Positions 1 to 64,000 of a stretch of DNA of 64,000 bases are shown in pieces. The translations under genes and the position numbers were made by a program. Source of the stretch: Marsupella aquatica (taxonomy: Eukaryota; Plantae; Marchantiophyta); the NCBI GenBank assembly GCA_973895155.1, contig OZ316899.1, forward strand, positions 4,467,241 through 4,531,240. The letters run 5' to 3'. Below the pieces are notes generated by a model. That model was not told the origin of the DNA and did no database searches. It worked only from the letters and a program-made list of their open reading frames with translations. Every line of letters starts with the position of its first letter. Position 1 is the stretch's first letter.

Positions 1-141
1 ATTCTCTAGTCATTCTCTCGCCAGACGTGAATGCTTCTGAGGACAAGTTCTGGCACGGGTGGTTCCAAGGATAGGTTTTGGCACGGGTTTGAGTCCAAGG
101 ACTGCTTTTGGGCGCCCAATTGGTACATCCCTTATGGGATT

Positions 142-257
142 TCATTCCTATGACTGTCTCATTCCTATGACTGTCTTGTTCCTATGACTGTCTCATTCAT
201 GTGACTGTCTCGTTCTTGTGACTGTCTCATTCCTGTCCGTGTCTCATTCTTGTCACT
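142..257. repeat. 17-bp tandem array (TCATTCCTATGACTGTC, ~7 degenerate units)
   Basis: Read directly; units decay left to right. Confidence 0.85.
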
Positions 258-535
258 CTTGGAGAATGTTTTTTTAGGACAATTATCTGTACCTCATTTC
301 TTTCAAAAGTTCTACTAAATAGGGGTACTGTAATAGGATATTTAGGATTTCAAAGAGGAATTAGACCTCATTTCTTCCATAACTGCCCTAATTTTAGAAT
401 TAGACTTCATTTCTTCTTAATTGAGGACAATTGAGGGTCCTGACATGGGTTATGTCTTGGTATTGAGGAATTGGACTTCAATTGTACCACAATTTATCAG
501 TTGGGTGGTTCCTTAATGTGATATTACATGGGTTG

Positions 536-623
536 GGGATTTGTACCCTGTTGGAATTTGTAGCCTACTGGAATTTGTACCCTGTTGGACCTTTTACCTT
601 GTTGGAATTTGTACCCTGTTGGA
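536..623. repeat. 17-bp tandem array (GGAATTTGTACCCTGTT, ~5 units)
   Basis: Read directly. Confidence 0.85.
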
Positions 624-916
624 CTCTCCTTCTCTCTTAGAGTGAAGCATCGAATAATAGTGGGTCCTCTCCTTACTTCTTGTGGGACTTTTTGTCATAA
701 ATGCATATGATTGTGATAATTCCGTGACTTTTGGGAGATGTTTAGACCTAACCTAATGCTCTACACGAGGCTCGTCTAGCCATCAAACCTCCTTGTGTTT
801 CCTTCCACTAACTATATTCGTTAGTGATTCTACGCGAGCCTTGTGTTGAGGGATACTGACGTGCATGTTTTATTCTGGAAAACCAGGTCTTTTTCTACCG
901 GTGAATAATTCCCATC

Positions 917-3900
917 TTGTGTCCACACGAGAGTCGTGTCAATGTTACTGTCAACCTCGAATCGGTCAAGAATATGTTTTCCCCTGGGGATCGAGTTCAT
1001 CTCTTATTGAACGATGAACTGGTTGCGGGTGGGACGGTTTTCAGCATTACTCCCTCAAACTCTTGCCACAACATTCTGATTGGAGAGCATAGAATCAGTG
1101 TTTCTGTTGAGGATGCATTCTTCCACCTTGTTGAGTTACCTTATCCAAACACAAGGGCGGACCTGGTCAGTGAAAGCTTAAATTTAGTAATTTTGTGGGA
1201 TCGGTCCAGTGTCAGGTTTGCGCAAAGAAAATTTCCAGTTTATCCAAATGAAAACCAAGAAGGCTCGGTTTATCCAGGTGACAACCAAGAGGAGATTCCT
1301 CTGGAGCGAGAAGCAGGTTTTGGGGAGCAAGATGCCATGGGAGACACTATCCATAGTCAGGACAATGTTCTCTTGAGCGAGGACCTGAGCAATCGAAGTA
1401 GGTGGTTCAAGAAGTTTTCTTTGCTTTACGGAGACGATGATGAGACATTACTGGCTTGAGGGTGTATCACAAATCCGTACCCTCAAGCATTGATTAACAA
1501 TGAGAGAGTTGGAGATGATCATGTCGAGATCAATATTCTCACACTGGCCGCCGACAACATCTCAAAGATGACGTTCCCTTATTTTGTTGAGGGAACGCCT
1601 TGCACAGTCAAATGGCCTTTGCAGAGAACTCGGATCGAGCTTGGAATGCAATTTTTAAGCAATCTATTGGATCAAAACAACTTCCGGAATCCCGAGCAAG
1701 AAATTGTATCATATGTTAAACCAAAGCGAGGATATAATAATCAATGTCGCAACCCATAGGCTCCTGAGGAGAAGGAAAGGAAGAAGATTCATAGAAGGCG
1801 TAACAGAAAGAAGACTCGGGAATCTATTGATGCTGTCTTCTAGGTTGAGTGCTGCACAAAGAATTGTTGTAGGAGACAACAGTGGGAAGTGGTCAATCAG
1901 GTTAGAGATGAATTTTATGATCTCTCTCACGCCGATCAATAGACGTACATTTTGAACCATCTACACGGGAGGGATACGGAAACTATCGAGGCTGGGATGA
2001 TTATTTTTTGTGGGACTCATGTCTGTAAAGAAGGGTTTTGGGCCATCCATGGTTTCTCCAAAGGAACCTTCTATTCAATCTATAGTCACTATTGGAATGG
2101 GGCAAAAGTTGGCGTTCATGGCAACCAAGGATCAATGAAAACCAAAGACCACGTCACATTGTTTGTGGAGTCTATACAAAGTGTATTCCAGAAATGTGCA
2201 GACCCTATGCCTCATCTCCATAAAATTGGAGAGTCTGGAAAGCAGGAGGTTGTGTATAGGGTTCCCATAAGCTACGAGAGGAAAGATGTTTATGAAGAGG
2301 CTTGCGAGCTTAACAAGAATTTTGGAGCTTCTTCTCCTGTCATCGCTACTTTCTACAAGATATTGGAGAAAAAGTTTCCCAATTTTCAGTTTCCTGATCG
2401 AAGCAATTTTCCAAAATGCGATCTTTGTACTACAATCAAAGAGACTCTTCGAGGCGAGAAGAGACAAGATGTTGTTCTTGAAATCAAGGCCAAAAGAGAA
2501 CGTCACATGCTGGAACAATAGTCCCGGAGAAGCATGTATTATGCAGCCAAACTGGCAGCAGATCAAGAGCCAGAGAAGTATCTCTTGGTGATTCATGACA
2601 AAATGGGTCAAGCCAAAACAGGGATACCAAAAATGACTTCAACTCTTAAAAGTCAAGGGGGTAAATCAATTTTGTTACCGATGACGTTGACTGGAATGCT
2701 CACGCATGGATGGGATCCCGGAATCTATGCCCATTTTGCACTTGGTGGATTGTGGGCGAGTGATCCTGATTTCACAGTGTCATCTCTTTTGAAGTTGTTC
2801 AAGGATCTTGAGTCATTCTCTAGGGATAAGACTGGAGGAGACTTATCGCTAAGGAGCACAGATGTGTCTGGTTCTATGTTTGTTGCGCTTTTAGATTGTC
2901 GGGCTTTTGAGATTGGCTATCTAGAAAGGAAGAATGTGGATTTTGACCATCTTAAAGGACTTGAGAACGAGGCTCCGAGCGAGCCTTGCGTGGAACCCTC
3001 GTCCTCCAATTCTTTTCGACCACTTCCACAACATTTGCACCTCTAACTTGACAATTCAGGGAAGGACAATAAGAATCAGACCCTGATCGCATATTGTAGT
3101 GAGCTTGTTCTTCGAGGAGTGTTTGATTCCGTTACACTCTCCTTCCTGATGGTTGGTCATACTCATGAGGACGTTGACGCATTCTTTTCACAAGTAGGAA
3201 TTTGGATTTATAATTGTGAGTTAACAACTTTCTTTAGTTTGATGGCTGAAGTTTGGAGGTGTGAGAGGAAGCATCCAGTCCCAAGATTCATCTGGGAGGT
3301 TGCCGGATACAAAGCTTATGTTTCTTCTTATGTGAAGAAGATCCAAGGTCAGTCGGCCCCTGTGCAATTCTTGTTTTCAATGAAAGAAAATACACCTGTT
3401 TAGCAATATCGGGAGAAAATTGATTTGTCGTGGCTACCTACAAAAGGTCACACCATTTGGAAAACTACTGGAAAGGACTCTCTGTTTCCCTCCAGAAATC
3501 CTCTTTCAAAACAAATGGAGTCTACTCATAAGCGAGCAAGTGACATTCTCGAATATCTTGTTCATTATGTTTCATGGCTAAAAGCCGCCTGGAAAGATGT
3601 CACATCAGAGGGATATCGTTTTCGATCCCCGAAAATTGAGTATTGGGAAAATGTCATCAAGGTCTTCAAAGGTTCCCTATGCTTTGCGCCTAATCTAGAG
3701 AGGGACTATCTGCTACTCAATGGGTTTTGGCCAAGAACTAACCATGGAACCGGATATCGAGCTGAGGTTGGGAATTATGAGAATAACATTGGCTCTATCA
3801 ACAATGTCGTGGGCAGCCTTGAACGTGAACTTCAGGAAGATCAATATAAGAGCCAGACAATATTTGTCGGCCACCGCTCGGAGCGAGAAAGGTCAAGATT

Positions 3901-4292
3901 CTCCCCACTTGAGGATATTAAAAAGGATACGTTTGTTATTCTTTGTCCAATAGATGAATTTGAACAAATAGTTCCCCTTTGATTCTGGCTACGAAGAGCC
4001 ATGGATCGCATTGTGCGGGTTCCGGATGATGCTCGTGCTGGGGAGTTTGAGGTGGAATGGTGGAGACTTGTCCATCAAAAATTGTCTGTCCCAGACTCTG
4101 AACAATATCGGGATTGTTCAATTCTAAACAGTCCTGGGAAGTTGATCCAAATTACCAAAGTCCTACAATCCGACACGATTGGCTCCTTGCAACGTCTACA
4201 ATCAATGGCTGGAATTCAAAGGCAAAGGGTAAGGTAAAAGTTCATGTTCATGTTCTTGAAAGCGTGAATGCATACATTTCCAAGAACTTTTG
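917..4292 (+). pseudogene. Decayed DDE/DDD transposase gene, DUF7869-type/Sola1-like, with N-terminal Tnp1/En/Spm-like domains
   Basis: ORFs at 917, 1490, 1952, 2534, 3119, 3425 and 4001 are all in one frame, separated only by single stop codons. Motifs: CC-x2-NCC, FPKCDLC, IHDKM, HL*LDNSGKDNKN, FLMVGHTHEDVDAFFSQ. The C-terminus appears to shift frame near 4135 (WEVDPNYQSP...ISKNF*). Element termini not found. Confidence 0.75.
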
Positions 4293-5451
4293 AATGGAGT
4301 GTTTGTTTCTGCACGAGGCTCGCGTAGGGCCTCCTCCTTTTGCCTTACCAAGGAAGGTTTAGGTAGACGGTTTGGATCTGCACGAGGGTTGCGTAGAGCG
4401 GTCTCGCTCTGGTCTCTAGGCTAGGGTCTATTGAAAGCGACATGGCCGTGACCCAAGATTCGCACGCTTTGGCCGTTTCTTGGTCTTGTCCAAATAGGGA
4501 ACTCCTCACTCTCTTTTCCCATTCTGCGGTTTCTGATTCACTTTCAATCTGCTGTTGATGTTAGTTTTTGTTGTCATTTGATTTGTGTTAGTTTTCATAT
4601 TTCTTAATCTGATTTCGAGAGGATCTCTTGAGTTCTCTCGATGAATCCACCAGTGACGTCCAAGGACCTCGCCGTGACCAACAACTCAACAAAGGTTTCC
4701 CCGCCTCATAGCTCAAAGAAGGGGAACGCCCCAAGGAGGTCATCCAAGATTTACATGCCTGCGGATGGGTTTGACCGTAATTGCAATTCTGACAAAGAAG
4801 GATCTTTTTTAAGAGAGTGTACTCGATGTAAAAGGTTTTTCTGGTCAGAACTCGATGGAGATACCTGTGGCTTTCCCGATTGTAAGACACCAGGAGAATA
4901 AAAAATGGATGATTCAAAGATTAGCCCTGGAGGAAATTCCATGCCGCCTATGGTGGGGTAGGAGGCATTGGGTGCAAGGAAAGCCGGAAAGATGCCTAGG
5001 GAGACTGAGAACAAAAGACGCATGAAGGAAAACGTCAATGTCTACTATGGGAAGGGAAAGAAGCAGCGGCGGGCTCCAATGGACCATTGAGCTTGGGCAA
5101 AGGAACCATTCCTTGACTGCCGCAAATCCACTCCGGACTTGGATGAGTGGATGTCATCTTCTTGGAACAATTAAGATTTGAAGCCATTTGGGAGAGTCTT
5201 AAGTTTTTGAAGCATTTTGAGGATAACGCAAGTCTCGCGTAGATATTTGACGCCGGAAATTTAGATTTGTGTTTGCTCACTTTTGTTTATGCTTTAAGCT
5301 AGAAAAGGAGATTTCCTTATCTGAAAGGTGTTTAGGAACCTGGACATTGGTTGGAGGAATGTCTCTTGCAACTGTGAGATCGTAGATCATTTATTTCACC
5401 CAAATCTCTTTCTGTGCTAGTCTCACGTAGAGCGTTGAGGTCCTTCTGTTC

Positions 5452-7294
5452 TGTGATGCCTAGCCAGGAATCATTAGGCCAGTTTAAATAGTAAAATCAG
5501 GAGTGTACCCTAGGAAACACCTTAGTATAATAACAAAAATAGGGAAAATATAAACAATTAAGGATGACTATGGAACCCAAGTTGAGGCCAAAAGTAAGGA
5601 CACCGGGGGAGGGAACACGATTAGGGTTAGGGCGCGCTAAGTACCGGCGGCTATGGGTAACCAACAGGAAGGAAGACCAGCCAGGGGGTAAGGACCGATC
5701 GCAAGGAATGGCGGCTCATTTGCAAGCACGAGCCAAGCGGATGACTACGGGAGGCCAACTACTGTCCGCTGCTCAGGCAAGCACTCGGGGTGGAAGCAGA
5801 TACCGACAATCAACTCAAGAAGGGTATGAGCAACGTCAATCAAGCTGCTCATTTTTGGGGATGCCTGTTAGAACGGGCAACTGAGTACATTGGGATCTAC
5901 GAGGACAAAGAATTGGAGAGAGCGGCTCGAGAACGGCAGGAGCTCGCTTGGCTGTGGGAGCTGCAGAAGTCTGCCTTCTTAGGAGGAGCACTCATTACGA
6001 CTGAATTCTTGTGGACACCTACTGCCGACGAACTTGACGATCTTTTGTTTTGTGAGAATAGAATAGTTGGCATCTGGGAGGCCATCAACCGCTACAACGA
6101 CATACACTGGGAGTTGAAGGGTAGCACGGAGGGGTGGATGAAGGCAACCCTGCTAGGAGAAACATCCACGGCAGCCGCTATGAAGAGGAAAGGGAACAAC
6201 AACAAAGAAGCCACCCCTACAAAAAGAACGAGGTCGGCGGCACCCAGGAAACCAGCAGAGCAGGGAAGTAGGAGGCAGGCGGAAGCCGAAAAGGAGGAGG
6301 TCGACCCCGTCAATGTTGTTCCAACAAGAGATGACACCTGGAAAGGCTGGGCGGCGACCCTCCCCGAGGAGGTGCAATTACACTTTGCACGAGAAGAGGA
6401 TGCATGCTTTACGACTATGCAGACTCGGAAATACCAGGGCTTCATGGCCGGATCCGGCTTGGAAGCCTTCGTAAAGTTACCATGGCTGAAGCCAGAGGTG
6501 CCAGATTCAGACTTACTAGAATTCGTGGGATCATGGGAGCCCGAGACCAATTCCACAAGGGTGTATGGGAAGGATTTCTATCTCACTCCCCGGGTGATTG
6601 CCGAAGTGTTTGGCTTGCCGATGGGCAATAAGACCAAAGTAGATACCAGGAAGACCTTGCCAGACAAGGAGTTCTGGTCGTTTCCAGGGCCATCAACAAA
6701 GAATGGCTTCGTTCAAAACACCTGCACAAACCCGCACATAGGAGAAATGATCGATTTCTTGCGGGTGACCATGCATTGCAACTTGCCAAGGGCAGAGATC
6801 GGCAAGGCACAGGTCTATCTGGCAGAGAGGCCAGACCCAAGTCGGGACTACAACGGGTACCTCCTCACCTAACTAAAGAAGATCTTGAAGGAGGAACAGC
6901 TGGTGATCAGCATGGGAAGCGTGTCCCGGCTTGGCTATCATATGCCGCTATTGTGCCGGTATGCCCGAAGTCAGATATTTGCCCCGGTACTTCCAAGCGG
7001 CTTACCCAAGCCAGTTGGGGATCATTCCAACGGCGGAATCCAAACATACCTAAAGGAAAACCAAGAGAGGAGGACAAGGGAAGGCCTAGAATAGGCCGGC
7101 TACGTATCTCATGACCCGATGAAAGATCTGTCCAGTATATGTGAGTAAAATGTTAATAGTAATAGTAGTAGAAGGAAGTTAGCAGCGTCCCATGCCGCTA
7201 AGCCGCAAAATCGGCCTAACCAAGAGAAAAACCTGCGGGAATCGGCTTGTGCAGAGGGATTTCTTGGGTTTAGGGAGCCATGGGACGCAACACA
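5452..7294. mobile_element. Family A TG..CA unit, internally deleted copy (solo-LTR-like)
   Basis: Starts TGTGATGCCTAG and ends GGGACGCAACACA. 5-bp TSD TGTTC at 5447-5451 and 7295-7299. Colinear with 12815-17474 except for a ~2.8-kb deletion near 6975. Confidence 0.88.
5826..6975 (+). pseudogene. Truncated copy of the family A ORF (N-terminal ~380 codons)
   Basis: Aligns by eye with 13188..16553. A TAA at 6870 replaces Q, and the frame is cut by the deletion at ~6975. Confidence 0.8.
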
Positions 7295-10200
7295 TGTTCC
7301 TCCGCGACTGTCTTACCCACATCTTGTTGCCAGCTTCCTTGGGTAGTTTGGGTGGAGTCATCTTCCCAACAGATTTTTAATTCAATTTTGGCATCGATGG
7401 CATTGGTTTGAGGGATGCCTCTTCCAACATCAACTATTTTTGTGAATAATGAAAAATTTTCCTTTCCAAAATCGTGTGCACGTTGTCAATCACTTGCATG
7501 GTATCTTCAGCTCTCATGTATCTCGTTTTTTTGTGTCACCTCTTTCCTAAAACTTTGGAGGACACAATTATCGCGTAGAGTGCACCGAGCAAGTAGACTT
7601 GATTTCAAGTTACCCAATAGAGCTCAGCTTAGCACAGATTCCTCGTCCAACGGCTATCTAATCCTTGGGCTCTGGAAGTCCCCCCGTTTGGGCCAAGCTT
7701 CTGACCCAAAGGCCTTCCTCTTGAGATTTTGTTAACATTGTGAATCATCTATGGGGTGATTAGAGAGATCGAGTGATTCACAGAATTGGTCTAAGGAGGG
7801 CTCCTTTCCAAGCCCATAATAACCTTGCCCCGACCAGTCCCCATTAAAGTTTAACGAACCTCCTCCTCATGGCATGTTCACTATTCAATATTCTTTCCAA
7901 GCACATACCCTGCCCCAACCAGCCCCCATTAAAGTTGTAATGGGACTCCTCCTCATCGCAGGTTTGCTATTCAGTATTCAAATGGGTGACCTCAATTGCC
8001 AAACTGGAATTTCAATTTCAATGGTGCCCTTTGTGTTCATTCCAAAACTCTAATCTGAAAATTCCAAAACTCTAAACTTGTTGCAACCCCTAGAACAAGT
8101 CTACCTAAGGTTAGGACTAAACCCCTAACCCATGACGGTTATACAACCAACCACCTAGACAACCAACTATGTATATGAAGGAATTGGATGAGTAAAACAG
8201 TTGGTGTTATTATGATGTTTAACACGTTATCAGCACGAGTGTGCTCCTGAGATTTTTCTTCCCCAACCCACCAGTGTAGACCGATCCCAATTCCAATTTT
8301 GATTTCAATTTGAAGACCAAATTCCAGACCAAAGTTTTTTTTCCGATACTCCTCCTATCCACTCATGATTTGACAAAAGGAAGATGATCGTAGATGATCA
8401 ACATACATTCTTGACAACAATTCAACAAATTCCAATTATTACAATCTGAGGTAGATTCATCTGCCAAACGCTACACATCACAACATATCGCTGAGCAGAG
8501 ACGGATCTACACCATCATCCTCCAAAACTACACTCATCATTGAATACAATGACAACAAATGCGACTGAGAAGCTGTATTTCCAAGCATTATGTATCGATG
8601 GATCAATTTTTTATCATGGACACTGGATGTTGAGGCGCATCTCACATCAAAGAACCTAGAAGACACAATCCTAATAGACAATGGCCCCACTCTACAGGAG
8701 AAGGCGAAGGCCCTGATCCTGATTCAACACCACCTTGCCGATTCTCTACAGCGCCAATATATGAATGCCTACAACCCCCGAGTTCTATGGGACGAGCTCC
8801 ATGCAAGATTCGACCATACGCGCACGATCTTCCTCCCGGCAGCAAGGCATGACTGAATTAATCTTTGCGTACAGGACCACAAGACGATCGCTGAGTATAA
8901 CAACAAACTTTTCCAAATTGTATCACAATTGGCGATTTGTGGCCACCCGGTCGATGAAGAGGAACAAATTGAAAAGACCCTGTCAACATTCCACTCAACC
9001 AATTTAGTACTATCCACACAATATCGCAACATGAGATTCACAACATACTCCAAACTAATCGCCCACATGTTGCTACCAGAAAATATCAAATCCTGCTATT
9101 ACAGAATACCAAGCAACGCCCCCTAGGACCCTACCTCCATAGACCAATCCTGAAACATACTTCAATACGTGGAGACGAGGCTCTGGCACCTCATATCGTG
9201 GCCGAGGTAGCTATCGCGGAAGGAATAACTTCCATGGACGGGGCAACCATTTCCAGCGGGGCGGAAGAAGCAATTAACGTGGAGGAAGGGGTCAGGTCAG
9301 AGCGCAACCAGGAACCTTCCGCAACAACTGGCCAAGAAACAACGGCAATCAACAACGGCAGAACGCCCATACAGATAAGTCTGACAACCCTCCAATTTGC
9401 CATAGGTGCGGGACTAAAGGTCACATTAGGAAAACTTGCCGGGCCCCAGCACACCTTGTCGCACTATACCAGAAGAACTTACATAATGATGAATACGAGA
9501 CACATGGAGCATTCCTAGAAACTCCAGAGATCTTACCCGAACTGCACCTCGCTTTCCAATCAGAAATGTCTAAAGCCCTGGATGACCCTCATTGCTACAT
9601 ACTAGACAACGGGACCTCACACTCAATATTAAGAACCAAAGTTTATTTTACCCAGATCGTACCTTCCCAACGGAGAGTTACCACAATTATGGGCAACCAC
9701 CAGCTAGAAGAGGGCAATGGCCTAGCCAACCTGGTCCTGCCCAAGGGCACGGTTATACACATCAAATCCGCAATATATGCCCCAAAGGCTACACGTAACC
9801 TCTTCAGTTTCAAGGACATCTGGGAGAACGGCCTGCACATCCACACCAGCATCCACGAATCCCAATAAGTATTACACATTGTGGCCAAGACCAAGAATGG
9901 CATAGAAATAAAAGAGACACTGATAGCTTTTCCATTGGGATTCTACGCCATTAGAATCCACACCTTTTTCACTGAGACCCCTACACAGACTATAACCAAA
10001 ACATGGCATCGTCGCCTGGGACACCCAGGCACACAGATGTTCCATAAGATCCTCAAAGACACGCAGGGAATACCCACCTCAGTACACCCAACCTCCATGC
10101 GATCTCATTGCCTTGCATGCTCACAGGGAAAACTCACAATGAGACCTTCCCCATCCACAACAGACAAGAATATCCCCAAATTCCTCAAGCAAATACATGC

Positions 10201-12814
10201 GGATGTATGCGGCCCTGTCGATGTTCCAAGCGGACCCTTCAGGTTCTTCTTAGCTACCATTGACGCCTCATCAAAATGGTCCCAGGTCTCACTCCTCTCA
10301 ACACGTAACTTAGTCTTCTCCCAACTCTTAGCCCATATCCTGCGCCTAAAAGCACAATTTCCCAACCACCCCATCAAAACATTAAGAGTAGACAATGCGG
10401 GAGAATTCACATCACACTCAGACATTTGACGACTTCTGCATTGCATCTGGGATTGAAGTTGAATACCCTGTAGCTTACGTTCATTTCCAAAATGGGATTG
10501 CAGAATCCCTCATTAAACGTCTACAGACAATAGCTCGACCACTCCTTATGCAAACCAGTCTCCCACCTTCTGTCTGGGGCCACGCCATCCTACACGCTGC
10601 TGCACTCCTTAGATACAAGCCATCTGCTTTTAACACGAGCTCCCCATACCACCTTGCATTTGGCACCTCACCTAACCTGGCACACCTTTGAACATTTGGT
10701 TGCCAGGTCTTGGTTCCCATAATGGGACCCAAGAGGACTAAACTGGGACCCCAGAGGCAGAAGGGGATCTACATAGGTTTTGACTCCAAATCAATTATCA
10801 GATACCTAGAACCTACAACTGCTGACATATATAAAGCTAGATTCGCTGATTGCCACTTCTATGAGACAGTATTCCCAGCCTTAAACACCACACCAAAAAC
10901 ATCAGAATCTGCAACTAAACAACTAGCCTGGCAAATCAACTCCCAATTCTGGAACGACCCCAAAACTTCCCAAACAGATACAGAGGTACAACGAATACTA
11001 CACCTCACTTGAGTCATGGAAGAATTACTCGATGCATTCGCGGATGTTGCCAAAGTGACCAGATCCCATAACCCAGCTACCAACGCACCATCTAGAATCA
11101 ATATGGACCACCAGCCAGCCACAAGCATTGAACCATGCAAGAAAGAGGAAGACCTCCTGGAGCTATGGATAAACACCCTTGCCAGAGGAGGGCCCAACAG
11201 ACCACCCCAACAGCGAACGATGAAATAGCCATTAACTACAATTACACAGGCAAAATCCACTATAGACCCACCACAATACCAGACAACACATTCGCATTCC
11301 AAATATCAGCAGCAATGATGGAGGACTCACCTGATCCCTCAACCATAACAGAAGCGAGAAAACAACCTGATTGGCAAGAATGGCAGAAGGCAGTCAATTC
11401 AGAACTAGACTCCTTGATTTCTCGACAAGTATTCGGACCAATAACGCCAGTAACTCCCGATACTCACCTCACCGGATACAAATGGACATTTGTCAAAAAG
11501 AGGAATGCAGAAGGTGAAATAGTCAGATACAAGGCACGCCTAGTGGCCAAAGGATTTACCCAGATACCTGACAGAGATTACAACCTCACCTACTCACCTG
11601 TCATGGACGTGATCACATATAGATACTTGATAGCATTTGCAATACATCATAAACTGACAATGCATCAACTTGACATAGTCACTGCTTATCTATATGGACA
11701 TCTTGACACCATTATTTACATGGAAGCCCCTCCTGAATTACTAACCAGAGTTCATTACCATATTCAGGGGGAGCACAGACTACAAAACGCTCCCACCAAG
11801 AATGAAGGCCCTTTTGGCCACACAAACAAGAAAGTGCTACACACTACCGCCAAAGCAATCGCTTGGAAGGCCCCTGCTAAACAGGGAACAGATCCGAAAA
11901 CACTTATTGCTCGGAACCGATTTGCTGTCCAAGTCCTCAGATCCATGTATGGACTCAAACAGAGTGGGTGTACCTGGTACAGACATTTTAAGACAGAGAT
12001 GATGGCAATGGGTTTCAAAACTTTAGACCTTTCCCCATGCTTATTCATCAAACAAGAAAGACAAGAGATCATCATAGTAGCAATATATGTGGACGACTTG
12101 AATTTATTTAGAACACCAAGGATCCTGCAAGACACAATCAAACAACTGAACAAGGTGTTCGAGATCAGAGATTTAGGCAAAACTACATTCTGCCTCGGAT
12201 TGCAATTCGAATACCTACCACACGGAGTACTACTCCACCAATCTACATATACATGCAGGATGCTAAAGAAATTCAATATGCATAACGAAAAGGCAGTCAA
12301 GTCACCAATGGACATACATTCTCTCGACAGAGATAAAGACATTTTCCGGAAAAGAAATGAAGAGGAGCCACTGCTTGGCTCCGAGAAGCCATACTTATCG
12401 GCCATTGGCGCACTTTTATTCTTGTCTTCACAGACTCGACCTGACATTGCTTTCGCAGTCAACCTGCTAGCCAAGTATAGCTCACAACCCACGATCCGAC
12501 ACTGGAACGAGATTAAACGTATATTCCGTTACCTCAATGGCACCATTGATCTTGGATTATTCTACTACAACAAAGCGGACATCACACTAACCGGCTATGC
12601 TGATGCTGGATACTTATCCAACACTGCAGACGCCAAATCTCAGACCGGATACGTCTTTCTAATTGGACTTACAGCTATCTCGTGGCAAAGCACGAAACAA
12701 ACACTTACCACCACTTCTTCAAATCACTCGGAAATAATTGCACTCTATGAGGCAAACCGCGAGTGCATCTGGTTACGCAATGTAATCAATTACCTTCAAG
12801 AAACCACAGGTAAA

Positions 12815-15800
12815 TGTGATGCCTAGACAGGAATCACTCGGCCGGTTAAGTGGGTAAAGCAGGAAGGCACCCTAGGAACACCTTAGTATAGTGACAAAAC
12901 AAGGAAAATATAAACAATTAGGGGCAACCATGGAACCCGGGCCGAGGCCGGAGGTAAGGCTAAGGGTGAAAACCCGATTAGGGTTAGGGCGCGTTAAGCG
13001 TCGGCGGCTAGGAAGGATCAACGGGAAGAAGGACCGGCAAAGGAGAGGGGTAAGGAGCGCTTGCAGGAAATAGTGGCTCATTTGCGAGCACGAACTAAGC
13101 AGACGACTACGGGAGGCCAACTACTGTCAGCTGCTTAGGCAAGCACTCGGGGAGAGAGTAGATACCGACGATCAACCTAAGGAGGGTATGAGCAACGTCA
13201 ATCAAGCGGCACATTTCTGGGGATGCCTGTTCGAACGGGCAACTGAGTACATCAAGACTTACGAGGACGAGGAATCAGAAAGGGCAGCTCGAGAACGGCA
13301 GGAGCTCGCTCGATTGTGGGAGCTGCAGAAGACGGCTTTCTTAGGAGGCGAACTCATCAAGGACGAGTTCCTGTGGACGCCTACTTCCAATCAACTCGAC
13401 GATCTTCTGTTTTGCAAAGACAGCGTCGTCGGCATCCGAGAGGCCATCAAGAACTGCAACGACATACACTGGGAATTAAAGGGTAGCACGGAAAGGTGGA
13501 CCCAGGCAACGGTGCTAGGAGAAACCTCCACGGCAGCAGAGATGAAGAGGAAGGGAGCCGTCAACGATGAAGCCACCCCGGCAAAAAGAACGAGGTCGGC
13601 GGCACCAAAGAAGCCAGCCGAGCAGCAGAGCAGGAGGCAGGGAGAAGCCGAAGAGGAGGAGGTCGATCCCATCAAGGCCATTCCAACCAGGGATGACACC
13701 TGGAAGGGCTGGGCGGCAACCCTACCGGTGGAGGTGCAACTACATTTTGCACGAGAGGAGGATGCATGCTTTACGGCCATGCAGACCAAGAAGTACCAAG
13801 GCTTCATGGCCGGATCCGGCTTGGAGGCCTTTGTAAGATTACCATGGCTGAAGCCGGAGGTACCGGAGTCAGACCTATTAGAATTCGTGGGGTCATGGGA
13901 ACCCGAGACCAATTGCACGAGGATATATGGGAAGGATTTCTATCTTACTCCCAAGGTAATTGCCGAAGTGTTTGGCCTGCCGATAGGCAATAAGACCAAA
14001 GTTGATACCAGGAAGACCTTGCCTGACAAGGAGTTCCGGTCGTTCCCCGGGCCATCAACGAAGAATGGCTTCTTCCGGAACACCTGCACCAACCCGCACA
14101 TAGGAGAGATGATCGACTTCTTGCGGGTGACCATGCATTGTAACTTGCCGAGGGCAGAGATCGGCAAGGCACAGGTCTATCTGGCAGAAAGGCCAGACCC
14201 AAGCCGGGACTACAACGGGTACCTCCTCAACCAATTGAAGAAGATCTTAAAGGAGGAGCAGCAGGTAATCGGCATGGGGAGCGTGTCGCGGCTTGGCTAT
14301 CACATGCCGCTGTTGTGCCGGTATGCCAGAGGTCAGACTTTTGCCCCGGTACTTCCCCTGCAGGTAAGGGCACCCGAGGAAGCTCCAACGCCGAGGCCGT
14401 TGGCTGAGAAGCCTCAACCACCTGTTAGTCCTACGATCGAGCAGGTGTTTAGGCCCAGGAAGGAGGACTTGCCAATGCAGCAACCAGGCATGCAGAGTCT
14501 GCTGAAACTACTGGAGAAAGAAAAGAAATCGGCATCGGCAACAACAACGGCAACGGCAACAATGCAGGACACTACTACAGAGGTAGGCCTACACCGGCTC
14601 ACAAGAGAAAACCCCTTTGCTGGAGACAAGGAGAGAATCAGGCCGGAATCCAAGCCAGGTGTTCGAATGTACGTGGGAACCTCAAGCTCCGAATCTGAGG
14701 CAGAATTGCCTGAAGCTCCTACCGACGAAGAGGAGAGGGAGAAGCCGGACGTCCAAGAGGTAGAGGAGGCAGTGGAGGACTGCAGCCATGATAATTCCGG
14801 TTATGGGTCGGACCATCACGTTCCAGGAGTAAGGACCTGTGGCCGGTTTGTCCCCACACTTCCAAGGGTAGTGCGAGGGGACCCCAACCAGCAGAGTAGC
14901 CCTGAGTCTCCCCCACCAGATGTTGCTCCCCCGAGCTTCGACGGCATAAAACAGACGGTGCAGGAATTTCAGGAGCGAATCAAGCAGGAGGAGGAGGCCG
15001 CCCTGGCTAAGGAAAAAGATTTACCAGGAGGAGATTGGCCGGAGGACATCAGGCGGCTAGCCGAAAAAGGAAGCAAACCTCTAGCCACGATTGAAGAGAT
15101 CCGCAGGACGGCTTGGGAGCAGAGGCCACGATGGGCGATGCCAATCACTTCTACTTACTCCACCTACGCTAAGAATAGAGCCATGGAGTATGGTGAGATG
15201 TGTGGGGAACTTGCGCTCGGCATCTTTGGAGAGGAGTTGGAGGTAGGACCCTTTTTCCATAGGGAGCAGTTGGAGAAGCACCAATTAGAAGAAGCGGTGG
15301 CTTTAGAGAGAAGCAAGAAGGACGAGGTCATTCGGCGGCTTAGGAGGATGGAAGCCGAGATTGAAGATCTAAGGGCGGCCAAGAAAGCCCAAGATGAACT
15401 GCGGATTAAACGACATGAGCTGAACATCATGCAGGGGCAGTTGGACACCGCGCAGGCTGATAATCAGAATATCAAGGATAAACTGACTCAGACGCAGGAA
15501 GAGTTGGCCGACACGATCAAAGAGAGGGAGAAGTGGAAGCAAGAGCTGAAGAATACAGAGGAGGCCCACATAACAGCCAACAGCCGGGCCATGGCGGAGA
15601 CCCAAAGAAAGGAATGGGCGTTGAAAGGGGAGCTCGAGAAAATCCGCGGAGCCCTTGAGCAGAAGGAGGCCGAGTTAGGGAAATCCTATCAAGGGATTAT
15701 GGCGCTGCAGCAGGAGCTTGCGTCCCTGACGGCCAGCTTCAAGGCCGACCTAAGGGAGAAGGACGAGATGCTCGAACAGACTTACGCCAAGATGAACCAG

Positions 15801-17474
15801 ATGGAGTCTGTCATCATTGCAGAGCTCGACAAGGAGCTAAGAGCAACCCGGGAGGAGAGGGCTACCTTGAAGAAGGAATTGGAGGAAGCCCACAGGGAGC
15901 AGGAGGAGGCCAAAAACGAGCTGGAGGGGGCACGTAAGGACCTGGATGAAACCCAAGAGGAGTTGGAGGAAATCACGAGGAAGATGGAAAACCTACAGCG
16001 GCGGGCCGACAACCAAACAGAGCGGCTGAAGAAACAAGCCGCAGTATTTAAATGCTTAGCTGCAGCAGGTCCATCTCCCGTTGGGATAAACCAGTTACCA
16101 GGGGTGGTAATTGCCGAAGGACAAGCCGCGCCACCTGCACCAGTGCCGGAAGTAAGTGGGAAGGGGAAGGGACCAGCTGCCGAGCCACCAACGAAGAAGA
16201 AGCGGAAACCTTCAGGGTCAAGGAGTAATACGATTTCACAGGCCGTGGTGATCAAGGAGGTAGACCCAGCACCGACCCCAGACAGGGTCACGGCTAAGGA
16301 TCCAACTACCCTAGGGGAAGGGGAGGCCAAAGCCGAGGGAGTGGCTGAAGCCGAAGCCGTGAGAGTGGCTGAGGCCGAAGCCGTGGGTATTGCCGAGGCC
16401 GATGTCGAGGCTGAAGCCGAAGGTGGACCCAGTCAGGCCGAGGGAGAGTTGACTCGGTCAAGGGCAGGTAATCTGTCAGTAGGCGGGCCAACGGCAGTGG
16501 CTGCGGAGGAAGTGTTGGGGGCGTCCATTGAGGATCCACCACCGGTGTCGTGACGGTGCAAGGGCGCCGTTCCTTTTAGGGAGGGCGGACGTGGAGGGAG
16601 GAGGCGTGAGTGGGCAGGGCGGGCGCGGATCTCCACGTTTAGGATTAGGATTAGAACCAGGAGCGGCCCTGACACTTAGCTTAGTGGGATTGCGGTTCCA
16701 CTGGTAGGAGCAACACTTGTGCTCCTGCCTTGCTGTACATAGGTAGATTCGGGCAAGTAGATTACTGTCAGGTAGATTAGGCTTACGATGCAAAGAATGG
16801 CGGATCCACTGCCAGGATAAGTACCTGGGCAGCGGGGAGCTCAGGGCCTCTTCTTTAGCAAGTTTTTAGTTTGCACCAGCCGGGCTGGGATCAAGTAGTA
16901 CGAGAAGCTCTCGGTTAGTCATACAGTGACCCTTGTGTATATTCATGTTTCCTCATGCCTAAGAGCTGAATAGAGTTGGCCTCACGGCTTAGTTCGCAGA
17001 ACTTGTGTATGAGATGTACTGTTTGTATGGCAAGTGCATGGTATGACTCAGTCAGAATGAGTCATTTTGCTATTTGTGTGTCGCATTAACTTGTGTGAAG
17101 AGTGCCCACATCAACAGAAGGAAGGAAAGTAAGCAGGGGAGTGAGAGTTGGATGTGTCGAGCTGAGAGAGGTCTTAGCGGCTTAACCAAGCCTATTGGGG
17201 ATCATTCCGGCGGCGGAATCCAAACATACCTAACAAGACGGAGGGGAAGACAGGGGAAGACAGGGGAAGGCCTATATTAGGCCGGCTACGTATCTCATGA
17301 CCCGATGAAGGATTTGTCCAGTATATGTGTGTAAAATGTTAATAGTAGTAGTAGAAGGTTAGCAGCGTCCCATGCCGCTAAGCCGCGGAAACGGCCTCGC
17401 GAAGCACGAAACCTGCGGGAATCGGCTTGAGCTGGGGGGTTTCTTGGGTTTAGGGAGCCATGGGACGCACCACA
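12815..17474. mobile_element. Family A TG..CA unit, 4660 bp, solo-LTR-like, carrying one long ORF
   Basis: Starts TGTGATGCCTAG and ends GGGACGCACCACA. Perfect TSD GTAAA at 12810-12814 and 17475-17479. The host RNase H reads through once the unit is removed. No terminal direct repeats and no gag/pol motifs. Confidence 0.9.
13188..16553 (+). CDS. 1121-aa retrotransposon accessory-type protein: putative plant-transposon (Transposase_32/PMD-like) domain, acidic/Pro linker, long coiled coil, AEAEA-repeat tail
   Basis: Uninterrupted ORF. LLEFVGSWEPETNCTRIYGKDFYLTPKVIAEVFGLP resembles the accessory ORFs of non-chromovirus Gypsy elements. E/K/Q/L-rich heptad region at ~15270-16030. Confidence 0.75.
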   Translation: MSNVNQAAHFWGCLFERATEYIKTYEDEESERAARERQELARLWELQKTAFLGGELIKDEFLWTPTSNQLDDLLFCKDSVVGIREAIKNCNDIHWELKGSTERWTQATVLGETSTAAEMKRKGAVNDEATPAKRTRSAAPKKPAEQQSRRQGEAEEEEVDPIKAIPTRDDTWKGWAATLPVEVQLHFAREEDACFTAMQTKKYQGFMAGSGLEAFVRLPWLKPEVPESDLLEFVGSWEPETNCTRIYGKDFYLTPKVIAEVFGLPIGNKTKVDTRKTLPDKEFRSFPGPSTKNGFFRNTCTNPHIGEMIDFLRVTMHCNLPRAEIGKAQVYLAERPDPSRDYNGYLLNQLKKILKEEQQVIGMGSVSRLGYHMPLLCRYARGQTFAPVLPLQVRAPEEAPTPRPLAEKPQPPVSPTIEQVFRPRKEDLPMQQPGMQSLLKLLEKEKKSASATTTATATMQDTTTEVGLHRLTRENPFAGDKERIRPESKPGVRMYVGTSSSESEAELPEAPTDEEEREKPDVQEVEEAVEDCSHDNSGYGSDHHVPGVRTCGRFVPTLPRVVRGDPNQQSSPESPPPDVAPPSFDGIKQTVQEFQERIKQEEEAALAKEKDLPGGDWPEDIRRLAEKGSKPLATIEEIRRTAWEQRPRWAMPITSTYSTYAKNRAMEYGEMCGELALGIFGEELEVGPFFHREQLEKHQLEEAVALERSKKDEVIRRLRRMEAEIEDLRAAKKAQDELRIKRHELNIMQGQLDTAQADNQNIKDKLTQTQEELADTIKEREKWKQELKNTEEAHITANSRAMAETQRKEWALKGELEKIRGALEQKEAELGKSYQGIMALQQELASLTASFKADLREKDEMLEQTYAKMNQMESVIIAELDKELRATREERATLKKELEEAHREQEEAKNELEGARKDLDETQEELEEITRKMENLQRRADNQTERLKKQAAVFKCLAAAGPSPVGINQLPGVVIAEGQAAPPAPVPEVSGKGKGPAAEPPTKKKRKPSGSRSNTISQAVVIKEVDPAPTPDRVTAKDPTTLGEGEAKAEGVAEAEAVRVAEAEAVGIAEADVEAEAEGGPSQAEGELTRSRAGNLSVGGPTAVAAEEVLGASIEDPPPVS

Positions 17475-18078
17475 GTAAACCTAAACTCAACTCCCTTACT
17501 GTCATCTACAAAGATAACAGACCATGCTTAGAACAAATTTCCGCAGGATTCATCAAAGGTGATAAGACAAAACACATTTCCCCCAAAATTTTCTTTACAC
17601 GGGAACAACATGGCAATACAATTAACGTTCAGTGGATCCCGAGTTCGAAGAACGCTACAGACCTCTTCACAAAATCTCTACCTCCAATATTACATAAGGC
17701 ACTAATCCGATTACTTGGAATGCGTAGCCTTTTTGAACTGTCACAGGATAAGCAAATCACATAAAGACCTTCCAAGACTCAGGGGAGCGTGCACTTACCT
17801 CCAACTCCTAGACAAACGACACTGCTCCCCGAAGATCCAACTGCGGCACTACACTCAAGACGACCAGCACAGCTACAACAACCCGCATCACCAATTGACA
17901 ATCCAGTTCACCGCACCACCGATGAATCCACCAGAAGACCAACACAGACTTCAAGAATCACCGATATGGTGATTAAATCAACTTCATAGAAGCAGACAAC
18001 ACCACGCACGAAGACGATCGATGCAACACCTCCATGACAACCAAAACCACTACAACATAGCATCAACCTGATCGACCG

Positions 18079-19883
18079 TGTGACGCCGATGACATGGTCC
18101 TTATTCTATAATCTGAGTAAGTAGGTTGCTGTATGCAAGGAGTAGCTATTGATATTGCATAACAATTAGCAAGCTGGCAAGAATAAGGGCAATCATGGCG
18201 TTAAGAGTAGGGATAAAGGTATTTCAGCTTGAAGATTGCACAACCAAGGTAGACACAGTTGAGGTAGTCACTATCAAGGCCACAAAGGAGAAACTGGGGA
18301 AGAGAGGATTCAGCTCTTCAAGCATACCATCTTCTTGACAAGCAAGATGGAGCATGGAGGCTCTTCAAAACGCCGGTACGGAGGTAGGCGTGGTAATTCA
18401 AGGAAGCGAGTCTCCATAGCTGAATATGAAGTTGTGGGGTATGGTGGTTGTGCTCAGGATGAAATCTAAATGTCTTGGGTGTGTAGCTTCATTTTGTTAG
18501 TTAGGTTAGTGGTTCATAGTCTAGTCTTAGAATGTTAGGGAAATAAAAGGCTATGTCGCGGGTGGTCGACGACCATATCTCATTCAATACGTCACCAAAT
18601 CCGGATCTGTAAAGAGCATTGGAAATATCTGGTCAAGGCGAGTAAAATCGATATAAAACACTCGAGAAATGAAGGTGTATTAAGGAAGATACGGCTTGAT
18701 TAGTGTGACGGGTTAACTTGTGGCCGAAATTAGCGGATTCGACTTTGGTTTTGGGTTAACCTAAACTCGGTCACGGCTTAGCTTATGTGAGCACGACTTC
18801 AGCTTAGCTCATGTAAGCACGGCTTCAACTTAGCTCATGTAAGCACGACTTCAGCTTAGCTCAGGTCAGCACAGCTTCAGCTTAGGCTTAACCCAAGTTC
18901 GGATTAGATTGATCCCGGGTTAGACTGAACTCGGGTTAACCTAAACTCGGGCTTGGGTTAGCATAGGTAAGTTCGGGTTTGGGCTCAGCTTAGCCTAGGT
19001 TAACGGGTAGCGGCCTAACCCGAGACCACGGGTTAGCTCTACTCGGATTAGGTAGGATAGCTAGGTTAGCCAAACTCGGGTTAGCATAGCAGTGAGTACC
19101 CCCTCTCAGTTGCGGGGGCATAACTTTCTCTGTATTTGCCCAAATTGGCTATAATTGACCTCGTTGGAAAGAGGAGCTAAAGCCGCTTCCGTTGCTATCC
19201 ACGTAGCAAATGGTTGAATAGAGAAATCGGGAGAGGAGGCGCAAGCTCGCGAAAAGCATGGAGGAGGGCCAAATCCAAAGTACATAGCCAATTCGAGATC
19301 ATCTTTGAATCTAATTGAGTTTTCCTCTCAGGCCTCATTTCTCTCATGGATGTGTGTGTGTGTGTGAGGCAATCTTAGTGTATGATGGGACTAGCAGCGC
19401 CACTGAGAGGTGTACCGGGTGCATTGAAGTGGGTTGGGTGAGGGCTGTCACAACTCTGATTGCTGAGAGTGGAATGGCAGAGTGGTGGGGCAATGGCTTA
19501 GAAGTCCCTAAGCCAGGAATCAGTCAGGAGTCACTGGTTTATGGGTACATTCCGGCGGCAGAATAGAAATATACCTATGACAATAAGCATACGTATAGAC
19601 ATATGCGCACCGTAGCGCTAGGCCCTATGTGTACGGGCCCAATGTGAAGACCCCTTCTCACTAGAACTATCATGAGCATAGGATCTGATTCCCAACCTTG
19701 GTTCCTAGGGATTGAGCTTGGGTGATGTGTGACAGAGTCTTGCTATGATAGTCTGGTGTTAAGGGCATAAACTGGTGTTTACCGGCCTTCACAACATCCC
19801 TTCGTGATCCTCAGGTACAAGGAGATGGTTTTGGCACCCATAGTGACGTTTTTGGTGTTAAGACCCATGTCAATTGCGTGACA
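18079..19883. mobile_element. Family B solo LTR, copy 1 (1805 bp; ~0.94-kb internal deletion)
   Basis: TGTGACGCC...CAATTGCGTGACA. TSD GACCG/GCCCG (1 mismatch). Inverted homolog at 52064-54821 and same-orientation homolog at 62937+. Confidence 0.88.
18772..19085. repeat. 26-bp tandem repeat (GCACGGCTTCAGCTTAGCTCA(T/G)GTAA) followed by a GGGTTA/AACCCGAG-rich tract
   Basis: Units at 18791, 18817, 18843 and a partial unit at 18869. The same block occurs at ~53815-54130 (inverted) and ~63290-63590. Confidence 0.85.
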
Positions 19884-20451
19884 GCCCGCAACGACAACTC
19901 TACAAACTACAACTCACCTTACACTACCAAACAATTTCCAATAACCTTTAGGTTAAGACAATTTTATACATTTACACTTACTTAGACAAACCCGACTCAA
20001 CTAAGGGACGGGCGGTAACACTCTTTCCTCCCACAAGAAAGGAGGGGAGGTTTTAATGAGGTTACACCCCACCTTTTTTTACCATATTATACCCCTACCA
20101 TACAATAAACTAGAAGACCACTCAATTTCCCAATAGATAGTCAAGGTAGACTTTAAATGTCTACATCTTTTCTATAACAAAGATGTATCCAAGGGGGAGT
20201 GTTGCAACCCCTAGAACAAGTCTACCTAAGGTTAGGACTAAACCCCTAACCCATGACGGTTATACAACCAACCACCTAGACAACCAACTATGTATATGAA
20301 CAAATTGGATGAGTAAAACAGTTGGTGTTATTATGATGTTTAACAAAACTAAATAATTCAAAACCTCATCCTAGAAATTCCCAAACCCCTTCTCTAAATT
20401 TCCAAAAAGCACTTTTCAATATTCCATTCTTGGGAGAATTTTCCAGAATTA

Positions 20452-21629
20452 GTGAAATGTCTGATCAAGACCCGGGACTACATCATCGAGTTGTACATCA
20501 ATGACAAAGGCTTTTGGTCTACAACAGAGGCAATTTGGGTGGTACCAGCGGAGTGTTTCAAGTTGAAGGGTGGCCAAAAGTTGATGCAGGCAAAGTTTGA
20601 TAAGATCCCAGGCTACATTGAGCAACAACTTGCAACTGAGTGGAGGGAGGAAGAAATCAACTGCCAACAGGAGGCAGCACGGAATCTCACCTTCCTTGGG
20701 GAAATCTCTAATGCATTCAACTAGGATATGGATATTCCGCCGGAGCCTATCACCAACCAACCTGCCATCCAGACCAAACTGATTTTGCTTAGTCAGGCCT
20801 AGGTAGGCGCTGTGGACAATATAGATTGTTCCTCGGGATCAGCAAAGGTAGTCCGCACCTGCAGCAAACATAAAAGAGTGACGCAAGGACCTACAACGCC
20901 TGCACAAACTACCCCTGTCAACTTCCGCCTCGACCAACCACCCGGCCAATACTCAATCCAGGAAGGGACCCGCCCCTTTGCCGAAAACCTTGCTACAAAT
21001 AATTTGTGTTCCCAAGGTGGTCTGGCATGCATCCCATGCAGACTATCTCAAGGAGCATCAAGTGGATAAATTTTCTCATTTAAACTAGAGGCCAACCGCC
21101 TTCGGAGCAACGGAAATGTGGAGTTCATTGAGAACTTTGACGTTGAGGCATTGACTACTAAAGTGTTGGGACAAACCTTGTCCCTCATGGAGGACCGGTT
21201 AGCCCAGATCTTTTGTCTGCCAACAAGTCCTGCGTTGATAGAACTAAGGACTAAGTCCATGGCCGACGCCCGCTCGCCCCCAGTAGTAGTATGCCAAACG
21301 CCCCAACCGCTGCAGCTTGGGTAAACCCCTCCCCCACTCCGTCATGACCTACTCCCCCACCTACTCCATTTGGGACTATTGTGAACAATGGGCCCCCGCC
21401 ACCCTCCCATATTGTGGTGCCCTCATTGCCAACCCAACCATCCCCAATTCCACCACCCCCTGTAGATCCCATTCCCTCTCCTTTGCGGACTTTAGAGGAC
21501 GCAGTAGCCCCGCCCATGGAAGGACCCTTGCTAGAGACAATGGATGAGTACCAAGTAGTCCCCAAAACCTTAGCCCATGATTTGATCCAAAAGTTTAGTA
21601 AGGACCTTTTGGTGGAGCTAGCGTCTTGA
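20452..21629 (+). pseudogene. Relic accessory-type ORF of an older host element
   Basis: ORFs at 20452, 20812 and 21118 share one frame, broken by stops. VEFIENFDVEALTTKVLGQTLSLMEDRLAQIFCLP resembles the family A domain. Pro-rich tail. Confidence 0.45.
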
Positions 21630-24600
21630 ACCAACAGGATGGACACAGGGTTGTTAGATAATTTTTTGAGCTTATTAAGAATTATAGTTATTATTTAGGG
21701 ACATAGATCTCATGCGCCAACAAACTCACTTCCTTCTATATCTTTGGGAGTATGAGGGCTCCCTATATAGTACATAGCGTGGTGGTTATGTAACCACCTC
21801 TTGTGTCTATTCACTAGGGTAAGTCTAGTCTACCAGGGTTAGGTTTATCACTTGTAACACTCCCCCTTGGTTGGGTGTTAAGTGTTTTACAGTCAACCAC
21901 AGGATAGGGAAGCTAACCCTATGGCGTTAATTCTATGATCTGGCCCAATGTAGTATGGTCTCATTAAAACCATGCTTCCATCATGGAAAGAGTGCCACTA
22001 CTATAACAAAAGTTTGGGTCCAGTTATTAAAGGTAAATCCTTATAGTATCTAAAAGGGTGCATGAAAAAAATGCTAAGGTGTAATATGTATGTAGATGTC
22101 CGTGAATATGTCTAAGTACTCATGGTATGTGTTTATGCTTAAAGAGCTGTCTACACGCCTACCCTAATCCTCCGGGCCACGGGTCAAACGCCTCCAGTCG
22201 TTGGTCTGTTGCTTTGGTGGGCTGCTAACATCGGTTGAATCTTTGTTTGTTCGGTGGTCGATGCGGCCGAGTCGGGAGGTCGTCGTTTGTGTGTTGGGAG
22301 TGAGCATATGCATGTCGTCGGTTCTGCGTGATTCTCCATAGTTCAGGGTGGCGGGTCGGGGTAGCATATGATGTTGGAGCTCCCATCGTGTCAACTGATC
22401 GGCAGCAATGGGCGTGCAGTGTGGGTAAGCTCCTTAGGAGCGCTCGTCATTCTTTTCCTTGTAAAAGTAATGCCATACTTTGCAGTCCTATTCCATAAGC
22501 ATGTTCGCGGTGTAGGGATGGTGGGAGTGGTTTAGTGAACAAGTCCGCGCAATTGTCTTTACTTGGAATCCATTGTACTTGGACCTGTTCGCCATGCTGT
22601 TTGTGAGTGAAAAAGAATTTGGGTGCTATGTGTTTGATTCTATCCCCTTTGATGAATCCCTGAACGATCTGCTCCACACAGGGTCGGTTGTCATTGTATA
22701 TAGTTGTTGGTTTCTTTAGTTGAGCTCTGCCTGTGTGCAGGTGTATGTGATTTATCAGGTTTCTCAGCCAGATACATTCCCTGGTGGCTTTGTAAAGTGC
22801 TATTATCTTGGCATGATTTGAGGAGGTCACTGTAGTGACTGTTTGCTGCTTTTCCAAGAGATCGTCGTGCCACCTTGTAAGAAGACGTATCCCGTTTGGG
22901 ATTTTCATCGTCTGGGTCTGAGAGGTAGCTCACGTCTGCATAGCCGGTCAGTATGTTTTTTGAGTTCTTGGGGAAGAATAGCCCCATGTCCGTTGTGCCA
23001 TGCAGGTATTGGAATACCCTTTTTACTCAGTTCCAATGTCGGATCGTGGGGTTGGAGCTATGGCGAGCAAGGAGGTTGACGGCAAAAGCGATGTCAGGGT
23101 GCGACTGGGTTTCCAGGTACATCAGGGCCACGATGGCTGAGAGGTATGGCTTCTCGGGGCCAAGAATCTCCTCGGTCTCTGCTCATTTTTTAAAGGTGTC
23201 CCTTGTGGGGTCTGAGGATCTCAAGTCCATTGGAGTGCTGATCGGGTGGGCGGATGCCATGTTGAATTTCCGCAGTGCCTTCTCAGTATATGTTGATTGG
23301 TTGATGAGGATTCCCTGATGTAGGTAGTTAAATTGTAAGCCCAGACAATAGTTGGGCTTTTCCGATGTCCCTTGTCTCGAATGTCTTCTTTAGGATTTCG
23401 ATCATCTTGTGCATTATCATTGTTGTGCCAAAGATGTTAATGTCATCTACATAAATTGCAATGATAACAAATTCCTCTGCCTCCTATTTGAGAAACAAAC
23501 AAGGGGCAATATCGTTAGTATTGAAGTTCAATGCAAGCATTTTGGCTTTGAACCGTTTGTACCAGGTTCGTCCACTCTGTTTTAATCCGTACTTTGAACG
23601 AAGGACTTGGACTGCAAGTTCTCTTTTAACTTGTTTTGTCTGTGTAGCAGGCATGTTTGGTGGGAGAAATGTTCGTTTCCTTAGGTCGGATGTGGGAAGC
23701 ACATCCAGTGGCGTTGGTTCTGCAGGTCCAAGCTCGCTCGTCATTTTATCCAAATCGCTTGTAGGGCCAGTTTGGGGTAGACCCGGTTGTAGACGCGGTC
23801 TACGGTACCAATTTTCTCCCCCTCAATGTGGAACCTTATTCTTTTGATCAGTTCCGGGGGTGCCTTCATGTATATTGTGGTATCTAGGATACCATACAGA
23901 TAGGCTATGATCACATCTAGTGTGTGCATGACGAGCTTATGCAAGAGTGTAAACGCAATGAGGTACCGGTATGTTATGGAATCCATCATCGAGGAGTATG
24001 TTTGGTCGAAGCCCCGGCCGGGGATTTGGGTGTAGCCCTTCGCTACCAAACGAGCTTTGTATCTGATTACCTCTCCTTTTGCATTTCGTTTCCTCACAAA
24101 AGTGAACTTATAGCCTGTAAGGTGAGTCCCTGTAGGTGCAGGGATTACGGGTCCGAAAACTTTTTGTTTTATAAGGGAGTCTAATTCAGAGTTTATTGCT
24201 AGCTCCCATTGGTGCCAGTCTGGTTGAGATTGAGCCTCTGCTACTATGATGGGGTCAGGGGTGTCATTAGTTATCTCCTCAAAGATATGGAATGCAAAGT
24301 GATCATCGATTTGTGTTTTATCTCGCTGCATCATGTGTCCGGTGTGTATGTAGCTGATTGTTATTTCCTCATTTGATGTATCCCCTGGAAGGGGTGATCC
24401 TTGTGTAGGTATGGCCGTGGTTGTTGGTGATGCGCTGCGTGGTGCTCGCGGGTACGTATCCTTAGAGCCCAGGGGTCGGCCCTGTTTTGCCTTTGGTGCA
24501 GTTGCAGTTGCCTGTGCGGCTGTCCGAGAGATTCTTGCGGGTATGTTCGCTGCCTCCGTGTGTGACTGTGTGACCGCAGCTGCATCGTTGAAAGAGTCTG

Positions 24601-26099
24601 GTAATTTTGTGAGCATCAGTTGTAAATGGAGAACCCTTTGCACTCCTTGGTCTGCTTCTCTGGTCCGGTGGTCATCAGTAAATGGTTTCGTGGGCAGCCA
24701 TTGTAGTTCTTGTGCTTTGACATGTCCGCTTCTAGCAAGGTCTTCGGTGAATGTTGGGAACAAATTCGTCTTCAAAAATTGACAGTCTTGGAACCTTGCT
24801 TTAAAGATGTCTGCTGTCATGGGTTCCAAGTACCTGATGATAGAACGTGAGGCTAGTCCCACGTAGATACCTCGTTGTTGCTGAGGTCCCATTTTGGTCC
24901 GTTTGGGGCCTAGTATTGGGACCAGGACCAGGCATCCAAATGTTCGGAGATGGGTAATGTCTGGTGGTAGTCCATATGCCAAGAAGTGGGGGGGTCTGGG
25001 TATTGAAGGAGGATGGCCTTATTCTTAGAAGGGCGGCCGCATGCAGGACCGCATGGCCCCAGGCTGAGGCTGGTAAGTTGGATTGCATTAATAGGGGCCT
25101 GACCACCATTTGTATGCGTTTTATTACTGATTCGGCAATACCATTCTGAGAGTGGACGTGTGGGACCGGGTATTTGGTATCTATCCCTGCAGTCTCACAG
25201 AAGTCGTCAAACGTCTTTGAGGTAAACTCCCCCGCATTATCAACTCTTATGGTTTTGATTGGGTTCTTTGGGAATTGGTGTTTAAGTTTTAGTATGTGGG
25301 ATAAGATTCTGGTGAAGACTAAGTTTTGTGTGGAGAGCAAGGAGACCTGTGACCATTTGGTGGAGGCGTCTATAATGACCATGAAGTATCGGAATCGGCC
25401 GGAGGGTGGTTCGATTGGTCCGCAGACATCTGCTTGTATCCTCTCTAAAAATTGTGGAATCTTTTGTATGGTTTTTGATGGTGTAGGCCGAGTCACCATC
25501 TTTCCCTATGAACAAGCGATGCAGGGTCTGCTCGAGGCTGAGGGGTGGACTCCGTGAGGTATGCCCACCGTGGTCTTCACAATATTGTGGTACATATTGG
25601 TGCCGGGGTGGCCCAGGCGATTATGCCAGATTTGAGTTAAGGTGAGAGTGGGTCGCTCAGTATGGTAAGAGTCAATCTGGGTGATGTATAAACCAGGGGG
25701 TAAATTGGTAAAATCTCTCGGACTCCTCCCCCTGGTTTAGTGTTGTCTAGTATTTACAGGACTTCTTGGTTGTTGTGGGTGTCTGTATGGATGTGTAGCT
25801 TATTTGCGCAGATGTCGTTGAAGCTGATTAGGTTCCTTGTGGCCCTTGGTGCGTAAATTGCTGAGTCGATGTAGATTGTAGTCCCTTTTGGGAATCTGAC
25901 TCTGGCCGGGCCATAGCCCTCCTCTATATGGTTAGGTCCTGTTATGGTTGTCATGGATCTGTTGGATGGAGTGATTCGGAGAAAATAATGTTTGTCTCAT
26001 AATATTGAGTGAGATATTCCGCTGCCCACAATGCAGTTGCTTTGGTCATTCGGAAGTGATGAGGTAGAGCCTAGTTGGGCGGTGTGGACCTCAGGTACT

Positions 26100-26344
26100 C
26101 TCGGGGGGGTCACTTCCATGGAAGTGGCATATCATGTGCGACGAAGTATAGGGCCATTTAAATGGTTTTGGCGGAAGACTTATTAAGTCTTCTATGGAAA
26201 TATAGGGTTGTTTAATTGCAAAATGCATACATGTCATCACATGATTGGTGCCATACAACTTTCTAGAAAGTGACTTAGGGGGGTCATAAATGACCCAAAC
26301 CGTCGCACGTGATGTATGACCCTTCATATAGTGACCCCCCCGAG
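26100..26344. mobile_element. MITE 1 (245 bp), perfect 15-bp TIR CTCGGGGGGGTCACT, 8-bp TSD
   Basis: TIRs 26100-26114 and 26330-26344. Flanks CAGGTACT/CGGGTACT. Inner inverted pair ATCATGTGCGACG/CGTCGCACGTGAT. Confidence 0.85.
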
Positions 26345-26460
26345 CGGGTACTGCTGGGTCTATTCTGTCATCTAGGGCCTCCATGTAGTTGCCCAGTGCT
26401 CCGTTGGTGGGTTGTTCCCGACTCTACTTATAAAGTGTGACCAGGTGTGCAGGTGCCCAA

Positions 26461-26746
26461 CTCGGGGGGTTGACTATCAAAAATCGTAGGAACCACGTGC
26501 GATCCAAAATAGGTATTTTTCATAGAATTAGCTAAATTTTTAAAAAGTGTAGGAAACAAAAGAAGATATTATAGACCCATATTTATAGAATATTCTCTAA
26601 TATATACCTTTTATAAAGTAATATAGGTCATTAATATTGAAAATAGAGAATGCTTTTGGAATATTCTCATTATAAAATAGGTGTGTTTATATTAGGCTAG
26701 GATCGCACATGGTACCCCAAAATATACACTAAGTTAACCCCCCGAG
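26461..26746. mobile_element. MITE 2 (286 bp, AT-rich), TIR CTCGGGGGGTT(G/A)ACT, 8-bp TSD
   Basis: TIRs 26461-26475 and 26732-26746. Flanks GTGCCCAA/GTGCCCGA. Removing it restores Gag (GHLQRDCRAPAHLVTLYK). Confidence 0.85.
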
Positions 26747-29618
26747 GTGCCCGACAATCTCTTTGTAAGTGTCCCTTTGTTCCGCACCTAAAGCATTTGG
26801 TGGGGTTGTTATTCTCTCGGTTCCAATTATAATGTCCCCTGGTGTGGCGTCCCCCACGGCCTCATCCTCTGAATCCGCCTCCTCTTCCTCTGTATCCGCC
26901 TCCTTTGTTAAAATTTCCAAATGTTTGGCCTTCTCTATCGGGTTGGCCGTTGCCTGTGCCAACTTGTTGATTTCTGCCCCTACTAGGGGTTCTGCCTCTT
27001 CTCCCCCTGAAGTTGCCATTGCCTCTCCCTCTGGGTTTGTCGTTCTGGCGGTTAAAGTTGGCTTCTGGTCTTGGCGGGGGTGCAGCGGCCCCTAGTGGGC
27101 GAGATTTGGCATTCTCCAGGAGGAGTAATTGGTGCTTTTTGGCAAGAAGGATATATGCAATCAGTTCAGAATATTTAGTGAAGTCCATGTTTCTGTACTG
27201 TGATGCCAGGAGTAGGTTTCCTGCGTTGAATGTTGAAAGGGTGCGCTCGATCATTTCATCATCGCTGATGGGGTGGCCGCAGACTGCCAGTTGTGAGGTG
27301 ATCCGAAAGAGTTCCCCATTGTAGCTTGCGATTGAGGTGTGGTCTTGGACCCTCAGGTTGATCCAGTCATGGCGGGCTACTGGCAGGGAGACGAGCCGCA
27401 TGTGGTCAAACCATAATTTCAGATCTTCCCAGAGTATTCTAGGATTATATTGGTTGAGATACTGGGTCTTGAGTGGCTCGGCCAAGTGATGTCGTATGAA
27501 AATTAGCGCTTTGGCCTTCTGTTGTAGTGTGAGGCCTGCATCAATTAGGATTGTGTCCTGCAAATCTTTGGATGCAAGATAAGCCTCAATGTCAAGTGAC
27601 CATGTTAAGTAATTTGCACCGTCTATGGCTAGTGCCTTGAATTGCAATTTTTCAATCGCAGTCATGTTTGTATTAGTGTATGTGCTGCCGGAGCAGCTTT
27701 AGCTGTAGTGTGATTAGACCGGGGAGTTCCTTCGGTAATCGGAAGTATCTCAATAAATGGAAATCATTTAAGTTTTCCTCGGTGTATCTTGTTTGAAATT
27801 GTGCAATCTTGGAAGGTAAGATGGGAATTTCTCTGATATTAGTCCGTGTACGACCATTCTTGATGGTCCGTTTGCCTTGTATCAACCTTCCTCGTGCCTG
27901 CTCCGATATTTTGCTCAGATGGTTGCTTTACGGGCCGTCCTCTCCAGATGTTGAGTAATTTGGTGGAGAGGTTCGCATTTTTCTTAGGTATCGAGTTCTG
28001 TTTGGGGAGGAGAGATCAATGTAAGGGCAAAGCTTGTATGGGAGAGAGGAAAGAAGAAGGTCTAATGATGGATGGCCGCGGCGTGAAGAGCTATGGAATC
28101 CCCAAAAAAGAAACTGAACTTTTTAGGCATATGCGTCTTCCTTGAACTAATGTGAAGGTTTTCCATCTGTCAAACGAAATTTGCTCGAGCTAATATGGAG
28201 AAAAAAAAAATGCTCAGATCAAGAGTCATGCTGATAACGTATTCAGGGACATAGATCTCATGCGCCAACAAACTCACTTCCTTCTATATCTTTGGGAGTA
28301 TGAGGGCTCCCTATATAGTACATAGCGTGGTGGTTATGTAACCACCTCTTGTGTCTATTCACTAGGGTAAGTCTAGTCTACCAGGGTTAGGTTTTTCACT
28401 TGTAACAGTTATCTCTTTGTGTGTAATTTTAGTGTAGTGCAAGGCTTTAGGCCCGAGTCAACTTTAAACCTAGAAGATTGAGTGAAAAATTAATAGGGAT
28501 AAATTTAAGGTAGAGTAACAATTGCCCTTTGGCGATACTTTAATCAAATCTTTGTAGGTCATGAAAAACTTTGATTTTTTGGTGAGTAGATAGATTTTTA
28601 GATAGAGAATCATCTCCTAAAAATTTCATGCAAAATGGACATGTTAACACTTGGCTCTTTGACACTTAGAATAATTTGTTGTTTTAATTGACTATTTTAT
28701 ACTATATGGAAATATTTTGGTATTTTATTAGTATACTTATATTAGTCCAAAAAGTTTGAGTTTTTGTCGGGTGATAGATTATAGATAGAGGAATGCATTG
28801 ACAAATTTTCAACAAAATGGTGAAATTGCTAGGCCGCTAAGCCATTTAGCCATTTCGTCCACTAGTACATTTTTGCAATTTTTCCGATGCTCCGGTCACG
28901 GCCTAAAAGAGGCGTCCCATGCCCTTTCTATCCGATATTTTAAGAAACGGTTTGTCCGATATAATACGCTTCGGAAACTACCATTCCAATTTTAATAACA
29001 TCAGACCACGTTACCCATACAAACTACATTGGAAATTACCGATGACGATCAAGTCGGACTTAGGTTCAAAATGTTCTATGGAGGTGTCCGATACCCATTA
29101 AATGGCATCCTAGATCCGATACAAAACATATCGGAAATATTCCGATGGTAATAAAATGGCATCACCCTTCCGAAGGTGGTCCAATGGCTAAGGTATGGCA
29201 GTGCGTATCCGACACAAGAAAGATGGGAAATAGGTCTGATGTGGTTAGTATGGCAAATGTGATCCGATGCGGTGAATATCGGATAGACCGGGTTTGGGGT
29301 TTTTTGAATGTTTTAGGTGAAGGTTTGATGGTTTCGGTTATTTGAAACATGGGAAAGGGTATGGGAAAGATGGGAAATTTTCAGTATGCATGCATGGAGG
29401 ATTTCCATCTGATCAAAGGACTTGAGTGAACAATATATCATTCATTCAAGAAATTCATATTTGAAGCTTGCATGCATGTTAATCTTTTGAGGTACATATA
29501 TGTGTGGAGTAATTGAATGTTATAATAGGTAGAACCAGATATATATATATATGATTCATTAATGCCGATAGAAGGAAAACGTACATAGAGGGCTTTTACC
29601 TACCTAGGGCTGCATGTA

Positions 29619-32600
29619 CTATAGAGAGGGGTCCAAATCCTCCACTATGACTACATTTGGTTGATCCTGAACGGTGGATCGCGAGCGAGGGATGTAAGGC
29701 ATGACAATGGACCACTCTGGGTCATCCCGATAGAGAAGATAAAATGCTTGCTCCAAATGATGGGGAAATGCAAATGGATCTGACGTTCTCCAACTGGCAC
29801 TAACAACACTACATGCACTTGCCTTCAACCATGTGAAACCATAAGCATCCTCTTCACAAGTCCGGTTGTGGCTGACTAGATTCATTTGAAACCACTTGCA
29901 CTTCAACACCACCTCCTCCAAGGTTGTATGTTGTTGATACTTGATGGTAAGAATCTCCTCAATTTTCCCATAGTGTGCCACAGTACTACGTACGGGATTT
30001 CTATCAGATGTGCTACTCTGTGAATCTTGGATGAACCACCCCATCACCCCACAATCTTGTGTTGCTGCCCTCTTCATATCAAGATGTTCAACTCGGAAAT
30101 GCCTCCCCTTTGACCACATGGCTGTTCGAGTTGTGACTGTAAGTAATGGACCATGAACCAAGGTGCGCATGTCACCGGTGGCCTCTAGGAAGTGCAAAAC
30201 ACTCTCACCCCGACCCAACAAGGCATCAATCTCTGCCAACTTCTCCTTCATATATGGGAGAAACTTTGGGAAGAGGCGTGGCCATTGACTATTCTGCTTC
30301 TCCTCCTCATAATAGGTACTCCACTCCCCTGCAATCTCTGGAGAGTTATACAACATGAATGTGGTGAGCTGGAGGCACTCAGCAGACCCTAGTAGTTGTT
30401 CTCCCTTTGCTCCTGTGAGTCTATCATCCTCATAGTCTGCCTCTCGTGCTGCTTCATCTGTCCATCCCCTTGGAGCATTTGGATCAAGTGTAGCCACAAT
30501 ATTTGTACAATAGAACATACTTTCTGCTCCAAGGTGACGCTCAGCAATGCTACCTTCCACCCTAGCACGGTTTGACACATACCCCTTCATGACTCCCATG
30601 TACCGCTCTATCCAATACATCCAACGACAATGTACAGGGCCTGCAATTGCCACTTCACGCACTAGATGTATGAGAAAATGAACTTGACCATCAAAGAAGG
30701 AAGGAGGGAGTGCTCGCTCCAACTTGCACACTACCTCCACTCCAAACACCTCCATGGCAGCAATCTCATCCTCATTCACCTCCTTTTGACACACCCATCT
30801 CAACAACCTACCCAATGACCAAAGGGCATCCCGAAGATCCTTGCTGCCCAATCCAATAATAGCAACTGGAATAACATGCTGCAAAAGGCGATGGTAATCA
30901 TGGGTCTTCAAGAAAGCTGGCCACTTTGGAGAGTCATCTCCACCAAATGTCTTGCAAAGATTGGCACCATACCCTGTAGGAAACCGCATTGACCCTATAC
31001 GTTTGCAAATCTGTCCGCTCATTGCTCGTCAAAACCCATGGGGGATGGATAGTAAGGGGATGATCAGGATCATCCATAGATGGCCAAAAACCATGAAGTC
31101 CATGCATCCCCATCTCCTCACAACTCTCTCTCTCCAGTTGCTGTTTTTCTCCCCATATAGATGTTGGATCAATGACCTCCCAACATTTCCCTCAATATGC
31201 ATAGGGTCCAATAGATGGTTAATGGGCATGTGGCCCCAATATGGAAGTTGTGATAGTGCTGACAAACGGGTCATTCCGCATCTAGCCAAGGGTATTGGGT
31301 CATCTGGGTCAGTGACCCTCTCCCATACCTCCTTCCAATATGCTGGGTCTTTTCGTTGAGGGTGAGGACGTGTATCTGGTTGAACCAACTCTGTGTCATA
31401 CAAAAATGGATCATACCTCCATTCATGCTCTTCTGGAAGATACTTTGTGTGACCAATGTAAACAATCTTCCGTAGGGTGGTAGACTTTGGGCGCGCCACT
31501 CCCTCCAAATCGGGACCACAAGTCGGGCAAGCTCGGTATCCAGAAGTTTGCAAGCCAGAAACACATCCAACCCTTGAACAAGAATGGTAACAAAACACCA
31601 CAAATGTTTCAAAGTAAGTTCATTTTCAGAAGCAACGTACCTAAGGGACAAATCCTATTTAAAATTGAGCATACATTTACAGATAGACCATGCAATGCAA
31701 AGCCATATGTACGTAATTTAATTTAAAGGAAGTGCCACAAATCCATATTCATACCTGGAAGATCATGCATGGTCCACATAAGAATGGCCTTCAACTTAAA
31801 ATGACGGGGTAAGCCCCCCGTATGCACTCGGCCATCATAGCAATCCACTCCTCTCCATAGCTCTTTTAGCTCCTCAATCAATGGTTGCAAGTATACATCA
31901 ATCTTCTTCACTTGCTTAGGACCAGGGATAATCATGGATATGATCAAATGACCCTTCTTCATGGCCATCCATGGTGGGATGTTGTAGTTAGTGAGGACTA
32001 CTGGCCATATTGAGTATGGTTGGGCCTTGCCAGCCATTGCAAAAGGGCTTATACCATCTGACGCCAAACCAAGGCGAACGTGACGAGGATCAGTCTTGAA
32101 ATCACCCCAACAATCCTCCACAAATTTTTTTGCAGGGGAGTCAACCATCATGCACATGGTAGGTGGATCCAAACTCATGTTTGAACGATGTTGGGAATGC
32201 CATACCATATACTTAGCCAACTCTGCACATCAAAACTGGTGACACAAACGAGGAATAAGGGGAAAGTACCTCATAACCTTTTGAGGTACTTTTCCAGTCA
32301 ACATATCCTCACGATATCTTGGGGCGTTGCAGGTGGGACATGTCACTGCATCCTTGTGCTCTTTAACAAAACACAATCATTCACACAAGCATGTATGACT
32401 TCGTACTTGAGTCCTATGGACTTCAACACTTTCTTTGCCTCTTTCCACGATGCTGGCAAGTTGTTCCCTTCTGGCAATATACACTCATGCAATGTCCTGA
32501 AAATATCATCAAGGAGCAAGTTGCTTGCTCTGTGTCTTTGCTGCAAGTTCAGTAATAACATGATTGCCGAAAGTCGAGATAATCTGGACCCCTCAAATAT

Positions 32601-34590
32601 GCGAGTTCGTGCATGCTCCCGAGCCTCCTCCCACTGTTGGGAATGTGATTCCCGTGGAGGAATGTGACCAGAATGAGGAGGTAAGTCAATGTCCTCCCAA
32701 TCACCCATGTCATGATCACCTTCCCCTACATCCATGAACTGGTGCATCAATTCATCCATAGCCTGCTCCTCATGCACTCTTTCTTGGGAAGCATTAGGTA
32801 CTTCATGTGGAATGTTTGCATTCGTTTTTTTCAAAAAAGTCAAGGGATCCTAAAGTCTTTTATATTTTTGAATCTCATTTTTTAAAGAGTTTGAATCTCT
32901 CATAGCTTTTGCAGTAATGAAAGAAATTATCCCTTCAAAAATCAATAAAAGATTTTGAAGAAGCGGATGTTTTGGATCATAAAATTTTTTATTGATATAT
33001 TTTCAAATTTATGGAAAGAAATTCCAAAGCGTTGTTTTCATCGTAACCTTGACCCCCTTCCTGACCATGCATGGCCTCACGGAGATGTTGTTGCATAGCT
33101 TGTGATAGTACCTCAACATCTGGTTGAGCAAATGTATTCTATACATAGAACAACAATATTGATATTAGGCCATGGTGGTTAATTAACTTAGTCAATTATT
33201 ACAGATCCATGTCTTTCTGACCAATAACACATGAAAGTCTGACTATGTCAAATTTTATATATATACAAAATTGGATGTACATGTATGCATATATGTGCTA
33301 TGAAGGATGACAGCGTATGGCCATCTTAGGCGCATCCCAATCATAGTCACAAAATATCTCCTCACCAGCCCTAATAGTCCGTATGGCTACAGTCATAATA
33401 TGGTCATCCATATGCTTGACATAGTAAGGTGGTGGTGGTGCCCCCAAAATTTGAAGCCACTCTACATTTGGTTCAAGTCCTCTCCCTCTCCCTTTGGTAC
33501 TATTGATGTACCCAGCGATGTTATCACATCGCACAGGATCACCATCAATCATTCTACAATGCCAAGGCCTCTTGAGGACCTCATCCGGATCAGAATCCAT
33601 CTGCAATGCATACACCCCCCATGCTGGTTGTTGCCGCAAAATAATGTTCCAGTTTTTGGCAGTGTATACGGCACCAATATAAGGAAACAAGTGCTCCCCA
33701 TCATAACCTCTCCGCCACGGCTTCGGATGGACCACAATGTCCTCCATAGCAAATAACCCAAGTCCTACATCAACACCAAGGGAGGATGGCTTGACTATCC
33801 ATTCACGCCCCCATATCTCTACAGGGGCATCGGTGGGTATGCCAGGAGTGATTCTAAATATCTCAGATGAGAAATCTTTCAAGACAATCATTGCCTTTCC
33901 TGTGAGATATGACAACCCAACCTACCCTCCACTACCACGTAATCCTCACCCCGCTCTACCAAAGCAGCATGGACCAAATTTGGGCCTAGGGACTTGCGAG
34001 TGGCCAAAGGTTCATAATGTCTCCGATGTCTATGGGAGCGAGGTTGGGTGCGTAGAACCCTAGTACATGGAGGTGCCTCTGGCTCACCCATCTCTGTGTC
34101 CTCCACTGGTCCCGGTATAGTTTGGGCCTCAACATGGGGAGGACTATGAGGAAGGGGTGTAGAAGTTGATGCAAGTAGCCCTCTTGCATGACCCAAAAAT
34201 GTCTCTAGCCACAGGTCATTAGAGACCAATGGACGGCGGGGCCTATGGGGCACCTATTCATTCACAAATAAACCCAAAATTAATACATGTATGATGACGC
34301 GCAATAAGGGGCAACTTGTGTTTCCTCCACAAATTAGTCCGGTTAAAAGGTAGGGAGCATACCTCATGAGTTGAATGTCCTGGTAAATCACCCTGGTGCC
34401 GTCCATGATTCTCAATATGCTCAATGGTCTCCCAAGCTTGGCGAACAACCATTCCCTTACATCTTACACACCAACATGGAATGGGGCCAAGAGGAGGACG
34501 CCAAGACCTAGCAGGGGGAGGAGCAATATCCCCCTCAGAAGATGACGAGTTTGAGTCGGAATCTGAGTCTGAACTCCCAGAAGTTGACAT
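29619..34590 (-). pseudogene. tnpD: CACTA TnpD/Tnp2 transposase, spliced. Predicted exons 34590-34363, 33138-33048, 32782-31755, ~31570-29619
   Basis: Transposase-associated Zn motif PIPCWCVRC...HIENHG; HACVNDC...CPTC; PRHVRLGLASDGISPF; WPVVLTNYNIPPW; MHDLP; DPMHIEGNV; LKTHDYH; GPVHCRWMYWIERYM; C-terminal VLKCKWF...DPFAFPHH. GT/AG junctions are phase-compatible except the last acceptor, which is unresolved. Frameshift at ~32363 and a stop at ~32235. Confidence 0.88.
33298..34253 (-). CDS. SET-domain (lysine methyltransferase fold) exon inside the CACTA element; probably spliced to exon 34590-34363; 1-nt frameshift at ~33917 in this copy
   Basis: ORF 33298..33915 contains KPSSLGVDVGLGLFAMEDI, LFPYIG, YAL, IDG...NIAGYINS, PNVEW and VAIRTIRAGEEIFCDY, i.e. 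the conserved SET motifs in the correct order. No pre-SET or post-SET Cys cluster. Confidence 0.82.
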
Positions 34591-35595
34591 CTGCCCATCA
34601 TAGGTACACACCTCATCTCAAAATCTCCCTCATATTAAGTCTCACACAATTGAATTGGAATATATGCAAGCTTATAAGAGGTAAATAAAACATACACACC
34701 CACACACACTATACATCTTACCTGAATGATATCCGTGCTCAACAATGCCTAATAGGATCTTGGCCTTAGGATATATCCTAAGACAATATCCAAAATGTCT
34801 GCAAAAGGTGGTACCATGATAAACTTAGCTAGGGATGTATTCCCACAAATGTGCCCAACAATGACCAAAAGGTTGGAGCCACAAATTCTACAAGTGTCCA
34901 CCCTCGTATCAATTTAGGGAGTGCATCATACCTTTTGGATGCACGGGCTATCACAATGCATATGGCATTGCAAAATTGGACCCTAAAAAAACAAAGACAA
35001 ATTCAACAACCCAACCCTCTCCAAACAAGTACTGCACAATACACACACAAGGTTAATACCCTATGTTTGGCCTCCCACAAAATATTGCACATCACATATA
35101 ACAAAAGACCATCACATATTGGCAGGAAGTACAATATAATGGCAAGAACATACCAGCCTATATATATATATTACCCCAAAATTTGTCCATTTGGATAAAT
35201 TGCCGCACTACAATGTAACCATCCGATCAAAAACCACGTTGGCGAAACAAAACTGGGACCACCCAAAGCAAACCTACATTTCATTGCAAGTAAATGATGA
35301 AGTTAATATCCTTACAAAAACACTAATCCCAATTACCAACCCTATTCCCAACTACTATCCCATTACAAATTCATCGGAAACGTAGTCGGATGCCAAGCGG
35401 CAGTGAATGTCCGATGCTGGGACGAGGGGTCCGATTCTTATCGGATTGGACATTTGCGATGTTTCTAGTATCGGACATACAATCGGATAGTCAATTAGGT
35501 CGCCCGACTGAAGTGCGAGTGCACCTCAATCGGGCATTGTTTCGAAAGAGTGTCGGGCGGACTTGGCAAGCTCAATTGCGTGAGCTCTGGAGGTC

Positions 35596-38495
35596 ATGGC
35601 TATGGAGGGCAATGGTGGGGCACCGGGGGGGATGGAGCTGGTCCATCTAAAAGCTTTGCTCTCATAATGGCAGAGGTTTTCAGGACGCAAGCTGGGTTGT
35701 CTGCTGAATCTGCAGAGAAAGTTGCCCATTTGACTCAAGGGTTGATTGACTCCTCCGACAGAGCTGTGATCAGGCTAGAGAAGGAGAGGAAAAGAAAGAG
35801 GAAGGAGGAGAGTAGGAGGCCAGAGGAGACTCTCTCACCACGACAGAGAGAAGAGCCTCAGGAAGGAGGCTTGAGCTGCAAAGAGGCTTTGAATTGAGGA
35901 GGAGAGACTGCGTGCAGAGGAGAGGGCAAAACGGCCAAAGCTGGTTTTGAATGAGGGAGGAGCTCCCACAGCAAAGAGCTATAGACTCTTCAAGAGTCAG
36001 CTGGGGCAGGTCTTAAGGTCACATTTTGGCCCCTTAGACTACTGGGGAAAGAAGAAAGAAGAGGAGTGATTTCGGGTTAAGGAGCAAGTGAAAGAGAGAT
36101 TCAGCAATGGCTCGTTCTTAGATGACCGATTTCTGAACAGGAAAATCTCTGTATCACTTGCAGATCGTCGAAATCACATTAGGGAGAAGATGAGGAAGTA
36201 CCTGCTTGAATGTCAGGATGAGGAAGAGGTGATCAGGAAGGGAAATCCCCCGGATGACATAGACGCTGATGCCTGGTCCGCTTGGATTGAGGCTGAGCTG
36301 CAGGTTCGTGCTTGGCAAGCTCGTTGTCACTGGCAAGCTAAGGTTTCTGAGGCAGAGAAGAGGGCCCTTGCAAGAGAGACTGCTGACATCCGCCCTCTGC
36401 AATGCAAAGCAATTGAATGGGAGAGGATATCAAAACAGCTTGGAGACCCACCCCTGGCAATTCAGAAGGCAATTGATAGAGTGGAGAAGAGACCAAAAGT
36501 GACTCACCGGATGGGACAAGGTGGATCCCTTCGTCTCAAAGCAGAGTTTGTGAGTTCTTTGCCCCCCTCCTCTTTGCTCAATTCCTACCTCCTTGCAAGG
36601 TCCTTCCTCCTCCTGATCACCTTAGGCACCAATCCTGAGTAATGCCTGCAGAGCCCCCCCCCCCCCCGCAACTACCATTCTTATGCTAATGTAAACAGTG
36701 TGGTTGTCTAGCTTATTAATTGTCGTGGATTTTCAGTTTCCAGTGTTTTCTGCTGAGTCCGATGCATGTCCGACTTTAATTTAGTCGGAAGCAACATCGG
36801 ATGCTGTATTATGGTCAGTTGCAGGGCTGTGTTCGATCTAGGTCTGATTACTTTACCATCGGACATTGTATCGGACTCAAAGTGTCGGGTTTGCTTCCGA
36901 TGTGGCAAAGAGGGGTCCGATGAAATTAGGATCGGATAAATTCAAATTTTTGAATTATCGATGAGTGTTATTGGGTGAGCGGCCATGATTCATGCCAAGT
37001 GCTTAATTAGGTTATAGGTAGGGATTTTCTGAAAGTGAAGGGGGATGATTTTTAAAACTAAAATCAAGGGTTGATGAAGGGTTTAATTTTTGGAAGTAAT
37101 GTATATATTTAGCTTGAAGGAGTATTAATTTGTTGGAGTGCAGGAGCAAGAGCATGGACGCCCAATCTTGCCAATCGAGAGAGAGTTAGCTAAGAAGCTT
37201 GGACCACGGGCTCTCAAGCTTTGCATGGAGGAGGAGTTGGGGTTGGTAAGTTTATTCAATACCGTTAATCCTAAGGTGATCAATTCATCATTGAGTTGTT
37301 GTAATTAAAATTTTGGTAACACTAACATATTGGTTGGTGCTTGCGTATATATATGGATGTAGGGCTCGGAGGATGGGTCAGAGACTTCTGGCGAGGAGGA
37401 GGAGGACGGATCGGACAACTCAGATTCAGAATCTGAGGGCGTGGCACCCATCCCTGTGCCTCCAATTGGTGCAACATCCCGAGGGCGTGGAGGTAGTCAG
37501 TCTAGACAGAGGACACATGATGGTGGTAGGGGTCATAGTGTTGGGGGAGGTAGTAGGGGTGCTCGCGTAGGAGGCGCATCTCGCCATACAGTGGCTGGTG
37601 GGGCTGGTGGTTCTCACCGGTCTGCTCTTGGTAGGGGGGGTGGTAGTAGGGCACCCGATGGTTTGCACTGGTTGACTTCTGGTAGGGGGGTGGTAGTAGG
37701 GCACCCGATGGTTTGCACCGGTCCACTTCTGGTGGAGGGACTGGTAGTAGGGCACCTGGTGGTTCTCACCGGTCCGCTTCTGGTGGGGGGCAGGGCGGGG
37801 GTGGCACCGGGGCCCCTAGTGGTTCTCATCGGGCAGGTTCTGGTGGGGGGGAGGGACCAGGGCTCCTGGTGGTTCTCATCGGGCAGGTTCTAGTGCGGGG
37901 GGTGGTAGTGGGGCACCTGGTGGTTATCACCGGTCCATTTCTGGTGGGGGGGGGGTGGCACCAGGGCTCCTAGTGGTTCTCGCCATTCAGGTGCTGCAGG
38001 TGGCGGGAGTAGTGGGGCACATGCTGCTTCTCGTCATTCAGGGGCTGGTGGTGGGGAGGGTAGTGGGACCCCTGCTGGTTCTCACCAGTCAGTTGGGGAT
38101 GGGGGCAGTGCCCCAGCTGACCAGTTAGGGGCCAACCAGGGTACTACAAGCGTTGGAGGCAGTGGCGGTGGTGCGAGTGGGTCTCACCAGTCGGGTGCCA
38201 TCGGGGGTGATGGCTCTCACCACTCTGGCACCCAAGTGGGCAGTGGGGATGCATCCTTTCATACTTGCTCTGCTGGTGGGGGTGCTGCACCGCCTTCGCA
38301 TGACTCAGGAGGTGTGTCTGGTGGTGATGCTCGTGGAAGTAGTGGTACAGCAGGCCCTAGCACCACAGGTGCAGGTGGGTCACATGCCCCCATTGATGAG
38401 GCCCTAGAGGTAGTGCCAGCTGCTAGTACCCCACCATCAAGATCTTGCACCCATTCCAAGAAAAGGAAGGGACGACATGCACCAGCATATGGATA
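35596..38495 (+). pseudogene. tnpA: CACTA TnpA/Ptta-like gene (exons ~35596-36549, 37144-37244, ~37363-38495) with an acidic/Gly-Ser repeat tail
   Basis: PPDDIDADAWSAW and KVTHRMGQGGSLRLKAEF resemble the plant transposase Ptta/En/Spm family. Donor GTGAGT at 36550, acceptor TGCAG at 37143, donor GTAAGT at 37245. The upstream frame has TGA stops and poly-G slips. Confidence 0.65.
37600..38110 (+). repeat. ~51-bp (17-codon) coding minisatellite, GGGSRAPGGSHRSAS-like units
   Basis: Units start at ~37630, 37681, 37731 and onward. G-run length changes cause frameshifts. Confidence 0.8.
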
Positions 38496-39339
38496 GGGCA
38501 GCCTAGGATAGGCCCATATATAGGTAGGCATTTTGCTGATTGACTTAGAGTACACTTGTGCATTTAGTACTTACCATGTTCATTTGGCAAGGCCAGGCCA
38601 TTGATCCTGTTTTGTATATCTATTTTGGGGTCTCCCCTTTTTGATTATATATTTATACCTTCTTTGCGTACACACAGATGTTGGGGTCTATGTGTGTCAC
38701 CATCTTAATACCCTAATTCAGCCCCCAAATTAAATCCAATAAAAACCCCAAATTTATGAGCCATACTCTACTGCTTCCGATCTGCTTCCGATACTAGATT
38801 TGATGCTCAGTCCGATACACATTCCGTTGCTACCATCTTTGCAATGTCCAATGCCACATCCTATGCACTTTCCAAATTGGAAAATAATGCAACATCCGAT
38901 ACTTATAATTATGCAATTTCCAATTTCTAAATAAACGGATAAACCGATATTATAAGAATTGGACCATGATCGCATGTGTACAATGCCTTGCATGCGGTAG
39001 CTGCCTTGTTTCCGAAACTCTTCGCATCGGGCGTGATTTTATCCAATACCCTCTACGTCGGTCTATGCGATTACTACTACATCGGAAAGTCCGAAGGAGA
39101 TCCGATTGAAAGAATATATAGAAGAGGAAAGAATATATAGGCAGAGGGTAATCAAAAGAGTAAAGAAAATATAGAGAATTACTTTGTCGATGATCAACTT
39201 GATTGAGTCATGAAATTAGATAGGAATGAAGACTCAACCTACCATTGATTGGTGAGATATGATGGTTGGGAAAATCATTGATTACAAGGAGCGTGATTGA
39301 AAAGCCAGGTTGAATTAAAGGTGACAATGTCAACATCAC

Positions 39340-39960
39340 AGTCGTCAAAGTGAAAATCGCAAAAAACTCATGATAAGAAAACTCAACGACACCAAAAAAC
39401 TTTTGGTGCCACATTTACTTGACCAAATTGGCTGATATTTTTTGTGGAGATAGGAAATGAAGTAGGCGCACCTTCTAGCAAAGTATGAGCATCAACCAAG
39501 GTCCGGTTGGTGAGAGAAAAATCCAACAGTGGAGTGGGGTATGTAGCTTTTTATCTTTTGTTGCATATCTGATTCACACATTCAAGCAAACGAATACTGT
39601 TGTGATCAAATAATTGATACAAAAATGGTGGTTGAATAACTATGATTGTGAAGCACATGATGTAGAAGGTAGTAGTATGAAAGGGTAGGTCAAAATGGAG
39701 TTATGAATTCAAGTCGCAAGTCGCTGAAATTGAAAATTGCTAAATAATGAAGTAGAGAAAATCAGCAATGATAAATATTTTTGACGCCACATTTGCTCAA
39801 CCAAATTGGCTGACATTTTTTGTGGAATTAGAAAGGAAGCAGACACTTTTTCTCTCAAAGTATGAGCACCAACCAAGGTCTATTTGGTGAGAGATAAATC
39901 AAATGGTGGAGGTAGGTCTGTAGCTTCCAATTTTTCTTTATGAATTTAATTCTATGATTT
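39340..39960. repeat. Diverged ~377-bp tandem duplication
   Basis: GCCACATTT(A/G)CT(TG/CA)ACCAAATTGGCTGA(T/C)ATTTTTTGTGGA at ~39409 and ~39786. AAAGTATGAGCA(T/C)CAACCAAGGTC occurs in both units. Confidence 0.7.
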
Positions 39961-41884
39961 GAAGCATGTGGACCATAGTTGAATGAAAGTGAAAGATTCA
40001 TTAGGAACTAGTAAGAGAGGAGAATACTTAGCCCATGGTGAAGATTTGATTGGAGTGGCTGAAAAATATTTAAAAATTATAGTTTCTTGTGTTGAGGGAG
40101 AGATGCCTTGCTACTTAGTAAAAACTTTGCCCAATGGGAGTGCAAACTAAGATCAGAAAGCATATGCTCCCAATGTTGGATAGTAGGAGAATAGAGGGTA
40201 TGTAGAAAGGCCCTGGACTAACATTCCACTTGTACAAGAAATTTTATGATGTTATATAAAACTGTCATTTTGTTGGCTTTTTTCTTTACTATGATTCCAC
40301 CTTTGTAATTTGGCTAAGAATTGAGCTTTAGAAAGCATGAGTACCTGGATGTTACCTCGTGCTCAGTTCGATTGATTTTTTGGAGGTTAATACAAATTCT
40401 TTTGTGTGTTATTTTGCTATTCACTTTGATACTCCATGGGCCAGAGTTAGTAGGTATCCCCAAGGTGTGACACTCTGAATTTTCAGAGCTTGGAGTGTCC
40501 AGAAATATCAATCTGATCAATTTGTTACTTGAAGATTGTGTTGTAGTTGGAATCTAAGGGCTTAGCCCCTAGTTCCATTTCACAAATTGATCAAGAGCAA
40601 GAATTATAGCATCACGGCAACAAAAACTTATGTGGTACTTGGCGGAATTTTCTCAATGAGCTGTCGGTTTGTTGTTGGATTCATGTAAAATCAACTAGAA
40701 GTTGTGTTACAATTTCAAGTTTCCCTAGTTTGGACAACATACCTTGGTATCATATTGACGGTTCCTTACAGTGTCTAGGTGTCTAGTTGTGAGCTTTTAG
40801 TAGGGAGTTGTTTACAGGTTTTCCTTGACCACCCTATTTGAAGCACATTAGTAAAGCTTGCACTCTCACAAGGGAGTCTTGTTATTTTGTCATTGTAATT
40901 TGTTGGTCAAAGTGGAGAGGCCCTCTAGCCTCTTGTAAGATAGAGGTGGGGTTTTGTTGGTTCTAAGAAGTTTTTCTATTTGCCTTTTTGCTTGTGGTTC
41001 CACTCTAAGCTCTTCCATGGGAACGAACTAGTAAAAATAGAGATATGTTGCTTGGGTTGTGTGCTACCTGTGAGTTACCCACCACGACATGCATATTGGA
41101 TTGAACGGGAGATCCACGACTACTATGTCAAGGATTGCCTTGCCTCATCTCATTACAATACTAAATCAGAGACCGACTTAGATGCTTACAAGGCTGCCTC
41201 CCCATGAGACAAGATGGAGTTCTTTGACTCCTAGACTTGACTCCTAGACCTCCCTTTTAGGATGTTTTGGCAAATTTTGGGAAGCTATCTTGTCACATGT
41301 TCTCCAAATTTGTATTTGAAGTAAATTTCATGTGATGAGCTACTAGCCATTTTGTCCATTGAGATCCTACATGATATGATTCCCAATGTATTGCTTTGTT
41401 GTTTCCTTCATTTTCATAGTGTCAATTTTGCTACTCGAATTTGACACAAAATAGACAAAATTGTTTGAGTCATTTATATTCATCGGTTCCAAGTTTAAGT
41501 TAAGTTCAACGATTTACGTTCAGAGGATAAGACGAGTTAGAGTTGAGTCTGAATAGATACAAACTCCAATATGCACGTAAAGAAGGCATTTCAAGGAACA
41601 AACATAATGGTTTGTCTGCGGATCAAAGGCTTTTGGATAGGGTCCCACACTAGCAAGATTGCTAGCCCAAATCAACACTCTAAAAATGATTAACATTTGG
41701 ATTTCATTTTTCAACTTGCTAACATTCTATAGAATGAGTAAGTGTCCGAGCAGCACTTCAAAGTGAGGAAAGCATTTGAACTGGAACGTGAGTCCAATCA
41801 TCCAACAGATCAGAGTCAGACCATTAAACCATATGCCTAGGAAAAAAAGACCAGTAATCAATAAAAAGAGGAGAAATGTCAAAC

Positions 41885-44800
41885 TATTGTAACCCATAGG
41901 TTAGGTCAACATCCAATCCTAGTTAGGGGATTAAGGTAGTTACTACAACTACCACTACATGTATACCTAGGGAGGTATTAGTAAACCCCATAGGAATGGA
42001 TGAACCTTAGTTGTTGGTGGACTTAACATTTTCTCTTCTGAATTATCTACACCTCTCAACACGTTATCAGCACGTAGCTCTCCACAAGCAACTTTCTTTG
42101 AGAAAAAGGCCACATTTACGTTAAATGTTCATAGATTTTACACATTTATTTCTCGATGGGAGGAGAATACGTTGAGAAATAGATTTCTCATTCTTTTGCT
42201 ATGTTGCCCATTCTACTGCCCATTCTTCTGCCCATTGTTGCAAGGCTATGGACAATCGGGAAATTTTATTCAAGGAAATACAAACGAGGGCCAGCCAAAG
42301 AATGAATTTTGGAACTCAAATTTGGCTCAATGAGGAGTTAGGAAATAAGGAATAATTGATTGGGTGTGCCCTCAGGTGTGTCCAAAGAGAGAATACGAGG
42401 ATAAAGAACGTTGTTAATTGACAATTCTTCCCCCCCAACCAAATCCTTTGATGCCCTTCGCTCGACTATGACAGACGCATAGAGCAACACTATGCAAACT
42501 GGAACTATTAGTCAAATCTTCAAGGTGACATTGATATTGACGATATGTGGACCACACAGTTCAAATTAATCCCTTGGGAGACCCTGAACAGACCCGCACA
42601 ACGCAAAGTATCGAATGGATAACAGTTATAACAGATTCAGTGGTTCACAAAATTAATACGCTCTCCAAGCTACCTTTGAGATTTGAAACTCACTGTCAAA
42701 CATCACGGCGATTGAAGCACTTACAACCTGAGATTGAAGCATAAGGGCTTGAGTGCGATAGTAACAACAAAGGTATTGGGGGGGGGGGAATTAGGGAGTT
42801 CTTTTATTGTAAGTTGATCGAGAAGGGCTGCAGCACATGTGACTCGCTATTGCCTCCCAGAAGCAAAATATACTTTGGTCAGTAGAGAGAGACACGGCCC
42901 CGCGGACTTGATGCTGCCATTGCTCATCCCAAGTTTTTTGCCGAGGAAATGATATCAATCCAAACCTCATTCAATTTGCAAAGTTGAAGGGTCCCAGTGG
43001 ATGAAACACTAGACGATAGCCTTTTGCCCTGCCCAAGCTTGCTCAAGAACCAATTTATTAGCCATCAACGGGACATCAAATTAGAGGAGAATTTGCTTCT
43101 TTTCCCCTATGGACCCTCAATAGGTGCCCCAACTGGTTACCATGATTTCAAAGTACGAGACATAAGGACTGAAGGAGGAAACTGGCACAAAAGATAGAGT
43201 GAACACAAGAAACAACATCAAATTGGATAAGGTGTAGTGATGTGATAAGGACCAGTTTCTCCAAAAGCAAAAAGTGACCGACCAATAGAGAGAAGATTTC
43301 AAATCAAAGACAAAAATGCACATTAAATACAAAGGCAGCATTTGACGTAGTGAACAAGAGAGGAACAAGCAGTTATGTGACAAAAGCGCAACATTTGCCC
43401 CAATTCTGCACAAGAAAATCACAAAGGAAAGTCATTTCCCATCACTGCAACACATAACAACAAAATTTGCCACTACAAAAAGAAAATTGCAATTGCATAA
43501 TTAAGCCCTTAATTGGGTCATCAAAATGAATTAATGGGTGGTAATTAATTACTAATCAAATGGGAAAACAAAAATCTACCCCACTATCCTATAAATCAAA
43601 ATGTAACATTTCATAAATTTGAGATTGGAAACTTTATTTCACACTTCAATGAGTTTAAATAGAAAAGGGGTAAACAAAAATGGCCTGAAATGAACAAGAG
43701 CATTTTAATTTTTTCCTCAATGATGAGAAACAAATGAATGCTAAGACACAATTAGTTGGTTTCCACGTATACCATACATCAAGAAGTAAAATGTGGACCA
43801 ATACACAATTGAAGTATAAGTTGCTTGAATGGTATAACTTACATACTTATTAAAAAAGAGCAAATGTGTGGAACAAAATATGAAAGATGTATAAGAGGGA
43901 ACAAACATGACATGGAACAATCATCCATTTGCCTGGCTGACATAAGCTATTACAATGAAAACTCCCTACACCTCAATTTGAGGGGGACAAAATAATGATT
44001 GCCCCAATCATATAGCCCTTAAGGCATTCAAATATGAACTAGCAATACTAATTACTAATACAAGGTATAGATAGAGGTTCACCCCCTATATCTAGTAGGG
44101 ATAGTTGTTAAGCTTACCATGGAGGATATAGGGGCCAACCTCATATAAAATCTCTATATATAAGGTATTTAGACATGACTTAAAATTTGGAATTCCAAGA
44201 AGGTGAAGAACGCGCATACAAATGAGAATTTGAGATTTGAGGGGGAGAGAAGTACACCCTCATACTCATATGCATCCATTGGATTATTTGAGCTTCATTT
44301 TGCAAATGATATCAATTGAGGAAGTCTCTTTAGCACATGCTATGAAATGAAGTGCACAAGTGCTCTGAGCACATGAAATACTGATGATGGCCAATCATGA
44401 AAAGTACTTCGTAAAAACAAATAAGATAAGTGGAGAGAAATTATCCTTGAGATTTGAAAAGCCTTTGATGGAAGTGTGTGAAAATCCCTAACACCACCAT
44501 GGCTTTGCCACTACTACCTATGAACATGACATGTATATATGTTGGCCAACGATTTATATCACATGGGAAATTTTCCACATATATGGATCCAAAGGGAAAC
44601 TGAAGGCAATGGAATACCACCAAAAATGATGGAAAAAACTAACGTATACAAGTTGGTTGCAGAAAATGCACATCTGATTATAAACACCATGAATGAAAAC
44701 TTGAGATCTAATGAAGAACACAAATGAAGACTCCCATGTGAAGGAAAAATGTGAGACCTTTCAGAGATAAAAACCCAAGATTCAAGTCTCTTCATGCTTC

Positions 44801-45269
44801 AAACCTCAAACTTCCCCCACATTAAGAGTTCATATGTGACTTACTCTCAATAGGGGAACAATATATCTAAGACCAAATTTTAGATCTATATTTCCACCCC
44901 CCTTGAAACATATCCAAAATGACTATAAATGTAACATTGGTGGTGGCACTCTTTCCCTTAGAAGAAAGCAAGAGGGTTTTAGTGAGACCACACCAATGGA
45001 TACCGTGTACTACATTGATCTATCATTTACAACTGGATGTTAACCTTAGTGTGGTTGCATTATTTATCTATGATAAAACAACCAAGGGGGAGTGTTGTAA
45101 CCCATAGGTTAGGTCAACATCCAATACTAGTTAGGGGATTAAGGTAGTTACTATAACTACCACTACATGTATACATAGGGAGGTATTAGTAAACCCCCTA
45201 GGAATGGATGAACCTTAGTTGTTGGTGGACTTAACATTTTCTCTTTTGAATTATCTACACCTCTCAACA
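41885..45269 (+). mobile_element. Non-autonomous Bianca-type LTR element (LARD-like, 3385 bp)
   Basis: 177-bp LTRs 41885-42061 and 45093-45269 (6 mismatches; the 5' copy starts TA instead of TG). TSD CAAAC. PBS CGTTATCAGCACG 42062-42074. PPT CAAGGGGGAG 45083-45092. No gag/pol motifs recognised in the 3-kb interior. Confidence 0.9.
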
Positions 45270-45472
45270 CAAACAATATATTGTTTCCAAGTTCAAAACA
45301 AATTGGTATTTCTCGAACCTGTGCCCCGAGGAATCCCCAAGCACCAATCTAAATTAGCAATTCCATTAAATGAATAGTCCTAGTATATAACAAAATTAAA
45401 CTCCTCACTTCCCCAACAGTCAGAATGGGCTATTTGACAAGGTCAACCCTCTCAAGATTGGGCAAACCTTGT

Positions 45473-46430
45473 TTAAATAGACCTAAAATAGATGTTTGCA
45501 AGACATGTACGGTTTTTCTTGTGTATGCCTCTTATAAAAGTCATCATAGGAACTTGTGAATCAGTCTTGTGAGTGGCAATCAAGTATCGCCAGCCCCATC
45601 CATTTCCAACGCTTACCTTTTCATTTCCTACTACTCCCATGTACTCTTGTGTTGTGGAAGTAATCCGTTTGAGTAACTCTAGAGTGTTGTTGAAACCCTG
45701 ACGTGCACCTTTCTCATTCCAAGTCTTCAAGCGAGGGTCCATACTGGTTAAATCAATTTGTTTTGGGAATGAGTTCACATCAATCCAGAGGTCAACACGG
45801 TTGCGAGCAGATAGAGAACTCTCCAACTTCTTCTACGTCAACATATGACAATTCACTGATCTGGAATCCTAAACAAAGAAGGAAATCTATCTGAGGACGG
45901 GAGAGGCAAGTCCCACATTGAACCTTCAGCAACTCAGGTGGAGGGGGAAGTTGAGCAAAAGTTTTGTGCCCTTGGCTCTTGTGACACCTATTGTTTGGAC
46001 AGAAGTAGAGCAGCTGATGGTGTGAAGACAATAATTGCAGCCCATGAATGGTGACTCCAACAATTCCCCCTTTTGCGGATTTAAATCATGTCTCCTTGAT
46101 GAGATTTTGACATTCATCTCTTTCAAAAACACTTCAGTCCACCAATCCATTGCAAACAGGTCCAACACCTCTCTTGCTACACCTTAGATACCAGGTCCCA
46201 TAAGGAACATCAACCTCTTGGATGGGGATCCTTTGGGGGCATCCCGATGATCATCCCAAACATCACGCAAAGGTTGTGTCCCCTTCTGGGTGATGTCATC
46301 CAATGTACAACTTGCATCATCACCATCATTGTTCAAAATGTAGATAACTCGAGGAAAACTCAGGCAGGATTCATCAAAGGGACACCATTTTTGAAGAAAC
46401 CGTTGGCTCCAAACTAGACAACAATGCAGA
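45473..46430 (-). pseudogene. Unidentified coding relic
   Basis: Three consecutive minus-strand ORF fragments (46184-46453, 45926-46168, 45473-45826) with protein-like composition; no family recognised. Confidence 0.25.
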
Positions 46431-47107
46431 ACATGAGAGATACACTCAATCAAATACTACATCAACGAGACACTCCAAGTGGAGAAACTCCTAAAGGATC
46501 CATAGCATATGAGAATACATGTGAAGAATGAGGGAGAGAAATCTCTCTCTCCAACCTATACCCCCCAAGGGGGACTAAGATGTTTGAGCCTAACTAGTCA
46601 ATCTTATCCTAAACTAACCAAGGGCCAACTAACCATAGTAAGGCCAAACAACCAGAAGTTGGGAACTAGTCAGAGCCAATTCCTAACAATCTCCACCTTG
46701 ACTCCGGTTCACACAATGAGTCGGGTGAAACACAATATGTAACAAAGTAACATATCTACATAGTCTCCAATTTGCCCCTAAAATTAACGATATCCACATA
46801 ATGACTAAAGCTATTGGTAGGTAAAACTTTGGTAAGCATGTCTATTGCATTCTCCTCTGAAGCCACCTTCTCCAAAAACATCTGCTTTGTCTCAATCACC
46901 TTATGAAAGAAGTGATAACAAATATCAACGTGCTTTGTCTTGGCATGGAACACAGCTTCTTAGCCAAATGCAAAGCACTTTGACTATCACACAACAGCAT
47001 CGGTCTTTTAGGTGAAAGACCCAAATCACTCACTAATCTTTGTAGCCAGATCAGCTCCTTGGTTGTCTCACAAGCAGCCATGTACTCAGCCTTAGTAGTA
47101 GACAATG

Positions 47108-48591
47108 AGTCGCAGAACTCAACTACCTTAACACTTAGCTTTGGGGTTGTTGACTCCAGCGCCAAGCTCCCTAATGGTCCAAACCCAGAACCGCCATCTA
47201 GGGAGGACTTAGCAAAGGGAGACTTGTGGGCAATGGGGCGTGGCATTGGCAAAGGCAAGACGCTAAGTTGATGACACACACTAAGAACTTAGACTAGCTG
47301 AGGGCTGGTCGGGTCAGGAGAAATGGGTCGGGCTCAGGGTTGACCGTCTGGACCCTTGGATGGACTTTGAGTTTTGATGGCTTGAGTGAGAGCTCCTCTT
47401 GGGCCTAAGGCCAATGGAGTTGACTCCATGGGCAATGGAAATTTGGGCACAAGTTATGGCCCAATCCGGGGTTTGGCCGATCGGGGATTCCGGGTGACAA
47501 TGGGATCTGAGGGCCTAGGCATGAGCACTGGGTTGGCCCAATCACAATGGGCTAAGGCACTCCACTTACGGACACCTAGCTAGAAAGTTATGGGCATTGC
47601 CAGTTGGTGACGCGCCCAAACATGCGGGTTGGGGTCCAGGTGGGGGGCCAAAATTTGGGGACCAAAATTGGTACAGGGGTGGCAGGTCTCTAGAATCATA
47701 TATGAGGGGAGTGGTGTCTCCCTAGGGGCTAAGGGCGAGCCAAAGTCAAGAGTCGCGGTAATCGTGACACTAAGGAAAAAGGCCAAACGGAAATGATGAT
47801 AACTTCCCAACGAGAAGTTTGTTGGAGGACTTCTTGGGTGCGTTGGAAAGCTATCAAGGAGGAATACATACTCCTGAGATAATCTGGGTGTAGGGGTGCC
47901 ATAAGTTCTTGGGGTTTGAGGGGGCTGTCTTGTCCGCTTGCCAATTCCTATTGAAACAGTAGCCAAGCCGCGTTCAGTCTCTCAAGGGAGTTTGCGTTGG
48001 GGAGGCAAGACCAAGTAGGCGTGGAGATTGAGTTCCAAGGGCACTTGGCCCCTAGACCATTAGTGGGGCAAGAACCGGGAGTTGGTTGCTAGAGTCAGGG
48101 CCATTCAGGTCCCGACGTGTTGGGACAAGCTTGACAAGCTACGCTAATTGTGCCATGAGAATGTCCTGGGGGTAGGGCGGTCAGTTGGTGATGGATAGGT
48201 ACAAGGGGGAACCCGGGCTGCACCCAAGGAAGGGGTTGTTCTAAACAAACAATGGGTGTTGGTTTTGGTTCTGACTTATGGCATTGGGAGGACCTATCGT
48301 TGACCTACTTACCAATGTTTATTGAACTTGAGTTAGAATGCTAGACTTGGGAGATCTAGATCTTGAGGGGTTACTTATCGAGATGTTTGGTTGCTTGTGC
48401 AGATAGTGAAGATTGTTGAGTAGCGGTCGTGTTGGAGAGAAAGTGCGGCTTTGTATGGGAGGGGCGGTAGGCGGTGCAAGGGGCACCAGGTTGCTTGCTC
48501 AAGGTATTTCATGGAGACATTTGGGCACCAAGGGCACTTAGGAATGGGTGTTGGGATTAGTGAGGGCGTTGGGTGGCTAGGGTCCACCACT
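47108..48591. mobile_element. 1484-bp insertion with AG..CT termini and 5-bp TSD (solo-LTR-like)
   Basis: CAATG duplicated at 47103-47107 and 48592-48596. Removal restores the RNase H codons CVTLSTTKAEY. Ends AGTCGCAG...CCACCACT. Confidence 0.8.
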
Positions 48592-51500
48592 CAATGTGAC
48601 ACAGGATTGAGTTGTCGACTTCCAACTGATACAACCTCCACCCAGCATAAACACATAGTCTGTAGTAGACTTCTTGTTATCCAAGTTACCAACATAATCT
48701 GAATTTACAAAACCTTCCAACTCTAATGTAGACTCTGCTTTACCATCAAATAAAATCCCACAATCTAAGGTACCTTTCAGATATTGCAAAACCCACTTCA
48801 CTGCTTCCCAATTAAGCTTACCAGGGTTTGCCATAAATTTACTGAAAATGCTAACGGCATGGGCAATGTCAAGTCTAGTGCATGTCATTGCATACATCAA
48901 ACTACCCACAACACTATCATAGGGAACTTGTTCATTGCCAGTCTATCACTCTCACTAGAAGGACAATCATTTGTTGAGAGTTTGAAGTGGGGAGCCAACT
49001 ATGGAGTACCAATTGGTTTTACATTCTCCATTCCATACTTGGCAAGTACCTTCTCCAAATACTGACCACCATATCCTCCATGTCACAATGAATCTCCATC
49101 CCTAGAATCATCTTGGCCTGACCTAAGTCCTTTGTTGAAAACTCCTTACTCAACATTCCTTTTAGATGGGCAACATCAGACTTATTTTCAGTCAAGATCA
49201 GCATGTCATCCACCTATAGTGTTAGCACAATGTAACCAAAGTGTGAGTAATTCTCCACCTTCATGTAAATATAACAATCATGTTCACTCCGTGTGAATCC
49301 CTGAGACAACATGAAAGAATCAAAATGCTTATTCCATTGGCTGAGACTCTATTTCAATCTATATAACAAGCGTAAGAGCTTACATACCAAGTGTCTGGTC
49401 ATCTTGTCAATAAAATATGGAGATTGAGTCATATAAATCTTCACATCAAGTAATCCATGCAGGAAAACAATAGTTACATCCATCTGATCTAACTCAAGAT
49501 CATAGAATGCCACAATCGCAAGTAAATCACAGATAGTGGTGATTTTGACAATTGGTGAGATATCTCCATGTAGTCCAAGCCCTCATTTTGGGTGTACCCT
49601 TTGGCCATGAGGCGTGCCTTGTAAGTGACATCTTGCTTCTTCTTGACAACCATCTACATGGAACCAGTGTCTTCTCGCAAGGCATGTCAGTTAAGCGCCA
49701 GATTGAATTCTTCTTCAAAGAATTCATCTCCTTCAACATTGCCTCCATCCACTTATCCTTATCGCGAGAGGCCATAGCTTCTTCATAGCTAGAGGGGTCT
49801 ACATCCTCAATGAGCAAAATAACACCAAGATCATCGGCGTGCTCAACAACATGAACACAAGGATTTTCAAAACCAAATCTATCAGGGAGTTGACCAAAAT
49901 TGGCCCTTGTGGAGCGCCTTGGTTGAGGAAGTGCACCTCTACCAGAGGGACCAACAACTTCCTCATCACCACCAAGCTCCACAGCACTGGGTTCCTTCAC
50001 CTATTCCTACTGAATATCCTAGGGTTGTGACAACCATTCTTCATCAAAAACAACATTTATGCTTGCAATTGATAGGATCCCACAATTTATAGCCCTTTGG
50101 CCCAAGACTAAAGCCTAAAAAAATACATTTCTTAGACTTGGGATCCAAATTAGACTTGTGTGTCTACTCAATGTCAACACAAGCAACACAACCAAAAACT
50201 TGTGAGTCTAGAGTAATTAGCAGGTCTCTTATACCATAACTCAAATGGAGTTTACATTAACTTATTACTGTGCGGTGATAGATTGTAGATGTATGCAACT
50301 TGGTTGACAGCTTCAGCCCAAAAAAATTTGGGCAACTTGGACTTACATAGCATGTTGCATGCTTTCTCTAGTAATGTTCAATTCAACCGTTCTGCAACAC
50401 CATTCTGTTGCGGGGTCTCCAGTATAGTGTAATGATGCTTGAGGCCAAGGTCCCAACCAAATTGATCAAACTCATTGCACTTATACTTGCCACCATTATC
50501 TGGCCGAACATACTTTCAACTCCTCCCCAATCTGTAGCTCCACCATGGCTTTCCATTCCTTGAAGATCTCAAATATTTGAGACTTCTCTTTTATGTAGAA
50601 CAGCCAACATATTTGAGAGTAATCATGTATAAACATCACACAACATCTGGCTCCACCCAACAACGGCTTTGGCGTTGGACCCCAAACATTTGAATGTACA
50701 TACTCAAGAATCTCATGAGAATGGTATGAACTAGAACTGAAACTCACTCTCCTTTGCTTGCCAAAGATGAAATCTTTATAGAAAGAGAGTTTACTAAATT
50801 GAGCGCCTTGCAACAAATCTCTATTTGCCAAGGCTGCCAATCCTTTATCACTCAAGTGCCCCAATTGTGCATGCCACGGATCTATGGCTTGTGTGTAACT
50901 AGATGTTGAGGGTGCTTCAATTAAAGTAGTCGTAGATGGCCCTACGACAGATGTTGCCATTCCATCTGAATGTTCCACTATAGAATCCACATGCTCCACT
51001 CTAGAAGGAATGATGTTTCCTTGCAAGATGTACAAATTATTCTACCGTAGTGCCTCAATCAAAGATATATAATCTTTGATGGCAAAGAACGCACCATCAC
51101 GTGTAATGAAATGAGATCCACCGGCTTCCAAAGCACCAAGAGAAATTAAGTTCTTAGAGATGTCTAGTATGTGCCTGACTACTGTTAGTGCTCGCACAAC
51201 ACCATCAAACATCCAAAATTGGATAGTCCCCATGCCAATGATTGCACATTGAACATCATTTTGAATTTCCACAGTACCGGTCTAAGGTTGGTAAGTGGAG
51301 AAATACAATTGTGTTGGACACACGTGATAAGAGGAACCCAAATCCAAGAACCATTTATTGCCATACACAACATTCACAACACCAATACATAGCACTTTAG
51401 CAACATCCTCATTATCAACAATCACAATACCAGATGACAATGAGTACACACCATTGGAAGCAGGACACTTCTGCTTTGATAGAGAAGGACAATTCCACTT

Positions 51501-52063
51501 GGTGTGATTTAGATCTAGACTAATCTGTAGTACGCTCTATCAATTTGCCTCTAACCATTAAGGCAACAGACTCATTATCACGGCTAGGAAGTTGTTGCTT
51601 GCTCCATTCTGCAAGAATGGTAGCCTTCACCTCATCCAGCTTTAACATAGACTTATCATGTGTGATGATCGTCACCAACGTCAAATAGCTCTAAGGAAGA
51701 GACATCAATAGATGCATTGCAAGATACTGATCGATCAACTTGTCTTTTGCCGTGGTCACCTCGTGCACAATCTCATCAAAGAGACTAAGGTGATCATGCG
51801 TGTTTCCACCATCCTTCAACCTCAACCTGAATAGCCGCTCCAAGTGGTAAATGCAAGTAGTCAACAAAATACATTGGTATAGTTGAGCAAGCATATCCTG
51901 GATCTTATTGGCGTTACGACCCATCCCTGACACGTTCTTGAGAATTTGTTTGCCAAGAACAACTCAATTATGCTACACACTTGCACTGACATGTCTTCCC
52001 ACTCCTCATCTGTCACAGTCAAGGGCTTTGCTCCAGTGATGGTCTTCTCAAGACCCTGCTGGA

Positions 52064-54821
52064 TGTCACGCAATTGACATGGGTCTTAACACCAAAAATG
52101 TCACTATTGGGTGCCAAAATCATCTCCTTGTACCTGAGGATCACGAAGGGATGCTGTGAAGGCCGATAAACACCAGTTTATGCCCTTAACACCAGACTAT
52201 CATAGCAAGACTCTGTCACACATCACCCAAGCTCAATCCCTAGGACCAAGGTTGGGAATCAGATCCTGTGCTCATGATAGTTCTGGTGAGAAGGGGTCTT
52301 CATATCGGGTATGTACACACAGGGCCTAGCGCTATGGTGCGCATATGTCTATACGTATGTTTATTGTCATAGGTATATTTCTATTTTGTCGTCGGAATGT
52401 ACCTATAAACTAGTGACTCCTGACTGATTCCCGACTTAGGGACTTCTAAGCCATTGCACCACCACTCTGCCATTCCATTCTCAGCAATCAAAGCTATCAC
52501 AGCCCTCACCCAACCCACTTCAATGCACCCGGTACACCTCTCAGTGGCGCTGCTAGTCCCATCATACACTCAGATTGCCTCACACACACACACACACACA
52601 CATCCATGAGAGAAATGAGGCCTGAGAGGAAAACTCAATTAGATTCAAAGATGTGCACAATAGTTCACTGAGAACACTTGATCTGAACAATAGGCCCGAA
52701 GGCTGTCTACTCCATATTGCAACGTGCTTGCCCTGCAAGCCTTGTGCTTGCCATGCAAGCTCAATCCTGAATCTGAGCCTGACTCACTCCAGATTGCGAT
52801 GGCAGATTGGACTCAAACCAATCCCGTACTTGCCTTGCAAACTCAATCCTGAACTCAACCTCCTTCACTGCACTTCATTCTTGGGGGCACATACAAATCT
52901 CACACCTCCATTTCAGAATGGCAAGTTACGCATGCACAGTTGACTCGACTTCAAAGTTGGTACTAGGCCTAACGACAATCTACCCCAGACTGCAATGAGG
53001 CCCGGCCTCGCGCTTGCCCTGCAAGCTCAACTCTGGCCATAAATCCCTTGTGCTCTCTACCAGACAAAGGTCGGGACTCCCCATGGATCACGTAGCCTTG
53101 CCAGACTAAACTGTAAATGCTCATCCTACTGCCCCTCAATCAGTATCTGAGCCTCCCTAATGTGCTCACCGCAAATCACATTGAAATCCTCCCCATATTT
53201 TACAATCACCAACACATCACCTATCACCAAGGCTGTGTATCGGGGGAAAAGAACCCAGTGGTGTTGCCTACTAGAAAGAGCCACAATCCAACTTGCAAAC
53301 CTGACCAACTATTGTTGTGAAGCATGGCTGATCACTCCCTGAGTAATAGCACAACCAAGCTCTCCCCAACACACAGCTTCCAAGCCCAGCCTTCCTTGCA
53401 CAGAGCTCCTCCCTGCTGCTCAGTCTACATGAGATCACACAACTGAAGTCCCCCCTGCATCTACCGGGGGGCTGCTCTATATACTCTTACATTGAGCCCA
53501 AATGGGTGGATGCTACGCTGTTGGAGCCCCATCCCAGCCCTAACAGAGCCGCCACTATCTCTAACTACCAAACCCTAACTCACAGCTTTATTTCTATCTC
53601 GAATTGGCTATGTACTTCGGATTTGGCCCTCCTCCATAGTTTTTGTGAGCTTGCGCCTCCTCTCGCAATTTCTCTATTCAACCATTTGTTGCGTGGATAG
53701 CAGCGTTGGAAGCGGCTTGAGCTCCTCTTTCCAACAAGGTCAATTATAGCCAATCTGGTCAAATACACAAAGAGTTATGCCCCTGCAACCGCGAGGGGGT
53801 ACTCACTGTTGCGCTAACCCGAGTTACATAGCTAACCCGAGTTCGGCTAACCTAGCTATCCTATCTAACCCGAGTAGAGCTAACCCGTTGTCTCAGGTTA
53901 GGCCGCTACCCGCTATCCTCTAACCTAGGCTAAGCTGAGCCCAAACCCGAGCTTACCTATGCTAACCCGAGCCCGAGTTTAGGCTAACCCGAGTTCAATC
54001 TAACCCGGGATCAATCTAATCCGAACTCGGGTTAACCCTAAGCTGAAGCTGTGCTGACTTGAGCTAAGCTGAAACCGTGCTGACCTGAGCTAAGCTGAAG
54101 CCGTGCTCACAAAAGCTAAGCCGTGGCCGAGCTTAGGTTTACCCAAAACCGAAGCCGAATCCGCTAATTCCGGCCACAAGTTAACCCGTCACACTAATCA
54201 GGCCGTATCTTTCATAGTACACCTTTGTTTCCCAAGTGTTTTATATCAATTTTACTCGCCTTGACCAGATCTTTCCAATGCTCTTTACAGATCGGGATTT
54301 AGTGACGTATTGAACGAGATATGGTCACCAACCACCCGCGACATAGCCTTTTATTTCCCTAACATTCTAAGACTAGACTATGAACCACTAACCTAACTAA
54401 CAAAATGAAGCTACACACCCAAGACATTTAGATTTCATCGTGAGAACAATCACCATACCCCACAACTTCATATTTAGCTATGGAGACTCGCTTCCTTGAA
54501 TTACCACGCCTACCTCCGTACCGGTGTCTTAATTGAAGAGCCTCCATGCTCCATCTTGCTTGTCAAGAAGATGGTATGCTTGAAGAGCTGAATCCTCTCT
54601 TCCCCAGTTTCTCCTTTATGGCCTTGACAATGACTACCTCAACTGTGTCTACCTTGGTTGTGCAGTCTTCAAGCTGAAATACCTTTATCCCTACTCTTAA
54701 TGCTATGATTGCCCTTATTCTTGCCAGCTTGCTAATTGTTATGCAATATCAATAGCTACTCCGTGCATATGCAGCCTAGTTAATCAGATTATAGAATAAG
54801 GACCATGTCATTGGCATCACA
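52064..54821. mobile_element. Family B solo LTR, copy 2 (2758 bp; longest complete copy; inverted relative to copies 1 and 3)
   Basis: TGTCACGCAATTG...GGCATCACA. Perfect TSD CTGGA. Splits the copia gag (VTNVLIQ|QGLEKTITG). TATA-like CTCTATATACT at ~53475 is followed by a pyrimidine-rich tract with AAACCCTAA. Confidence 0.92.
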
Positions 54822-55451
54822 CTGGATCAACACGTTGGTCACCTTCCATGTCCAAAGGCTGAAGTTGACCTTCCCGTCAAACTTCTCCACCTCAAACTTT
54901 GGCGCTGCAAGCTTTTGGGAAGCCATGGATGCTTCCACAAACACACAGAAAAAACACAACCAAAACACCTCAACCCAAAAAATCACCAAAAAATTAAAGT
55001 TGACAAAAGTGGAAATGGAATGCACTGCCCCGTAGCTTGCAAGGTACACTAACAAGATCTGAAAATGATTTGGCAAAAAACTTCTTCAGAAAGAACTTAT
55101 ACAACCCAAACGAGAGGGGGATTTTGACCCCCGTCGGGTATCTTAGGCCCCAAATGATTTTTGCAATAGCAACACACAAATCAATTTCACTAACCCATGC
55201 TGAACTCCCTCAATATCCCCTTGCAAAGTCTGACAAAAAAATTCTTCCTTGACAACCGCCAAATTTGGAATTTTTTTGTAAAAAAATCAGCTCTTTGGAA
55301 AGGAATATTGCCAGAGGAATAAAAATACAAAATACTTTTATAACAAAAGGATTGTAGAGCTGACACTTGTCCAATTGGAAAGGAAAAGAATTTGAGGAAA
55401 GAAAAAGACAAAAAATACCGTTAAAAGAAACAACAATGAGAACTAAGGATG

Positions 55452-58400
55452 TATTGTGATAGATTGAACAACTGTATTTCCATTCCCTTCCATATCCTTA
55501 CATATAGGCTTTCCAATAGCCTGGTGGTTAGGCAGTTAGTGTGACCTAACCTGAGTAGGCGTAATCCTAGTTAACCTTATCTATGGTCTAGTTAACTCAG
55601 GTTACAACACTCCCCCTTGGGTGTAACAGGATTCAGGGGAGGATTGTTGCACCCACTTCTAGCCTACTCTAATTGTGAAATGTTTATTCTAAGGTTTATT
55701 GGTTGGGGGGAATGTAACCTCATTAAAACCCCCCCTCCTTTCTTGCTGGCGGAAAGAGTGTTACCATTCCATCCTTAAAAACCTTATAATTTTGGTTAAT
55801 TTATGAGTAATCGAGTTAGTAGAATCTTTTACGATGTAAAGTTATCGTAACTTGTAAAGACCTAAAAATCTCATTGTGGTCCCGCTTGGTAATTCATGGA
55901 GGAGCGGATATCTTGCGCTGTGATTCTTGGCGATGGTAGTGGTGTGCAATTGGTGTTGGCTGCTGCACTGTGAAGATCGTCTCGCATGGAGTGGGCGTCG
56001 TCATTTTCGCTTGGGGGTGTTTGTAACTGCATTGTTGGTGGTCGTTCTTGCTAATGTCGGGGGATTCTTCTCTGATCAATTCTCTTCTGCGCGATTGAAG
56101 TGTCGGGAAGTGGATGTGGCAAACTGTAGCTAGTGGGATTTGTTCCTGGCTATTTTATAGATGAGGTTTCGTATTGCTCCCCCTGACATTGTCGTTTATT
56201 TTTGTGGCTCTCTTATAGTCATTCTTTGCGTCGTGTTGACGTAGCTGCCGTTTTGCTCCAGAATGTTACTATCTTTGAACGAGTGATTGAGTGCTCCCCC
56301 TGATGTTGTCAATTCTTTGAATTAGTCTGGCTTTGGTGTTTGTCTTCTCAAGTGAGTCAGCAGCATCGATCCCGAAAGTAGTTGGTGGTGAGCTGGGTCG
56401 CATTTCTCCCTCTTATCGAAGGTAAAATTTTGTAAAGAATACTATTCTTGAGGTTTGAATGGCTGTTTGTTTGAGGGTTTGGATCTCTCCCTGATTGCCA
56501 TAAGCATGTCTGCTGTGATCTTTGTTTGAGATCTGTTCGAGTTGAGCTGGTCCAAGCTTCGCGGTGTAGCCTACAGATCGGGTCTCCCCTTGAGCAAAAA
56601 ACGAGCGCTTCCACTATAAGTATAATTGTGTTTAATTTTGTAGTTCAGTTAAGGTCCGTAGACCTACTAAGATTGCATGTTGTTTATGCAATGCAGGAGC
56701 TAGGGATTTTGTAAACATGTCAGCAATGTTCTGTGAGCTTTGTATCCATTTAACTTGAATACTACTTCCTTGCTGTTCATGCGTGAAAAAGAACTTAGGA
56801 GCAATGTGTTTGGTTCCGTCTCCCTTGATAAAGCCTGCTTGAATTTGTTCAACGCAGGCTCTGTTATCTTCGTGAATTTCCGTCGGTGTTGACAGTGTAG
56901 GTATGCTTGTATTCTCATGAATGTGATTGATAACGTTGCGTAGCCAGATACACTCCCTACTTGATTCGTAGAGAGCTATTATCTCGGAGTGGTTGGATGA
57001 TGTAGTAGTTAATGTTTGCTTGCAACTTCGCCATGAAATTGCTGTCTCGCCCATCAAGAAAACATATCCGGTCTGAGACTTTGCATCCTCAGGGTCTGAA
57101 AGGTAACCTGCATCAGCATACCCAGTGAGTAAGTATTTAGCATCTGATGGGTAAAATAGTCCCAGATCTATGGTACCTGCTAGGTAGCGGGAAAATGTGC
57201 TTTATGCCATTCCAATGCCTTGGCACTATGGCGTGCCAGTAGGTTTACTACGAAGGCTATGTCAGGCCTTGTCTGGTTTGAAAGGAACATCAGGACACCT
57301 ATAGCAGATAGGTATGGCTTTTCTGGGCCAAGTAGTGGCTCCATCTCGCTTTTCTTCCGGAAGAGATCCTTTTCTTTATCAAGTGAGCGGATGTCCATGG
57401 GAGATCTGACTGCAGTGGCTTTGTCCATGTTAAATTGCCTTAGAATCTTTTTGATGTACGTGGACTGATTCAGTAAAATGCCATTGTGCAGGTGCTCAAA
57501 TTGCAGGCCTAGGCAAAAAGAAGTCTGGCCTAGGTCGCGCATCTCGAAGGCCTTTTTCAATAGTGTAATAGTTTTAGTCAGAATCTTTTTAGTTCCGAAC
57601 AGGTTCAGATCGTCCACATAGATGGCTACTATAATAAATTCCTTGTTCTCCCGCTTCAGGAATAAGCAGGGTGCTATGTCTACATTCTTAAATCTCATAG
57701 CCTGCATCTCGGCCTTAAATCGTTTGTACCATGTCAGGCCACTTTGCTTAAGGCCATACAGTGATCTTAACACCTGTACTGCGAATCGAGTTCTCCGAGT
57801 GATATCTCTCTGATTCTGTATAGGGACTTTAAGGGCTATCTTTGCTGCAGTCTTGTGGAGTATTGCTGAATTGGTATGCTCAAATGTTTCCGGCTGGTTT
57901 CGAGTTGCTGCTTTATCGATTTGTTTCCCTTTGCTGTGGTATTCGACTCGTTTCACCAATTCTGGAGGGGCCTCCATGTATATAACTTTGTCTAAGTGTC
58001 CATATAAATACGCTGTCACAATATCCATTTGATGCATGGATAAGTGGTGGCGTTGTGAAAATGTAATCAGGTACCTGTAGGTAATGACATCCATTACCGG
58101 CGAGTATGTGAGGTCATAGTCTCTGCCCTGGACTTGAGTGAATCCCCGGGCCACCAGTCTGGCCTTGTGTCTTGTTACCTCGCCTTTTGCATTTCTTTTC
58201 TTTACGAGGGTCCATTTATACCCTGTGAGATGTACTTCAGGTTCTGCTATTGTGATTGGGCCAAATACCTGGCGGGCTATTAATAAGTCCAGTTCTAAAT
58301 GGATGGCCTGTTCTCATTCAGGCCAGTCAGGTTGGACCTCAGCTTCTTTGATTGTTCGAGGGTCAGGCAGTTCGTCTTCAATCTGCTGTGCTATGTGGAA

Positions 58401-61400
58401 TGCGAATTGTTCATCTATTGTAGTGTGCTCTCTGTCCTACATGTCCGGTTCTTCCATAGTATTTGATATCTCTGCATTGTCTTCTGGTACATTTGGTTGA
58501 CTTGTAGTTGGATCCCTGGTTGATGGGCTGGGTGCAGGTGCTGGGGCAGCTCTATGCTATCTTGGTTGCTTGTCGACAGATCCCAGTGGGTGGCCTCTCT
58601 TTGCTTTCGGGGCTGTTGCTGATGCTAGTGGGGTCTCCATTTGTATTCTGGATGGGGCGTTTGCTGCTGGGATATGGGAGCGTGTCACCTGGGCGGCATC
58701 TGCGAAGGAGTCTGGTAGGCGTTTTGCCATCCTTGCTAGGTGTAAGATTCGTTGTACTTCAGTGTCCGCATGACTATCCCTTGGGTCGTTCCAGAAGCCG
58801 ACATCAATTTGCCAAGTAAGTTGGGAGGTTTTCTCTGTGTCAAGTTGCTTTGTATGTAGGCTGGGAAAAATATCTTTGTAGAAGTGGCAATCTGCAAAGC
58901 GTGCTTTGAAGACATCGGATGTTGTAGGCTCCATATATCTGATGATTGAAGCTGAGTCAAAACCTATGTATATTCCTGGGTGTCTCTGGGGTCCCATCTT
59001 AGTTCTCTTAGGTCCCAGGATGGGCACCATTACTTTACAGCCGAACGTTCTCAAGTGAGAGACATTTGGTATGGTCCCCAGTGCTAGGTGATGTGGGGTA
59101 GAGGAATTAAAAGATGATGGTCTATAATTGAGTAGTGCAGCAGAGTGGAGAATGGCATGACTCCAAGCAGCTGTTGGTAAGTTTGTTTGCATTAGTAGGG
59201 GTCTGGCAATCAGCTGCAGTCGTTTAATCAAGGATTCGGCTATTCCATTCTGAAAATGGACATGGGGTACTGGGTACTGGACATCAATGCCCGTGGCCTG
59301 GCAAAATCTTCAAACGTCTTAGAGGTAAATTCACCAGCATTATCTACTCTCAGTGTTTTAATTTGGTTTTTAGGGAATTGAGCTCTCAATTTTAGTATGT
59401 GGGCAAGGAGTCTGGAGAATACCAGGTTTCGTGTAGATAGTAAGGATATCTGACTCCATTTTGTTGATGCATCTATGATTGTCAGGAAAAATTGGAATGG
59501 GCCACTTGGAGGGTCAATCGGCCCGCATACGTCAGCATGTATGCACTCTAGGAAGTGGGGGATTTGGCGCTCAGTTGTAGGTGGTGAGGGCCGGATTATG
59601 AGCTTGCCCTGTGAGCAAGCTAAACAGGGAGCTTTCATGGACGTGGGGTGGACCATTTCCGATATGCCCAGGGTTTCTCTAATCAATTTCTGGAACATTG
59701 TTGTTCCAGGGTGGCCCAGTCTCTTGTGCCAGATCTCGGTAAGTGTGCCTTGGGGTGTTCCACTGTAGAAGCTGTGGATTTCAATAGTGTAACAATTGGG
59801 GGGTGATGCTCTCAGGATCTCTCTGATCTTGGTATTTGTTGGTTCCCCCGAGGTGATGTACAAGACTTCCCGTCCTTGTTGAGTGCCCGTCTTAATATGC
59901 AGTTTGTTAGCACGGATATCCCCAAAGCTTAGTAAGTTTCTGGTTGCCTTTGGGGTGTATATTGCAGACTCCACATGAATTATCGTCCCACGGGGTAGGG
60001 TGACCAATGCTGGTCCAAATCCCTCTTCCAATTGATGTTGGCCCATAATCGTTGTAAGTTTTCTTTGGGATGGTATAATTTGCTTAAAGTATTCCTTATG
60101 CTTAAAAATGGAATACTATGTACCACTGTCGACTATGCATTGGGAAAAATTTTCTTTGATACTAGAATCAGGTGTGGTCTTTGATATGACCATGTTTATA
60201 GTTGGTATAATTTCTGTGGATTCTAGGAAAGTCCCATACGTCTCAGGTTCATTTTGTGCAGTGCTCTTCTTATATAGTTGCACCAGGTGTGCAGGTGTAT
60301 GGCATAATTTTGAATGTGGCCTTTAGTGCCACAACAAAAATAGGTAGAGGGGTTTTTGTATTTATCTCTTTGAGTGCTTTGCTGTTGATTTGTCCTCGCT
60401 CGGGGTTGATAGTTGCCTTGCTGCCAATTGTTTTTGAAGTTATCGCCGGTGTTTTGGTATCTTCCCCTGGATCTGCCTTTGAAGTTGTTGCTTCTGCCTC
60501 CGCGTCCTCTGAAAGAGCTACCTCGGCCTCTGTATGTGTTTCTCCCCCTGAAACTACCTCGACCACGGTAAGATGAGCCCTCTCCCCTTTGGGTTGTAAC
60601 GTAGTGGGATTCTGAATTTGTGACTGGAGGGAGAGTTCCAAGGGGTTGTTTTTGGGAATTCTGTAATAGCAATAGCTGGTGCGTTTCAGCCAGGAGCATA
60701 TGGGCAATCAACTCGGAATATTGTGTGAATCGCATATTGCGATATTGGGTAGAGAGAATAAGATTTGTAGGTGAAGGGTAGAGAGCGTTTTCTCAATCTG
60801 ATCGTCATCATTAATGGGGTGGCCAATTGGGATACAATCCGAAATAATTTGCAATTGTAATCCACGATTGTTTTATGGTCTTGGACCCGGAGATTATCCA
60901 ATTGTGTCTGGCCGCAGGCAGGTGTATGGTGCGCGTGTGGTCGAAGCATGATTGAAGTGCATCCCAAAGGACTCTCAAATTATATTTGTTCATGTACTGT
61001 CGCTTCAGAGAGTCACTCAAATGGTGTCAAATTAGTATCAATGCCTGCACTTTTTGCTGAAGTGTTTGGCCATTGTCAGTTATTACTGTATCCTGTAGAT
61101 TCTTTGAAGTTAGATGAGCTTCAGCATCGAGCGTCCAGGACAAATAGTTGGCACCATCGATGCTGAGTGGTTGAAATAAGAGTTTCTGCATAGAATTCTT
61201 TGACATATTGCTAGATTCTAGTGGTATAATTTCTTATTGGTAAGCACATGGTTGCAATTGTATTTGGGTGTCCAATCTCAATTTCATTCAATTGTTGAAA
61301 TTTGAGAAAGAGGAAATGGAATTGCAAATTGTAGTTGGTGAATTGTAATTTCTTATCTCAATCGTCCAATTCGTTTCATGTGTAATTTTGATTTATAACC

Positions 61401-61702
61401 TTCCATCCCCCTTGATTGATCTGACCACCGTTGCACCTTTTCCTGCCATAAATCCTTTCCTAAAAGGTTGCCAGTCTATCTCAAAAGAAGAAAGAGGGAT
61501 GATTTTTAAAAAAATTGATTCAAATCAGCATCGTGCTGATAAGGTGTTGTGATAGATTGAACAACTGTATTTCCATTCCCTTCCATATCCTTACATATAG
61601 GCTTTCCAATAGCCTGGTGGTTAGGCAGTTAGTGTGACCTAACCTGAGTAGGCGTAATCCTAGTTAACCTTATCTATGGTCTAGTTAACTCAGGTTACAA
61701 CA
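55452..61702 (-). mobile_element. Ty1/copia LTR retrotransposon, Bianca-type (element 3)
   Basis: 158-bp LTRs 55452-55609 and 61545-61702 (1 mismatch, in the terminal dinucleotide). TSD GGATG. PBS (plus view CGTGCTGATAAGG) 61532-61544. PPT 55610-55619. Confidence 0.95.
56632..61206 (-). pseudogene. gag-pol: gag-pol of Bianca element 3 (multiple frameshifts and stops)
   Basis: Gag MQKLLFQPLSIDGANYLSWTLDAE; INT WHKRLGHPG, IHADVCGP, RVDNAGEF; RT ARGFTQ, YGLKQSG, YVDDL; RH EDNRAC...DMFTKSL. Confidence 0.92.
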
Positions 61703-62006
61703 GGATGAACAATTGTCACTCCCAACCTCAATTTTTTTAAAAACAATTCATCCTTGCCCCCCATGCATAGGTTGCGCATCCACCCTTTGCCTCTGCCCTC
61801 CATCCAACTGCGTACCAGGTATAGGGGCCTGCAACGCCCCCACTTGTACCCCCTTAAAATACACTTGAGCCCTCTTGGCTCATCATAGGATTGTGTGCCT
61901 GGAAGTAAATGCTCCCGAGAGGAGGGAGATTAAATCTCCACTCACACCCCTCCTTTAGATTGCAGCATAAGGCCTCATGCCCTCTCACACTGCCACAACC
62001 CTTAGT

Positions 62007-62260
62007 GGCTCCCTAAAGACCTTGAGCCCTCCTGCAAGCTCTTGCATAGGGCAATGAGCCCAGGTTAAATGTTCCCAAGGGAAGGGAGTGTTTTGCTCCC
62101 CCTCTTCAATGCTCTTTCATAGGGCCTCAAGCCGGCTCCCTAAAGACCTTGAGCCCTCCTTCAAGCTCTTGCATAGGGCAATGAGCCCAGGTTAAATGTT
62201 CCCAAGGGAAGGGAGTGTTTTGCTCCCCCTCTTCAATGCTCTTTCATAGGGCCTCAAGCC
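62007..62260. repeat. 127-bp near-perfect tandem duplication
   Basis: 62007-62133 vs 62134-62260; one substitution seen. Confidence 0.9.
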
Positions 62261-62696
62261 CTGCTATGGATTGCAAGCTCCCAAGGGAAGGGAGACTTGT
62301 AGCTTGTACTGGGCAGGGTACAAGGACCTTTAATGCCCCCTCATACTCCCTTCCTAATTGATTTGGGCCTCATGCCCTCACACCTTGAGCTCCCATGAGA
62401 AGGGAGCTTTGAACTCCCCTTCTCCACTTAATGCAGTACCTTTGGGTACTCAGTACCTCTCCTACATGCTTGTACCACCATGAGGACTCTACTATGGCCC
62501 TAATTGCCTCGCGTATCTCCGCCCCCTCCTGCCCAATGTGAACACTGCAATTCTGTCTGCAGTGTCACATAAAGCTGCAATATGGCAATGACAAGGCACA
62601 AAGAAAGAAAATTGTTGAATTGTGCTCCCAATATCCTTTGGAAACACTATGACATGTCCAATACTTCAATGAAGTTTCAATCGGGAAATTGTCATC

Positions 62697-62936
62697 CACT
62701 AGTACATTTTTGACGACTTTCCGATACTCAAAACGTGACTATTTTGTCATGTCCGAACCCGAGAGAATCGGACGTTGTCCGATACAAATACCATTGTAAT
62801 GTCCGATGTGCGCTGCATCGGATTTAGTTAGTCCAATGTGTTAATGCAACCAATATCCCACATCGGTTACATCGGAACGTTTCCGAAACAAAATGAATCG
62901 GACATTTGACCATAAAAGTATTGTCAAAGGTCAGAT
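62697..62936. mobile_element. Left end of a second CACTA element, interrupted by family B copy 3
   Basis: CACTAGTACATTTTTG is identical to the end at 28860 and is followed by clustered TCCGA/TCGGA motifs. Confidence 0.75.
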
Positions 62937-64000
62937 TGTGACGCCGATGACATGGTCCTTATTCTATAATCTGAGTAACTAGGTTGCTGTATGCAAGGAG
63001 TAGCTATTGATACCGCATAACAATTAGCAAGATGGCAAGAATAAGGGCAATCATGGCGTTAAGAGTAGGGAAATAAAAGCTATGTCGCGGGTGGTCGGCG
63101 ACCATATCTCTTTCAATATGTCACCAAATCCGGATCTGTAAAGAGCATTGGAAAGATCTGGTCAAGGCGAGTAAAATCGATACAAAACACTTGAGAAACG
63201 GAGGTGTATTAAGGAAGATACGGCCTGATTAGTGTGACAGGTTAACTTGTGGCCGAAATTAGCGGGTTCGGCTTCAGTTTCGGGTTAACCCAAGCTCGGC
63301 CACGGCTTAGCTTAGGTAAGCACGGCTTCAGCTTATCTCAGGTAAGCACGGCTTCAGCTTAGCTCAAGTAAGCACAGCTTCAGCTTAGGCTTAACCCGGG
63401 TTCGGGTTAGACTTAACTCGGGTTAGCCTAAACTCGGGCTCAGGTTAGCATAGGTAAGCTCGGGTTCGGGCTCAGCTTAGGCTAGGTTAGCGGATAGCGG
63501 ATTGCGGGTAGCGGCCTAACCCGAGACCATGGGTTAGATAGGATAGCTAGGTTAGCCGAACTCGGGTTAGCTATGTAACTCGGGTTAGCGCAGCAGTGAG
63601 TACCCCCTCTCGGTTGCGGGGGCATAACTCTCTGTGTATTTGACCAAATCGGCTATAATTGACCTCGTTGGAAAGAGGAGCTCAAGCCGCTTCCAACGCT
63701 GCTATCCACGCAGCAAATGGTTGAATAGAGAAATTGGGAGAGGAGGCGCAAGCTCGCAAAAACCATGGAGGAGGGCCCAAATCTGAAGTACATAGCCAAT
63801 TCGAGATAGAAATAAAGTTGCGAGTTAGGGTTCAGTAGTTAGAGATAGTGGCGGCTCTGTTAGGGCTGGGATGGGGCTCCAACAGCGTAGTATCCACCCA
63901 TTTGGGCTCAGTATGAGAGTATATAGAGCAGCCCCCCGGTAGAGGCAAGGGGGGGTGGACTTCAGTTGTGTGATCTCACGTAGACTAAGCAGCAGGGAGG
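62937..64000. mobile_element. Family B LTR, copy 3 (runs off the window)
   Basis: Starts TGTGACGCCGATGACATGG as in copy 1. Has a 328-bp deletion relative to copy 1 and retains the segment that copy 1 lacks. Confidence 0.88.

Follow-up and report, generated by a model that had tools for sequence, protein, structure and literature searches.

Does the SET-domain sequence that lies inside a CACTA transposon of the liverwort Marsupella aquatica belong to the element itself, and what might such a protein do there? The question is raised by a stretch of 64,000 nucleotides (hereafter the window), in which a first-pass annotation had described a SET-domain methyltransferase-like exon at 33298-34253. 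This range proved to be real and to represent one exon, here called exon 2; the 205-codon frame that carries the SET motifs covers 33298-33915 only, with a further 113 codons frame-shifted away from it. In the following paragraphs we describe why it is probable, in our judgement, that a liverwort lineage of TnpD-type CACTA (En/Spm) elements possesses a SET-domain lysine-methyltransferase exon built into the transposase transcription unit. The two parts of exon 2 are:

33298 to 33915, minus strand: SET-domain open frame of 205 codons, comprising an N-terminal flank and the SET core with GxG, YxG, INS...PN and EEIFCDY (Pfam, AlphaFold2, Foldseek, alignment).
33916 to 34253, minus strand: N-terminal 113 codons of exon 2, Pro-rich, with the conserved basic patch VLRTxPRSxRxRRHYE (open reading frames, homologue comparison).

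The minus-strand ORF of 205 amino acids at 33298..33915 contains no stop, and every motif quoted for it earlier is present and in the claimed order, namely GLGLFA at residues 51-56, PYIG at 78-81, IDGD..NIAGYINS at 122-139, PNV at 149-151 and AIRTIRAGEEIFCDY at 177-191. It matches the Pfam SET family (PF00856) over profile positions 13-104 of 105, with a significant E-value of 8.4e-8 and a score of 33 bits, above the gathering cut-off of 22.4, and AlphaFold2 returns a confident SET fold (mean pLDDT 90.6, pTM 0.87). The C-terminal ELxF/YDY motif with its catalytic-type Tyr is represented by GEEIFCDY, the stop codon is located 14 codons past this Tyr, and the tail after DY reads DWDAPKMAIRCHPS. 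The NH(S/C)xxPN motif of the SET family is altered, as the usual NH is NS in the window frame, and neither a pre-SET nor a post-SET Cys cluster is present in it; the annotation had read all three of these features (Tyr, NS and Cys clusters) correctly. The window frame is thus confirmed as a genuine SET domain, with support from both Pfam and the predicted fold.

The fold matches of this domain point to no single SET subfamily. In Foldseek, some 200 SET domains of known structure match the model at probability 1.0, with target-normalised TM values of 0.55-0.73; they include SET8, MLL, LegAS4, G9a and SUV39, and the fold matches also comprised Arabidopsis SUVR1 and SUVR2, which are annotated as 'probable inactive'. 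Assignment to a host SET subfamily was attempted and failed, with low and roughly equal identities (16-23%) to KMT5A, MLL/SET1, SUV39/G9a, NSD and LegAS4. Language-model neighbours of the frame were small SET proteins of giant viruses, which serve as a lead only. When a profile of 39 family members was used, the best solved relative was LegAS4 (E 1.3e-4), in an alignment that runs through GxG, YxG, N-x2-YIN(F)S, N-x-E-[FW]-V and the terminal NY/DY motifs. The earlier description as a minimal SET like PR-Set7 agrees with the fold, where SET8/KMT5A (PR-Set7) is among the top matches, although the sequence profile prefers the Legionella protein. SET8/KMT5A and the vSET-type viral SETs are compact and lack Cys-rich pre-/post-SET regions, like the liverwort domain, whereas identity to SET8/KMT5A and to small viral SETs is 16-20%, and the liverwort N-flank, insert and NS-loop-PN set it apart. 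In the Legionella LegAS4/RomA effectors (PDB 5czy, 8swi, 8sr6), which Foldseek too gives as the best solved match, YIN(F)S replaces NHS as in the liverwort protein, and N-x-E-[FW]-V is common to both; LegAS4, in contrast, is a secreted bacterial effector with ankyrin repeats and no transposon context, to which the liverwort SET is about 18% identical. Homology between the two is established no further than the common SET fold.

The surroundings of exon 2 are those of a CACTA element, with the following features:

28860 to 29300, unstranded: CACTA left end, terminal CACTAGTACATTTTTGCAATTTTTCCGATG, then some 440 bp with subterminal TCCGAT/ATCGGA motifs (motif search).
29619 to 33138, minus strand: TnpD-type transposase coding region (Transposase_21, DUF4218, DUF4216), with a phase-0 AG acceptor at 33140-33139 (Pfam, tblastn with the TnpD of contig L008).
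34254 to 34362, minus strand: intron 1, 109 nt, GT..AG, separating the zinc-finger exon from the SET exon (sequence, C. fissa gene model).
34363 to 34590, minus strand: coding part of exon 1, 76 codons, an acidic Ser-rich head and then a zinc-binding motif (sequence, homologue comparison).
35200 to 35500, unstranded: internal TCCGAT/ATCGGA cluster between two divergent genes (motif count).
35550 to 38412, plus strand: ORF-A, the divergent second gene, with multiple exons and a repetitive C-terminal part (open reading frames, C. fissa homology).
38760 to 39110, unstranded: right subterminal TCCGAT/ATCGGA region, beyond which the expected terminal inverted repeat is absent (motif clusters).

The SET exon had been placed between two parts of the TnpD locus and within the subterminal repeats of the element, and both placements are correct: the zinc-finger exon lies upstream (34363-34590), the Transposase_21/DUF4218/DUF4216 region downstream (29619-33138; Pfam E-values 2e-40, 9e-30 and 2e-4, respectively), and motif clusters flank the whole (28860-29300 and 38760-39110). 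Apart from both subterminal regions, TCCGAT/ATCGGA clusters occur in the 64 kb only inside the element and at the CACTA end that comes next, at 62697. The left end of the element, CACTAGTACA, begins the left cluster at 28860 and is the counterpart of the far end of a Calypogeia fissa element (L001, about 15250-15665). The entire unit of L001 is enclosed by CACTACTACA (5555) on one side and a near-perfect inverse of it (about 15665) on the other; the terminal sequences read CACTACTACAT at 5555 and, at about 15665, ATGTAGTAGT(C), and L001 is collinear with the window element over SET, TnpD and ORF-A, with 78% nucleotide identity over the whole element. As the far end of L001 carries an altered final base, its flanks cannot be matched with confidence as a 3-bp target site duplication, and in the window the right end is missing. 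The internal motif cluster at 35200..35500, which has its equivalent in C. fissa at about 8751-9000, is a putative common promoter and regulatory region of the two divergent genes. ORF-A is conserved with a 532-amino-acid C. fissa gene in the same position, carries internal repeats at 37604-38090 and holds an additional TCCGAT cluster in an intron (36740-36940). Pfam gave no domain in ORF-A, and tblastx found it in C. fissa only, but in neither Riccia nor contig L004; a TnpA-like accessory role is assumed for it.

The window copy itself is a dead member of its family, with a frameshift in the SET exon, three breaks in TnpD and no right end. A G run at 33915/33916 has lost 1 bp, and this deletion separates the 205-codon frame from the 113 upstream codons of exon 2, while the C. 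fissa homologue and most related contigs from public runs retain the extra base (a C behind 33915) and read through in a single frame (GRLG-L-SYLTGKA). A 26-nt 'intron' that would join both frames was considered and dropped, since the homologues differ by a plain 1 bp in the G run. Within TnpD, which is uninterrupted in C. fissa, the window copy shows a frameshift near 32380, a nonsense codon at 32221-32223 (HQF*CAEL vs HQFRCAEL in C. fissa) and the following insertion:

32821 to 33044, unstranded: 224-bp AT-rich MITE-like insertion in the first TnpD exon (joint 32820->33045 in runs X1, X3 and X4).

Related copies have 7 nt (CCCTCAA) in its place, whereby the reading frame is restored. The insertion holds an internal inverted repeat (I25), and contigs that hold the insertion alone are of much higher depth than others. 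A right terminal repeat was not found by patterns with up to 3 mismatches, an inverted-repeat search or a TAGTG scan, from which we conclude that this end has been lost or mutated, rather than that the element reaches further. The window copy is unable to yield a full-length SET or TnpD product.

Evidence that the SET exon is shared and under selection comes from the family as a whole, which is a small one: among 1.84 billion proteins, 86 cluster representatives were found at E<=1e-3, and none of those examined belongs to an ordinary host SET family. We examined eight transposon contexts from at least two liverwort classes (the window, C. fissa, two Riccia sorocarpa loci and four metagenome/SRA contig sets), and in 8/8 the order is zinc-finger exon, SET exon and TnpD on the same strand, so that the linkage proposed between SET and TnpD holds throughout, with both ends of the element present in C. 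fissa. Transposase_21/DUF4218 follows SET on the same strand in the window, in C. fissa (L001), at both Riccia loci (L002, L003) and on contigs L004, L005, L006 and L008-L010; within each run, the SET exon is represented on several distinct contigs that are 90-99% identical to it. In an alignment of 39 members with 23-72% identity, G53, G81, Y84 and N150 are invariant and G51, D124, G125, N132, S139, E186 and Y191 are at least 90% conserved, which places the SAM-binding motifs GLGLF (G51, G53) and PYIGAVY (G81, Y84) in one or the other class. The family also has features of its own, namely an N-flank of about 45 residues (WGRxWIVK) and the NS-loop-PN variant, and a long insert separates YxG from IDGD. 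The SET dN/dS between the window and C. fissa is 0.16 (dS 1.19), and the next pairs give 0.17 and 0.25; deeper values were set aside because dS is saturated beyond these three closest pairs. In the tree, the rows with transposon context fall within one 32-row group (SH-aLRT 89), and two homologues from C. fissa that sit among ordinary host genes (P0070, P0083) lie outside it.

How the SET exon is expressed is suggested by exon 1. Its zinc-binding motif, CxCxxC-x13-H-x4-H, is PCWCVRCKGMVVRQAWETIEHIENHGRH; the CxCxxC...H...H pattern occurs in the window and the homologues examined, in a reduced CxxC form in Riccia P0022, and it is joined to SET in single predicted proteins (P0019, P0022, P0040, P0067, P0094). 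Pfam gave no match on exon 1 of the window, while for the exon-1 segment of three homologues the top match was PF13963 (Transposase-associated), with E-values of 0.003, 0.013 and 0.03-0.06, all under the 27.7-bit cut-off. Transposases of the TnpD type usually have an N-terminal zinc domain, and none was found in the downstream TnpD. On these similarities, exon 1 is probably a reduced Transposase-associated domain, the transposase's own N-terminal zinc domain. The exon-1 donor is in phase 0, as are the acceptors of the SET exon (34253) and the TnpD exon (33138). Protein-level conservation of TnpD begins exactly at its AG acceptor in the window, L001 and L008, at least 14 codons ahead of any Met, and this AG is part of an in-frame TAG. 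A deposited C. fissa gene model (P0001) splices exon 1 to the SET exon (…GYSAQQ|VPHRP…); the predictions used for this comparison are other groups' models and may be ab initio. The four public runs that hold the sequence cover the introns and contain no GT..AG joints, like genomic DNA. Since the phase-0 donor of exon 1 suits the SET exon as well as the first TnpD exon, alternative splicing is the likeliest design, and we hold it slightly better than an even chance that exon 1 is joined in some transcripts to the SET exon (ZnF-SET, about 400 amino acids) and in others, skipping it, to the TnpD exons (ZnF-transposase). In maize En/Spm, TnpA and TnpD arise from a single transcript by alternative splicing, and the liverwort scheme would resemble this in that one CACTA transcription unit gives two proteins with a common 5' exon. 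The second product in maize is the DNA-binding TnpA, whereas in the liverwort element it would be a SET enzyme, and the place expected for a TnpA-like protein is occupied by ORF-A, a separate divergent gene, unlike in En/Spm.

Several other readings of the locus have to be weighed against this one. That the window copy alone holds a captured host SET fragment or a chance frame is barely credible: although the copy is degenerate, and P0070 and P0083 make a host source in the deep past conceivable, the same arrangement recurs in eight transposon contexts from two or more classes, the dN/dS is far from the value near 1 expected of a captured fragment, both Pfam and the fold search are significant, and the host-context homologues are 31-34% identical and outside the transposon group. 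The conclusion that SET is a constant, selected component of a CACTA lineage, rather than a single capture or chance frame, is thus supported. Within this lineage, SET could be an independent accessory gene that owns exon 1, with TnpD translated apart, its start lying farther downstream on a separate mRNA or at an internal Met, and nothing common to both proteins. Consistent with this reading, an ATG follows soon after the acceptor in the L008 TnpD frame, a Met lies 14 codons into the exon in the window and L001, and every SET protein ends at a conserved stop; we nevertheless consider it unlikely, as TnpD coding conservation starts at the acceptor, before the first Met, in three divergent copies, and exon 1 is the only candidate for the N-terminal zinc domain that TnpD lacks. 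The opposite arrangement, a single ZnF-SET-TnpD polypeptide formed by a splice donor before the SET stop, would recall primate SETMAR, in which SET and the Hsmar1 transposase share one transcription unit as they do in the liverwort element. Two predictions (Riccia P0051, 773 aa, and P0094, 625 aa) do fuse SET to TnpD sequence, and the two regions share a strand and a short spacer of 160-230 nt. The stop, however, lies 3-15 codons beyond DY in nearly all members, with the full SET C-terminus conserved, the join in P0094 would split the SET domain at LFPY and destroy the fold, and the spacer that separates the SET stop from the TnpD acceptor lacks conservation when the window is compared with C. 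fissa, which makes a fusion very improbable. SETMAR, moreover, is a single domesticated host gene that arose when a transposon landed beside a host SET gene, while the liverwort SET belongs to a mobile multi-copy element with its own terminal repeats.

The remaining alternative concerns catalysis. The family motif is YINS, then 6 to 15 variable basic residues, then PN: the Asn and PN are kept, the spacing is longer and the His is missing in every member. Because the canonical His is missing and a basic loop is inserted before PN, methyltransferase activity could be altered or lost, and SET might be retained as a non-catalytic module that binds peptides or chromatin, for example, or that regulates the transposase, a possibility to which the 'probable inactive' SUVR1 and SUVR2 among the fold matches lend some weight. 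LegAS4, the closest solved relative, nonetheless has the same His-less YIN(F)S form and is reported to be an active histone methyltransferase, and GxG, YxG, PN and the terminal Tyr vary little or not at all. We regard the non-catalytic module as distinctly unlikely, and judge that ZnF-SET has an even to somewhat favourable chance of being an active methyltransferase.

SET genes on DNA transposons have been described before, in HarbingerS, oomycete MuDR, Helitrons and red-algal Plavaka elements, the SET-carrying HarbingerS being credited to Kojima and Jurka (2014, Repbase Reports, as cited in PMC12730594). HarbingerS and oomycete MuDR resemble the liverwort CACTA in that an autonomous DNA transposon lineage carries a constant accessory SET gene. 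By description rather than sequence, they differ in having a PIF/Harbinger or Mutator transposase where the liverwort element is a TnpD-type CACTA, and in keeping SET as a separate accessory gene, whereas the liverwort SET is embedded in the transposase gene, after its first exon and ahead of the catalytic ones. In the window element only TnpD-type transposase domains were found, and not the PIF/Harbinger DDE transposase and Myb-like gene. Red-algal Plavaka, which belong to the EnSpm/CACTA superfamily, carry the SET-containing accessory gene PAG2 (bioRxiv 10.1101/2025.02.11.637652; PMC12730594). Plavaka and the liverwort element are thus both of the EnSpm superfamily and have held SET over long evolutionary time. 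In PAG2, however, SET is joined to an N6-adenine DNA methylase (PF01555), in a three-gene cassette with a ParB-like 2OG-oxygenase, while the liverwort protein comprises ZnF and SET only: Pfam gives SET alone in exon 2, and homologues of 320-500 amino acids have no PF01555 either. The liverwort transposase is of the land-plant Transposase_21/DUF4218/DUF4216 type, unlike that of Plavaka. A search of the literature, Repbase apart, found no published SET gene in a CACTA element of a liverwort or another land plant. The first-pass statement that no CACTA-SET system had been described accordingly holds for land-plant TnpD-type CACTA elements, but not for the superfamily, where the SET of red-algal Plavaka was known.

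From these observations, a mechanism can be outlined. On one strand, exon 1 (the zinc domain) is followed by exon 2 (a basic Pro-rich linker, SET and the conserved stop) and by the TnpD catalytic exons, and the divergent second gene and motif-rich subterminal regions complete an element of about 10 kb. ZnF-SET would follow the transposase to the element through their common N-terminal domain and the basic, NLS-like patch, and would there methylate lysine on the nucleosomes of the element or on a transposition protein, whereby its silencing or transposition would be tuned. VANC of VANDAL Mutators, too, is a transposon-encoded factor for which an effect on the chromatin of its own element has been proposed; the analogy is functional and speculative, and VANC is unrelated to the liverwort SET in sequence and is not a SET-class enzyme. 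Taken as a whole, the proposal that an alternatively spliced ZnF-SET enzyme, guided by the transposase N-terminal domain, marks lysines on its own chromatin or transposition proteins and has persisted from a time before leafy and complex thalloid liverworts diverged is tentative, and we would not expect all of its parts to be right.

SET exons of this kind are annotated as host 'SET domain-containing proteins' in the new Riccia and Calypogeia genomes, and counts of chromatin-modifier genes are inflated as a result. Plants silence transposons largely by histone lysine methylation, and bryophyte transposons are marked by H3K9 and H3K27 methylation. That a transposon lineage keeps its own lysine methyltransferase over deep liverwort divergences, under purifying selection, suggests that the element manipulates or exploits this silencing layer, possibly in order to counter silencing, to choose its landing site or to restrain itself. 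If the splicing model is true, placing SET within the transposase gene, and thereby obtaining two isoforms with a common targeting domain, would be a compact way to bring the enzyme to the DNA of the element.

The 205-codon frame at 33298..33915 on the minus strand, in which the first-pass annotation had noticed a stop-free run of SET motifs, is real and carries all of these motifs in order (GLGLFA, PYIG, IDGD…NIAGYINS, PNV and AIRTIRAGEEIFCDY). It matches the Pfam SET profile significantly and above the gathering score of 22.4 (E 8.4e-8, 33 bits, profile positions 13-104 of 105). AlphaFold2, supplied with 39 family members, returned a confident SET fold (mean pLDDT 90.6, pTM 0.87), which Foldseek groups with solved SET domains at a probability of 1.0, the matches including LegAS4, SET8/KMT5A, MLL1/3/4, G9a/EHMT1, NSD1 and SUV39H2, with 16-23% identity to each. 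Therefore, the SET observation is confirmed and lies far above the level of chance. The surrounding features of the CACTA element are as follows.

21692-28407, minus strand, Copia-type LTR retrotransposon with gag, integrase and RT (LTRs of 168 bp, 98.8% identical), adjoining the left flank of the CACTA element
28860, left end of the CACTA element: CACTAGTACATTTTTGCAATTTTTCCGATG, then ~440 bp rich in TCCGAT/ATCGGA
29619-31022, minus strand, ORF with DUF4218 and DUF4216 (Pfam E 9e-30 and 2e-4)
31029-31601, minus strand, ORF with Transposase_21 (Pfam E 3e-8)
31723-32220, minus strand, ORF with Transposase_21 (Pfam E 2e-40)
32221-32223, nonsense codon in TnpD, HQF*CAEL versus HQFRCAEL in Calypogeia fissa
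near 32380, frameshift in TnpD, …IHACVNDCVL/LKST… versus …IHACVNDCILFRGEH… in C. fissa
32821-33044, AT-rich insertion of 224 bp in the first TnpD exon; other copies have 7 nt instead, which restores the frame
33298-34253, minus strand, exon 2: Pro-rich linker and SET domain, 319 codons in full
34254-34362, minus strand, intron 1, 109 nt, GT..AG
34363-34590, minus strand, exon 1, 76 codons, ending in a phase-0 GT donor
35200-35500, internal TCCGAT/ATCGGA cluster between the two divergent genes
about 35550-38412, plus strand, ORF-A, the divergent, multi-exon second gene
36740-36940, internal TCCGAT/ATCGGA cluster in an ORF-A intron
38760-39110, right subterminal region, TCCGAT/ATCGGA cluster

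Exon 2 coincides exactly with the range first proposed for the SET exon. Its linker contains a conserved basic patch (VLRTQPRSHRHRRHYE in the window, VLRTGPRSERRRRHYE in C. fissa), and its stop codon follows 14 codons past the DY motif. Exon 1 begins with an acidic, Ser-rich stretch followed by PCWCVRCKGMVVRQAWETIEHIENHGRH, a zinc-binding pattern of the form CxCxxC…H…H. Exon 2 of the window copy falls into two halves that are mutually out of frame, reading GGT-TG TCA where C. fissa has GGG ATG TCG. In the public runs X1, X3 and X4, which contain related copies, 43.6/43.6, 1234/1371 and 5287/5851 depth units, respectively, come from contigs with an additional C after 33915, and this base restores …GRLG-L-SYLTGKA…, corresponding to the family consensus GRLGxSxLTGKA. 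The presence of this base in C. fissa and in most run contigs thus indicates that the 205-codon frame is the 3' two-thirds of the 319-codon exon, broken where a run of G is 1 bp short, either because the window copy has genuinely mutated or because the assembly is wrong in this homopolymer. Exon 1 of the C. fissa element (L001, 9827-10153) opens with a Ser-rich segment (MSTSSSSTSDSD…) that lies in another frame than the zinc-finger part, and therefore this otherwise well-kept copy is also frameshifted; the deposited C. fissa gene model begins at an internal Met.

The transposase gene TnpD lies downstream of SET on the same strand, and its coding sequence starts in the window at a phase-0 AG acceptor at 33140-33139 (NTFAQPDVEVLSQAMQQHLREA…). 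It is disrupted at three sites, by the insertion, the frameshift and the nonsense codon, and the CACTA-SET copy in the window is dead. The insertion contains an internal inverted repeat, and in the public runs contigs of this piece alone are several-fold deeper than its flanks, which would fit a high-copy MITE.

The top database match of the SET protein (72% identity) is encoded by C. fissa, whose element is collinear with the window across TnpD, SET, exon 1 and ORF-A at about 78% nucleotide identity. This unit is bounded by CACTACTACAT (5555) and ATGTAGTAGT (about 15665), and its TCCGAT clusters occupy corresponding places. SET followed by Transposase_21/DUF4218 on the same strand is also found in Riccia sorocarpa (L003 by annotation, L002 by tblastn), in a metagenome contig from ENA (L004), in one contig each from JGI (L005) and ENA (L006), and in three SRA-derived contigs (L008-L010). 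This arrangement is thus present in 8/8 transposon contexts, window included, at about 40-72% SET identity to the window and in at least two liverwort classes by organism names. SET is a constant component of the element, and the contigs of the public runs show a multi-copy signal for the window sequence.

An exhaustive HMMER search of 1.84 billion cluster representatives returned only 86 relatives at E<=1e-3, with no ordinary host SET family among those examined, which argues that the family is small and distinct and was not copied recently from a SET gene of the host. Nei-Gojobori dN/dS of the SET frame, confined to the three closest pairs as deeper pairs are saturated, is 0.16 between the window and C. 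fissa (dS 1.19), 0.17 between the window and L005 and 0.25 between C. fissa and L005, none of them near 1. The central idea of the first-pass annotation, a transposon-encoded SET protein, stands. Two distant C. fissa members (P0070 and P0083, 31-34% identity) are surrounded by ordinary host genes and have no neighbouring TnpD (L011 9001-10512 and L012 9001-12589; neighbours mL59 and FtsH, and ClpP and PaO); one of them is intronless with a Cys-rich N-terminus. In the tree, both form long branches outside the group of transposon contexts; they could represent either anciently domesticated copies or kin of the gene that the family came from.

Outside the element, the one place in the whole 64 kb where TCCGAT/ATCGGA clusters occur is the left end of a second CACTA element (62697-63000, CACTAGTACATTTTTGAC…), which has the same subterminal motifs and extends past the window edge. 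The internal clusters suggest that an end-binding factor may also regulate the element's own promoter; clusters are present at matching C. fissa sites (L001 about 8751-9000 and 7001-7250). ORF-A, in which a Pfam search found no domain, is conserved with a 532-aa C. fissa gene at the same position of the element. Its 3' part (37604-38090) consists of imperfect tandem repeats of about 70% identity at offsets of about 150-260 bp, and the C. fissa counterpart is likewise repetitive. No right terminal repeat of the window element was found by inverted-repeat and end-sequence searches. Direct repeats of 176 bp at 41887-42062 and 45095-45270 (97% identical, 3.2 kb apart) are candidate LTRs of a small element immediately beyond the truncated right end of this copy, and another repeat has copies at 5452-7294 and 12815-17474 (about 84% identity).

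Canonical plant TnpD proteins carry at their N-terminus the small 'Transposase-associated' domain (PF13963), which binds zinc. In this lineage the TnpD frame, which follows SET, lacks such a domain, and PF13963 is the top, sub-threshold match for exon 1 of three homologues (E 0.003, 0.013 and 0.03-0.06; profile positions 29-63 of 74). The exon-1 donor and the acceptors of the SET exon and the first TnpD exon are all in phase 0. Similarity between TnpD proteins begins exactly at the AG acceptor in the window (NTFAQPDVEVLSQAM…), C. fissa (NQFVESDFGVLPRAM…) and L008 (DEFGQPSIHALSRRQ…), upstream of any Met and with the AG belonging to an in-frame TAG, which argues that the first TnpD exon must be an internal coding exon. 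Exon 1 is joined to the SET exon in the deposited C. fissa gene model, and zinc finger and SET lie within one predicted protein in five homologues (P0019, P0022, P0040, P0067 and P0094). In the four public runs holding the sequence, introns are evenly covered and GT..AG joints are absent. The simplest reading of the gene structure is a single transcription unit that would yield two proteins by alternative splicing. Exon 1 joined to the SET exon, ending in its stop codon and a presumed poly(A) site, would give ZnF-SET, and exon 1 spliced past the SET exon to the TnpD exons would give ZnF-TnpD.

Transposon-borne SET genes in general are already known. They are carried by HarbingerS and oomycete MuDR elements (Kojima & Jurka 2014, as cited in PMC12730594), captured by Helitrons, and represented by PAG2 of the red-algal Plavaka, which combines an N6-adenine methylase with a SET domain (bioRxiv 10.1101/2025.02.11.637652). 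As Plavaka belongs to the EnSpm superfamily, the earlier statement that no described CACTA-SET system was known is too broad; it holds for the liverwort form, of which a full-text literature search, Repbase not covered, found no published description, and which thus appears undescribed. The liverwort element differs from the known cases in its land-plant TnpD type of transposase, in a protein comprising only zinc finger and SET, and in the location of SET within the transposase gene, between its first and catalytic exons.

Among the 39 members (23-72% identity), G53, G81, Y84 and N150 are invariant, and W35, G51, L76, P78, D124, G125, P127, N132, G135, S139, I181, G184, E186 and Y191 are conserved in at least 90%. 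They cover the GxG and YxG motifs of the SAM pocket, PN and the C-terminal Tyr, all of which border the channel for cofactor and lysine in known SET enzymes. Of the canonical features, only the His of NH(S/C)xxPN is missing: the NS noted at first in place of NH is true of the whole family, which has YINS, a variable basic loop of 6-15 residues and PN. The best solved relative in a profile search, Legionella LegAS4 (E 1.3e-4, aligned through all motifs), shares the His-less form as YINFS. Activity on histone H3 is reported for the methyltransferases LegAS4 and RomA; the variant would thus be compatible with activity and need not mean inactivity. Catalytic activity of the SET protein is a slightly better than even prospect. 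With the proposed share in the transposase's N-terminal domain and a basic, NLS-like patch, ZnF-SET would be brought to the partners or sites that the transposase goes to. There it could methylate a lysine, the candidate targets being the element's nucleosomes, TnpD and ORF-A. Candidate effects of such a protein are anti-silencing, target choice or self-restraint of the element.
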